This document shows positions 1 through 64,000 of a stretch of 64,000 nt of DNA, piece by piece. The DNA is from Takakia lepidozioides (lineage: Eukaryota; Plantae; Bryophyta): positions 46,686,001 to 46,750,000 of the forward strand of contig CM060734.1 in assembly GCA_030704615.1 (NCBI GenBank). The letters run 5' to 3'. The notes beneath the pieces are model-generated. The model searched no databases. It was not told the DNA's origin and saw only the letters and a program-made list of their open reading frames with translations. The translations under genes and the position numbers were made by a program. The first letter of the stretch is position 1. Each line of letters opens with the position of its first letter.

Positions 1-456
1 CTGGCCAGTCAACTTGTGCAAGAGGACCCCTGCCAGCATTTTCTTCAAGCCCGTTTGTGACTACCCTCCCTGATTCCATGGTGCCAACTAAGGGATGCTC
101 CGAGATTGAGCTAGCAGCCACCTCTCCATTATCTGTGGGGTACGTACTGCCAAAGGGATGGAGAAAGGTCATGTTAGCAACAGTCCACTTGCCAATGGAG
201 AGAGTGTGTCCATGGCTCAGGTGAATGGGCCAGGCTTTGGTTCCATATCAAGCCTATTGGCCGAAACTGAGGCCTCTCCCTCTGTGGGCCCAAGCAGGCC
301 ATCTATATGAACATCATATCTCTTGAGCCCCTCTACTACAAGGCAGCATTGCAGCAGCTGTAAGTGATCGTCCTTCCTTTTTATGACTCAATGTGCTCAA
401 CTGTCATTTTGGCCTCAATGACACCCCTCCGTAGTTTCCCCCAGGTTCTCAATGTT

Positions 457-845
457 GGTGTTATCAATGCTTGCACTAGCCTGGCAGTTCTGGAGAAGGG
501 CAAAGAGGTCCATACTGATATTAGGAGGGTTGGAATTGTGCCAGATGCCATTCTCGGCACTGCCCTATGGACATGTATGCCATATGCAGTAGCATAAAAG
601 ATGCAAATCAAGTGTTCAACAATATGGGTCAACGATATGTGGTTTCATGGAACGCGATGATCACAGGATATGCTCAGCTTGGTTATGGTATGGAGGCTTC
701 AGAAACCTACAAGGAAATGATAGGGGAAGACGTGAATCCCAATCAGCTCACATTTTCTGGGGTTCTCAATGCTTGTGCCAGCCTGGCAGCCTTGGGAAAA
801 AATATAGAAGTTCATGCTGACATCATGAAGCCCGGAATTGTGCTT
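457..845 (+). pseudogene. PLS-class pentatricopeptide repeat (PPR) gene fragment, frameshifted
   Basis: ORFs 364-597 and 567-944 join across a frameshift near 567 to give VINACTSLAVLEKGKEVH..GIVPDAILGTAL / DMYAICSSIKDANQVFNNMGQRYVVSWNAMITGYAQLGYGMEA..NPNQLTFSGVLNACASLAALGK..VH, which are canonical L-S-P-L motifs. No E/DYW tail is visible. Confidence 0.9.
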
Positions 846-1749
846 GAGCGTTCCCTTGAAATTGTTTTGGAGTACCCCTCAATAGTTGCTAGGTGGCTAA
901 CAAGACCAACTGTGAAGATAGACATCACCAGCTGGCAATCCTAACTCTGATGCTGCTAGGTATTGGTGCCCAATTGTCACATGTCAAGCACCATCTGGAG
1001 TCTACGCCCTACATCTCGCTTGGGATGCTTGGCGTGCAGGATGTGGGCTACATAATCCTTCTTATCACAGGTTAGTAGCTGACTGATCACCTAAGATCTC
1101 TACCATTTTGTACAAGGATTTGTCTCTTTGATGTACTTTTGTTCTCAATACCAGTTGGCTCCAAATGGAATAGCAAAATTTTATGAATGTAACTGAAGAT
1201 CTAGTATCTAGCAAGCTAATGTGCCGGGTTGTCATACAGAATCTGTACTGGTGGAGGACCTATTTTCTGCTGCTGCAGATTGTGGGTTGTGGATGTGTAG
1301 CATGATATTGGTAGACACCCTAGTGTGGAATGTACAAGAGAGCCAGATTGCTGATTTGATAGATTTTCTTTAGGCTCATGGCGAAGAGTGTTCTAGTGGT
1401 TCTACATTATAGTTGTCCTTTGTCACTTGGATCTTTTGGGCCTCTTGCAGATGTTTAGAAGTTCCCTCTTTCTTTTTTTCTCTCTTGGGGGATCCCCGTA
1501 GACATCTTTCACATTCTTTCTTTTCTATGTCCCCTCTACTACCAAATCTCAGGCTGCTACTTTCTACCTTCTAGAGAGAACTTGTTGGGAGACCCATTTT
1601 CCTGTCTTGTTTTTTTCCTTGTCCCATAATTTCTTCAAGCTTCCTGATGTTATGTCTTCTCTCTGTGCATGAGCATTATGCAATGTGCTCAGGAAGTATA
1701 ATACTCTACTGGATTGAGACCCTGCTGAGGTTAGTGTCAAGTGGGACTG

Positions 1750-2500
1750 GAGCATGATGCCTCGATAGTTCCCCAGCTCTTCTCTGTCAACTTTTAGGGC
1801 GGGTATGGTGGCATCACCCACCTTTAACTCAAATCCCTCATTTTTCACATCCTCGAGTAGTTGATTGATGAAAACATTGAAAGCAAAGGAGAGAGGATAC
1901 ATCTTTGAGGTCAAAGACAACTATCCGCATATTCCCTTACCAAGCTTGTAGTTTGTAGGCAAAACCAAGAATATGAAGCCCTGTCTATGGTATGGTGGCA
2001 GTTAATAGTGCTCAACTCTGTAAGGACACTGAAAAGACACCCCAGATTCTGAAATTTTTCTCCATTTCTGAATCAACTGTTACAAAGATCTCTTGGTTTA
2101 TTTCTACTCATGAAACATTGTTGGCTACAGCCTTGTGGTCATAGACCCTGCACCAGTTTGGACAGAAGAGAGAGAGGCTCGTGTAGTTCCCTGCAAACGT
2201 TGGCTTGCCATTCCCTTACAGGTGTCATTAAAGAGAGAGAGAAAATGTACTCATAAAACTTTGTTTGCCGTACCCTTGTTGCCACATACCCCTTTGTGAG
2301 GGGCTCACTCCAATACTGACTTAGCTTCACATAAATAATTAGTTGAGGCTTCCAGATTTTGGAATTCTTCTATGCGCCACTTCTGAATCGAACGTTTCAT
2401 AGATCTCTTGGTTTTTTTCCCTACTCATAAAACCTTGTTTGCCACAGCCTTTGGGTGAAGGACGCCGTGCCAGTTTGGGTAGAAGAGAGAGAGTTTGTCC
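1750..2500 (-). mobile_element. Mosaic of non-LTR (LINE) ORF2 fragments
   Basis: FNVFINQLLEDVKNEGFELKVGDATIPAL (RT) is fused to DREELGNYRGIML (RT N-terminal motif). 2365-2415 reads KRSIQKWRIEEF, matching KHSIRKWRIEKL at about 40710-40745. 2070-2180 and 2385-2497 are diverged duplicates, also related to 39575-39655. Confidence 0.7.
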
Positions 2501-3615
2501 CACTTTAAAAAAATTCCTTTGGTTAGTCAGCCCCAAAAAATTGAACAGGGCCAGGTCTTTAGGCTCGGCCTTGAGATCTTAATAGGTGAACAAAGGTGCA
2601 GGAACCTGGTTCTTAATGTTTCTGAAGAGGGTCACTCCCTGGTGAGAATACCCTGGACAATGTATTAGAAAATAGATATTGTGTCTAGGTTGCTCGCATA
2701 GTTATACAACAAGAGAGAAAGAAGGAAAGGACTCAGCACAAAACGAGATTGAGAGCAATCAAACAATTAGGCCTGAATTACCTCACAAAGACAATGGCTC
2801 GTGCTCTGGCAGAGACTCAAGAAGCCCAATGTACCAATGTAGACAACATGACCACCCGGACCACAGAGCTTGTGCGGAATCTGCACATTAATGGCCAGTT
2901 GCATTCTGCCAACCAAACACATCACATAAATGCAGGGGCCCTAGAAAGTTTAAAGACATTGTTTTTCTAAGCTCTTAAACATTTGATGTACACAAATGAA
3001 ACAACTAAATAGGCTCCAAGAGATTGCAACATAGAGTGATTGAAAAGGAACTTCGAAAGAATCAAGTAGTACCCAAGCTGTGTCTTGTCTATTCACGACA
3101 TGACCTTATATCCTATCTTGCATCAAATAGTCCTACAGAGTTTATTTTCCAGCTGAAAATAACCACCTTCTAAACCTGGGCCTGCACATTCAAGTTGAAA
3201 GAATGTATATGGGAGAAGTAGGTAGTCTAACAAACCACGATAACCATCTTAGATGTGATGGTACACTATCTTTTGAGTAGGTGTACATGAGAATTCAATA
3301 TAAGTTGTTTGTCCCTTAATTAAAACATATAGTAAAGCTGCATGGCCCAAGATTCAAGACCAGTGGCTACCATATACAACCAAGTGCCCATATTAGACCA
3401 GAATGTTTTGTAAAATTCAGACTGACATTTTTTATTTTATTTTTTCAGACTGACATACTTTCAAATCTCAGAAACTTCCTATGAAATAAATGTTCGTCTT
3501 TTCATAAAACTTGAATGTAGCCCATCTATCTGGACGTTGTTCTCAGAAGTCGTCGCTAGTAGTGCGGAGCAAGGCGAAACCCTAGTAAACTATTAACCTT
3601 AATATATTGAGAAGT

Positions 3616-3792
3616 AGACAACCAAGTTGTAGCCGAGGGATATGGGCACATACCACCTCGGAAGTGGTTGTGGGTTCAATCCACGGATTGGTGTCACAAA
3701 GGTGTCCACCTTCCTAGCGGAAGGCAATAACTCTTCGGGGTGAAGAGACACCATACTTTACGCTTCCTTCAGGAGGCGTCAAATATTATTAT
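3616..3792 (+). mobile_element. tRNA-derived SINE, copy 1, with 13-bp TSD
   Basis: A-box-like TAGCCGAGGG at 3630, B-box GGTTCAATCC at 3673, conserved body, (TAT)n tail. Flanked by the direct repeat TATATTGAGAAGT at 3603-3615 and 3793-3805. A homologous copy lies at 14525-14706. Confidence 0.85.
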
Positions 3793-5520
3793 TATATTGA
3801 GAAGTGATGTAACATTCTCATTGAATATATGTGAGAAAAATACAAGTAAAAGTAGAAGAGATTTGAAAAGAAGTAATTTTCATGAATCAGTTTTTTTTTT
3901 AAATGGCAGCTTCAAATTTATGACAATGATGTGGTACTATGGCACCCTATTCCTGCTCTACACTAAAACTAGTCTCCGACAACCTTTAGTCGTCACTAGA
4001 ACTTATCCAATGTGCAATGCACACAACGATTTATATTCACTGCACTGCCACCATAATTTCCAGCATCCAACTTCTGCAAAGCAGTGTTTTTTTTTCATAT
4101 TTCCAGCGGGGCCATTTGTGAATTCTACCCAGTGCCCATGTGGCGAGAATAACGAGGTGACAGAGTTAGAAAAGTGGCTATAATCTAGGTGGCACGTTTG
4201 AACTAGTCCACGTCGGCAAGATTAGCCTCTTGGAATTCATCTGCTGGTGTTTTTTGGTGAAAATATCGGATTTTACCCCCCATAATTCCTTTGTACAAGT
4301 AGCTGACCGAGTTTCCACGTAAAGAAAACACTGCCCCAAAGGCAGTTAACAAGTCTGAAGCACGTATTTCAGGACACGTCAGGTATAAACTGAGTTGCAG
4401 GTTTATCATAACTTCCCAACCTAATTTGAGGTTTGTTTTATTCACAAGCTCAGGGTAAACAATGTTGTTAAATTCATTTGTGCATCAAACTTTAGTTCCT
4501 GATTTGGGAACTAATCATTCTAATTACTCTTCATATACTCCGTTTTCATCCGTCCCCAACCCACCTCCTCTCTCATTAGGCGTCATTGGCTCTTTGTGAT
4601 AAATTTATGGCATTGCCTCATGGCCTCACTGATCTTAGCACTGCGCACATGATAGCATAGAAGTAGTTTAAGTCTATCCAAATGACAAGATTAGAGCAAG
4701 TACATGTAAGATGAGGTTGGGCAGCATGTGTGTAGGCTCACGCCTCTGTGCGCCTGCTCATGTGAGCAAAAAAGATATGCCATATATTCCAGGCATATTC
4801 TTGGAAAATACTTTAGTGAAACTAAAATGTGCTTACGCCAAACGACATGCAAAACATTTGGAAAATTTGTGCTTACGTGAGCATAAGCCACACGAAGTTG
4901 GGGCATAGGGAATTTCCTATCAATGCCATCTCCATCAACAATTTCCGTTGATTAATAGTTGCATATCTAATCATGTGATGTTGACGCTCGTAGCAATCAC
5001 TAATATGCGAAACTAGACACAATTCATTTTGTTTTGCCCACGAAAGCATGGTTAATGCCCTACCACAATAAGCACGTAACAATTCGGTTAGCGAGATAAA
5101 ACAACCTCATGTAGTCCCTTATATGCAAAACCAAACACAACTCATTTTGTTTCGCCCACAAAACCATTGGATAATGACGTACGCAATGATACCTTGAATT
5201 TCACTGGATCCCTTCATTTATTTGCTAGCGCAACCCGTTGTTTGCCTCATTATATTAAATTGTTCAATTATTGTTTGGTATTTGTGTGTTTTGGACGGTG
5301 TTGGTTATTGTGACTTTGTTTTTCCCTAATGTGTTATTCTTTTGTAGGATAGCAAAGCTATAAGTATTTGGAACTTGGGGCTTGTAGATATACATTAGGG
5401 GTGCCTATTCGCGTGTAGAACCCCCATTTCTGTCCTTTGTATTCTATTTCTGTGGAAACATGGGTACCCTGCTGCCGTATTTTGTGCTCACGACTCCATT
5501 TTCCTATGCTCACATGAGCT

Positions 5521-5977
5521 TGTGATGGCCCAAACTCTCCTCATCACTAATTCTCTTTATTCATCCATGCGGCGATACTCATTCATCGTATGATTTTTTT
5601 GGCTTAAGTACCGTTAATCCGTTACAATGATGAATTAGCTAGGGTTAGTTAATGATGGTGGCCGCATCCTGGCCATCCATTAGAGCTAAGGATAGAAATA
5701 GGCGCCATGGGCTCAGCTTGTCACGCCTCGCCACACGGCATGCAAGCAAGCAGCTAGGGTTTAGTATAAAGCGGCAGCCTGACACAAGGTCAGGTAGCTT
5801 GTGTACGCCGGTGTATGTTTGTGTGTAAAAGTGTCAATCAGATACGTGTGTGAGATTTTCTGTCAAATGGCTCGCAAAGATCCTCCTCTCGCGTGAATGC
5901 AAGCTCCCCTTTGCTCGCCCTTTGTCATTTTGTTCAATACTTCAGAGGACAGAAGATTATTCCTCCATCTTGTTTTA
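5521..5977 (+). repeat. 5' LTR of family 1 copy A (TGTGATGG...CTTGTTTTA)
   Basis: Highly similar to 7811-8214 and to the reverse complement of 31102-31546. Contains a TATAAA-like motif at about 5765. Confidence 0.9.
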
Positions 5978-5995
5978 TGGTGGAGCCGCGCTGGA
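5978..5995 (+). promoter_or_regulatory. Putative primer binding site (TGGTGGAGCCGCG...)
   Basis: Directly follows the 5' LTR. TGGTGGAG is complementary to a tRNA 3' end CTCCACCA, typical of tRNA-Ala; the match beyond 8 nt was not verified. Confidence 0.6.
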
Positions 5996-6845
5996 TGCGA
6001 TCGTTGTCCTTTCCCTAATCCCCTACAGCGGCGTACTTATGTGATGTGTTAGTGCTCATCGGGACTGTATTAGAATGGCTGAAGCCCATTCCCTTGCTGT
6101 GTTTTTTCTCGCCATCGTGCTTTCATTTTGCTTATGTGCTAATCCTGCTTATTCTTTCTTTTATGGAGTCGCATGTTTCGGTCTCTAGTTGCGTTGCTAG
6201 TCATGAGGAAGAAGGCTTGCACATTCATCTTGATCTGCTTGTTACGCTTTCTGTCAGTCTTGCTAATCCTGCTAACCCTACATCTTTTGCGCCGCCTGAC
6301 ACTCTTGCCCTGCCGGTGTCAATTGTGCCTGGAGTGCTGCTGCTGATGCAGCCCCTCCTCCTAATCCAGCTCCTCTTCTCAACATCCTTTGTGCAGATCA
6401 GCACTCCTTGGCCTTAGATTTAAATGACATATTGGCTGCTTGGGGCTGGTCTAGCCTTCTTGATGATCCTGGTTGATTTATTCCTGTGTTAGTATGTGTG
6501 GTGGATTTATTGTTTAGAGAGAATTTGGATAGTTTGATGGAAGTTCTTTGTGGTGTTCCAGCCTTTCTTCCTAGGCTCCCGAGTTTGTTGTGATTCAGCT
6601 GCTCCACTTTGGTGTGACTATTGGCTTGAGCCTCAAGGCCTGATTTGGCTATCCATAAGTAGTAACAAATGAGGTGAAGATATCATTGGCTGGAGATCAT
6701 AGGTGCATGCACTCCAGACCACCTTATCTAAAGCCCATTGTCTACCTCTTATATGTAGTGCAGTCATGGATGATCAGCTACATATTGCACTACTCCAGCG
6801 ATGTCAATCAGGGCATTCGCCAGTTGGCCTTTCCGAGTCCTTGCA

Positions 6846-7810
6846 TAATGATGAGGAGAGTTGGGCCCATCACATCTGTGAAGCCTACCCCCCACGAAAA
6901 ATCCTGAGCTCCGCGAAGTAAAATATAATGAACAAGTAAATGAATTGATAACATCACCCTCCACTGCTGGGTGACAAACCTACCAAAGGAAAACCTGGCA
7001 CCTGCAAAGTGGGCCGAGGACAAAAACCTTGGCTAAGAAAACCGTGTAGGGAGTACAGGTGGTGACATTAAAGACTACAAATGTTTTAAGTCCTAGAATG
7101 GGCAAGCCATAAGGCCATGAAAGTCACAATCCGCAATCTAGGACTAAGCCGCTGAAGGTCACAAGAGGATCAAGCTGAAGTAGATCGGCTGAGAAGAGCA
7201 AGATATCACCCCACCGTACGTCCCTCCACATTGATGCATGTAAGATCAAAGACCAACTCGGAATGCACTAGATCCGTCAAAGAAACAGGTTCATCCCGCA
7301 CTTCAGGATTGGGTCCTTGGAAGAAGGAGAGCACTAAGGATCTCATTGAAGAAGAACTGAGCTACAACATCACTAGCCTTGGAACGCAAAGGCCGAACTT
7401 CTACCCACTTAGTCAAGTAGTCGGTAACAACACAAAGGTAGCTTCGACCCTTTGATGTGAGTGTGCGGGTCCTACCAATGCAAACCAAAAAAAGTGACAG
7501 ACTGTAGCTCATACAAGATCCGAGCCCTACTAGGGAGAGCCTATGTTAGCACGACAACCGTCACACTTAGAGATGAATTCCGTGACATCCCGGTGAATTC
7601 CTAACCAATAGTAAACCTCTTGGATGCGGACCACGGTTTTCTTGATACCAAGGTGACTTGTGCATACAAAGAACAATGGAAACACTCTAATAAAGCATTC
7701 AACTGGTTCTGTGGTGGCACCTCCAAATAGCATGGCACTCCCCCTCGAGTGAGCTCATTGAATAGCTTATCACCCTTAAAACGGTGAGTAGACACGTGAT
7801 AGAGAATTTG
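6846..7810 (-). other. Inverted internal segment of copy A (integrase remnant, 3' UTR, PPT and first ~30 nt of the 3' LTR)
   Basis: In sister copy B (48770-48810, minus) GAGTCCTTGC continues into GTAAACAAATTCTCTATC. In copy A the sequence breaks at about 6845 and the continuation is the reverse complement ending at about 7810. PPT and LTR start lie inverted at 6850-6895. Confidence 0.85.
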
Positions 7811-8224
7811 ACGATACTCATTCATCATATAATTTTTTTTGGCTTAAGTACCGTTAAACCGTTACAATGATGAATTAGTTGGGGTTAGTTAATGATGGTG
7901 GCGGCATCATGGCCATCCATTAGATCTAAGGATAGAAATAGGCGCCACGGGCTCAGCTTGTCATGCCTCGTCATGTGGCATGCAAGCAAGCAACTAGGGT
8001 TTAGTATAAAGCGGCGGCCTAACACAAGGTTAGGCAGCTTGTGTACGCTGGTGTATAAATGTGTGTAAAGGTGTCAATCAAATACGTGTGTGAGATTTTC
8101 TGTTAGTTGGCTCAAAGATCCTCCTCTCGCGTGAATGCAAGCTCCTCTTTGCTCGTCCCCTGTCATTTTGTTCAATACTTGAGAGGACAAGAGATTATTC
8201 TCCATCTTGTTTTAAGGCTTCACA
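7811..8224 (+). repeat. 3' LTR of copy A (its 5' part displaced by the inversion), ending TGTTTTA-AGGCTTCACA
   Basis: Direct repeat of 5571-5977 plus a 10-nt extension AGGCTTCACA (8215-8224), also seen at 31092-31101 on the minus strand. Confidence 0.9.
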
Positions 8225-8913
8225 AGCCGACGTACGCAAGTCCTCACGGTCTACCAAACCCCATGTAAGATTAGGGCGAGTTGTCGAAAATGAATTTATG
8301 CAAAATTTTCTCAAATCCAATAGCATGGACGTATTTGTTCAAAGTGACGTTCTTGAACCCTAGTCATGTGCCATGAAATCGCTAGCAATACGATGCTTTA
8401 GTTTTTCACCTTTTTCTTCAACAGTTCGTCTATATTTAAAAATATATCCATGAACTCTTTGTAAGCAAGTGATCTTGCCTCTGCTATCTTTTGTAATCGT
8501 TCCAGTTCTTGCACCGACTAATGAAAAGTGAAGAGCAATCTGCCCGACCCATGTCCCCATCCTATGTAGGCTTCTGATTATTCGCATCCATCGCCGAACA
8601 TGCTAGAGCAACACATTGATACTACAAATTACGTAAAACAAGCCTAAACAATGTTGATATTGTTCAAGTAGGAAATGTAATAGGTTTGTCCTTGACGTGT
8701 ATCTTTTCAATAGAAACTAGTGAAGTTCTCCTCTTGGGACAATATTATTGATCATTCTATCATATACTATTATATATATTATTAATCATCCTAGAATACA
8801 GATTGGTCGGCTAATGAATCAGTTAGTATAAATAGTAGGGGCTGGTGTGATTCTATGGAATAATCAACTAGCTACAGACTGGGCAACAACATCTGCTGTC
8901 AGTTGGTTGATCT

Positions 8914-11696
8914 TCAAGAAAACTTCAGAAGGGAAAAGCGGATATCAAGAGTGCGCTGGTGTGTGAAGAGACCTGCATCCTGCATGGGCAGCACCCATGC
9001 CTCTTCCTCAGACTCGTTGTGGTGACTGTGCCACCAGCCTGGTGGTGTAACAAACACACTTCCCGCCTCCCATTCCACCCTGGTAATAAACCCAGATAAG
9101 AATTTCCAAGTTAAATAGCAATATGAAAGTGAAGAGTGACTGTGATTTTGGCTTGCATAAAAAAAAAAAAAAAAAACAAAAGAGTGACTGTCTTGACTGT
9201 CTGGTGAAATAGGAAAAGTGTGAAAAGAGAACCCCCTTTCTGATATATAACATTTGAAAGGGTAGAGAGTTCTCTAATGCTTGATGCCTGAATACCAAGG
9301 CCCTTTCATGAGGTATCGCTGGGCCAGATTCATAGTCTGGAAGCTCTGGACCTCTCATTGAGGACATGCATATTCCCTTGACCAATGAGCCTCAAGCAGA
9401 ATATTACAAAGATCCTCTAGAGCCTGACTATCATATCAGATACCAGTCTCCTCAACTTAGAGCGAGCTTAGAACACGATATAAGAGCATACCTGATTGGA
9501 TTGAGGACCCATCCATCGCTGTCAAGCTCCTCCCCCATTAGTGTATATGTCCCAGGTGCTGCATGTATTGCCAAGTCTAATGCTGTTGAGTTGTGTCGGT
9601 GTGGTCTCTGCACCTCTCCTGTGTAATAGTAGACTTACTTCAGCTTTCAACACTTAAAACACGCCACTTCTTCCCTACTTGTACTTCCTACAAATGCTGC
9701 CAGGCTAGTGGAAATTTAATGAGGCAAACCTTCCCCAAAAGGATGGATTTCCAACCTGGAGGTAACACATTGAGCAATGACCAAAGTGTATGTGACAGAG
9801 TCTTCGTCTGCGGAGTAGCCGAGTTACCCAGTAAAATCCCCAGTCGGTTGCGATGTCTCGCTCCTGGTTCATGCCTCACTCTCTCCACATTTTCAAGCAG
9901 CTTGGATCGACTGCATGAAAGAAATTTTCGTCACACAGTTGGTGAGGTTCTCGACCTCTGAATCAATTAGTGCAAATTTCTTCAGAAGTGCCACCACTCA
10001 GCCCCCCGTAAGCAGAAAGCATAAACTGTGCAAGGTTCTAAAGCCCTCAAAGGACAAATCTTTATAAAGTATTTCATTGATCATTGTGAGTTCAAACTTC
10101 ATAAGCTGAAGTCCAACTCTCCTCTGCAAATCACAACAACTTATGGTAGCTCTTTGAGTCAACCAGAAAAGTGATTTACATAGCTTCTTTTGCGCCCTCA
10201 TCATGTGCATTGTATGGACCACAAGGGTTACTATTACAGTCTGGATCCCACTCAAGAAAAGCTCCTTGACTTCACCAGAAAAGTGATCCAGACAACTTGT
10301 CAGGTCATGATTGACAACCACTTGCAGAACTGAAAGAAATGATTTGCAAATGCGCTCGATGCTATGGATCCACATACATGTACTATTCTTGCCAATCACT
10401 GAAGGTTGAGTAAAGTTGCGCAATGGGTAAGTCCATAACTTCAATGTTTAAATGTAATAAGTGCATAACTGTGTGACAAGTGTTGATGCGCCTATTGGAG
10501 AACGGGAACATACACTCTCCCAGGTCTTCCATGCCAACTCTATCCCTCTACCAATAGGCAACAGTTGTCTCATTTCTATGATGCAACTGTTATACTGGTT
10601 TACACTTCAAATGATTGTTCTTCATGTCCCTTGTTGAGACCAAGTGGAGTAGACACAAATGGAAAGTTATTGGCTGTCAAAAAGCTTTGGGTACTATACT
10701 GACAACTACCAACCACTAGCCTGGATTATATTGTCTACTGCATAATGGTTACTGCAAGGGTACAATACCTGTCCAAGGTAAATCACTTGAGAGTACATTT
10801 TTCTCTCTCGCTCTCTCTTCTCCCTTTTGTTCCACCCAGAGCAGGGTCTATGGCCACAAGGCTTGGCAAACAACATCTTATAAGTACATTCTCTGTTTCT
10901 TCCATGAGCCTTTGGGTGGCATCACCCATGGATGTTTGAAAGTTTCTGTCCTTCTCTCTGGGTAGGAGAAAATCACACTACTCTGCTGATAAGAAGCTTA
11001 CTCTGCAGATAGTGGCGAGTGAAGTTCAGTACCTGAAAAAAGCAGGTTGAAATTTCTTGACTTTTGGAACGACTCCAAGATATGATAGCAATGGAGCATC
11101 GGTCACCCAGTACAATCCTGCACCACCTGTGTCTTCATCACTAAAGCATGTGTGTGTACACCTCATTTCTTCCTGACTTGAAGGCAACACAAAGAGGTCG
11201 CCTTTGTTCCATTCTAGATCACCAAGCTGTGTATGGGTCTTGCCCTGACCGTGAATCACATAGAATGCCTGCAGCATGGCACCAAGAAGAAATTTTTAAT
11301 GCAAAATAGAGAAAGAGATGGGGGGCTCGGCCAAGAGGAGTAGGGTTGGTTCGTGCAACAAACCTGTGAAGTTGCGCAGGCATTTGTGGTCAAGCTTTCC
11401 CCAACACAAACTCTCACGAATGACGCCAGCAGGTTTGGAGAAGTAGCAGGATATCCATCAATGCCCATGGACTTGCTGCTATCCAATGGGGTGATTCTAG
11501 AAGGTCCTGAAGTGTGCTCCTCTGCTTCTAGCTTTATAATCGGGATAGGTAACATGTCAGGATTTGCCGAACTTGTGTATTCGAAGATGTCAGTTGCTTT
11601 GTCCCATTCATCATTTCGTCGAGACACCTTCACTCCCTTGGAATCCACGGTAGAAGACAAGTCACATGTGACTGTCTGCACACTTGATGCTGGCAT
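8914..11696 (-). CDS. Intact 5-exon bicupin (gentisate 1,2-dioxygenase-like / RmlC cupin superfamily), 338 aa
   Basis: Exons 11696-11364, 11268-11033, 9910-9756, 9618-9492 and 9079-8914 total 1017 nt with all GT-AG introns and the frame preserved. Motifs: ATSPNLLASF, ATSQAFYVIHGQG..WNKGDLFVLP, RNRLGILLGN, QRPHRHNSTALDL, VFVTPPGWWHSHHNE, QDAGL..RTLDIRF. 5' UTR exons probably extend toward ~13060 but were not resolved. Confidence 0.9.
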
Positions 11697-13585
11697 GGCT
11701 CCTATCTGTCAACTAACACGAAATTCTCAACTCAAAATGGTGTCCACTTGGTAGCATTATACAAACAAATACAGTACAACTCTGAGCCAGACAGAAATCC
11801 AGGGATTCTGCAAATCCATACTGTACAAGACCACAACCCTCAAACTCCAAATGTGGCTTTGAATGATCATATGACTGGAGCTGCAATACTCCAAGGGAAG
11901 TAATGCAAGGCTAGTGAAAGTCGTTTGTCAGAAAGACATGGTTTCAATTTCAACCCAAAGAAAATTCTTGCAAAAACAGATATGAAAACTTCATTTCATA
12001 TGACACATCTCGTGACGGGAGAGCGTCACTTCCAGTAACCAGTAATATTTGAAGCAATTGTACCTTATCTTGATGTCAATGAGAAAGGCTTCAGTAGGAA
12101 GTCAGCCTGCTCCAATACGAAGTTTAGGACTGTAACTGATCTCAATTGAATGATCTCCAGAAGTAGAGCATAATAAGAGGCTACACCGCAAAGACATAAG
12201 CCACAGATTACAAGGCAAGCAAAGAATTAAAAATAGTTGTTGTTTGCTATGTCGTTGTAAAGAGAATGCTACAAAGCTAAATAGCTACGCGTAAAACGAT
12301 CCGTCAATGCAAGGAACTGAGGAAAGAAAGGCGGATTGACAAGGGAATCGATACACCACCAGAAACAATCACTTCCAAGCTCAGGATAGGGGAGAGGAAG
12401 AGGCAAGAGAAGCAAGCACAAGCGGAGTGGATGAAAATCAATTGACTGCAATTCTAGGAAGAATTGAATTTGGCCCCAAAAATCCGAGCAAAAGCCTTCT
12501 TCCGATAGGGAAAATATTTAGTGTCATCTGGAAAAATTTGGAAGGAATGTCTACAGCATTACCTCACGGAACTACATTCAATCACAGGCATGACGGAATG
12601 GCTTACGCTTACGTATCACGAACAGGGTCCGCTTGTTCCTATAGGCGTTCTGTCATTTCTCCTTCCTGTCATCTCCTTATCTTCCATTGCTCACCCGTTC
12701 TGAGAACCTTGTAACTAAGCAATAAATTCATTCTCATACATGATCAAATAGTTACCTGTCGGCTGCAGCAATTGCATGAACCAGCCTCCTCTAAAGCAGG
12801 CCAAGAGAGCCCACTTCAGATTCTCTACACAAGGCTGCAGACTGATCAACGCTTCGACACATCCAGACCTTCAAAAGTCCTCCAAGAAATTCAGCCCAAT
12901 AAGGAGGAGAAGCAGGAGAGGGTAGGAAGTGTGAGGTAAGCGAAGAACGAGCGATGTGCAGGCAACATTTACGCACTTTCCAGACTGTCTCCACAGCGCA
13001 AGGCCCCTGACAAAACGGTTGTCACCCTGTCTTCTTGTGCTTCCCGCAGCGCCACAGGGCATTAGGCCCCTTTCCCCTTTCGCTCGTTCGTTCGTTCGTT
13101 ATATAATTGTTTGTCGTCGATGCCAAGTTGCCAACGGAGTGAGCTTTTTAGTAGCCCTTTTGCTTTTCATATCTTACCATTTGTAATATTTTTAAATTTC
13201 TAAGATATTTAATTCCACCCAGGTGAATCTGGGCTCAAATCCTGCTACCTTATTCTGTCTGCCCCTTGTGGCTCCAGCAAGGTGAAAGAGGTTGTTTTCT
13301 GTTGTCTCCAGTGCGGAATCACAAGTGTCAATCCCATCACTCCTTATTGATAGATTGCTAATGAATTGATAATATCTTTTGGTTGGAAATTATTAGCATT
13401 TTATTTTTAATAAAATGGGGATGGAAGCCCAGTTGATCAAATTAAATAAGGACAGGGAAAAAATAATCCTGTGAAGGTCATGAAGGCAAACTTATTATTC
13501 CACAGTAGATAAGGACAGTTGTTATTCCTCTAGTGACTGGAGGTGGCCTAAAAATATGAGTGTTATTTTCAACGACATACATCTA

Positions 13586-14043
13586 CCGTAGTCGGCAGGC
13601 TGATTCGGCAGTAAATAATTAGAAATGAACATGCCTAATAATAAGTGAAAATTTAGAAAAAACTGTCGAAATTTCAGAAATTTCATTAAAAAATGCCTAA
13701 AATCTCAAACAAACTACTCAAAGATGTTTCATGGCACAAAATATTTTCCTAGAGCTTGTGGTGCTTTAGCTCTGAGAAATCCTAGTATAATTGGCTGAAC
13801 AATCACTGCATTTAATGATTGACCAGATGCTCTCATGGCTCTTAACAACCCACATAATTCTCTTACCACATCTGGTACAGTAGATAAAGCAAGTTCATGC
13901 TGGGAGTCACTGCCGAATTACTTAAAATCTCCTCGTGGCACTGCCGTAAAATCTAGAAATTTCCTTAAGTTATGCCGGAGTGTTTTGTTGTAAAGGAAAT
14001 AAATATTCGGCACTTCACTGCCGGATCAACCTGCCGACTACGG
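13586..14043. mobile_element. MITE / non-autonomous Tc1-mariner-type element with TA TSD
   Basis: 27-bp TIRs CCGTAGTCGGCAGGCTGATTCGGCAGT and reverse complement of ACTGCCGGATCAACCTGCCGACTACGG (2 mismatches), flanked by TA at 13584-13585 and 14044-14045. AT-rich non-coding interior, 458 bp. Confidence 0.85.
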
Positions 14044-14253
14044 TATATAGAAAAGCTTGGGTAGTTCAATTGGGAAGACTTTATTAAAATTGCCGGTGAG
14101 GGTGAGGCGGTGAGGCCAGGCCATCAAAGTCAGTTCATAGTATCTTCCCCCCTTGAAAGACTGGAAACTCTAACTTACCACAAAAAGTCTTTGATTCAAT
14201 CTAGTGCTGGTCTGGAATTAGTTGGGTGCAATGGATGTGGTTGCAAACTTTAA

Positions 14254-15406
14254 CCCCTAAAGGACTAACCCCAATTTTTGGGTCCACCCCCAAAAAATTG
14301 ACCCTTCCCCACTAAATAATTTATATCTTGAGATTTCCTTGGGCCCTGTAAAACTGACCGTTGTAATATGTTCCTACCTACCCCAGCTCTGACCACAAAA
14401 AGTCTGGTCCAAATCGAACAGTGGGATTGCAAGATTATAACGTTGAAAGTTGGGCCAAAAACAAATTTCCTATTTACAATGGGAAAAAAAACAGCTTTTC
14501 TTATCGAATTTCCCAGCTGTAAATCCATATCAACCAGCATGTAGCCCAGTGGTAATAGGCACATACCACGTAGGACGTGGTTGTTGGTTCAAACCATGGT
14601 CTGGTATGTCATGAAGGTGTCCATCTTCCTAGCGGAAGGGAGCACCCCCTTGGGAGTGAAGTGACTCCATAAGTAACGCTTCCTTGGGGAGGCTTCATAC
14701 TGTTTTTTTCCCAGCTGTGAAATGACAAAAACCAGAATCTTGTACCCTGCCAGGTAAGACACCTGCCCTGAAAATTGCAGATTTTTCTGACATGTTCTCA
14801 TGTGGGCTGCTTTGTATGGCCAATTTGGGGGGTCAAATTTCCCAATTTCAATGGGGCAAGCACAAAACCGTATTAGAAATTTCGGTGAAAGATCTGAACC
14901 GTTGAATTGGCAATCGCTCCGGTTGTACTGTAGTGGGCAGTTTGTGTAAGCACTAAAAAACTTTCGCGAGCTTCCCTTCATATGTTTTTTTCCCCTGCCC
15001 CTGACTTCTCCATGTTTGCCTATACTTTTTGGCGGGTAGCCCTGGTTTGGGGGGCTGCCTTTGCCTGCCAATGGGGGCGCTTTAGGGTGGAGGGGGCGCA
15101 ATAAAGGGTGTTGGGAGACGCGCCACCCTGCGCAAGTTGGGGGTGCGTGGAATTTCTCCCTAACCTGACCCTAGTTGACACGTAGGATGGAGGGCAAGTT
15201 AGCTGCCCAAAATGGGGCTGAAAACCACGAGTGTGGCAGACTCTAGGTGTTCCACGTGGCTGGGGCCAGGCCCAATGATGAATTGGAAAATGCCACCTCA
15301 TAGCTGACACGATTACCTATCCAATGAGCCTAAACATGCCCAAATCAGGCTTAACCCCAGTGATAACCAGACACTTTTCTAAACCTAACCGACCATCCTT
15401 TAGGGC
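14254..15406. mobile_element. Possible non-autonomous TTAA-specific (piggyBac-like) element
   Basis: TTAA|CCCCTAAAGGA at 14250-14264 and TCCTTTAGGGC|TTAA at 15396-15410 (10/11 TIR match). Similar ends CGTTTAGGGG|TTAA occur at about 18983-18996 and 29439-29452. No transposase seen. Confidence 0.4.
14525..14706 (+). mobile_element. tRNA-derived SINE, copy 2, with ~12-16-bp TSD
   Basis: A-box TAGCCCAGTGG, B-box GGTTCAAACC, body homologous to 3616-3792, T-rich tail. TTTCCCAGCTGT(G)AAAT is repeated at 14509-14524 and 14707-14723. Confidence 0.85.
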
Positions 15407-15722
15407 TTAACTCTTTTGGTGTGTCTAAGAGAGAGACGGAGAGAGAAGTTAAAGTTTGTTGAACCCTCAACGAGAATGTTTCAACAAGGCGTGACACACA
15501 CTTCGGCCCTGCCACTTATGTAGGTAAGAGATAAATTAATTGGAAAATGCTATTTGGTTCACCTTTGGCCTATCATTGAGATTTGAGCATTTATATTTAT
15601 CTATATTATGTATTAGAATGTTTTAGAATTCAATATGGATTTGAATAAATATATTTAATTGTGAGCATGTGCCCAACTGTACGCACTCAAGATTTAAGGT
15701 AGTAGGTACTTATGTGGTCATA

Positions 15723-15784
15723 CCTTTCTAGTGGAAGGCAGTAACCCTTGGGGTGAAGAGACACCATAATTTAGGCTTCCTTCA
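15723..15784 (+). mobile_element. 5'-truncated SINE body fragment (copy 3)
   Basis: CCTTTCTAGTGGAAGGCAGTAACCCTTGGGGTGAAGAGACACCATA..GCTTCCTTCA matches the body of copies 1 and 2. Confidence 0.75.
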
Positions 15785-15838
15785 TCCCTGCAACCAAATC
15801 TATAGTAATAAACTTATAAATAACTCTATTCATCCATC

Positions 15839-16361
15839 CATGGAACACATAAGGAACATGTGCCCAGTTGGGACCCACTCAAGATATAAGGTACCTAAGG
15901 TCCTTCAATACAATGAGTGCGTGTTAATGAACTCACCACTCACCAAGGGAAGTCATATGGAACAAAGAGAACATGTACCTAGTTGGGACCCACTCAATAT
16001 ATAAGTTACCTAAATGCAATGCATAGTAATATGTTCACATTCATCTACCAATGGATCACGTATGGAACATAAATGCCCAGTTGGGAGTTGGGACCCACTC
16101 AACAAGATATAGGTCATAAGCTACTTCCATGCAAACCAATGCATAGTCTTGCTCACCATTCACCAAGGGAAGTCATATGGAACATAGAGAACATGTACCC
16201 GGTTGGGACCCACTCAATCTATAAGGTACCTAAGCGCAATGCATAGTAACATGCATTCATCTACCAAATGGAGCACATATGGAACATATAGAACATGTGA
16301 CCGGTTGGGACCCACTCAAGATATAAGGTCATAAAGTACTTCCATGCAAACAAATGCATAG
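15839..16361. repeat. Tandem repeat, ~105-120-bp units, 5 copies plus a degenerate copy at ~15665
   Basis: Core GAACATGT(G/A)CC(C/G)AGTTGGGACCCACTCAA(G)ATATAAGGT recurs at about 15855, 15969, 16075, 16188 and 16291. Inter-core segments alternate between two related types. Confidence 0.85.
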
Positions 16362-19300
16362 TCCCTCCTAAAGGCAGGGCCAGTAAAAAGGCCAGAAGGG
16401 ACCTCAGGATAAGCCAAGCAGAAAAACAAAACAAAACAAAGTAGAAACTATAATAACAATAGGAATAATGTAAGAACTTAATAGACGTGTGAGATCTGAT
16501 AGTACTTTCGTCGGATTTGGGCATCCTAGGCTCCTCCGGCGGGGCCCCTGTCAAATCCTCCCCACCCCATCTTACCTCGGTTTCACTATTAAATATAAGA
16601 ATCTATGTAGGTTCCAAGCTGTGGTGGGTAGCATGATGGTAAGGTGATAGCATTACAGGCAACGAAGTTGGGAGCCTCTTGTACTGTAACTCGGGTATCC
16701 GTGTAACTCTCTAGAACCCGTCTCTCATGTAACCCTGGCTTCTCTTGTAACTCTAGTTAGTCCATTTTATACTTAGCCACATATGGTCTTGGTCAAATTT
16801 CGAGACCAACTGTGGGTTACACCCACGGGAGTCACACTCCACTCTGTGTAACCCGAAGTGGAGTTACACACCTCGTCGTGTACCTCAGTGTAACCTAGAC
16901 TGGAGTTTACAATCCTTCAGTTCAATGTCATTCTCAAGAGAGGGTAGGAAAGATTTGACATGCGAGAAACTGGTGTACCATCATGTCAGAGGTTGCATGT
17001 GTGCATTAGTTCTTACATTATTTCTATTATCTTCCTATTATAAGGGCAGGTTTACACACGAGGGCCAGACATGCTCTAACAAATGGCACACGAAAACCAA
17101 AAATTCCCTGCACGGTATGATTTTTTTTAGTGTCAGGGGTAACCGGATTTGGGTGGTGTCCAAGCATGTGACCACTCACGTGGCAGGCTGGGAGGCATTT
17201 CAGATAATGCCCTATCCAACCTAGAAATTTGCTCTGAATCAAAAAAAAAAAATGGTAATGTACTTTACATTGGAGCAAAGCATAGAGTGACCTTGGATTT
17301 CTAGTAGAATTAGACATTTTAGGACCCTTGGTTCACTACAACAAATTGGGGAAATCTACCACCTAAATTCACATACAAAGCAACCCCCTAATTTCAGGTC
17401 TTTCACTCTGAAATTTCCAGAGAGCACCTTCAATGTGCCCCTATTTTTATTTTTATTTTTTGGAAAGAAATTGTGAATCGGGAGGCCATTCACCCAAGAG
17501 AAATATGAATATTGAAAACATATGGTCAAACCTGTCATGTAATTTTAATTTGGGTTCCAATTTTTGTCATTTCTTTTTGTTATAATCTCCCATTTGCAAC
17601 GGTCGAACGTGCCCAGATTTTGTGATGGTGTTCATGTCGTCGGTAGGGATGACATTGTAAGGGGGAATAGGAAGATATAGCTAGTTTAGTCAAGGTATAT
17701 GTTTTTTCGCAAAGGTGAAAAACATTAGCTGACCTCCGTCCCTTTCTTTAAAAAGAAAAGAAAAACTCATCACTAATGGTGTTGTGGCCTCCCCATTGTC
17801 ACTTATGCATGTTTGTTTGAGGGTAACATTGCGTCGTTTTCTTTTTCCTTTCAGATGATTTCCATGGTCAAGAGTCAAGAGGTCTTCTTAGTATGAGAGT
17901 GTTGACGACTTGGAGACAAAAGTGGTGCATATTGCTGTTAAGAGCCAAAGTTTTGTATAGTAGTGTGGGCGGCTATCATTTTGACTCAACTATACAAGAC
18001 TCCCTAAATAGCCTCCTCAAAAAAGGTATCTTGGTACAATGCGGGGATGGTATTTAGAAATATTTATTTTTTTGACATACCTTTTTTCATAATATTGGAC
18101 CGGTTGGCGGCTATAGTCGGTCATCTGGGTGTAATGACCGGTTAGAGCCGGTCAACTAAGCTGAGTGTAGTCAACGCGTCATAAATCGTATGATTCAAAA
18201 TACACGTATATACCCAAAAATTAATTATGACCCAACCTTGTATACACAGACTTGAGGTTAGATTGCAGATGAACTGGGATGAAGAAGCACCCTGAAGATG
18301 AAATGTGGTGCTTCAAGAGAGCTTTCCAACGCGCTTTACACCATGCAAATTGAGTAAATGCGCTGCCCAAAATCTTTTACAGATATCGCATGGCAAGAGG
18401 GACGCCGCGCCGGTTGACCAGCAACGTGGCATCCTCAGAGTGACTGGAAATGCGAGTACCATGCAGGGAGGTCATGCCTTTTCCGGCAGACGTCTGCCTA
18501 AACTTGCCAACCAATGGACATGTCACATAAATCCACATCTTTTTTAGAATTTTGTGAATTTTCTCAAAACCTTTTTACCGGTGTGTTGCTGGAGTCCCCT
18601 GCTACACACCCACCGTATCCCTTTTTTTTCTCAAAATTGAGGTCCCAGCTGCATATTGGGTAAGGGGTGTGAGAAATTCTCAATTTGCACCCCCTTGTGG
18701 TCACATTCAAAGTGACCCATCCCAAATTTTGGTACCCGAAAAATTGAGAAAGCCATTGGTCAAACCTACATTGTACCATATTTTCTCCCCAAATTTGTAA
18801 AATTAGCCATTTTCTTTTTATTGAAACGGTGAAATTTCTCCAAACTTGCAGGGAACCTGCACCATGGCCTTACCTTCCATATCGTACAGTTCATCCATGG
18901 TGACAAATAGCTACAAAAAGTTACAGTGTCCAGATGCAGGGTACGTAGTGTTTTTGGGCGAAAATGCCAAAACAGACGTGGACGTTTAGGGGTTAATGGC
19001 GTTTCATGTTGCATCATCCATATCCAACGGTTGGTGATGATACATGATTGTTTTTATCCATGTCGTGCGCATACATATCGCTACACAACTACATCGCTGT
19101 CCAAAACCACACAACACATGTGCACGCCACACACTAGTATATCACTAGTCCACCACTAGTCCAGCCACTAGGCTACAACTAGTCAGTCACTAGGCTGCCA
19201 CTATGCTGCCCACTATGGCAGTCACTAGTCCACACAATCGCCCCCCTAGCTGGTGCTTAGGTCCCTCTAAGTCCAGGTAGCCACAAGATGTGATAGTGAC

Positions 19301-19496
19301 CATAGCCTCACTAAGTCCTCCACCACTATCCCTACTACACTCAAACTCGATAGATCAAGAGGCCGGGTGCAAGAGTTGCCCCATCATTAGTCGCCGTCTT
19401 GCAACCTGTGAACTTGAGCTTGGGATCTCATGTATTGACTCCTATGAACTTGGCCTCCCATGTCTTGTTAGCTGCCTCCAGTCATGTCCACTGCCA

Positions 19497-19640
19497 CTAT
19501 CCCAAGCAGTGTGGACACAACCAATCTCCGTCAGGAACCTTCTCAAGAGGTGGAGTCAAGCATCCCATATCCCGACCCCTTGAGCATCGATCACACACCA
19601 GCATGGTGGCTGCCCCTTTGGCAGACCCACAGAGCATGCA
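19497..19640 (-). pseudogene. PHD zinc finger at the integrase C-terminus
   Basis: CMLCGS..MLVCDRCSRGRDMGCLTPPLEKVPDGDWLCPHC has C4HC3 spacing with the PPL..VP.GDW.CP signature; the ligand His is mutated (WH to RD). Confidence 0.9.
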
Positions 19641-19699
19641 CCTCAAACCTGCAGGTACCACTGTCAAGTTTGGGTCAACTCTGCCATCGACATTGGGAA

Positions 19700-20950
19700 G
19701 GTGACATGGCGCACAATTACGGACATGGTCCTTCCAAGTCATGCCATCCCGACCCTCCAAGATAAGGACCCCTGAGGGCAACACCTCTCGAACTCTCAGA
19801 ATAATACGCCCTGCAGTAACATCCAAAGTCGTAGGAGCAGTCTGCTGCAAATAAACATAGTCACCAGGGCTAAACCTCCGAACCCCAGGACGATATCCTC
19901 CACCACGTATAGTGGCATGCCTCAACGTATCACGGTGCTGTGCAATGGCAAGGTTCTCAAAAGCCATGGGCATGACTTTCTTGAACAACTTTGCACACTG
20001 ATCACATGCATGTACCCACACGTCCGGATCGTCAAGGTTAAGGACTTGAGCAGTGTCCCTACGAATGGCTGCAGGCAAATCCGGCTCTCGGCCAAAGAGA
20101 AGGAATATGGTGAGAATGAGGCAAGTGATGCTTGTTTGCTGAACCTGTAGCCCATGGTTAACCAAGGAACCTGAAGATCCCAATCTCCTAGGTGTCCCTT
20201 CTGCAAGCCATACTTGCGCAAACCCCTCTTCACCGTCTCAACAACTCTCTCTGCCAAGCCATCGGCCTCAGGATGATCCCGAGAAGTGGTGTGGTGGTCT
20301 ATCAAGGCTTTATCACACAAAGCCTGAAACTCCCCCAAGAACTCTCTCCCTTGGTCCGTGAGTACCTCAGCTGGAGCACCAAATCGGCTAAGCACACGAT
20401 CCAAGAATGCATACGCAGCCCCCTCACTAGCCTTGTCAGGCAATGGAACCAACTCAATCCACTTGGAGAAGTGCTCCACCATCACCAATATATATCTGTG
20501 GTGGCGCATAGTCAGTGGCAACGGTCCTGCGAAGTCAAGACTCCATCTGTAGCCCAATCCCATGATTGGTAAAGGATGCAACTGTGGTGTAGGGGCTTTG
20601 AATGAAGCACGTATCCTATCACACACCATGCACCTAGCCATGAACTGTTGCACCTCTGTATGCATACCACGCCACCAATATTGCCCCTGTAGTAAACTGT
20701 GAGTGCGTCGCACTCCAAAATGCCCCAACTCCTCATGGGCATGCCGCACTAACCGTGTACGCTGTGTGGGATGAGGCACAATCCTCACCCGACCATCCTC
20801 CCACACTCGAAGTAGGTGTATCCCCTCCCACTTGAACCTCTTGGCTCGTTGCAGGATCAGATCCCTCTCCCTGGAAGTCACAGTGGCTGCCGTGTCTCCC
20901 GTGCGGAGGTAGTCCAACACAGCCAAATCCTCATGTATATCTCTGGCACC
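19700..20950 (-). pseudogene. Gypsy integrase
   Basis: HHCC (HEELGHFG...CMVC), DDE core (WSLDFAGPL, VLTDQGREF, ADGLAERVV), frameshift near 20100, then SH3-like RFSPGDYVYL. Confidence 0.92.
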
Positions 20951-21469
20951 ACTTGGCTCATCACTAGCCTTAGGGTCCTCAGACACTCCGTCTACAGTCA
21001 TCCCTGTTATAATCCAACCTGACCTCCCGATGCCAAGAGACAAAAAAATGCAGATGTGTGTCATCCCAGCACCATCTCCTCGTCCGTCTCACCATGCCAC
21101 CGAGTTCCAGTGTCATCCTGCTAGCTCGTGCATGGATTGTACTCAATCTATCCGCATCCCGATTGACCAAACCTGGTCGATGCACAACCTGAACATGTCT
21201 CTCATGCTCCTCCACCGTAGCACGAGAGGCAAAGCAATTCATGTAAGCCTCAGGAACCGCCATATACGTTGTCTCTCTCCTCTAGTTACAATAGGTCCAA
21301 TGTCAGGCTCCCAATTGTCCTTCGTAACTGCAACCTTAAGTCCAGCAGACTTAGAGGTAGAGGACGCGTCCCGTGGTTGCTATGCCGCAACCTCTTGAGC
21401 AGTACTCTATGCCTGCTCAGTCAATGACAAGGCCTCATCCTGCCCCACTCTTTGTTGCTCAGCCATAGC

Positions 21470-22420
21470 CAAGCTGATAATCCAGGTCAAGCAATTTAGA
21501 TCCATTGCTTGCCCCAACACCAGACGACGTGATGCCACAGAAAGAGAAGGCACCGCCGTGGTCCCAGTGGAAAGACCCATAGCCCGCTCTCGCTCGTCGG
21601 CATTCGGCTCCACTAATTGCTGCAACTGAGCATCCCACAGGAGGCCAGGTCCACTATCCCGGAAAGCATGCGATCCTGGGAAGCTGAGCAGTGTAGGTAA
21701 TACTGCTCGTGGTTGATCCATCTTGTTGACCACTGCCAAAGGCGAACGGTCATCGTGTCTCACACGCTGAGACTGCCTCCCTGTGTCCAGAATGCTATCC
21801 ACTATGAGATGTGCTGGCCGCTGCACCCCATCAAATGCACGCTTGAGCAGTGCGGATGGCATCAAGTTAGTCCATCATAGCCGTGGACGATGAGCCCGTG
21901 ACCCCACTGTAGCTGCATCTAGCAACACTGCTGACCCAAGCCACGACCGGACTTGATGCACACTGGCCATCACCCTGGCCCGAGAATCGCCCATTAGTGG
22001 CACATTCTCCAAGATGTATGCTGGAGATACAGCGTGATGAAGCTGCAAGTGGCACAAAACCCGCACCATCTCCCAAAACAGACCCGACCTCGAGTCTCGC
22101 AATCCATTGTCATGCCCGGCTGATGAATGCCCTTGGCAGGGCCAACCTGCTACTACCAGATCAATGGAGCCAACCCGCTCCAAATCTTGCGCCCCCAGCA
22201 ACGAAATGTTTGCTGGCAAGGCCTGCTGATGTCCACGAATTGCAGACACCGACAACAACTCAGGGTACCACTGCACCAACTGAGCAACATGGCGAAGTGA
22301 AACGCGTCGTGCAGTCTCATCCCTCTCTACATACGGGTAACGCTGAACTCGTACACCTGCCTGTAACACAACAGCCAATCCGGTGCTGATCCCGCCAAAC
22401 AAGTCCAGAAAACAAATGCC
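21470..22420 (-). pseudogene. DNMT3-like C5 cytosine DNA methyltransferase domain within pol
   Basis: Motif I FLDLFGGISTG (~22400), II YVERD, IV DLVVAGWPCQGHS (catalytic Cys at ~22137), SGLFWEMVR, VI YILENV (~22009), VIII AHRPRL*WTNL (TGA at 21875-21877), IX ERERAMG, X RRLVLGQAMD. All are in one frame and in canonical order. Confidence 0.92.
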
Positions 22421-22849
22421 TTCATCCGGATACTTACACACAATAGGTGTGGTGTCCAATGGAGACAACTGAGGTGGTCCTGGTGCAATCCCCACACTTT
22501 CCTCCTCTCCTGACGGTACAAAAGCCTCCACCCAGGCTTGTTGCACCCGTCGATCAGCATCCCGCTGCAAATCCTTGCTCGTGCCCCACAATGGAGTCTG
22601 AGAAACCATGGTAGGCAACTCCGCCATACCATACATGTCATCCTGCTCTCCCGGAGGTGGCACATCCTCTGAATGAGCGTTGCCCTCAAGCAACTCTCTA
22701 GGCCAACTCACTGCCGCTGTGAATACTGCTAGTGTCGGCATCTTGCCTCGCTGGGCAACCGCAACTCCTCCTACGAACGTCACAGGGAGCTGCACACACC
22801 AGCCCTCCCCTGACTGCCATGCAGGCCTATAGGAAGCTGACTTCTCCCA

Positions 22850-23200
22850 AAAATCCAGGGTGAAGCCCATGGGGTACAACACTGCCCCACCAACCAAGAC
22901 ATTGTATGACACCGCGTCTGTCACAATGGTCTTGGCTTGCATCACTGAGCCATCTGTAGGGTGATCCGGCCGTAGTCTGATAGCCAACTCACGCCGTGTC
23001 ATGCCCCGAGCCTGTTTCGATCCTCCCAGAGACGTCTGTATCTGGAAAGGACAATGTTCCATATCCGCCTCCGTGAGGCCCAAGCCTGCAATAGCAGCTC
23101 TGCCCAGCATCAACCGCTGAGCTCATGAGTCCAACAAGACCCGCAGTGGCCGATACCTCTTGCCTGCCGGTCCACTCAAATAGAAAATGTCATCCTGGTT
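22850..23200 (-). pseudogene. Aspartic protease (retropepsin) with a nonsense mutation at the active site
   Basis: RVLLDS*AQRLMLG (DSG motif, G codon replaced by TGA at 23123-23125) ... YNVLVGGAVLYPMGFTLDF. Confidence 0.85.
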
Positions 23201-24403
23201 GTCTAACATGACAACTCCAGGTGTCACCATGGCGCGCTCAATGGCTGGCCTAGCTGGCAGCTCCATCAACCTGGCAGCTGCAGCTTGCCATGGCGCCGCC
23301 GTGGCAGTCTTGACCCTCAAATCCGAGGATCCCTCCGGCACTTCCCTGAGCTTCACTTGAGCCCCCTTGTTGCCTTGAGCACGTTGAGGTAGTGGTTGGC
23401 TAGAAGCACCACTACCCCGTGGTGTCTCCTTAGCAAATCCCACCATGATCACTCGTTCCTCCACCATGTTGAGCTCTATCCGCTCTACCAGCAAAAACAC
23501 ATTTGCTAAGGTGGGTTGGGCCGCTTGTAGGAGAGTTGCATCCCGCACCCTTCTCCTCAGCTCCTTGTCCAATATCCCATACCAGAATTGGACTGCCTGA
23601 GCTTCCATAACCCCTTGGGTTACATTTATCAAGCGCCTCATGCGAGTGAAAGCCTCCCTCAAGCTCTCGGTCGACTTCCGTTGGAACTCTTGCAAGCTCC
23701 GCAACTTCTCTGTCCTCACCCCTTGGTAGTTCCCTCTCAACTCTTCGAAGAACTCCACAACAGGGTTGAAGGCAGGCACGGGTACTAGTGCTGGTGCGGT
23801 AGTGGCTTGGGTGGACGTCGTAGCTACTGTACCACCAGTCCCACTAGTCCCACTGCTACTTGCTGAAGCTGCCGGTGCAGCGGCAGGTGTAGCCACTGCC
23901 CTCGTGGCTCTAGTGCTCCTAGTGATGGAGACATAGTCGGGTGACCAGTACATCCTCCACTCCTCGATCTCAACTTCATGCCCCCGCCTGAACTCATGGT
24001 AATCTTCCATAGGCGGCCCCTCAAGGTGCTGAAACAACCCCTTCCATGCCATGAAAGGCGTAAATAGTTGTGGATTGCGCATTTGCTGCAAATCACACCA
24101 ACTATCAAACTCTTGGATAAAATCATCCAACTTGATGGTGCCCACCGCCCCAGAGTATCTTCGTGGCCCCTTGGTAGCTCCATACATCTCCTCCATTGTG
24201 TCCCACAACAATGGCAAAGAAACAACTTGCACCGCCGATATGAGTCCTCCTGATTCACAATCCGAATCAGAACCTTTCGTAGAAGACACAGGAGGTGAAG
24301 GTGGCCTAAACCGCACACCTCGTCTCGTGTACCCACTAGTATCGCTAGTGCTCGAACCGGCACTGTCCCCAGCAACTAGTGGCACCTCCGTGTTGACACT
24401 CAA
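23200..24403 (-). pseudogene. Gag of family 2 element
   Basis: ORF 23123-24403: YSGAVGTIKLDDFIQEFDSW..LEGPPMEDY..FQRKSTESLREAFTRMRRL..QFWYGILDKELRRRV is a retrotransposon gag-like pattern, in frame with the protease. Confidence 0.75.
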
Positions 24404-25140
24404 CCGGTCATGAACATGTCCCTAACCCCCTCTCCACAAGGTAACCGGGTAGAGAACCTGTTGCGGCTTATGGTTTGGAATACTAAGTTCCTAACATAGC
24501 CTACACCTGTACCTGCATCCACCGCAAGCACTCCTATGGTTGGCTGGTCATCACCTCCAACCTCACCACAGGAGAAACGATGATGGTCTGGCTGGTCATC
24601 ACCCCAGCCTCACCATCGACAGCATGCTCTAGGACTGGCCGGTGATCAAATCCGGACCAATCACCTATAAAAAACAAGCGCCCACACAAAACTAGCATGG
24701 CGCACAGTCGAGCATGCAGGTATGGAGGGGATCCAAACACAAGAAATCAGAACGACAACTCCCCCACACCAAAAACAACTCCACGGTGTTGCTCCTGCAA
24801 GGACACCCCAACCCAAACCCGGACTGACTCTTGCCTCCACCTACGGAAAGGTCTTGGCCTAATGAGAGAGTGGAAACTACGAGGAAGAGAAGCTAAAGCA
24901 ATGCCTAACCCCAGCATGCCCTCATCCCAACACTCTTCCTCTCCTCTCTTCCCTCACTTGCATGACCATGGGAATATCATGAAGATACTCCTCAAACCGC
25001 CCTCCACGAGCTTCAAAATTCGGCCTTCAAGACCACATGTCAGTCCTTAGGCAGTCCACCAGTGCCTCCACGAGTCAGCACAGGCCGTCCACAGGTCAAC
25101 ACGGGCCACCACAGACCAGCACAGGCCCACACAGCTCACT

Positions 25141-26232
25141 GGTCACAGCCGTCACAGCCCACACAGGCCACAGCCTGTCACAACCCATCACAACCCCAAA
25201 GGCCATAGGCACAGCCTCTCACAGCCCTACAAAGGTCACAGGGGTCACAGCCCCAAAGGCCACAGCCTGTCACAACCCCTCAGAGCCCGTCACAGCCTGT
25301 CACAGCCCTACACAGGTCACAGGTGTCACAGCCCCACAAGCCACATGGCACAGCCTGTCACAGCCCTACACAGGTCACAGGGGTCACAGCCCCAAAGGCC
25401 ACAGCCTGCCACAACCCCTCACAGCCCGTCACAGCCTATCACAGCCCTACACAGGTCACAGGGGTCACAGCCCCAAAGGCCACAGCCTGTCACAACCCCT
25501 CACAGCCCTACACAGGTCACAGGGGTCACAGCCCCTCATAGCCCATCACAGCCCCACAGGCCACATGGCACAGCCTATCACAGCCTGTCACAGCCCTACA
25601 CAGGTCACAGGGGTCACATCCCCAAAGGCCACAGCCTGTCACAGCCCCTCACAGCCTATCACAACCCCACAGGCCACATGGCACAGCCTGTCACAGCCCC
25701 TCACAGCCCTACACAGGTCACAGGGGTCACAGCCCCAAAGGCCACAGCCTGGCACAGCCCCTCACAGCCCCTCACAGCCCACAGGGCACAGCCTGTCACA
25801 GCCCTTCACAACCCGTCACAGCCCCACAGGCCACAAGGCACAACCCGCCACAGCCCATCACAGCCCATCACAGCCATCACAGCCTGTCACAGCTCGCCAC
25901 AGCCTGTCACAGCCCGTCACAGCCCCCCAGGCCACAGGGCACAGCCTGTCACAGCCTGCCACAGCCCATCACAGCCCATCACAGCCTGTCACAGCCCCTC
26001 ACAGCCCCTCACAGCCCCACAGGCCACATGGCACAGCCCCTCACAGCCCATCACAGCCTGTCACAGCCCTACACAGGTCATAAGGGTCACAGCCCCAAAG
26101 GCCACAGCCTATCACAGCCCCTCACAGCCCCATAGGCCACAGGGCACAGCCTGTCACAACCCCTCACAGCCCCTCACAGCCCCACGGGCCATAGGGAACA
26201 GCCTGTCACAGCCCCTCACAGCCCCACAGGCC
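25141..26232. repeat. Complex minisatellite built from ~11-bp TCACAGCC(C/T) units with higher-order blocks
   Basis: Dozens of (G/C/A)TCACAGCC units, plus a recurring block ACAGCCCTACACAGGTCACAGGGGTCACAGCCCCAAAGGCCACAGCCTG. Confidence 0.95.
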
Positions 26233-26699
26233 ACTCATGACAGTTTAGCCATTTCTCCAAGGGGTTTAGCCACGCCAAGCTAGGGTTTGTGTCTCTTGGA
26301 CTCTAGGCTTCTTTGCACCGAGCTATGGCGGCTGTGAAGAAATCAGCAAGGTATTCTTGCTCTTTCGGCTCCCACACACCACCAATAGTAGCCCTAAGCC
26401 ATGAGGAAGATAGTTGCCACAAACCAAGCCTTCTTTCTCACTTAGACTCCCCAAACACGCCACTAAACTCAATGGCAAACAACCAAGCCTTGCTGGTTTC
26501 CAGCCCTTGTGAGCACTCATTCAAGCGTTTTCCTTGGCCATAGTATCTATCTTAGAGCCTATTCCAGCCCTCTACACCTGCCACTTCAAGAGCCATGCTC
26601 TATCTAGGCTTGAGGTTGAAACCCCAACTCAGAACACGCTCTACAAGTGTCGGACCGTCACATAAGAGCAGATCAGCCCCTTACCTTCTCTTCTAGTTC

Positions 26700-27090
26700 T
26701 CTAAAGCTTGAAAACAAAAGCCCAATGGATTGAAGGCATGCTCCACACATGCCCCACTCTCACCACCAGAGAATCAACCCCTTTGCTTTCTTTCTTGCAC
26801 CCACCAACCTGAAAATACACGCTTCAGCGGGCTGGAAGCATGCTCCACACATGCCCTACAGGGAAACCAGCCCATTCCTTCCTTTCTTGCACTCCCAAAC
26901 CTGAAAGTACAAGCCTTCAACAGGCTGAAAGTATGCTCCACATATGCATTGCTCTCACATAAGGGAAGTCAGCCCTTCCCTCTTCCTTGCTTGCCCTCCA
27001 AGCTTGAAGATGGAAGCTTCAATGAGCTGAATACATGCTCCACACATGCAACCTCTTCACACAAGAGGTATCAGCCCCCTATCTTGGCTC
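26700..27090. repeat. Degenerate ~100-bp tandem repeat (4 copies)
   Basis: Core ATGCTCCACA(C/T)ATGC at about 26738, 26840, 26933 and 27035, each followed by a CAGCCC/CAACCC pyrimidine-rich tract. Confidence 0.7.
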
Positions 27091-27920
27091 CTTAGCTCCT
27101 TGATGCTCTCTAAGACAAGACTAAGCACTCCACAGCCCTTGCCAAGCCCCTGAAACCCTAAGGCTTACATTTCCAGCCACAAGACACTCCTCTTGTGGTG
27201 CAAGAGCTCTTCTTCCAAGCTCTGAAACCCTAGGTGCACATTCCATGGCCTTGCCGCACCTCTTAGCTCCTGCTCCAGCCCTGCTCTTGCCATGACAAGA
27301 GCCCTCTCAATGCTGAAGCTCGAGATTGAAACCCAATCTCAACATACTCCACAAAGTGCACTGATTTGCCCCAAGCCAAATCAGCCCTTTCACTTGGTCT
27401 TGCAATCCTGCAGCATGGTGCTTTCATCTCTGAAGCTGAAGATCGAATGCCAAGGTCTACCACCTCGTAACCCGCATCGCCTCCGCTTCTAACAACCAAG
27501 AGTTCCACGGTGCTCCTTGCATAACAACCTGGTTTCTCTCATTTTCAAGCAAAAACCACAAGTGCTACAACTAACTCGTATCTAGCACTCATAGATACGA
27601 GCTCATCTTTCTCGAGTGATAAAGAAGAAGAATACAAGCACAAGCTCATGCGAGCTCACAAAGCTAAAGCATAAAATCATGCAAATATAACCTCATCACT
27701 CAAATACAAGTCAAGCCAAGTGCACCCCACGCCATGGGGAATCCACACTACGGCGCCATAGCTAGGTGCGGTGAGGCTCAACTCGAGAAAGATGAGCCTC
27801 CCGCGCTTGCCGTGAAGATAACCACTCCAGGGCCTAAATCTGCCTTGACCCCTGGATTGACACTTGGGCCAAATCCCAAATGTCAATATGTAAAAGCTAG
27901 CTATTTCCTAGCTGGTTTCA

Positions 27921-28870
27921 CACTAGTGGTAAAATAACTTGACATCCAACTTAATGCGTCCAGAACGTATTTAATGCGTCCAAGACCGATTAAATCACTG
28001 TTGGGCGGGTATATTGATTTCAATATACACTTAAGGTATAAGTAAATTTTTCTTTGTCAAATCATTTACCCTCCGGGTATGGATAAATTAACTTTTCAGA
28101 TTTCTATACAACCCCCGGGTAAGGATATATATGCCAAAACATACCCTGAGGGTATGGATAGTTTCCGGGTATGGATAATTATTTAAATCAATATATAATT
28201 TAATGGTTTTTAAGATTGTGATGTTTTTCAATACAAAACAAAAGAAACAATCTATGGTAATAGAGAAAATTGATGAGATATTGCATAATATTTTGGCTCT
28301 AATTCCCAATGCAAGAGGAAGGAGGCTTGAGATTTAAAAATATATATATGCAGGATCTGGAGAGGTTTTCTTTGGGTTATATGACATTTTAGGAATGATA
28401 GATATGTAACATTTTTTTTTAGCTGTGATTGGAGCTTTCTTACAGCTGAAGGCTCCCTAACTACACAACAAAAAGAGAGAAGACCTAGCACATAAAGATT
28501 GTAGAGGCACTAGTATTATGTCCCAAAAAAATCCCTCCTTTATTCTGCATAGAAAAAAAAAGTCCTAGATTTTGCTAGATGGGCGAGATTCCCTAAAAGT
28601 ACCTCCACGCTAAATGCTACCGGCGTCAAATGCAATGCTACCGCCGTGGCTATGTTACCTTATATACCCTGAGATATATCATTCATTTTCACATATACCC
28701 TTCGGAAGAGTAGTGTATATTGGACTTCTTGATGCAGGTAAATATAAGGATAAGGGTATACATCCAAGTACCTAAACTTACTTGCCACACCATTATATAT
28801 ATATATATATATATATATACCTTGATAAACCCGCCAGGTATATCAGGGTAATCGATATATCTGCCCAACA
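27921..28870. mobile_element. Possible degenerate CACTA-type end with subterminal motifs
   Basis: CACTAGTGGTAAAA at 27921, followed by repeated ACCC..GGGTATGGATA / ATACCC motifs. No partner TIR or TSD was identified. Confidence 0.3.
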
Positions 28871-31091
28871 CTGCTTTTAACAAAGCAAGCCTACAATGAC
28901 CCGCTATTAAGAGCATCTTTCCATGTGGGAGGAAGGTGGACCACAAAATAGGAGTTTGCCGCACGCATAGAGAAAATAGCCAGGTCCCCTCGAGCATTTC
29001 CAATATCATGTGGAGCTCTGAACTTTAGCGTGATGTGGTGCAAGTGACCATGGGTAACTGAGGTGTAAATGTGTAGTGTGCCTACACCCGACACAGTGCA
29101 ATCAATTTGTAGGGACCCGCCCACCGAGCTCCATCCCATTTTATCGGGCTGTGCTACAAGCGTGCTGACTTAGGGGCAGAGGCTCCGTCGCCCCATACAT
29201 GGAAGTGCTGAATTAACCTGGCTATTCTTGTCAGTTTCTTCTCTTAAATGGGGGGCTCGGTACATGAACGGTTGCTCTAACCCTCACCAACATACAACTA
29301 ATTTGAGAGTATCTCATGTTAGCTCTATCTAGAATGTTATCACGATGATTCTCCCTAACCCCCCTTGCTTTACCTTTAGGAATCACTTCCATCCACTGGC
29401 ATCCATAAAAGCTGGATCGCCGAATCGGGTCGCATTGTCGTTTAGGGGTTAAGATTTTGTAAAAACCTGAACCGGAGGTTATGAAAGAAATCAAATAACC
29501 ACGCCACACTGGAAGATACCACCTCAAACCTATTATATTGAGTGAGCATTCAATAGTTACCTCCATGTTTTCTTACCTCCCTATTCTAGTGTTTTGTCTT
29601 CATTCTTCAAATTTCTTTTGTGTATGAGTCTCTCAATCGGCTTGTCTACGTTGTGTGCTTGACATACATTTTGTGTGCATGGTAAGCACTATGTTTTCAT
29701 TGTTGTAACTTGTTTGATTGTCTTTTATTGTCCCGAGTTTATGAAGCGGCCCCCAAAATCTACAAAGGTTGTGAGTATTAGAGAATTTTATTGCATCTTC
29801 ACGTTGGAGCAACACAAAGGTTTCAGCATGCAAAGAAAAAAGCAGTGTTCATGCGTACGTGCTTCTTCACAGCACGACCAAAAAACATTCGAGGAAAATT
29901 CTTCATACTTTTCCTATATGTGTTGTTAATTTTCTCGATACTGTCCAAGAGGTTTTATCCAAGGTTGCTAAGGTATCTAGCGATGAGCATGACACAAATA
30001 TTGTTAGCAATCATGAATAATTATCAGAACTGAATGTATCACAAATGTTTCATCCATTACTACTTCTAGTATTGTAATTCATGTATCTAATGAAATTATG
30101 GTTGCCCCTATTGCTTTAAAATAGCTTACTGGATTTGGAGACATTGAGAAAGAGGAGTGGAAACAAACGTCTCAGCAATCCTAGTGTCAAAAATAAACGA
30201 GTGTGCAGAAACTGATTCAAAGCTTGGTTCCAAACACATGAATATGGATGTGAGTGACATGGAGGACACTCTTTTTTTGCAAGAGTTACAACTTTTGGCA
30301 AGGTTTGTTTGAGAATTATCCAGTTGACTACATCAATAGCCTCTTTATGTCTTTCCAATGGATCTTAAGTCAAGCTCAGCAACAAAATATCATGAATGCA
30401 TGGATTTTAGAGCTGAAGTTCTCCATAAAGAAACATCATTGGATAAAACATTACAAAGATTGTCCATGCAAAGAGCTAATATGAGCAAGAAGTAGAGAGC
30501 TGATATGAGTTAATCATCCATGCAGAGAGCTAATATGAGCAAGAATCATCCATACAGAGGGCTGATACAATAAGAATCATTTATGTAGACAACTGCTATG
30601 CGACCTGTCTACCTATAGGACGGTAGGTACTAGAAAAGAATGTCGCAGAGAAATAGTTGGTCTTGTCCAAAACCAATGAAAAGATGACATGTTGGTGACA
30701 TTTGTTCCATAAATGGTTATTGTCCCATATGCACAAATCTCGCTTCAGGATATACATCAACCTAGATGTTAATACTACGCACCCCACAATCCTAAAAAAA
30801 CAAAACAAACAACCTAGGAATTGGAGAAATGGTCAAATTTCTACATGAGTCAACAACCGATATTGTAGCTGGATCAAAAAACCTCCCAACACTGGTCTCT
30901 TTCATAAATGGCTATGCTAGCAACTGACAAGTGAAGCATTGCTACTAGATGTAGTAGGTCGATTGTAATTACCTCACCGCCGGACCTATGTGACAAATAG
31001 ACAAAGGGTTCTTCTAACTTTGACGATACTACTATCGAAGAGGTAATGGTGCTCTTTGGATAACTGAGTTGTAGCCGATTCCTAATGGGCA

Positions 31092-31559
31092 TGTGAAGCC
31101 TTAAAACAAGATGGAGGAATAATCTCCCTTCCTCTCATGTATTGAACAAAGTGACAAGGGGCGAGCAAGGAGGAGCTTGCATTCACGCACAAGCGAACTG
31201 ATAGAAAATCATACACACGTATCCCAATCAGACACCTTTACAGACATACCTACACCAGAGTACATGAGTTGCCTGACCTTGTGTCAGGCCGCCACTTTAT
31301 ACAAACCCTAGCTGCATGCCCATATGCCGCGTGGCGAGGCGTGACAGACTGAGCCCGCGGTGCCTTTTCACAGCCCTATATCTAGTGGATGGCCAGGATG
31401 CAGCCACAAGCATTAACGAACCCTGACTATACCATCATTGTAACGGTTTCAATGGTACATAAGCCGAAAAATTTATACTACGAATGAGTATCGCCGTTTT
31501 GGATGAATAAGGTAAATTGATGATGAAGAGAGTTTTGGCCATCACATCTGTGAAGCCTA
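31092..31559 (-). repeat. 3' LTR of copy B including both AGGCTTCACA segments
   Basis: Minus strand reads GTGGGGGG-T-AGGCTTCACA-GA-TGTGATGGCC...CTTGTTTTA-AGGCTTCACA; homologous to 5521-5977. Confidence 0.9.
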
Positions 31560-31829
31560 CCCCCCACGAAAAATCATGAGCTCCACGAAGTAAAATATAA
31601 GAAAATAAATAAAATTTTGATACAATCACCCTCCACTGCTGGGTGAAAAACCTTCCAAGGGAAAACCTGGCACCTGCAAATTGGGCCGAGGACAAAACCA
31701 TTGGCTAGGAAAACCGTGCAGGGAGCACTACTACAAAAACCGGTTTTTCCAACACCACCCATAGTTCACACCTGGCACTTTGAACAGCTCCTCTTACACC
31801 CATGTGAGAGGAGGCAAGGTGTGATCTGG

Positions 31830-32600
31830 ACCATTGTAGGAAAACCCACATGGTGTTACAAATTTCACACTCGAATGACACCCATACGGTCAACGGGTGT
31901 TGACCAAGATAATGCATATGGGGCATTTGACATGAGTGTGAAATGAGTCATGGAGTGTGAGGTTAGTGTGAGATGTCCTACAGGAATTTGGGGCAACTAT
32001 ATGGCGTGGCACATTGACCATCCAGGTGGAAGATAGATGGATGAAATGACTTCCACCTCTATTCAACATGCCTTGGACGACATAACACATAGACTTTTGT
32101 TTAGAGAATTTAAAAGTTCAAAAATGTTATTAGGGTTATGGGGTCTGCATGTAGAGGGCTGTGGGACTTGTAGTTTTTCTTTGCCGGCTCGTTTAGAATC
32201 TGAATGCCCACCAGTGCAGGCCATCCATTTAAGTTGATGCCAAAATGCATTTTCATCCAAACATCAAAGCTCTCAAAATAGACAACCTCAAGTAAAATGA
32301 GAAGGAGATCGGCAGAACCGAAAGGGCATAGAATTCTCTTCAATATTGAACACTGCCTGCAACTATTGGCTATAACTTGCCCTCTGTCCTGTCACATATA
32401 ATCCCTTCGGGAACCAGCAATCCAAAAAGATGCACTGCTCATGCAGCTGACGACAATATCGTTATGAGAATGTCACACTATAATCAACAATGTACAACAA
32501 TTGCTTTGAGAAGCTATAGATAAAACTACCTCATGTCGTCTCAGAGATTTGTGAGCGCCAAAAATGTCAATCCCATTTCTGTCCAGTCAACCTTGACACG
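31830..32600 (-). pseudogene. Degenerate unknown accessory ORF of CACTA-1
   Basis: Manual translation gives VDWTEMGLTF, LFGLL..CDRTE and LNKSLCVMSSK..SIYLPPGWSMCHAI*LPQI, aligning in spacing with the CACTA-2 ORF at 61050-61879. It lies in the same position and strand relative to the transposase. Confidence 0.45.
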
Positions 32601-33084
32601 CAGTTCAGGACACGCAGCAAAGAGGGCGTAGGCGCATGTGCACAACAACCTTAGGCCCCTCACAATGAGACTCTGAAGCTGAGCTGAGCACGAATTTCAA
32701 TCTCTACTAGTCCAACCGTACTAGAGAAATATCCAGTGATCCTCAGACAAGGCTTTCTTCACCACCTTACAAAAATTGTTCCCAATGACTACCTCCCTGT
32801 CCACATTGTTGCTTGATGTCGAGAAGCTTGGACAAAGTGCCTTGCTCTTTGTGACTGGCTCCCTTTTTGAGACAGCAGGTTTTTTTTTTGATGGGTGTAC
32901 TTCACTCACAACCGTCTTTTTTACACTACGTCCGGGATATCAATGATCGCCCCAGCCTAAATTTTGCCCCACCCTATCAAGCGCCAGTGTTTTTTAACTA
33001 GTGCTTTTCAACTCGTCTGCTGAGGGCCCCACTTTCTCCCCTCTACTGGTACATGTCAAAATCACTCCAAGAGCCATAGTGTTG

Positions 33085-34190
33085 GAAAACTGCCTTCGCA
33101 TCCTTGATGCTCCCACATTTGGCATACATGTCCACGAGGGCACTGTCCAGAATCACAATCAGGTATAATTCCAGCTTTGACAATGAAACCATGGACCTGA
33201 TCTTCCCTTTTCCAGAGCTGGCAAGCTTGCCCTTGATGCTCCCACATTTGGCGTACATGTCCACGAGGGCATTGTTCAGAATCACATCAGGTACAATTCT
33301 AGCTTTGACAATGAAACCATGGACCTCTTCCCTTTTCCAGAGCTGCCAGGCTTGCCCTTCATGCTGACATATTTGGCATACATGTCCACGAGGGCATGGT
33401 CCAGAATCACATCAGGTATAATTCCAGCTTTGACAATGAAACCATGGACCTCTTCCTTTTTCCAGAGCTGGTAGGCTTGCCCTTGATGCTCCCACATTTG
33501 GCATACATGTCCACAAGGGCATTGTCCAGAATCACAATCAGGTACAATTCCAGCTTTGACAATGAAACTATGGACCTGATCAGAACCTTTTCCAGAGCTG
33601 GCAGGCTTGCCATTGATGCTCCCACGTTTGGCATACATGTCCACGAGGGCATTGTCCAGAATCACAATCACGTACAATGCAAGCTTTGACAATGAAACCA
33701 TAGACCTGATCTTCCCTTTCCCAGAGCTGGCAGGCTTGCCCTTCATGCTCCCACATTTGGCATACATGTCCACGAGGGCATTGTCCAGAATCACAATCAC
33801 CTACAATGCAAGCTTTGACAATGAAACCATAGACCTGATCTTCCTTTCCCAGAGCTGGCAGGCTTGCCCTTCATGCTCCCACATTTGGCATACATGTCCA
33901 CGAGGGCATTGTCTCGAATCACATCAGGTATAATTCCAGCTTTGACAATGAAACCATGGACCTCTTCCCTTTTCCAGAGCTGCCAAGCTTGCCCTTGATG
34001 CTCGCACATTTGGCATACTTGTCCACGAGGGCATTGTCCACAATCACAATCAGGTACAATTCCAGCTTTGACAATGAAACCATGGACCTGATCAGAACCT
34101 TTTCCAGAGCTGGCAGGCTTGCCCTTGATGCTCCCACATTTGGCATACATATCCACGAGGGCATTGTTCAAAATCACATCAGGTACAATT
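33085..34190 (-). repeat. Tandem array of 9 units (~123-129 bp) derived from a PLS-PPR coding fragment
   Basis: Each unit encodes, with frameshifts, LEKGKEVHGFIVKAGIIPDVILDNALVDMYAKCGSIK. The last unit continues GSIKDAKAVF. Confidence 0.92.
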
Positions 34191-34619
34191 CCAAAAATGT
34201 GGCCCTCTTGGATGAATCTGGGCCCACACTCTATCCCTGCTCCTTCAGCTATCCATGCCTCTCACAAATCATGCATACATCTTTGCCTTGCTGGTAGCAA
34301 CTGACAATAACAGCCTACATTTGTTCTAGGAAACACCCAACTCAACTTCTCACACTAGTTCCTATGCTCAATTGCATCTGCTACTCTCTATAATCCAACA
34401 TGCATTCACCTTTTTGCCACAATTGGCCCACCATTGACTAGGGTCAGAAAAGTATGCAGGCCACAACTCCATGACTGTTTAGGGTTCACTGTCACAAATG
34501 AAAGTGTGTTTGTCAGAATTTTGCCCACCCCAACAGCTCAGTCACTCCCACCCATGCAAGGTACCATGCTGTATCAAGTCTAAACCCTGGAAAAATACAT
34601 GCAATAGCAGAAACCAACT

Positions 34620-37600
34620 CTAGACCATAGCACAACTGGCCTGGTACCTCCCATGTGGAGCTTGCCTCCGCCTTCTACCATTTTGCCTCTGCCTTGCAAG
34701 TGCATTCAAGTTGGCAATGGCCAATTCATCTGCCTCACTCAAAGGAACACAAACAGCAAGCTCAGTCATGATGTTATAAGGAATTTCAGGAGGCACCATG
34801 CCTACATAAGTGTCTCCCTCACCCAGTGCCACTTCTGTAATATCGTGAACCACTGTCGGGATCGAGGGTCCTTGTGAAGGACCACCTTCCAGTTCCCTCG
34901 TGAACTTTTTTCATCCGAGAAAAAAACTTGCTCCACCTGACTAGGGAATGTCCAGGGCTGCTCCATCCGAGGTAACATGCGACTGAAGTCAACCAAGAGA
35001 AAGCCATAATCATCTCGTTTCATGGTGGCATTCCGGCCCACCATGTGTGACCTCACCCATCTACACAAGAACAGAATTGGGTGAAGAATTCCGTAATCCA
35101 GTTGAATTATTTCTGTTACAACACCCACATATTCCAATTGGGATAACACTCGTTTGGACATACCTGCTCTATTTTCGCTTTCCTGATGGAATACTTGAGC
35201 AACTCCAGAATCAAATGTCACCCTGTCTGTGGCGCCAGTCCCATCACGTATTGCTCGAAAGTGATTGCCGTAAGCATACATGGACTTGAAGCCCAAGGAC
35301 TGTACTGCTGGTGGTATACATAAATGGCATATGTCCAAATCATAGGACTCACCTGAACTCACCTTGCGTTGGACAACACCTTCAATCCATTCATGGAATG
35401 GAGCCAGTAAGCGCATATCTGTTGGGTATGAATTTCTCCATTGTGGTGGTCTTGGTCTTGTCCACAAAGGAATGTTGTTCTGAACTCAGTGCGGGATGCT
35501 TCTATGAGTGCCATCTCCTCTTCATAGGCCCTGTCCAAATGAGAATTGCAAATTAGGATTACAGCTTATACCATTGGCAGAAATGAAACACACAGGATAT
35601 GATAAGCAACATACTTACTCAAGGAATGGTTTCATGCAATCTGTGTTGTGCAAAATATACTCGTGTGCACTGTCTCGTTCTTGAATGGTGAGGACTCGTA
35701 CACTTCCCAATCCTTGAACCACCTCCCCACTAACTGAGTCTTCTTCATTGGAGTCCCACACCCTTCGGCTTGTAGCATGAAATTCAGCCATATACTCAGT
35801 TAGAAACCCTAGGGCCTCATCCAAAGCATACCCTTCCGCCATGCTCCCTTCAGGTCGGCTCATATTCCTTACATAGCCTTTTAATGTCTTCATATACCGT
35901 TCCATAGGATACATCCAACGGCTAGACACGGGACCACACACCTCCAATTCGTCCACAAGGTGTACAAGCAAGTGAGTCATGATATCAAAAAATGACGGAG
36001 GGAATTCTTTCTCCAGCAGACACATAGTGATTGCAACATCTTCTTTTAAGGCCGGTAGCTCAGTTGGATTAATGATCTTTGCACACACTTTTCGGAAGAC
36101 TCGAGAAAGCCTCATAATTGCCATCCGTGGACCCTTTCCCAATACCCCTCGAATGCAAAGAGGTAAAATCTGCTGCATCATTACATGGTAGTCATGGGTT
36201 TTCATTGTAGACAGTTTATTGTCAGCCACATGTTTCTGGAATGTGGCAGCATAACCTGTGGGGGCCTTTACTGCAGCCAATGTTTCCAAAAACAACACCT
36301 TCTCATCTTCAGTAAGAACATATGGGGCCAAAGGCTTCACCAACTTGTTCGGGTGAGAGGGATGGGGTCTCAACCACAAGTGTTCACGAATGACATTGAG
36401 TTCCATATCCTTCCTAGATGTGGCTGTGTCCTTCTCCCCAAGAATGGTTCTCAGCACATTCTCACACAAATTTTTTTCACAATGCATCACATCCAGTGTG
36501 TATCGGATGAGTAAGTCTTTCCAGTATGGCAATTGGTTCAAAACAGTGACCCGTTTCATGCCATGTTCCTTTGAAGGGTCCTGTTTTCCCCCCTCAGCCC
36601 CTCCCATTGCGAGATACAACTCTCTGGTTTTAGCCCGGTCAAATTGCTCACTTGCAGTGACCACCATAGGAGCTGCTCTATGTTCCACATGTCCATTAAA
36701 GTGGGACGAGTTATTCCTATAGGGATGAACAGCAGGCAAGTATCTCCTATGACCAAGATACAAAACTTTTTTGCATGCCTTCGAGTACCTGGAATCAACA
36801 TTAGGGCCGCAAGCTGGGCAAGCCTTGTATCCCCCGTGTGCGCATCCTGCTAGCAACCCATAAGCTGGAAAGTCGTGGATTGACCACATCAAGATGGCCC
36901 TCATGCGAAATGACTGTTGCCCCACTAGGCTACTTCCATCCAATGCCTCCACACCAACTTCCCACAACAATTTTAGCTCATCCACAAGGGGCTGCAGATA
37001 AACATCTGCATTGTCATTTCCCACAGATTGTGGTCCAGGAATCAATAAAGCCAACATCGTGAAAAATGGCTTAGTACACAGCCAGGGTGGAAGATTATAG
37101 TTTACCAACATGACAGGCCAAGTTGACCATTTGTTTGATTTATCACTGTAAGGATTGACACCATCCCATGCGAGACCCAATCGCAGATTTCTGGGGTCCG
37201 CTGCAAACTCAGGCCATTTTTGGTCAATGTGGGCCCAAGCCTTGCTGTCTGCTGGGTGCCTAACCAAGCCATCCAGACTTCGATTCTTAAAGTGCCATGA
37301 CATTAACTCTGAGATGGATTTGGCTTTATACATTCGAAGCAGCCTTGGAATGATAGGGAAATGTCGAAGGACCTTACGAGGTACTGGTGTCTTTACCCAC
37401 CACATAACGACGTGCCTGACATTTTGGACAAACCTCCAAATTCTGAAGCTCCCTTCTGAACAACACACAGCCTTTCGGACATGCATGTATACTCTCGTAA
37501 TGAAGCCCGAGTTCCATTATGAGTTGTTTTGCCTCATAGTGGGACTTTGGCAGGCAATTGTCTGCTGGCAACAGTTGTCTTCCTAACAATGTAAGGAGTT

Positions 37601-38427
37601 CATCGACAAAGGTGTTTGACACACCATGGGTTTGACAAGCATTTAACAGCAGTAAGGTAGCAGACAATCGAGAGGAAGAACTCCCTACATATAAAGCCCT
37701 GGATGCCTCGTGCTCAAAACGTAAGGCACTCGCTGCACCACGATCACCATCGCTCTTCAGTCCACCATCAGTCTGCTCTGGCACTCCATCTGTGTCCCAT
37801 TGGCCCTGTGTTCCATCTCCCGGTTCCTCATGTGCATCACCAGTTTGCACCCCATTATCTATAGTTGCGAATGTCTCCCGGAGCATTCTAAGCATGTCAA
37901 GATTACGATCCAAGGTATCAGGACCACCTGCAGGGCTGGTTTCCGTTCTAAACCCCTCATGTTCGTCTCCAGAGTTTTCCTGCTTAGTACATATCAGACG
38001 CCACATGTCAATCCACTATAAGATGGGGAGTTTTTTCATTTGCAATAGTGGATGTGGAACGTGCCATTTGTACAGGCACGTGGCAATAGGAAAACGGACA
38101 TGTACAATACTCTACACCTTACAACAATACCGCTACCAGGAATTTGAACTGTTTCTTATAATTTCAAAGTATGCATCTGCAAAGGGAAGAGAATCCAGAG
38201 ATATGCACCGGGAGTTCTCGTAAGTTAGGATCTCGCAAGTTCAAAAGCAGATGACGCTTAGCCCGGCCAATGGTTTGCCAGTTCCCACCATGACAGGCAT
38301 TGCATGGACATAGAATTTTCCGAAGACCCAGTCTTCTTGCTCGCGCTTCCTCTAGTTTCCACAATCTGTCATCGTCATGTTCTGCTTGTGTCCGCCTTTG
38401 CAATCGATGGGCAGTAGGAGGGATCAT
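34620..38427 (-). pseudogene. CACTA-1 transposase (TnpD/Tnp2: transposase-associated, Transposase_21, DUF4218- and DUF4216-like regions)
   Basis: CPCNACH..HLL; IHACPKGCVLF..CPKC; RHPADSKAW; RNLRLGLAWDGVNP; IHDFPAYG; LDVMHCEKN; GPVSSRWMYPMERYMKTLK; YVGVVTEIIQLDY..QVEQVFF. Frameshifts at about 37400 and 34850; introns near 38200 and 35617. Confidence 0.95.
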
Positions 38428-39914
38428 CTTGGCGAGTGAGTGAGACTCGTCAGGAAATGGAGACCCAAATAGAGTGTCCAGAAGTTACACCAGGGCGCAA
38501 GCCTACAGCGAGGGAGGTAGAACGAGCAAAGCGTCAAGCGGAGAACAAGGCATTCTTCGCACGACTGAAGATCTACGACATTGCAAAGAGGTCCAAACTT
38601 CGGTTTTTTTCATATCCCCTACCTAGCCCTAGCCATGAAACCGCATTAAAAGCTCCAAACCTGCAGAGAGGATATGTTAGGGTTTTGCAGCTGCTGACTT
38701 TGTCTTTCTTCTTCTTTGCAGCGTCGAAGAGAGCTTGAGTCGCCCTAAACGCCTCGTTGAGGAAATCCTCAAACACACAGGTCCTCCTCGCCGAAGTCAC
38801 AGAGTTCAACTCCTGCACTCTGCAATGTCACAAGGGGAGAAAGAGGTAGAGCAAGAGGAGGAAGCGCAGGTTCAAGCGGAGTCAGACACAGAGGAGGCAC
38901 GAGAGCAAGAATTGCAGCGAGACCAAGATTATGCCGCACATGAAGACTTCAATGAGACCAGCTCGGAGTCAGAGATGGAAACGATGAAAGAAGCCCCAAC
39001 AAAGACAAAGCGCGCAAAGCACCCTGCAAACTCCCCAACCCATCAGCAGGTTTGCGATCTGCACCAAAGTTCTGTCTCCATATGCATATGAAAAGGCAGT
39101 GAGGGTAAGAAACAATTGCAGCAAGGTTGTTGGGCATGAGTCTTGCATATGAATTTGGGTGGGAAAAGGCTCACTGGAATGTCAACTCCAGTTGCCTGCT
39201 TTCTGGCTTGGTCTGGATTGTAATGAGGCCAACAGTTGTGGGGGTCATACTTCTTCTTCAACAAAGCCAGATAGACAATGCAGCACTAGAGGCACTTGAA
39301 GTCCTTACCCCTAAACCCTCCAACATCTCTTTGCCAATTCAACTTGTGGACCATGTGCCTTTGTTTTCAGCAATGTGAGTGTTGGTACTCTTATGGTATG
39401 CTTGACTCTCCTTCATGATGGTATATAAATGTTGCCTCTTTTTCCTTTTTCATCTTGAACCCATAAACTGAGAATAGTGGTTTTGATTTGGTGATTGTCT
39501 CTCACCAATCCATGGACCAAGAAGAAGAACAACATGAACGGTAGTGACAAGCCACTTTGTCTAACTTCATTTTCATCAGAGAGAGAGAGATTGTACTCAT
39601 AAGACGTTGTTTGCCGTAGCCTTGTGGACATTGACCCCGCGCCCAGTTTGAGCGGGAACAAAAGGGACAGAACCTACCTCTGTCAGGGGCTGACGTTGGT
39701 AGTAAGACTTACCTTCATATATAGAATTAATTCGGGTTTTCCAGATATCCTCTAGAAATCCTTCTTGTATAGATTGACAATGACGCCCTGTCACCAGCGA
39801 AAGGGGATCGTTTCAGTCTTCTAGATCAGGTTAAAGAGGAGAAGTAGGGATTGAATTCTGTCTTGAAGTTGATGGATTGAACCGTCTCTGCCAACGCCTG
39901 ATTTATGTTGACAA

Positions 39915-41192
39915 CCCGCATGGGATCGCCACCGTGCTTGATAAGCTCGTTGACAATACCATCAGGTCCACCAGCTTTATATCCATTTAAATGTTCAATT
40001 GCTTCCACAATCTCAGAAGGACTAATGGGAGCGTTATAAGCCATTGAAATATACTCCAGTTCATCAGGGCTGTTTTGCATCATAGGAACAGTTTTTCCAA
40101 CTGTGTCCCTCCATTCAGTAGAAGACCCCTCACTGTTAGACCTAGAAGTTATGCCAAGGATACTGTAGTGAGTTTCAAAGGTTTTGACAATGTCAACCGA
40201 TGAAGTCACCACTGCACCTTTAGTAGTCTTCAGCGCTTGTACTTGCTGACCGTTTTTCGGCTTGTACAAATGTTGAAGGGCCAACCAGAATTTCTTGTCA
40301 TTACCACCATGGTGGTTTGAGTTTATTTCACTGTATAACTTGTCCCAGTATAATTTCTTCTGAGACCTAACAAGTTGTTTGATATCTTTACGGAGCTGGT
40401 AGTACCTCGCCCACAATTCTCTGTTGGTTTCCAAATTGCAGCACTCTTTATAGAGGGCTCGTCTCTCAGCTATCTTGAGTTTAATCTCATTGGTCCACCA
40501 ATTAACAGCTCTACCATAGACAATTAGTTTCATCCCAATGATCTTGTCAACCACGGAGGAAACAAAACTCTCCCAAGAGTCCCCTGCTCTTTCGACTTCA
40601 TTTCTTGCGTTATCAGAGCGAGACTGAAGTTCTTGGAGCGATTGGACAAAATGAGGGAGACCCTCTTGCAAGGGCTGGACATACTCAGCCTTGACCTCCT
40701 CATTATGGAGTTTTTCTATGCGCCACTTCCGAATCGAATGTTTCACATATCTCTTGGTGTTGGGAAAACACCTTTTGATCTCATTCCAAACCAGGAAATG
40801 GTCAGAGGTACCAATATCAGTTCTGTCGATCAACACATTGGCACACTGGGGGAACAAATTTTTGTCCATTATGATATAATCCACAATGGAACGTTCCCCA
40901 GTTTGGGATTTCTCACGAGTCCACTGCACTTGGTCACCTCTTGTCCTGTTATTCAAGGTCAAAAGCTGAAGATCTTCTAGACAGTTAATTAACCGTCTGC
41001 CATTAGAATTCAGTTCGTCCTCACCAAAAGGTCCAATGATATCGTCCTGATGGAGCCCTTTGCCCACCCGGGCATTGAAGTCACCCAATAGCACCACCTG
41101 ACCTTTGGCAAGGAACGAAGCACAGTCCAGCTTTACATCTTCGAAGGCTTTGTCTGCATCAGCTTGTGAGCGTCCCCTCTGTGGGCATGTAT
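39915..41192 (-). mobile_element. LINE ORF2 fragment (APE endonuclease plus linker up to the RT start) in an intron of the accessory gene
   Basis: YMPT..VVLLGDFNARVG..NSNGRRL..WTR..SIVDYII..SDHFLV; ends at KAGGPDGIVNELIK. Confidence 0.92.
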
Positions 41193-41729
41193 TGAAAGTT
41201 GGTGAACAGAGGTGCAGGGACTATGTTCTTGATGGTCCTGAAGAGGGTCGCTCTCTGATGAGAATACCCCGGACTTGTATCAGAAAATGGACATTGTCTT
41301 CAGGCCACCCACACCAGTGAGCATTGACAATCTCCCTTTCCTCTCTGCATCTGTTTATTGTTCAAAGGTAGACTCCCCATCCTGAGGTAAAATTTTCAGT
41401 CTAGTGCCAAGGGTAGGTCTGCCCTTCAGATCATCCTCAAAGTCCTCACCCATGTCACAAACTGGAAACGAGTTCAGGGAAGTTTATGCCTAACATTGTT
41501 TTGTTTGGACATTCTTCATGCTTTTGACATGGCCTTAGACACTTCAGCCTCCACGTCAGATTCATCTAGCAGGGTGAGTTCTTCCTTCCTAATATTCAGG
41601 TATTTATCATAGGGTCGCTGGTATGAGGCATGCGATTCAGCTGACTGTACCATCTGACCTTGAACTCATCATGTTGAGAGGTCAAGGCTGGTACTCCAAA
41701 CTCGCCCTGAGCAGCCACGTCAGTTGTTC

Positions 41730-41970
41730 TACAGCTTCTGGGGTCAGGGGAAAGATATGGAGGATGGTTCACAACCTGCATGCGAACACCAAAGCTTGTG
41801 TTGTGGTCAATAGCGAGAAGTCTAATTTCTTTGACATTGACCAAGGTGTAGCTCAAGGTTGTACCCTCTCCCCGCTGCTCTTCAATGTTTTCGTTTATCA
41901 GCCCTTTAAAAATTAGGAAAGCAAGAGATTTGGGTTACAGATGGGTGATGCCGCCATACCAGCACTTATG
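41730..41970 (+). mobile_element. LINE RT fragment, opposite orientation
   Basis: GVRGKIWRMVHNLH..QGVAQGCTLSPLLFNVF..MGDAAIPAL; same family as 1790-1900. Confidence 0.88.
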
Positions 41971-42309
41971 AAGAGATCAGGCCTTATCAGGCCTTGGAGT
42001 ACACATCTGCCGTGTGGGTTGGCCAACTCCAATCATGCTAAAACTTTAGAATCCATTCAGCTTTTGGTGCTCAAAGAGAGCATGTCAGCGCGTGCACCAT
42101 AAGATGTCAAGGAAGGAAACCTTTGTAGAAGGAAGGTGTCGTTCTAGGACAGAGGTTTCCTTAGAGGTTTCTTTCTTTTTTCCTTCCTTGAATAGGCCAG
42201 CTCAGGGACATGGTTGACACAGCCCTCAGGAAGCCTGCCTCACCTTCATGGAAAACACTTCCAGACTCCAAATCAACCTCAAGATGGGTGCTTATTATCC
42301 TACAGAACA

Positions 42310-42665
42310 GCTTGCAAACTGTGGTAAGAAGTGTAATGCTACGGTAGTTCCTAGGCTGTCATCTGTCACCTCAGATTGACACTGACACCCTCTCTCCAGC
42401 GAAAGGGTATCATTTCAGTCTTCCAAATAAGGTCCCAGAGGAGTGCAAGGGCATCTACCATATGATCACACCAGGCTTGACAATCGTATCAGACACACCA
42501 ACTTTATAGCCCTTTAGATGTTCTATTGCTTCAGCAATCTCAGAAGAACTAATGGGCACGTTGTACCCCTTTGTGATGCACTCCAGTTTTTCAGGGTTGT
42601 CTTGGATTGTAGACAGTCATTTCCACTGTACCCTTCCATTCTTTAGAAGACTCCTCACTGTTTAT
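42310..42665 (-). mobile_element. Additional LINE scraps (RT motif NYRSITLL; diverged duplicate of 39960-40140)
   Basis: 42488-42662 aligns with 39961-40138; 42315-42370 encodes PRNYRSITLLTTVCK. Confidence 0.7.
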
Positions 42666-45100
42666 AGGTAGGTCTGACTGACAGGGTCTTCTTGCATAGG
42701 CCTTTGGGCTTTGCTTACCCACTAGGTTTGCCATCCCTAGTAGTATGGTGGTATTGTTTCTCATGTTTATGTTGAGCAATGTGTGCAGAGTTCAGTAAAA
42801 AAAAGGAAGGGAATTGCAGGGAAGGATGCGAACGAGCATAAGTCTCTTACTCCAGCAAAGTGTGCACCAACTATTGCGCCAACTGCTGTGATGAGTGGCG
42901 CGGTTGTTCCAACTTACGAAAAACCAGCCCCGCCCACTCCACAGACTGACGTTCCAGCTCCCTTGTATCCACCAGTATCGGCTCCTCCCTCGTATCCGCT
43001 TATGTACCCGCAGTATCCTGCACATGCCGTATCCTCACTATCAACCTCCAAACAATGATCCTCAGTGCCAGAATTACAATTCTTTTGCTCCACCTGCAGG
43101 CGCTCCAATGCATGATCCTAGTCAAGGTGGGTATTCCATTTACCACCATTATGGAATGCATCCCCATAGTATGTATCCTCCTCGGCCTATGTACAACCAA
43201 CCTACTTCCTCCCTCTATCCTACCAGCCCTGCAAGACCACACCAGGGGCAGGTCCAGTATGGTGGCCACCAACCTTCAGGATCCAACTACAGTGGAGTAC
43301 AACAGCCGGCACCTTCGAGCTTCACTGCACCGCGGCCACCTCTTTATCCAACATCTCCAGGTACACCTAATACCCTGAAAGGGAAAGGCATTCTGAAACA
43401 GACCGAGGATGCATTTGCTCCGCATCATCCTGTGGGGTGGGAGACAACAGTCCAGCCCCAACAGAGTGAAGGTGGTAACATGCAAGGTACTGCTGAAACC
43501 TTGCAGGATTCCAGCCTTACTCCTGGGGGGACATCAGGTGTGACTCCTATAGAACGCAAAAATGCTTTAAGGAGGGAAAGAAGGGCACTTGCAAAAGATC
43601 TGAGAGACCAGGCTGCTCAGAATGTGGCTGTAGGGAGGAGGAAATTTTTCATTTCTTGTGATGAACTTGGAAACCCTGAAGGTCCTGCTCGGAACCAGTG
43701 GATGACAGCTCTGCGAGGGCAGTGTCAACGTTTGTTGGACTGGTCATTGTATGCTCAGGATCAACCATTACACTTAATTGAAAAGATCATGGAGATCTTG
43801 GCTTCAGATTGGGAATACGGACCTCCTGGTCTTAACATAAAGGCTATTACAAAAACAATTTGCGGGCAGCTCAAGTACCAACGAAATAAGCTGTTCAAAA
43901 ATTACTATAGTGTGGGGCTGCCCAAACCCCATCATGTGCCAGACAAGACATGGGCACAACTAGTTGTTAGTTGGGGTTCCACTGATTTCAAGAAATTCCA
44001 GGCAAATGGTGTCAAGGCGCGGGGATGTGTGAAGAATACATCTCGATCGGGTCGCAGTGGAATCAGCGGTGTTGTAGCACGACTGGTATACTTCTCTTAC
44101 AACATAGGAAGTTCCCACATTGTTTTGCATTGACAAACTTTATGTGTTGGGTTTTTTTGGATGGAGCTCATAGTCTATTCCTATATGGATGGAATTAGTA
44201 CACATTGCTACTACTTGGGGGCCTTCTCAGAGTTGGGCGCCAGCAAGAAACTAAGCACTCTTATTGAGGGGGAGTCATTGACGCTATCCTAGATAATTCT
44301 TTACTGTTGGCAGTGTGCTATGCTAGTCATTTACACTTGCAAGTTTGTTGCAATCACAGGAGAAGGAGACTGGACGTACACCAAGTTTGCAGGAGATCGC
44401 CGGTAGCGCCAGGAGTGACAAAGGCTACGGGTCGGGGTGTACAGGCAGTGCAGCCACAACGATATATAAACTCAGTACCAATTCTGGTGTGAATTACATA
44501 TTCGTGATTTCCATGCCATTGCTAGTTGCCGTTTGGTTCTCTTTTCTTACTAGTTCATCAGTCAGTGTAGTGAATTGTTACTTTGGAGGTGTTCTATGTG
44601 ATGGGGCAGGGAATTGGTTCACTAGCAGCTCGCCTCGATGCTATGGAAAACAAACAAGTGCAGATGGAAGCCAGCTCCAAGGCAGCTTTGGAAGCAGTCC
44701 AAGTCCAACTGGAGGCAGCAGCTGCATTCAACATTGCGCTCGCAACTAAACTTGGCATGAATGTGCCAGATTCACAGCCTACAGGTCCACCATGCACCAC
44801 CTTTGCGCCACATCCAACAAATGAGACTATTTCTCATGTTATGGGCTCACCACTCAACCTGTTCAAGGCAGTTTCTTCACCGCCACCAAAGCCAAACACA
44901 ATAGGCTCATTGTTTGGGCTTTCAGAAATGGAGGGGGATGATGACATGGAGGGTTGGTCTGAAGGTGAACTCAATCCATCCCCCCATATTGTTGAGGCAA
45001 CTGCAAAGTGTTCATCAGTTTTGTTGTCCCCTACACCATAGCACTGCCGGCATATGTACTACCCTCTCAATATGCCTGTGAGGTCTCCATGAATTTGCAG

Positions 45101-45838
45101 AGTGCCCCACAGAAAGGTGTGTCTTTTGTACATGATAATCATGTACAAGTTGTAGGTAATTGCCCTTCGGCAACTGAGAGGCAGAAACACATCCTTATAC
45201 TTGACTTGAATGGATTGTTATGTGAGAGCAGACTACGAACAAGGGAATACCTAGAGCCCACTGTCACCTCCAGACCTGGGTGTCAGGAGTTTCTGGACCG
45301 ATGCCTTCAGATTTTTGATGTAGGTGTATGGTCTTCCATGTCATTGAGTAATGTCCTTCCAGTTGTGAAAGCTTTGTTTCGTGGGAAGCAACCAAAGATG
45401 GTGCTTCACCAAGACTATTGTGAACAGCCTGTGGGAATGGTGGACCCTTTCAATCCTTCTAAAACTGTCATGTACAAGAACTTATGTAAGTTTTGGAAGG
45501 ACTACAGCCATTACAATCCAACCAATACTTTGCTGGTGGACGATTCCCCACTCACTTGCTTACCCAACCCTGCAAATAATTGCATCTTCCCGTATCCATG
45601 GAAGTTGAGGGATCAGCCAAATTGCAAGAGGCTTATGAAAGAATTACTGCCTTGGTTAGAGGGTGTATCCAAGGCTGCACACATCCCTGAGTATTTGATC
45701 GTTGTGTCATTCAATATACAGATGGTGAAACCAGTGAAGCGTTCAATGGACAGGGAGAGTACAATATGTGCTATCAATCAGACTACAACCACAGTGGATC
45801 TAACTGAACCACAGAGTGACCAACAAAATCCGCATAGT
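45101..45838 (+). CDS. FCP1/NIF-like HAD phosphatase domain exon inside CACTA-1 (open, phase 0 at both ends)
   Basis: ILILDLNGLL (HAD motif I variant), RPGCQEFL..FDVGVWSS, QDYC, KNLCKFW, NTLLVDDSP..NP.NNCIFP. Acceptor TTGCAG ends at 45100, donor GTAAGT starts at 45839; 738 nt. Confidence 0.85.
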
Positions 45839-47699
45839 GTAAGTACTTCATTTGTGCAATTTTGTTTCCTTGTCTGATGCTGGATCAATACACCTCTTAT
45901 GTATCGCCACATACCTGCAGGCCCAACAACCTACAAAGGTAGTTTTGTGACATCGTCCTACCACATCCATGTTACCATGCATAACCTGCTACCAACTAGG
46001 TATGGCACCGTTCCAGCTTTGATCATGTCAGCATGTAGTATAGAGACAAGCAAATGCAATTCGGAATTGGAAGTACTGCAATAGGTAGGGTTGGGGTGTT
46101 TGCTGGAAGAACTTCAATGTCATTTTGCAGGAGTGTCAAGCTGTCAGTCTCTGTTCTCCAGGGTTCATTTCTGATATAGGAATCTGGTTTTTGTTGCAGT
46201 TTCAGATCGGCGACAAGGTGTTATTGTTTGATCCTTGTGCACCAAAAAGAAGGGCAGGTGTGGGATATATTGCTGGATTTCCGAAAGCAAATGTGCCAGA
46301 CAACTATTACCGTATCCATGTGAAATCGGTCATGATTTCAGAGGTTGTGTTGCCGTACCCGGACTACTCTGTTACCCCTAATTATACCATATTGGGTGAC
46401 ACGCAGGGAAGTTCCACCTTATGGTCTGAAAAGATTCTTAAACACGCGTGATATTGAAGGTGCTACAAGTTTAGTTTAGTTTTCTTTATGGATTGAGGGT
46501 TGCTGAGACAGGTGAACAAAACAGCTCTTCTCACATGAACAGTATTTTTTGAATTGATGCTCTTGCTATTCTCATGTATGATCACAAGATCCCCTTGTTC
46601 AAGGGCAACTTCATTTTCCCACATCAAGCCAAATTTTTCTTGTGTAGACATGAATGTGGTATTTTGTTGGTTGTTTGCAATATTTAATATTAATAACATT
46701 ACTATTGGTCAATGTGGTTAATAATACAATTATTATCCCCGTTTTAAATAAGCTTTTGTTTAAATAAAACAAAACAAATAATAATTCTAAAATAATAATA
46801 TATTACATATTAAATCAAGCAGCCAATGGCTTTTGGGGTGCTATCCCATTTATTATAAGAATAAGAATAATAATAATATGACTATTCATTTTGGCATTTA
46901 TCAACAAATAATAATTGTTTACTTTTCGTCCAATAGGAACAAAACAATGGATATGACAGTATTCACACTAGTGTCATTGCGATCACACCACGACTTGAAC
47001 CTGGTGTTAAATCTGTGTGAGAGAATCCGTAAGAAGAGCCCTTAATATCTATTATTTATTTAATAATTCTGATGGACTCTATTACGTGGCATTCCCTTTG
47101 ACATACATGGTGGCAATGAGGTGTAATAAGTACCGTAGAAAGACCATTAAGATTACTTAGTCAAAATAGTAGTTGAACTAACCAGTCAAAACGGCCGTCA
47201 AAATATCCGTCAAAAGAGCCACCTAAACCTACTGCCACATCAGGTGCAAGTTTGGTGTGAGATGGTTTTTTTCACAGGACCAAGAAAGTTCACATGTGGT
47301 GCAAAGGACTAGGTTAACCTAACACCAAGGGGGGGTGTGAACTTGGGCTCTTTTCACACCAAAATGTGTGAGAAGAGCCGTTAAAAAAACCGGTTTCTGT
47401 ATTAGTGGAGTACAGGTGGTGATATACCATAAGACTACAAATGTTTTTAAGTCCTAGAATGGGCAAGACATAAGGCCATGAAAGTCACAATCCGCAATCT
47501 AAGATTAAGCCGTTGAAGAGAAGAGGATGAAGTTGAAGTAGATCGGCTAAGAAGATCAGGACATCACCCCACCGTACGTCCCTCCACATTGATGCACGTG
47601 AGATCAAAGACTAACTCGGAATGCACCAGATCCGTCAAAGAAACCGGTTTATTCCGCACTTCAGTATTGGACCCCTGTGGAAGAAGAAGAGCACGTTGC

Positions 47700-50470
47700 C
47701 CACGTAAAATCTAATAGATCAAGTATGGACCGTCGATCTTGAGCTTGGATTTGCATGCATGCTTATCATGCTGCAAATCGAACGCACACAGTCTGTCCCA
47801 CCTGAAACATGTTAGAATACTTGACATGCTTGTTAAAATTACGGGCCTGGGTTAGCTGAGCCTTACCAATGTTCGTCTTGGCATCATGGGTAGACACCGC
47901 ATGCCGAGCATGAAGATCCTCAATAAAGGTATCAAGAGCAACTGGATCAACAACAATAGAGATAGGAGGGGTAGAATGCAAAGGAGAAACACACTTGCGA
48001 CCATACAACAACTCAAAATGAGTCTTCTTGGTGCTAGCATGCACAACGGTGCAATAAGCAAAGAGAATAGGGGGAAGAAATGTATCCCACTCCCTGGTAA
48101 GTGCACCATTCTTCTACAACATTCGGCAAAGAGTTTGGCTGAAGCAAACGTTCCGCGAGGCCATTGGTCTGGGGATGGTATGGGGCTGTGGTGGAATTCT
48201 TGACACCAAAATTGAAGCATATCACCGTGAAGAGCTGGTTACAAAACTCGTTGCCCTGATCCGTGAGTATCTCCCGAGGACACCCATGCCGCATAAGGAT
48301 CTCATTGAAGAAGAACTGAGCTACAACATCACTAGCCTTGGAACGCAAAGGCCGGACTTCTACCCACTTAGTCAAGTAGTCGGTAGCAACACAAAGGTAG
48401 CTTCGATCCTTTGATGTGAGTGTGAGGGGTCCTACTAAGTCAATGCCAACACGAGAAAAAGCATGGATGACAGGCAAATGCTGCAGCTCATACAAGATCT
48501 GGGCCCTAGGAGAGCAATGTTAGCACGACAACTTTCACACTTAGAAATGAACTTCGTGACAGCCCGGTGAATTCCAAGCCCAATAGTAAACCTCTTGGAT
48601 GCGAGCCACGATTTTCTTGATACCAAGGTGACCTGCATACTAGAAACAATGAAAACGCTCCAATAAAGCATTCAGTTGGCTCCGTGGTGGCATCTCCAAA
48701 TAGCATAGCACTCCCCCTCTAGGTGAGCTCCTTGAAAAACTTATCACCCATGAAACGTGAGTAGACACATGATAGAGAATTTGTTTACGCAAGGACTCAG
48801 AAAGGTCAGCTGGCGAACGCCATGATCGGCATCGCTGGAGTAACGCAACATATAGCTGATCATCCATGACTGTATTGCACATAAGAGGTAGACAATGAGC
48901 TTTAGAGAAGGTGGTCTGGAGTGTCTGCACCTATGATCTTAAACCATGGATACCTTCACCTCATTTGTTACTACTCATGGACAGCCAAATCAGACTTTGA
49001 GGCTCAAGCCAATAGTCACACCGGAGTGCAACAGCTTAGACACAACAAACTCGGGGGCCTAGAAAAGAGAAGAGCTGGAACACAACAAGGAATTTCCACC
49101 AAACCATCCAGATCCTCTCTAAGCAATAAATCCATCACACATGCTAACATACATGAATAAATCAACCAGGATCATCTAGAAGGCTAGACCAGCCCCAAAT
49201 AACCAATATGTCATTTGAATCTAAGGCCAAGGGATGCTGATCTGCACAAATGAGGTTGAGAAGAGGAGCTGCATCAGGAGGAGGGGCTGCATCAGTAGCA
49301 GCAAGGTAATCCAAGGTGAGCATAGGCCTGCTGACATGAGGATCAATCCGTGTAAGTGCATCAACATTTGTGTTTTCCTTGCCCTTCTTGTAGACTATAT
49401 CCATGTTCAATTCCTATAGGTACATAGCCCATCTAGCAAGCCTGCCATGAAGCTTCATGGGCTTAACAAGAGCCTTAAGTGGAAGTTGATCAGTCTCCAC
49501 CACAAACCGGTTGCCATGTAAATATTGCCTGAAATGCTTCACACCAATGACCCTAGCTAGACCCTCCTTATCAGATTTGGAATAGTTCCTTTCATGACGA
49601 TCTAGACGGAGAAACATCAGGATGGGAGCTGAACACAAAGCCTTGCGAAGAGTGTCAATGACAACTTGTTGGGAGAAGGTCCATTCAAACTTGGCATCCT
49701 TGCACAATATCTTGGTCAGAAGGTGAGCAAACTTTGCAAAGTTCTTTATGAAACGCCTATAATAGGAAGTCAGACCAAAGAAGGATTTGATACAATGTTT
49801 ATCCTGGGAATAGGAAAGCCCCAAACAGACTCAAGCTTGGCAGGATCAGGAAGCAAACCATCCTTGGACATGATATGACCAAGGAAGTGCAACTCAAGCA
49901 TAAACAACTTACACTTCTTTGGCTTCACCTTGAGTCCTGCAGTGCACAATTTACTGAAAAGTCAAGTGAGCATCAAAACTGGCTGAGTATATATTGATGT
50001 CATCGACATAAATTAAGGCACACTCTCAGCAAAGATTACCCAAGACAATGTCTATGAGGCGCTGGAATGTAGACGTAGCATTGCACAAACCAAATGACAT
50101 GGTCTCGTATGGGTATTTGCCCATGCGACACACAAAAGAGGTCTTTTCTTTGGCTGCTTCAGTGAGAGGAACTTGCCAAAAACCAGATAGGAGAAAATTG
50201 TAGCATCATGCAATTGATCCAAGGTCTCATTGATCCTAGGTAGAGGGTAGACATCCTTCTTGGTGATGTCATTGAGTTTCCTGAAGTCAACACAAAAACG
50301 GGTAGTGCCATCTTTCCAACCAGTACAATGGGACTGGCCTAAGGAGAAACTGATGGCTTGATCACACCAGCACCTATCATTTTCTGGACTTCTTCTTGGA
50401 CTATAGCACATTCCTTGACACTCTCTCGGTATGCAAATTGCTTGATAGGAGGTCCTTCAGTAACAATGTC
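47700..50470 (-). pseudogene. Gypsy pol remnants of family 1 copy B: RT, RNase H, integrase
   Basis: [23 protein letters not shown]; YVDDI; SFFGLTSYYRRFIKNFAK; HFRQYLHGNRFVVETD; VGIDLVGPL..DYLTKWVEV..ILTDQGNEF..YHPQTNGLAER. Many frameshifts and stops. Confidence 0.93.
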
Positions 50471-50764
50471 ATGTTGAAGGATGGGACGCCCTAGATCAGT
50501 AGATCCTAAACTGAAGACATCTAGATTTTTGGCAATAAGCATTTCTACTCTTTTCTTTTCGCCTGAGGAGAGGGTGGTGCCTAATATGATTTCAGATATC
50601 ACTTTGGTGAGGGCAGCCTTATCTTCAGGACTGAGATCAGGGATAGGTGGTGGTGCAATTGCAGCAAAAGCAACAACAACATCCAAGGGACCATGTTGTA
50701 TGCCAATGGCCTCTAGCCCAAGGCCAGTTTGCACTTCTTGTATTTTAGCAATGGGTAAAGCAGT

Positions 50765-50883
50765 GATGCAAGCCAGGACCAGCCCCTTCTTAATAGTCAC
50801 ATGAAAGCACTATGGATTAGCAATTAAAATCTTGACTTCCTGCCTATATCCTCTATCTATGACACCAGTGACCACCAGACAAT
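50765..50883 (-). pseudogene. dUTPase-like domain (C-terminal half) upstream of RT, cut by CACTA-2
   Basis: LVVTGVIDRGYRQEVKILIANP*CFHVTIKKGLVLACI resembles dUTPase motif III (G.ID.[DG]YRGE) and the following N...I.KG segment; in frame with the pre-RT region. Confidence 0.65.
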
Positions 50884-51083
50884 CACTAGAAGAAAAAACG
50901 GCTTTTTCCACGGCTTTTTTCACACTTTTTTCCGTGGAATCCGCCCCAGTCCACACCTGCCGTGGGTGTAAGAAACGACGAGTGCTTTCGGACACCCCGT
51001 GGACGGCCTGGCTCTCGGGTGCCCCTATGGAAAAGTCCACGGGTGGCCTTTTTCACGGGGTTCATGGCTTTTTCCACGAGCGA

Positions 51084-51500
51084 CGTGTGCTTTGGCAAAC
51101 ACCGCCACGTGGATCGTAGATGTACAAAGGTGTGGACTTGTCCACACCTACGGGAAAACCATGCGACTGCCTGTCACCAAGGTTTCACGACATCTGGGCA
51201 ACGGTGTGGGCAACACGTGTATTTTTGTGGGGATGACACGTGTATGGAGACAAAGAGGCTATGTGCACTTATGTGGAGCGGACATCTGGCGTGGCATGTG
51301 GGTGTGAAAAAAGCCATTCGGTGTGAGACCATCCACTGGCTGTTTTCACAGCTTCAGCAAGTTTGGGGGCCACGTGTTCCGTGGCAAACACCGCCATGTG
51401 GATCCTAAATGTACAAAGGGTGTGGACTTGTCCACACCTACGGGAAATTGAAGCGACACCCTGTTACCTGGGCTTGACGACATGTGGGCAACGGTATGGG
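51084..51500. repeat. Subterminal ~125-bp direct repeat (51084-51210 and 51373-51500), each with hairpin GGTGTGGAC-TT-GTCCACACC
   Basis: Direct visual alignment of the two copies. Confidence 0.85.
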
Positions 51501-51906
51501 TCATGGTGTGCACAATTATTCCATAGGCATCATGATCATATCACAAATCGTGATACTATCCACACTGTCAATTTCACAGTCCATGTGAAATATGACTCAT
51601 ATACATAAACACAATTCCAAAGCACTGCGGCAACAACCTGCTCATGACATGTACAATTGACTAAACATGGCCAGAACAATAGAAAGAATGACCAGATGCA
51701 AGGGTGCTTCAAAGTTGGGTGCGCCCTTCATTGCCCAAATAAAGTTTAGTCTGAACATGCAAGTATTGCAGAGTCTGCACTGCTGATCACAACCCCACAA
51801 TGTACCCAAATCCTACATTGATGCGCACAATAACGAAAAAAAGGTGAAATCGATATGAAGTGGCGTTCAGTCAAAATTGCCTTCAAATTGAGGATCCCCC
51901 ATAACC

Positions 51907-54900
51907 TCATGTTTGGGTCAGTTTGAGGAACTTGGCATACCACAGGGCCGTGCTGCCTACAGTGTCACTGAGCATCACAATGGGAGGCCTAACATCATTG
52001 TTGGGGTATGGTAGAGCAACATCTGCCCCATGTACTGATTCAACCGAGACAACATGATAATCGGCATGAACGACATAAGCCAGCCAGTCAGTCGACATGC
52101 CCAATATATGGCCCACGCCTGCCTTCCGTTTGGGTGCATTGGGGTCAAACATTGTGACCTTGTCACCAACCTGAAACTGGGACAGCCAACACCACCAATG
52201 TGTGCCTTTGTCATTTGTTATGCACATGCAATAGTTATGGACATGGAAAACGCGAGATGCCATCATATAGCCCTACAAACAAAATACGGATGTACTTCCA
52301 CGAAGGAAAACTTACAACAGGTGCCGGCGCTTTGAAGCTTCCCATACGGCTCCCATCAACTTTGCTGGCAGCAAGTCTTGCGGACTTCTTCCTCATATTC
52401 ACCGCAACAATTTCCTTTGGTGGCTTCTGAATCAATAGAAACCCACACATGTACACAGAAGTCATGAACGGCCTGCAGGTATTGCATAATCGACTTGGAA
52501 CAGCACAAGAATATAGGAACACGAGTACTTACCTTCCGTACAACGGCCAATTTTGTTGTTGAATCAATGTTCTTCCCTGCCCCAACAATAACCACTCCTG
52601 TGCCCTTAGCCCCTGCCCCTATGTCTTGGGCACTCCGTCTAAGTTCACTACCGGTGTGATCCTCCAGTACAGGCACTCCCTTCTCAATAAGGGGGGATAG
52701 GTCATCATTGGCACCATAATTAAGGCAAGGATCGTCACATGCCATGTTCTGAACTTTGTCCTCACCTGTGGCATCTTCTTCCACAATACTGCCCCCTTTC
52801 CTTTGTCCATTGCCTCCACTGCTAGGAGGCTGCTCACCTGTACTTGTCATTTCCACAGTAGTCGCACTTGGGACAACACCATGAACAGGGGGCGACAACT
52901 CACACACAATGTTTGATGTTGATGGAGATTCATCCCTCGGCAGGTCCAAACCGAGCTTCGCTGCCAATGCCATGTTGAACTTGTCTGTCTTAGATACTGC
53001 AGCGACAAACATGGATTTCACTACCTGCAATTCCAATTTGTGCTCCATTGAGCTGGCCTCCATTGTATGTTTCCATCCTTCCAAGCCATCAAGCCGAGAA
53101 GCCAATGCTCCAAGGCCCTGCCACAAAAAGAGTGCAAATACGATTCAATATATCTATTGCACTAGCCATGCGAGGTAATTTATTGGACAACAACATAGGA
53201 AGGCAAAACCATAAATAATTGACAAGCACATCATTGCAACAAATGCAGGTGGGTTAGTTACTTACAGATCGGGTGGCCCTTGCTGAATCAGAACCATACC
53301 CCTTGTTGCTATTCTTGCTCCCCGAAATTTCGGATAGAAGTGGAGGACGACCACTTGTCTTAGCCTACACATGGACAGGATATGGAAATATTAGTGCCAT
53401 CCTCTAAGAGTAAGATACAAATGACAAGACACCTCACTACCTGAATATATTGGCAATGTCATGAGACAGGCAGATTTACCAGACGTTCCTCAACGCCGCT
53501 AAGGCCACTGCGTCCAGATCTCGAAGGGGCACCAACATGCCCCCGTGCATGCTTGCCATTATCACGACTCTTTTGCCATTCGGGCGTGTTCCAATGCCTC
53601 ACAAGTTCTGCCCAAGTCTTGTCCGCAACATAGTGGGGCTTAGGTTTGCCACGGGAGTACACTTTTCTAAACAGTTTGATGCGCTGGTATTTAATGACGC
53701 CTCCAATCTCAGTTCGAAGTTGGGCGCCAGTTATCCCAGGAGGTAAATATTCCCAATCATCTGCTAATAGTTCACCCACCTCGTCAATCAGACTTTGAGG
53801 TTGAAGATGGATGGGCACAGAACAGTCCAGCACACGTTGGCATTGCCCTCGCAGGCTGCCAGCCAGTCATTCCGTGCATCCCCGCATGGGCCCTTTTTGC
53901 CACACGCAACTATGAATCTCTTTTGCCCAGCAGCTACATTTGCACAAGACGTTTCCTTCAACCCTCTCCGTGCTACTCTCCTCGCCTTGCGCAAAAAATT
54001 GGCTCTGTCCTTGCCAGTCAAATGTTGCGCATCTGGAGTCATATTGGAATCACGGGCCTCCCTCACAACCTGCAACATGGGGCCTTTCGGGCGGACATGA
54101 ACCCTGCCACGCACCAACGTGGGGTGTGGGGTGGGCAGGAACATAACCTGTGCTCGGAGCTGGTGAGCTTGGGAATTGAAGAGGCCGCGAAGCGTTGCAA
54201 TTGGGTGAAGCTATGGGCTGCCTGGAATAAGGGCCATGCAACGGCGCACTATACATGGGGCTTCTGGGATACGTTGCCTGGGGAGGATGCGCAGGTGGGG
54301 GAGGGTTGGGGTGAGGGTACCACACACCTTCGTGGTAGTGCCCATGCTGAACAAGAGCATGTTGTGCTTCCCCAGTTTATGGAAATGCCCCACACGGAAC
54401 TGCACATGACCGGTTCTCCCCTGACGGGCTGTTTGCATGGTACGACTGAGAAAAGGGCGGGTGAATTTCAGGGGCGGCTGGAACATGAGCAGTCTGTTGT
54501 TCATACTGTGCATACCTCTGAATGCCAGGGGGATAAAACGCACCAGTGTTACGTGGAAAGGAGGGAGGGCCTCCTCCATCCGGGGTTGGTTGAAGACGTG
54601 GGGAGGGATGGTTGAAGACACCTGCCGGAGCAACTCCCTTCTTCTTTCTCACTGGATCCTGCAAATCAACATGTGGGAAAGAGTTATGTAGGAAGATAAA
54701 GCATGAACATCATGTAGGATACATCAACAAAAAACGCGCTCTATAATATACATACACTGAATGCAGCAGAAATCGCACCCAAAATGCATTTAGGTCTGAT
54801 CCATTGAACACGCCAAACGTCACTGGGAAAGTCCTCCTTGTATGTTTCGACCCTCTTTCGGGGTTCTTTGGGGAATCCCTTGTAGGCACAATCTGGCCCC

Positions 54901-56219
54901 GATGACCATCGTACATATCAATGAGAGTACAATATGATAATGGCTGATAATGGCTTCACATATTATCAACATTTGACAATAGAGGGGGCAGGAAGATGGG
55001 GGAGGAAGAGTCGTGAGCGCCCCCTCTCGGACATGGCTGGCTGATGAGGCGGTTACCATCGTGCTCCTGGGGGTTCCTCCTCTCCCACTACAATTTCTTT
55101 CTTGTTGCAACATGACACCACAATATGCAGCCCCCTACCTGTGCAGGTCCCTCCCTCCCACAACCCCTTTTGCGCTTTTTGGGTATTAAGACAGGCCATC
55201 ACAAGTTTGAACCTCCTGTGAGGGAGTCAGCAATCTGCAGAGTTGCATTTCTCATGGCACAAAATGGAAAAATGTATAGAAGACTTCAATAACAGATTTG
55301 GGTTCCAAGGAATAGACAGTAGATAAACCCTTGTATCATGAGGTATAGAGGGCAAGAAAGTGGTGCTTCATCCTGCTAGTGGAAAATGGAAAAAACTGCT
55401 GGGACCAAAAGGAAAACAAATAAGAAGATGCAAATCCTGCCACAAACCTAAGAAATCAGTACAGCAAATGCCCACTTACCTCTCGTGGAAGAGGAGCTGG
55501 CCGTTTTGGTGCCCTCGGAGCATGCGTTGCATTGGGAGGCTCGGTCAGTCCACATGCACCACTGATGTAGTTCTCCAAATCTGATACCTTGTCCACATCA
55601 TCTCCATCCTCGTCCTCCTCTATGTCCTCGTGCATTTCCTCCTCCGAATCGTCGTCGTCATCTATGTTGTAATCCTCATCGAGCTCCTGATCACGCTCGT
55701 CGAGTTCCTCTGCCTCAGAGCCCACCGACTGGGGAGTCTCGGGCTCTTCCTCCGCCATCGAAGGTAATGCTAGTTCTTTCAAGCGCCCACTTCGTCGAGG
55801 AGGCCCGTTCCACACAACTTTGGAGCTCCTAGTCGGCCGTTGTACACTCCTAGCTATGCTGCGCACACATTTCCAAAACCCTGTGTGAATCTTGCCCTAA
55901 ACAAAAGGCGATCGTGAAAGTGCCATCACCATGAAACCTATGGGAGGGAAAAGCAGTAGGCTAATGTGGTGGGAAACCCCTACTCACTACCTGTGTAGCA
56001 TGCATACTAAGGACAAGGGTGATCTGCTCACCTGCGCGCAACGCTCCCAATGTTCAGCTGAGCCAACGTCTCCTTGTTGGCCGCTATGCGCCTCTCTCGC
56101 TCTTCCTCGTAGGCAGTGCGTGGAGGGGTGTCGGGTGTAGAGGCCTTGCGTGTCCGTGCCATGGCGGGTTCCTCCTCGTCGCTCAAATCGCAGTAATCGA
56201 CCTCAAACAAGACTACCAT
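51907..56219 (-). pseudogene. CACTA-2 TnpA-like accessory gene (multi-exon)
   Basis: YEEERERRIAANKETLAQLNI; PPRRSGRL plus acidic tract; Pro-rich region; KPHYVADKTWAELVRHW..SRSGRSG; GLGALASRLD; FQVGDKVTMFDPNAPKRKAGVG..LPYP. Frameshifts in 53800-54660. Confidence 0.8.
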
Positions 56220-56388
56220 GATCTACTGATCAAACAATAGAAGGAGCGCATGTAGGAAACAGAGGGGAGGTGGACCCGCCATACGAATACTCCAACGCTT
56301 GCAAGCACAAACGTAGGTTCCCCACATCCGAGCACTCGCTGACTTCCCACTTCAAAAACTAGCCAAACCCAGAAGCGTTTCGTGGGGG

Positions 56389-59300
56389 ATGAGAGAGGCC
56401 GGAACTAGAAACACCCGGCGCCGCACTGCGGTGCCCCACACTGACGCAGGACTTTGGCAAATCGAGGAACGACGTGCAACTAGACTGGGTATTTCAAAGA
56501 TAATGTGTCCCTGCAACGACTGCCATGGGGGTCGACTCCAATTCGTGGAAACTGCCAAATTGCATTTGCTTGCCAACGACCGGGATCCACTGTACATGTA
56601 CGGTGGACTATTGTATGGAAACTAGCACGGTCAATTTGGAGATTCCCTGTTTTATGCAACACGTTACATTTTGGACAAGACTATACTCTTATAGTTTGCA
56701 GGTGAACATGCAGGTGGAGAGTGTCGACTCCGAAGACGAAGACTTTGTGGAAGAACGTAGCCCCCCTGAGGATGATGTGGAAAGACAGATTAGCCCTGTT
56801 CCTGTTCGTGGTGGAGAGAATCTAGACCCCGACGTCGACATCATTCGCATGTTGCAGGAAACATTTGCAGTTGCAGATAATGTGCAAAGCACCATTAATG
56901 AGGATGAAGGGCTTGGAGAAGACGAGCGCCATCATGATGGACAAAGTCATGGGGATGGGGATGACGGTGCTGCTTTCCAATTTCAGCATCAAGCAACCAC
57001 ACCTCTTTGTTGGCTGCCCCACCAGCTGCTTGAGTGCGACGTTGCTTTTGCTCAATGTTAGTGCTACTCATGGTGTCACAAACGCAGCAATGGATGAGCT
57101 TCTAAAACTTTTTCACGGACATCTATTGCCTAAAGGGAACTTTTTGCCCAAATCTCATTACGAAGCGAAGAAACTTATAACAAAAGCTGGGCTTAATTAC
57201 GATAGCATCCATGCTTGTGAGAAGGGATGTGTGCTATATAGGGGAGATCTGCAGGATGCACCATCTTGCCCTAAATGTGGGGCGCCTCGATACATCCCTG
57301 GCATGAAGACGTTGGTTCCACAGAAGGTCTTGCGGCATTTCCCCTTGATTCCCCGGCTGCAGCGCATGTACAAGTGCAAGGAGATATCTAAGCTTATGGT
57401 GTGGCACATGGAGAACCAAAGTCAAGATGGGAAGATGAGACACCCGCCTGACAGCCTTGCATGGAAATACATTGACGATACATGGCCTGCTTTTGCAGCT
57501 GAACCTCGCAACTTGCGACTAGGTCTGGCATGGGATGGTATCAATCCCTTTGGTGATAAATCAACAAAATGGTCTACGTGGCCAGTCTTGCTCATGAACT
57601 ACAACCTTCCTCCTTGGCTGAGCACAAAGCCTTTTTTTATGATGTTGACACTCTTAATTCCAGGGCCGACATCCGTGAAGAAGACCAATGCGGATGTGTT
57701 CTTGCAGCCTCTGGTGGATGAGCTGACCGTGTTGTGGGAAGGTGTTAGGGCTAATGATGCATCTGGCAATGAAGGATCAAGGACCTTTGTCATGAGAGCC
57801 ATTCTGATGTGGTCAGTACATGACTATCCTGCATATGCCATGCTAGCAGGGTGTGCAGTTGGGGGCTACAAGGCTTGTCCCGTGTGCGGGCCCAATCTTG
57901 ATGCCAGGCACTCCAGTGCACTGAGCAAAATGGTGTACCAGGGGCACAGAAAATTCTTACCAGCAGGCCATCCATATAGACGCAATCGCAACCACTTCAA
58001 TGGAGCCTCCGATCACAGACCCCCCCCCCCCAAGTATCCACTGTGGATCAGCTCCAAAATGCGGAGGAAAACGAGAGGTTCATGGAAACATTTGGCAGCC
58101 ATCGCCGGAATGTGTGCCCTGCCAAATCCCATGGCATGAAGCGAAGGTCGATCCTTTGGAACCTGCCATATTGGAAGGTGGGTATGTCTTCATTGTTTGT
58201 TTGTCGGCAGGGCTGATTTCATAGTTGCATGGATACAGTTGTAAGGATCATCACACACGACTTAGATTTCAGCCTAATGCAAATTGCATGAAGCAAGTTT
58301 GGAGTCGCCTATGTATGGCACATGTAGCAGCAATATGGTTGTTTCCATGAAAATGTCTGGCTTTTGTCTCTCTGGATACTGTCTGCAGCATGCAAGGCTG
58401 GTTTCTTCCTTTTCCCATTATTAAGATGTCATCTCTTGGCTTTACCATCAAAGTATACCATATTGATGGTGGTTCCATGATTGCAGGATTTGTTGATACG
58501 GTATACCCTAGATGTTATGCACTGTGAAAAAAACATTTCTGAAAATATATTGCGCACCATATTGGGGAAAAGGACACAGTAAAGAGCAGGAAGGACATGG
58601 AGAATGAGGGCATACGACCTCACTTATGGTTAAAACCCCACCCCGGAGATGGCAAGAAGTTGATGAAGCCGCAGGCTCCTTACGTGTTGAATCGACAGGA
58701 AACTACTACCTTCTATGCAACTTTGGGTGCTCTAAAGACACCGACAGGGTATGGTGCTTCATTTAAGAAGCATATTGCTAAGAACAAGCTTTCACACATG
58801 AAGAGTCATGACTACCATCTACTGATGCAACAAGTTCTACCTTTGTGCATTCGAGGTTTGCTGGGCAAAGGTCCAAGGCTCGCAATCATGAAGCTATCTC
58901 GTGTATTTCGCGCATTGTGCATGAAAACAGTGGATCCCGAGGAACTACCAGCCCTGAAGGAGGATGTGGTTGTAACGCTTTGTTTGTTGGAGAAAGAGTT
59001 TCCCCCCTCATTCTTCGATCTCATGACCCACCTTGTGCTACACCTTGTGAATGAATTGGAGGTTTGTGGTCCTGTTAGTTCGCGTTGGATGTACCCCATC
59101 GAGAGGTACATGAAAAATTTGAAGGGATATGTGAAGAGCTATGCCCAGCCAGAAGGTTGCATGGCCAGGAGGTATTCTCTTGATGAGGCTCTTGGCCTCC
59201 TCACAGAGTACATGGCTGCATTTCCAGGAACTCGTAGAAGGGTCTGGGATTGCAACGAAGAAGAAAGTGTTGCGGGAGAAGTATTAGAGGGCTTTGGAAC

Positions 59301-60452
59301 TCCAAGGAAACTGTCGGCTGAGCTTCGGGCTAGTGCACACGACTATGTGCTTCACAACACGGCGTGCATGAGACCGTTTCTGAGGTAAGTATACATCATT
59401 TATTTGGCTTCACATGCTAACTCTGGGGGCCATTTCCGGACACAAAATTGGCGCATTCTCAATTTTCACTCAGCCTCTTTGTACATACTATGGTCCTGAC
59501 TAAGTGTGAATTGAGTATGACCAGACTTTATGATATTGAGAAGGCCACCATAGAATCAGCCAGAGCCGAATTTCGAGCCACATACACCACCCAAGGGAGA
59601 AATGCACACCAACGCACCGTTCCATACCCCGAAAACATGTTGCCTTTGCCTGCTTTTCATATGTGGATACAGTCGGCAGTACAAAATGTTGTTTCAAGAG
59701 GAGCAGTGTATGATGCAAATATTCGTCATCTATGTAAGCCACCAGGGTTTGTTGCTCGTTCATTTCGGTCTATGTGGGCATACGGAAATCACTACAGAGT
59801 GGTGGAAACAGGTGTGGTTGATTACCATGTCACATTCGACTCTGGGGTTGCACAGATTTTTGCCGAAGAGTCAACGGGAAGGGGTGTGGATGGTAACCCT
59901 GTCATGAACCAGCTGCAATATGTTGGTGTTGTTCGTGAAATTTTACAGCTTCAGTATGGTGCTATCACTCCTGTAGTATTCATATGTGAATGGGTCAGAG
60001 CAAGCTTGACAGGTCGCAACCGCACCATGAAGAAGGATGAGTATGGTTTCCTACTCGTGGACTTCGATCGCATGTTGCCACCGGGAGATGAACCATTCAC
60101 ATTTCCATGGCAAGTCGAGCAAGTTTTTTTTGCAGATGAGCCCTCCAACGCTGGTAACTGGAAAGTAGTACTTCAGAAGGAGCCGCGCTCACGGCGCGTG
60201 GTACATGATGTCACTGGTGTCAGCTTGGGTGAGAATGAGTCATGTGTAAGGATGCGAGTGGCGGAGGCATTGGAGGATGTGAATCCCAACACAGAATTTG
60301 GACCTTCAACGACCCTTACCGAAGCTGAGATGGCTACTATTGCTATGATGAGGCCCCCACGAAGGGACGAACCATGGCACCGAGATAGTGAGGATTGCAA
60401 CACTGACCATGAGTGTATTGAAAGTAGTAGCGATGAAGATGACTACATCTAG
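56389..60452 (+). pseudogene. CACTA-2 transposase (TnpD/Tnp2)
   Basis: CPCNDCH; IHACEKGCVLY; RNLRLGLAWDGINP; VHDYPAY; LDVMHCEKN; GPVSSRWMYPIERYMK; QVEQVFF. Introns at about 56600-56701, 58178-58486 and 59385-~59524; frameshifts at about 57010, 58025 and 58570. Confidence 0.95.
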
Positions 60453-60735
60453 TAAAAGGACAATAGCATCATGTTGACATTTTAACTGACACACTGAGTG
60501 ACATTTTCAGTTCCAAATCACTGGACACCCTGTGCTTCAGCCACTGGCCTGGTAAAATGACATATGCATTATATGACATTTTGAGTGGCACACTGAGGCG
60601 CATTTTGAGTCCCAAATCAGCGGACATCCTGTGCTGCAGCATCCACTTGTTGCGGTTATTTTCCATGTGAATGTAGCAGCGAGGAAGATGATTCCTGGTA
60701 AAAGGGCAATAGCGTCATGTTGGCATTTTGGGTTG
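60451..60735. repeat. ~100-bp degenerate tandem repeat downstream of the CACTA-2 transposase
   Basis: GTAAAA(G/T)GACA..CAT..TGACATTTT..CACACTGAG..CATTTT..CCAAATCA..GGACA.CCTGTGCT is repeated twice, with a partial third copy at about 60695. Confidence 0.7.
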
Positions 60736-61049
60736 CTTCAGTTGTTACTCCACCTCTCTACTATCTCCCCCCCTGCCCACATCCATGCCTTACTTACTCT
60801 CTAGCTACGAACTGAATTCTGATGCCTCTGCTCCTCCCTCCCCCTCTGTATTTTCCCTGTGTTCAGATTGTGGGGGTTGGGTGCAATGTGTTGGGGATGT
60901 ACTTCTTTATAATGTTTGTTCTGGTTTGGTGCAGTCGGGGGACAATCTGCACAACAAGTCACATGTTGGATCTGATGGGCATTGCAACTGTGGATGCTGA
61001 TTCACATGTCTTCCCCACTAATGGGACCCCTCTGTTCATGCTTGGGATT

Positions 61050-61879
61050 TGGCAAGTTCGTAAACCCCCACTTTTTTTACTATGTGCTTGCAGGTCACAT
61101 GGGCAGAGCCATGCATGGGGTAGAGCCATTCAGTTGGCTACAGGTTCAATTCCTCCGCACATGACAGTATGTGGCCCTATTTATGATGGCTTTGACTTAC
61201 TCATAGAGAGGGCTCGTTCCACGGTTACTCTATTTTTTGGCTTGTTTAAAAACCCTCACTGTGACAGGGATGAGGCTTCTATCATTGCTCAATTTAGAGG
61301 CGATGTGATGGTGGAGGAGAATGTTCATGAATCACAAGAAGGTATGTGGCACCTCGGAACCCATGAATTCAGAATCATGGAGATTCCAGATTCATATATA
61401 GCCAAAGTTGATCTTTTGCTTTGTGATTTCTCTCTGTTTCTCATGTTTGTGAGATTCGGTGCTTCATCCCTCTGCATGTACCACCCCGCTTTGTCATGAT
61501 TGCGAGTTGGAATTGTAGAGATGACCTTTCTTTGAAAAACATACATACTTTGTATGGGGGGCTTGAGGTGAGCAATCCAAAGACCATTATGTGTTACAGA
61601 CACCAATTACCAGTCCACATTATGGGTGTGTACTTTGCATGGATTTGCAACCCCCCACATTATTTGGTCCTTCCGAAAATAAAACTCTTTCTTGCTAGAG
61701 CTGGAAGCTCATGGGCGCTATGCCTTCAACCATCCAGATGTGCTGTTATTTGTTCTGAATGTGGACATCACCACATGTGCACTTGTAATTTTACCGCCCA
61801 TTACCAAGTTGTTGCACCACACATGAAACAAAAGTATTACAGATTCATAAGCAGTATGGTTGAAAGGTCTGAGAAGTAG
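61050..61879 (+). pseudogene. Unknown accessory ORF of CACTA-2 (copy 1)
   Basis: ORFs 60822-61499 and 61496-61879 overlap at an apparent frameshift; weak positional similarity to 31830-32600 and 63018-63960. Confidence 0.5.
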
Positions 61880-63017
61880 ATAACAAGAGGCAAGCTGAAC
61901 GTCGTACAGGGGACACTTAGTTTTTGACAAGAGAGGCCAGTTAAGTACATAAACTTGAGGCAAAACCCAAAAGGATAATGTACGCAGGCTGAAATGTGGA
62001 TAGTCTTTGCATTGCTACTGCTTCACCCCCAAACCATCACACCGTCACAAGTACCAACGCTGAAAACTGAAGCAAAAACGTCATGCATGAGACGATTGCG
62101 GGAAGCTACAGTGCATGAATCTACATTGCGGTGTATGTCAATGACACTATGTATATCCTCGCTCACCTCAATCCATGATCACCATGACATCGTGCTCATC
62201 CGAGAGGGCATGGAAGGCCAGTCAATATGTACCACAAGGAGTAATCGTGGAGCAACGGGTACTTCTTGCCAACAGATCGGAGCCTCTTATTGCAATTTGC
62301 AAGACACCAAAAGTAGGCCACAGGCTCCTTCTTGTGTATGTTCCCATTTCTTGTGTTTTTTGTTAATTGTATGTTCCCATTTCACACAGGTGTGTAACAT
62401 GCCATGTAAACTAAGCCAACCCCTGCCACGCTCATGGCTGTTTTCACACCGTTCTTGCCTGGGGTGTGGACCACATGTGAGACACCCCACAGTTAGGGCA
62501 TATTTAGACCCACAGGCCTGTACCCTGGAGAGATTGGCTGTGGTTGACCCAGACTTGAGCTGCACTGCCTTCAAGAGAAGAGCCCGATGAACCTTGCAAA
62601 CCAGAAAGACTAGGATACATGCTAACATTACAAGCAAAGGAATCTTGATCCACCAAGAGATTATCTTCCTGGTCACAGGCTGTAGTTCCATCCGCCACTG
62701 GACCCGTCGCAGGACCCAAGTAGATCTCACCAGAGAGTGTCTCATCACGTAGCAAGGAAAAATCGCCATCATCACAGCCCGAATCCAACACCACCGGATT
62801 ATGGATTGCCTCTTCATGTACATCGTGTTCTAGACCCGCCACACTTACATCCGAGCCTTTACTAGATTCAAGCACATCCCTTTTGAAAGTGGGATCGGGC
62901 ATTAGTTTGTCACCCATCCTTCCTCTACCAGATCGTAACCAGGGCATACATCCTCCCTCTATCTTGAAATAAGACTTATGAATTTAGATCAAGAGAAGAG
63001 ATGAGAGAATCACTACC

Positions 63018-63960
63018 TGGTACCACAAACGCGATGTAGTTGGCAAGGTAGGTTCAAGAAGCATGGATGAGCAACTGTGGTCGTGGCTCCGCATGATCAG
63101 GAAACCAGACAGAACAGGAAACCACCTTCAAGACGTCGTGTAGTTGCTGCCCGTAGATTCCCAGTGCTAGTCACTCCCACGCCTCGGCAGTCTTGACCCA
63201 AAAGCTCACCCTCGTTGTCTCCCCTTCTAGCCAACTCCGTGATAGAATCGTAGTGACAGGGTAGTCGTCCAAATTGACAGAGGCTTGCAGGCGAACAACA
63301 CACTGGTGGTTGAACACTGTACCCAAGATAATAATGTCTGACGATTCAGCGACTAGGGCGTCACCCTGCAGCCCGTAAAAAATGTGAGAATATGTCGGCA
63401 CCACGTTACAGAGTCTAAGATGAAAGCGCAATGTTCTCAATACAAAAGCTCCAGTGCTTCTCAGCATCAACGGCAACCATTGGTCACCAACAACATCAGC
63501 AGGTTGATACAGAGCTGGTCCTTGAAGGGCAGAAAGAGGAAAATGAAGGCCAAGCTCAGGCCATGTCAATTGGCGATGACGGAGGAAACGAGCATTGATT
63601 TCAACAGTGGGCAGATGTGCAGAATTGCGCAAGCCTAATTCTTGCTAGGCCAGACGTTCTGCTTGTGTCTTTGCCGGCGTGCGTCCAGACAGGGAGTGAG
63701 CAAGCAGTGACTCGTGACGTTGCGTAAATTCTACCACATCTCGTTCAACAGCTTTCTCAATGCACGCATACAAGAATCGATCAGTATCACAGACCTCACA
63801 AAGCGAGTTGTCAAGTGCTTGGGACAACTTTATCTCCTTCTCAAGATCTGCCTCGGCCCTTCTAGCAGCAAAATATTCAGGTCCTGGGTCTACAAAATTG
63901 TCGAAGTTATAATAATCAGGATCGCAACTATCTAGCGAACTAGGCGACCGTGTAGGATTG
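63018..63960 (-). pseudogene. Unknown accessory ORF of CACTA-2 (putative paralog, convergent)
   Basis: ORFs 63645-63827 and 63171-63632 are in one frame, broken by single stops, continuing to ..NYIAFVVP|GT at ~63018. SHIFYGLQGDALVAE compares with SIIAQFRGDVMVEE in 61050-61499. Confidence 0.45.
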
Positions 63961-64000
63961 CCTCCGCTCTTACAAGATCATCATCATCATCGCTAGCACT

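Follow-up and report, generated by a model that had tools for sequence, protein, structure and literature searches.

The PHD finger at 19,497-19,640 closes the integrase of a plant Ty3/Gypsy element, here a dead copy from a high-copy family, and the same element carries a DNMT3-like methyltransferase that is parted from the integrase by a conserved in-frame stop. In keeping with this, the pairing of histone reader and DNA-methylation writer proposed in an earlier note on this DNA holds for the element, not for one protein or for a coupled module in the clade to which this copy belongs. The reading favoured here, at a probability of roughly 0.55, is an element of the order Gag-protease-DNMT3-UAG-RT-RNase H-integrase-PHD, in which the PHD would tether integrase to nucleosomes and a separate DNMT, made at the level of Gag, would methylate the DNA of the element. 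It builds on the observed domain order, the conserved stop with its context, the conservation of the PHD and damage that is specific to this copy. The features within the window (the whole 64,000-nucleotide stretch that was analysed) are as follows, with L004 denoting a related element described below.

19061..19496, minus strand: 3′ non-coding part of the element (depth step, loose contig ends)
19497..19640, minus strand: PHD finger (C4HC3 type) and stop, end of the integrase ORF (Pfam PF00628, codons, run depth)
19641..20102, minus strand: integrase C-terminal region (60-74% identity to nearest relatives; L004 model)
20105..20983, minus strand: integrase H2C2 zinc finger and rve core (Pfam PF17921, PF00665; frames; indel)
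21031..21223, minus strand: RNase H tail and RT remnant of ~30 nt (tblastn; run X12 contig in pieces)
21227..21379, minus strand: start of ORF2 (pre-RT linker), in the ORF1 frame (translation, N-termini of relatives)
21374..21382, minus strand: in-frame TAG then CAA CCA, ORF1/ORF2 junction (context, run comparison, L004 junction)
21455..22420, minus strand: DNMT3-like C5 cytosine methyltransferase domain (Pfam PF00145, DNMT3A PDB matches, motifs)
22800..23160, minus strand: aspartic protease region of ORF1 (tblastx to L004)
23351..24196, minus strand: Gag (capsid-like) region of ORF1 (weak Retrotrans_gag match, below cut-off)
25159..26237, no strand assigned: ~10-bp tandem repeat array upstream of gag (self-comparison; GC-skew block)

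The finger is read on the minus strand from 19640 to 19500 as C4-x-C3, ending at the stop 19499-19497, and comes after the zinc finger, core and C-terminal region of the integrase, the frame of which shifts near 20103. It matches the Pfam PHD model PF00628 (E 1.1e-8, 35.4 bits against a cut-off of 24, model positions 1-47 of 47), confirming that the integrase ends in a PHD finger as the earlier note had read it, and the cut-off is passed even with seven of the eight zinc ligands, all seven Cys being present. The mutated His ligand that had also been described was found, with Asp at codon 19571-19569, although the damage is wider than stated since the preceding aromatic position (codon 19574-19572) has become Arg, giving two damaged positions rather than one. 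Family copies were compared with the window through four of 14 listed public sequencing runs, from three samples, and in all four more than 99% of the depth carries another reading at both positions, such that the damage is private to the window copy. Among related PHD segments His is kept in 118/118, its loss being specific to this copy.

The rest of the copy carries further frameshifts near 21247, 21139 and 21011 and stops at 23125-23123 (protease, inside the active-site motif), 21877-21875 (DNMT) and 21409-21407. About 1.25 kb of RT/RNase H found in other copies is missing, with the contig of run X12 split across 21193/21223/21227 and loose ends there in runs X1, X3 and X5. There is a weak hint that the RT/RNase H-deleted form is present in more than one copy; two short contigs (X1, X3; one sample) span both deletion points at 21162-21252 with 7-8 differences. 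The copy breaks off at ~19061 against a low-depth flank (loose ends at 19061-19063 in X1, X5 and X7), and self-comparison of this truncated copy found no LTR or terminal repeat pair within the 64-kb window. At the other side the 10-bp array is probably inside the 5′ region of the element, sharing with it a GC-skew block at 19001-28000; a diverged 102-bp repeat lies at 26658-27078, upstream of gag and within the same block. The Gag region is 56-60% identical to the N-termini of Marchantia ORF1 proteins, and the protease segment of L004 gave a weak Asp_protease_2 match (E 8e-4, below cut-off). L004 carries the Gypsy order PR-RT-RH-INT, of which the window has remnants. In run X1 28,975 contigs align to a 3-kb stretch of the element, and the summed contig depth is ~1e6 on the element as against 130-210 on the flank, a figure that denotes very many copies and not a copy number.

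Elsewhere the window holds remnants of CACTA-type transposases at 34805-38015 (minus) and 56504-60449 (plus), which are ~71% alike and contain Transposase_21, DUF4218 and DUF4216, a LINE-type endonuclease ORF at 39829-41220 (minus), an ORF with an NIF phosphatase-like domain at 44996-45874 (plus), and distant Gypsy remnants at 47900-50320 (minus) and 7300-7690 (minus) with ~30% identity to the PHD-DNMT family.

A search with the integrase tail recovered 130 longer proteins; among the 120 matches listed, 116 have a precomputed PHD and the named hosts are Marchantia, Calypogeia, Klebsormidium, Pleodorina, Chlamydomonas eustigma, Haematococcus and Cymbomonas, with the relative P0005 coming from Coleochaete. 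Two relative searches combined gave 118 PHD segments from 144 proteins, and the zinc ligands, the lack of which would count against a PHD, are complete in 112/118. The dN/dS of 0.075 for the PHD, calculated from one nucleotide pair (L003 against L004), is indicative of purifying selection. In an AlphaFold2 model of the natural L004 integrase tail the C-terminal region forms a long helix and a small beta-barrel, and the finger, with a pLDDT of 87-94, superposes on the PHDs of ATXR5, BAZ2A and UHRF1 at 0.8-1.5 A over ~50 residues, and whole-model TM-scores are low, the finger making up a quarter of the modelled chain. Most of its sequence and fold matches are PHDs that bind H3, and it resembles the readers of unmodified H3, KDM5 PHD1, ATXR5, CHD4, BAZ2 and UHRF1.

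Two residues before the His, which we take to be the position of the K4me3-cage Trp, 109/118 segments have Gly and 1/118 has Trp, and judged by this position the PHD of the lineage lacks the aromatic cage with its invariant Trp. Reading of K4me3 requires such a cage (PMC3241642; this and the other published sources are cited from parts of their text). In KDM5B, D328, P347 and W351 contact Arg2 and Ala1 of H3 (PMC4225485), and in an alignment to KDM5B PHD1 the equivalents of D328 (as Asp), P347 (as Pro), G349 and W351 (as Trp or Phe) are kept in 116, 116, 96 and 116 of the 118 segments, respectively. Readers of unmethylated K4 use acidic residues, one before Cys1 and an acidic wall for Lys4 (PMC3241642, PMC5415848), which are absent from the window PHD itself. 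Among its 15 nearest relatives an acidic residue before Cys1 was seen in 2/15 and an acidic patch in 0/15; in the 103 distant relatives the counts are 73/103 and 75/103, respectively. With the Ala1 and Arg2 contacts kept and the K4 residues missing, the PHD of the window clade is likely to bind the H3 N-terminus, with sensing of K4 not predicted, and the analogy with the ADD domain of DNMT3 drawn in the earlier note finds no support in this clade.

The methyltransferase domain retains motifs I, IV (Pro-Cys), VI and VIII, and DNMT3A chains are the top 16 of its 41 PDB matches. In addition to its premature stop, the window copy lacks ~208 nt just downstream of the domain, at 21446. The domain is intronless and unrearranged, with its catalytic motifs inside the element. 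In the relatives it occupies one of two positions, and Gly-x-Pro-Cys is found in 14/16 of the upstream-type DNMTs while the internal-type DNMTs keep the Cys in 31/34, often as Glu-Cys. In a tree made by a quick method from 51 domains of at least 270 aa and one outgroup, with host DNMT3 left out, a single branch (SH-aLRT 95) divides the two positions, a topology that fits one capture with relocation and two captures alike. The proposal of de novo methylation gains nothing from the published Klebsormidium relative, the DNMT of which is under purifying selection and gave no methylation in a yeast assay that its authors call inconclusive (PMC5890265).

Between the two domains, the TAG at 21382-21380 lies in the Gag-PR-DNMT frame and is followed by CAA CCA, in agreement with the leaky-stop context CARYYA that has been reported as a readthrough signal (PMC3441728) and that follows only 6 of the 1595 TAGs in the 64-kb window. 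The complete run comparison over 21150-21470 contains 19 differences at >=15%, none of them on the nine junction bases, and the TAG and the next six bases thus have no alternative letter at >=15% in any of the four runs (three samples), while the stop close by, at 21409-21407, is unique to the window copy. L004 has an open Gag-PR-DNMT frame of 1162 aa, then TAG CAA TCA, then an open RT-RH-INT-PHD frame of 1047 aa in which the first Met is residue 117, inside the start of RT, with no Met before RT. With 49% identity to the window element in the DNMT and 68% in the integrase, L004 is a distinct element, an independent relative with the same stop layout. In a damaged copy, L001, two TAGs are followed by CCA, an imperfect match to CARYYA, and an ATG comes three codons beyond the stops. 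The junction was observed as DNA in these three elements only, with ORF2 in the ORF1 frame at 3/3 junctions and an exact CARYYA in 2/3 (window family, L004). At the protein level, 9/17 hand-picked ORF1-type proteins end 91-95 aa past DNMT motif X and the ORF2-type proteins begin just before RT; in the window the start of ORF2 has no Met in the 44 codons preceding the frameshift near 21247. Folding of the 120 nt after the stop in the three elements, performed with no shuffle control, gave no shared RNA structure. The ends of the L004 unit (1-9285) are identical over 127 nt, marking it as a circular assembly unit, and a poly(A) run lies near 8200. The L003 and L004 contigs sit in a genome record labelled as an uncultured cyanobacterium, probably as plant or algal DNA in the bin.

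The conserved stop in the window family and in L004 runs counter to the claim that one polyprotein supplies both activities. Judged from the reading frames, DNMT and PHD would be together only in a readthrough product, ~1000 residues apart and in the company of the element protease. The split is not lineage-wide, because P0015, which falls inside the window clade, runs from DNMT to PHD in one open frame and 30/51 relatives carry the DNMT before the integrase in the same ORF.

The nearest named relatives are from the land plants Marchantia, Sphagnum and Calypogeia and from Coleochaete, and more distant ones reach the chlorophytes, where the DNMT is in another position. Of 51 PHD proteins that span RNase H to integrase, 30 have the DNMT between the two and 21 do not; these 21 include one with a DNMT upstream in frame and two clusters (L001, L004) with it upstream of the stop. 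In an integrase tree of 67 rows, made by a quick method and rooted with the integrase of a distant Gypsy remnant in the window, the window and 18 other rows in which RNase H adjoins integrase form one clade (SH-aLRT 99). Rows were included if they had an integrase of 200 aa, a PHD and an informative junction, which excluded the Klebsormidium protein P0092, having no PHD match. P0076 and P0085 lack a DNMT at the RNase H-integrase junction and are placed among rows of the internal-DNMT type; P0076 has a PHD but no DNMT at any point from protease to PHD. The PHD is fixed on the integrase while the DNMT has moved or been lost, and two independent modules explain this better than an obligate pair would. 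The metagenome and genome scans gave two relative loci each, including L002, a distant Gypsy, and the viral contigs searched held no relative of the element.

In algal-type relatives the tail after the PHD contains a Tudor-like stretch and then an amino-methyltransferase-like domain. Ser-Pro-Pro-Phe is present in 11/45 tails of >=280 aa (P0025, P0026, P0029, P0052, P0055, P0062, P0071, P0072, P0083, P0084 and P0097), 10 of which also have Asp-Pro-Phe-x-Gly upstream, and the MethyltransfD12 matches are weak and below cut-off. These motifs suggest that some algal-type elements have the order RT-RH-DNMT3-INT-PHD-second MTase, in parallel to the EpiLTRs discussed below.

Three other explanations bear on how the two domains are related. 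A coupled, ADD-like reader-writer, in which the PHD brings the DNMT complex to chromatin unmethylated at H3K4 and so permits de novo methylation there, would account for the travelling together of PHD and DNMT across green plants, for the 30/51 proteins whose ORF has the DNMT immediately ahead of INT-PHD and the one more with it upstream in frame, and for the distant PHDs, most of which have the acidic features of unmodified-K4 readers; a readthrough product would also contain both domains before processing. Such coupling nevertheless seems improbable, as in the window clade a conserved stop and ~1000 residues separate the domains and the acidic residues for K4 are missing in the 15 nearest relatives, P0076 has a PHD without a DNMT and P0085 has none between RNase H and integrase, and the DNMT occurs in two different places with the PHD always on the integrase. 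If the PHD were instead an accessory of the integrase that serves a non-histone partner or the stability of the intasome, with no chromatin targeting, the nearest clade could do without both the cage Trp and the acidic K4 residues, and some PHD fingers do bind non-histone proteins (PMC3241642). Against this, and making it an equally doubtful account, are the Ala1/Arg2 pocket residues kept in 116/118 segments and the H3-binding PHDs that make up most of the sequence and fold matches.

It has also to be considered that the stop is real and that Pol is expressed from a spliced or sub-genomic RNA, from a non-AUG start or by reinitiation, in which case DNMT and PHD would never be in one polypeptide. 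Readthrough is deduced from context alone, and the ATG of L001 three codons past its stops would suit such a route. We nonetheless regard it as unlikely, to the same degree as the other two, given that ORF2 is in the ORF1 frame at all three junctions, that the CARYYA context is exact at two of them yet rare after TAGs in the window, and that L004 offers no Met before RT.

In the favoured reading of a Gag-level DNMT and a nucleosome-tethering PHD, ORF1 (Gag-protease-DNMT3) would be translated up to the conserved UAG. With the TAG parting DNMT from integrase-PHD, the DNMT would likely be made in Gag-like amounts and RT-RNase H-integrase-PHD only by readthrough, by analogy with other retroelements in which in-frame stops set the Gag:Pol ratio (bioRxiv 10.1101/2022.12.06.519325). 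Cleavage by the protease would then leave the PHD on the integrase, where it would anchor the enzyme on nucleosomes by gripping the H3 N-terminus at Ala1-Arg2, with little discrimination of K4, and so may affect the choice of insertion sites. Processing of such Gag-Pol polyproteins by the protease is well established. The DNMT, as a separate product, may methylate the DNA of the element independently of the PHD. More tentatively, the lineage might have two modes, a land-plant type with a leaky stop, in which a particle-abundant DNMT3 pre-methylates the cDNA and a PHD-integrase chooses nucleosomes, and an algal type with a fused DNMT-INT-PHD, a K4me0-type finger and a second MTase-like domain. 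If true, this would make a Gypsy lineage spread across green plants the carrier of its own complete epigenetic kit, and genuine reader-writer coupling could operate in the algal-type fused elements.

Gypsy-DNMT3 elements, PHD-bearing Gypsy elements and elements with chromodomain plus DNMT are each already in print. KnitGypsy-Dnmt3 of Klebsormidium (de Mendoza et al., 2018, PMC5890265) likewise has the Gypsy domain set and an unrearranged Dnmt3-like domain inside the element, and Klebsormidium nitens P0092 is among the relatives of the window integrase tail. It differs in that its DNMT is in the Pol ORF, whereas the window family and L004 have it as the last domain of ORF1, ahead of a leaky-type stop, a difference that lowers exact membership of the streptophyte 'Gypsy-DNMT3' (the name used in bioRxiv 10.64898/2026.05.21.726589), not kinship; P0015 does have its DNMT within the Pol ORF. 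For the DIRS-like split terminal repeats of the streptophyte Gypsy-DNMT3, the window copy offers a truncated element with no terminal repeat pair and L004 a circular assembly unit. A PHD is never named in the main or supplement text of PMC5890265; this covers the text alone, and Fig. 4c might depict one. PHD-bearing LTR elements of Chlamydomonas include REM1 (Perez-Alegre 2005, as cited in PMC6673714 and PMC8557442) and Gypsy-7a_cRei (PMC9940879), and PHD fingers have been called common accessories of Chlamydomonas transposons (PMC6673714, PMC8557442, PMC9940879). As here, the PHD is an accessory domain of green-lineage Gypsy elements for which chromatin contact is suggested; the difference, in a comparison by description, is that no methyltransferase is named in the parts of those descriptions that were available. 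In the text of mainly open literature, figures aside, there was no report of PHD and DNMT3 in one Gypsy element, of a readthrough split in the Gypsy-DNMT3 lineage, of two DNMT positions across green plants or of a methyltransferase-like tail in algal-type relatives.

The EpiLTRs/DAM-LTRs, which combine a chromodomain, a DNMT and an adenine methyltransferase (bioRxiv 10.64898/2026.05.21.726589), similarly join a histone reader to DNA methyltransferases in LTR elements, but theirs are a chromodomain and a DNMT4-related enzyme, stated to be distinct from Gypsy-DNMT3, in place of a PHD and a DNMT3-like domain. Chromoviruses resemble the window element in having a reader domain at the integrase C-terminus (REXdb, PMC6317226); no Pfam Chromo match was found in the window or in 36 protein scans. 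The text of PMC6317226 names neither PHD nor methyltransferase and reports that the moss Phygy clade prefers NCGN insertion. In Tj1/Tosmo of fission yeast an in-frame stop also holds Pol below the level of Gag; in those elements it stands between Gag and the protease, while here it comes after both protease and DNMT. A DNMT before a leaky stop predicts many DNMTs and few integrases per particle, and this position points to the cDNA of the element, rather than PHD-selected chromatin, as the substrate, which bears on why retrotransposons carry their own DNA methyltransferases, a stated open question (PMC5890265). Marchantia polymorpha has members of this lineage, and its chromatin maps allow a comparison with their insertion sites. 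Set beside these systems, the window element belongs to a known kind in a layout not described before, and the two DNMT positions and two PHD subtypes of its lineage are a natural comparison for reader-writer coupling.
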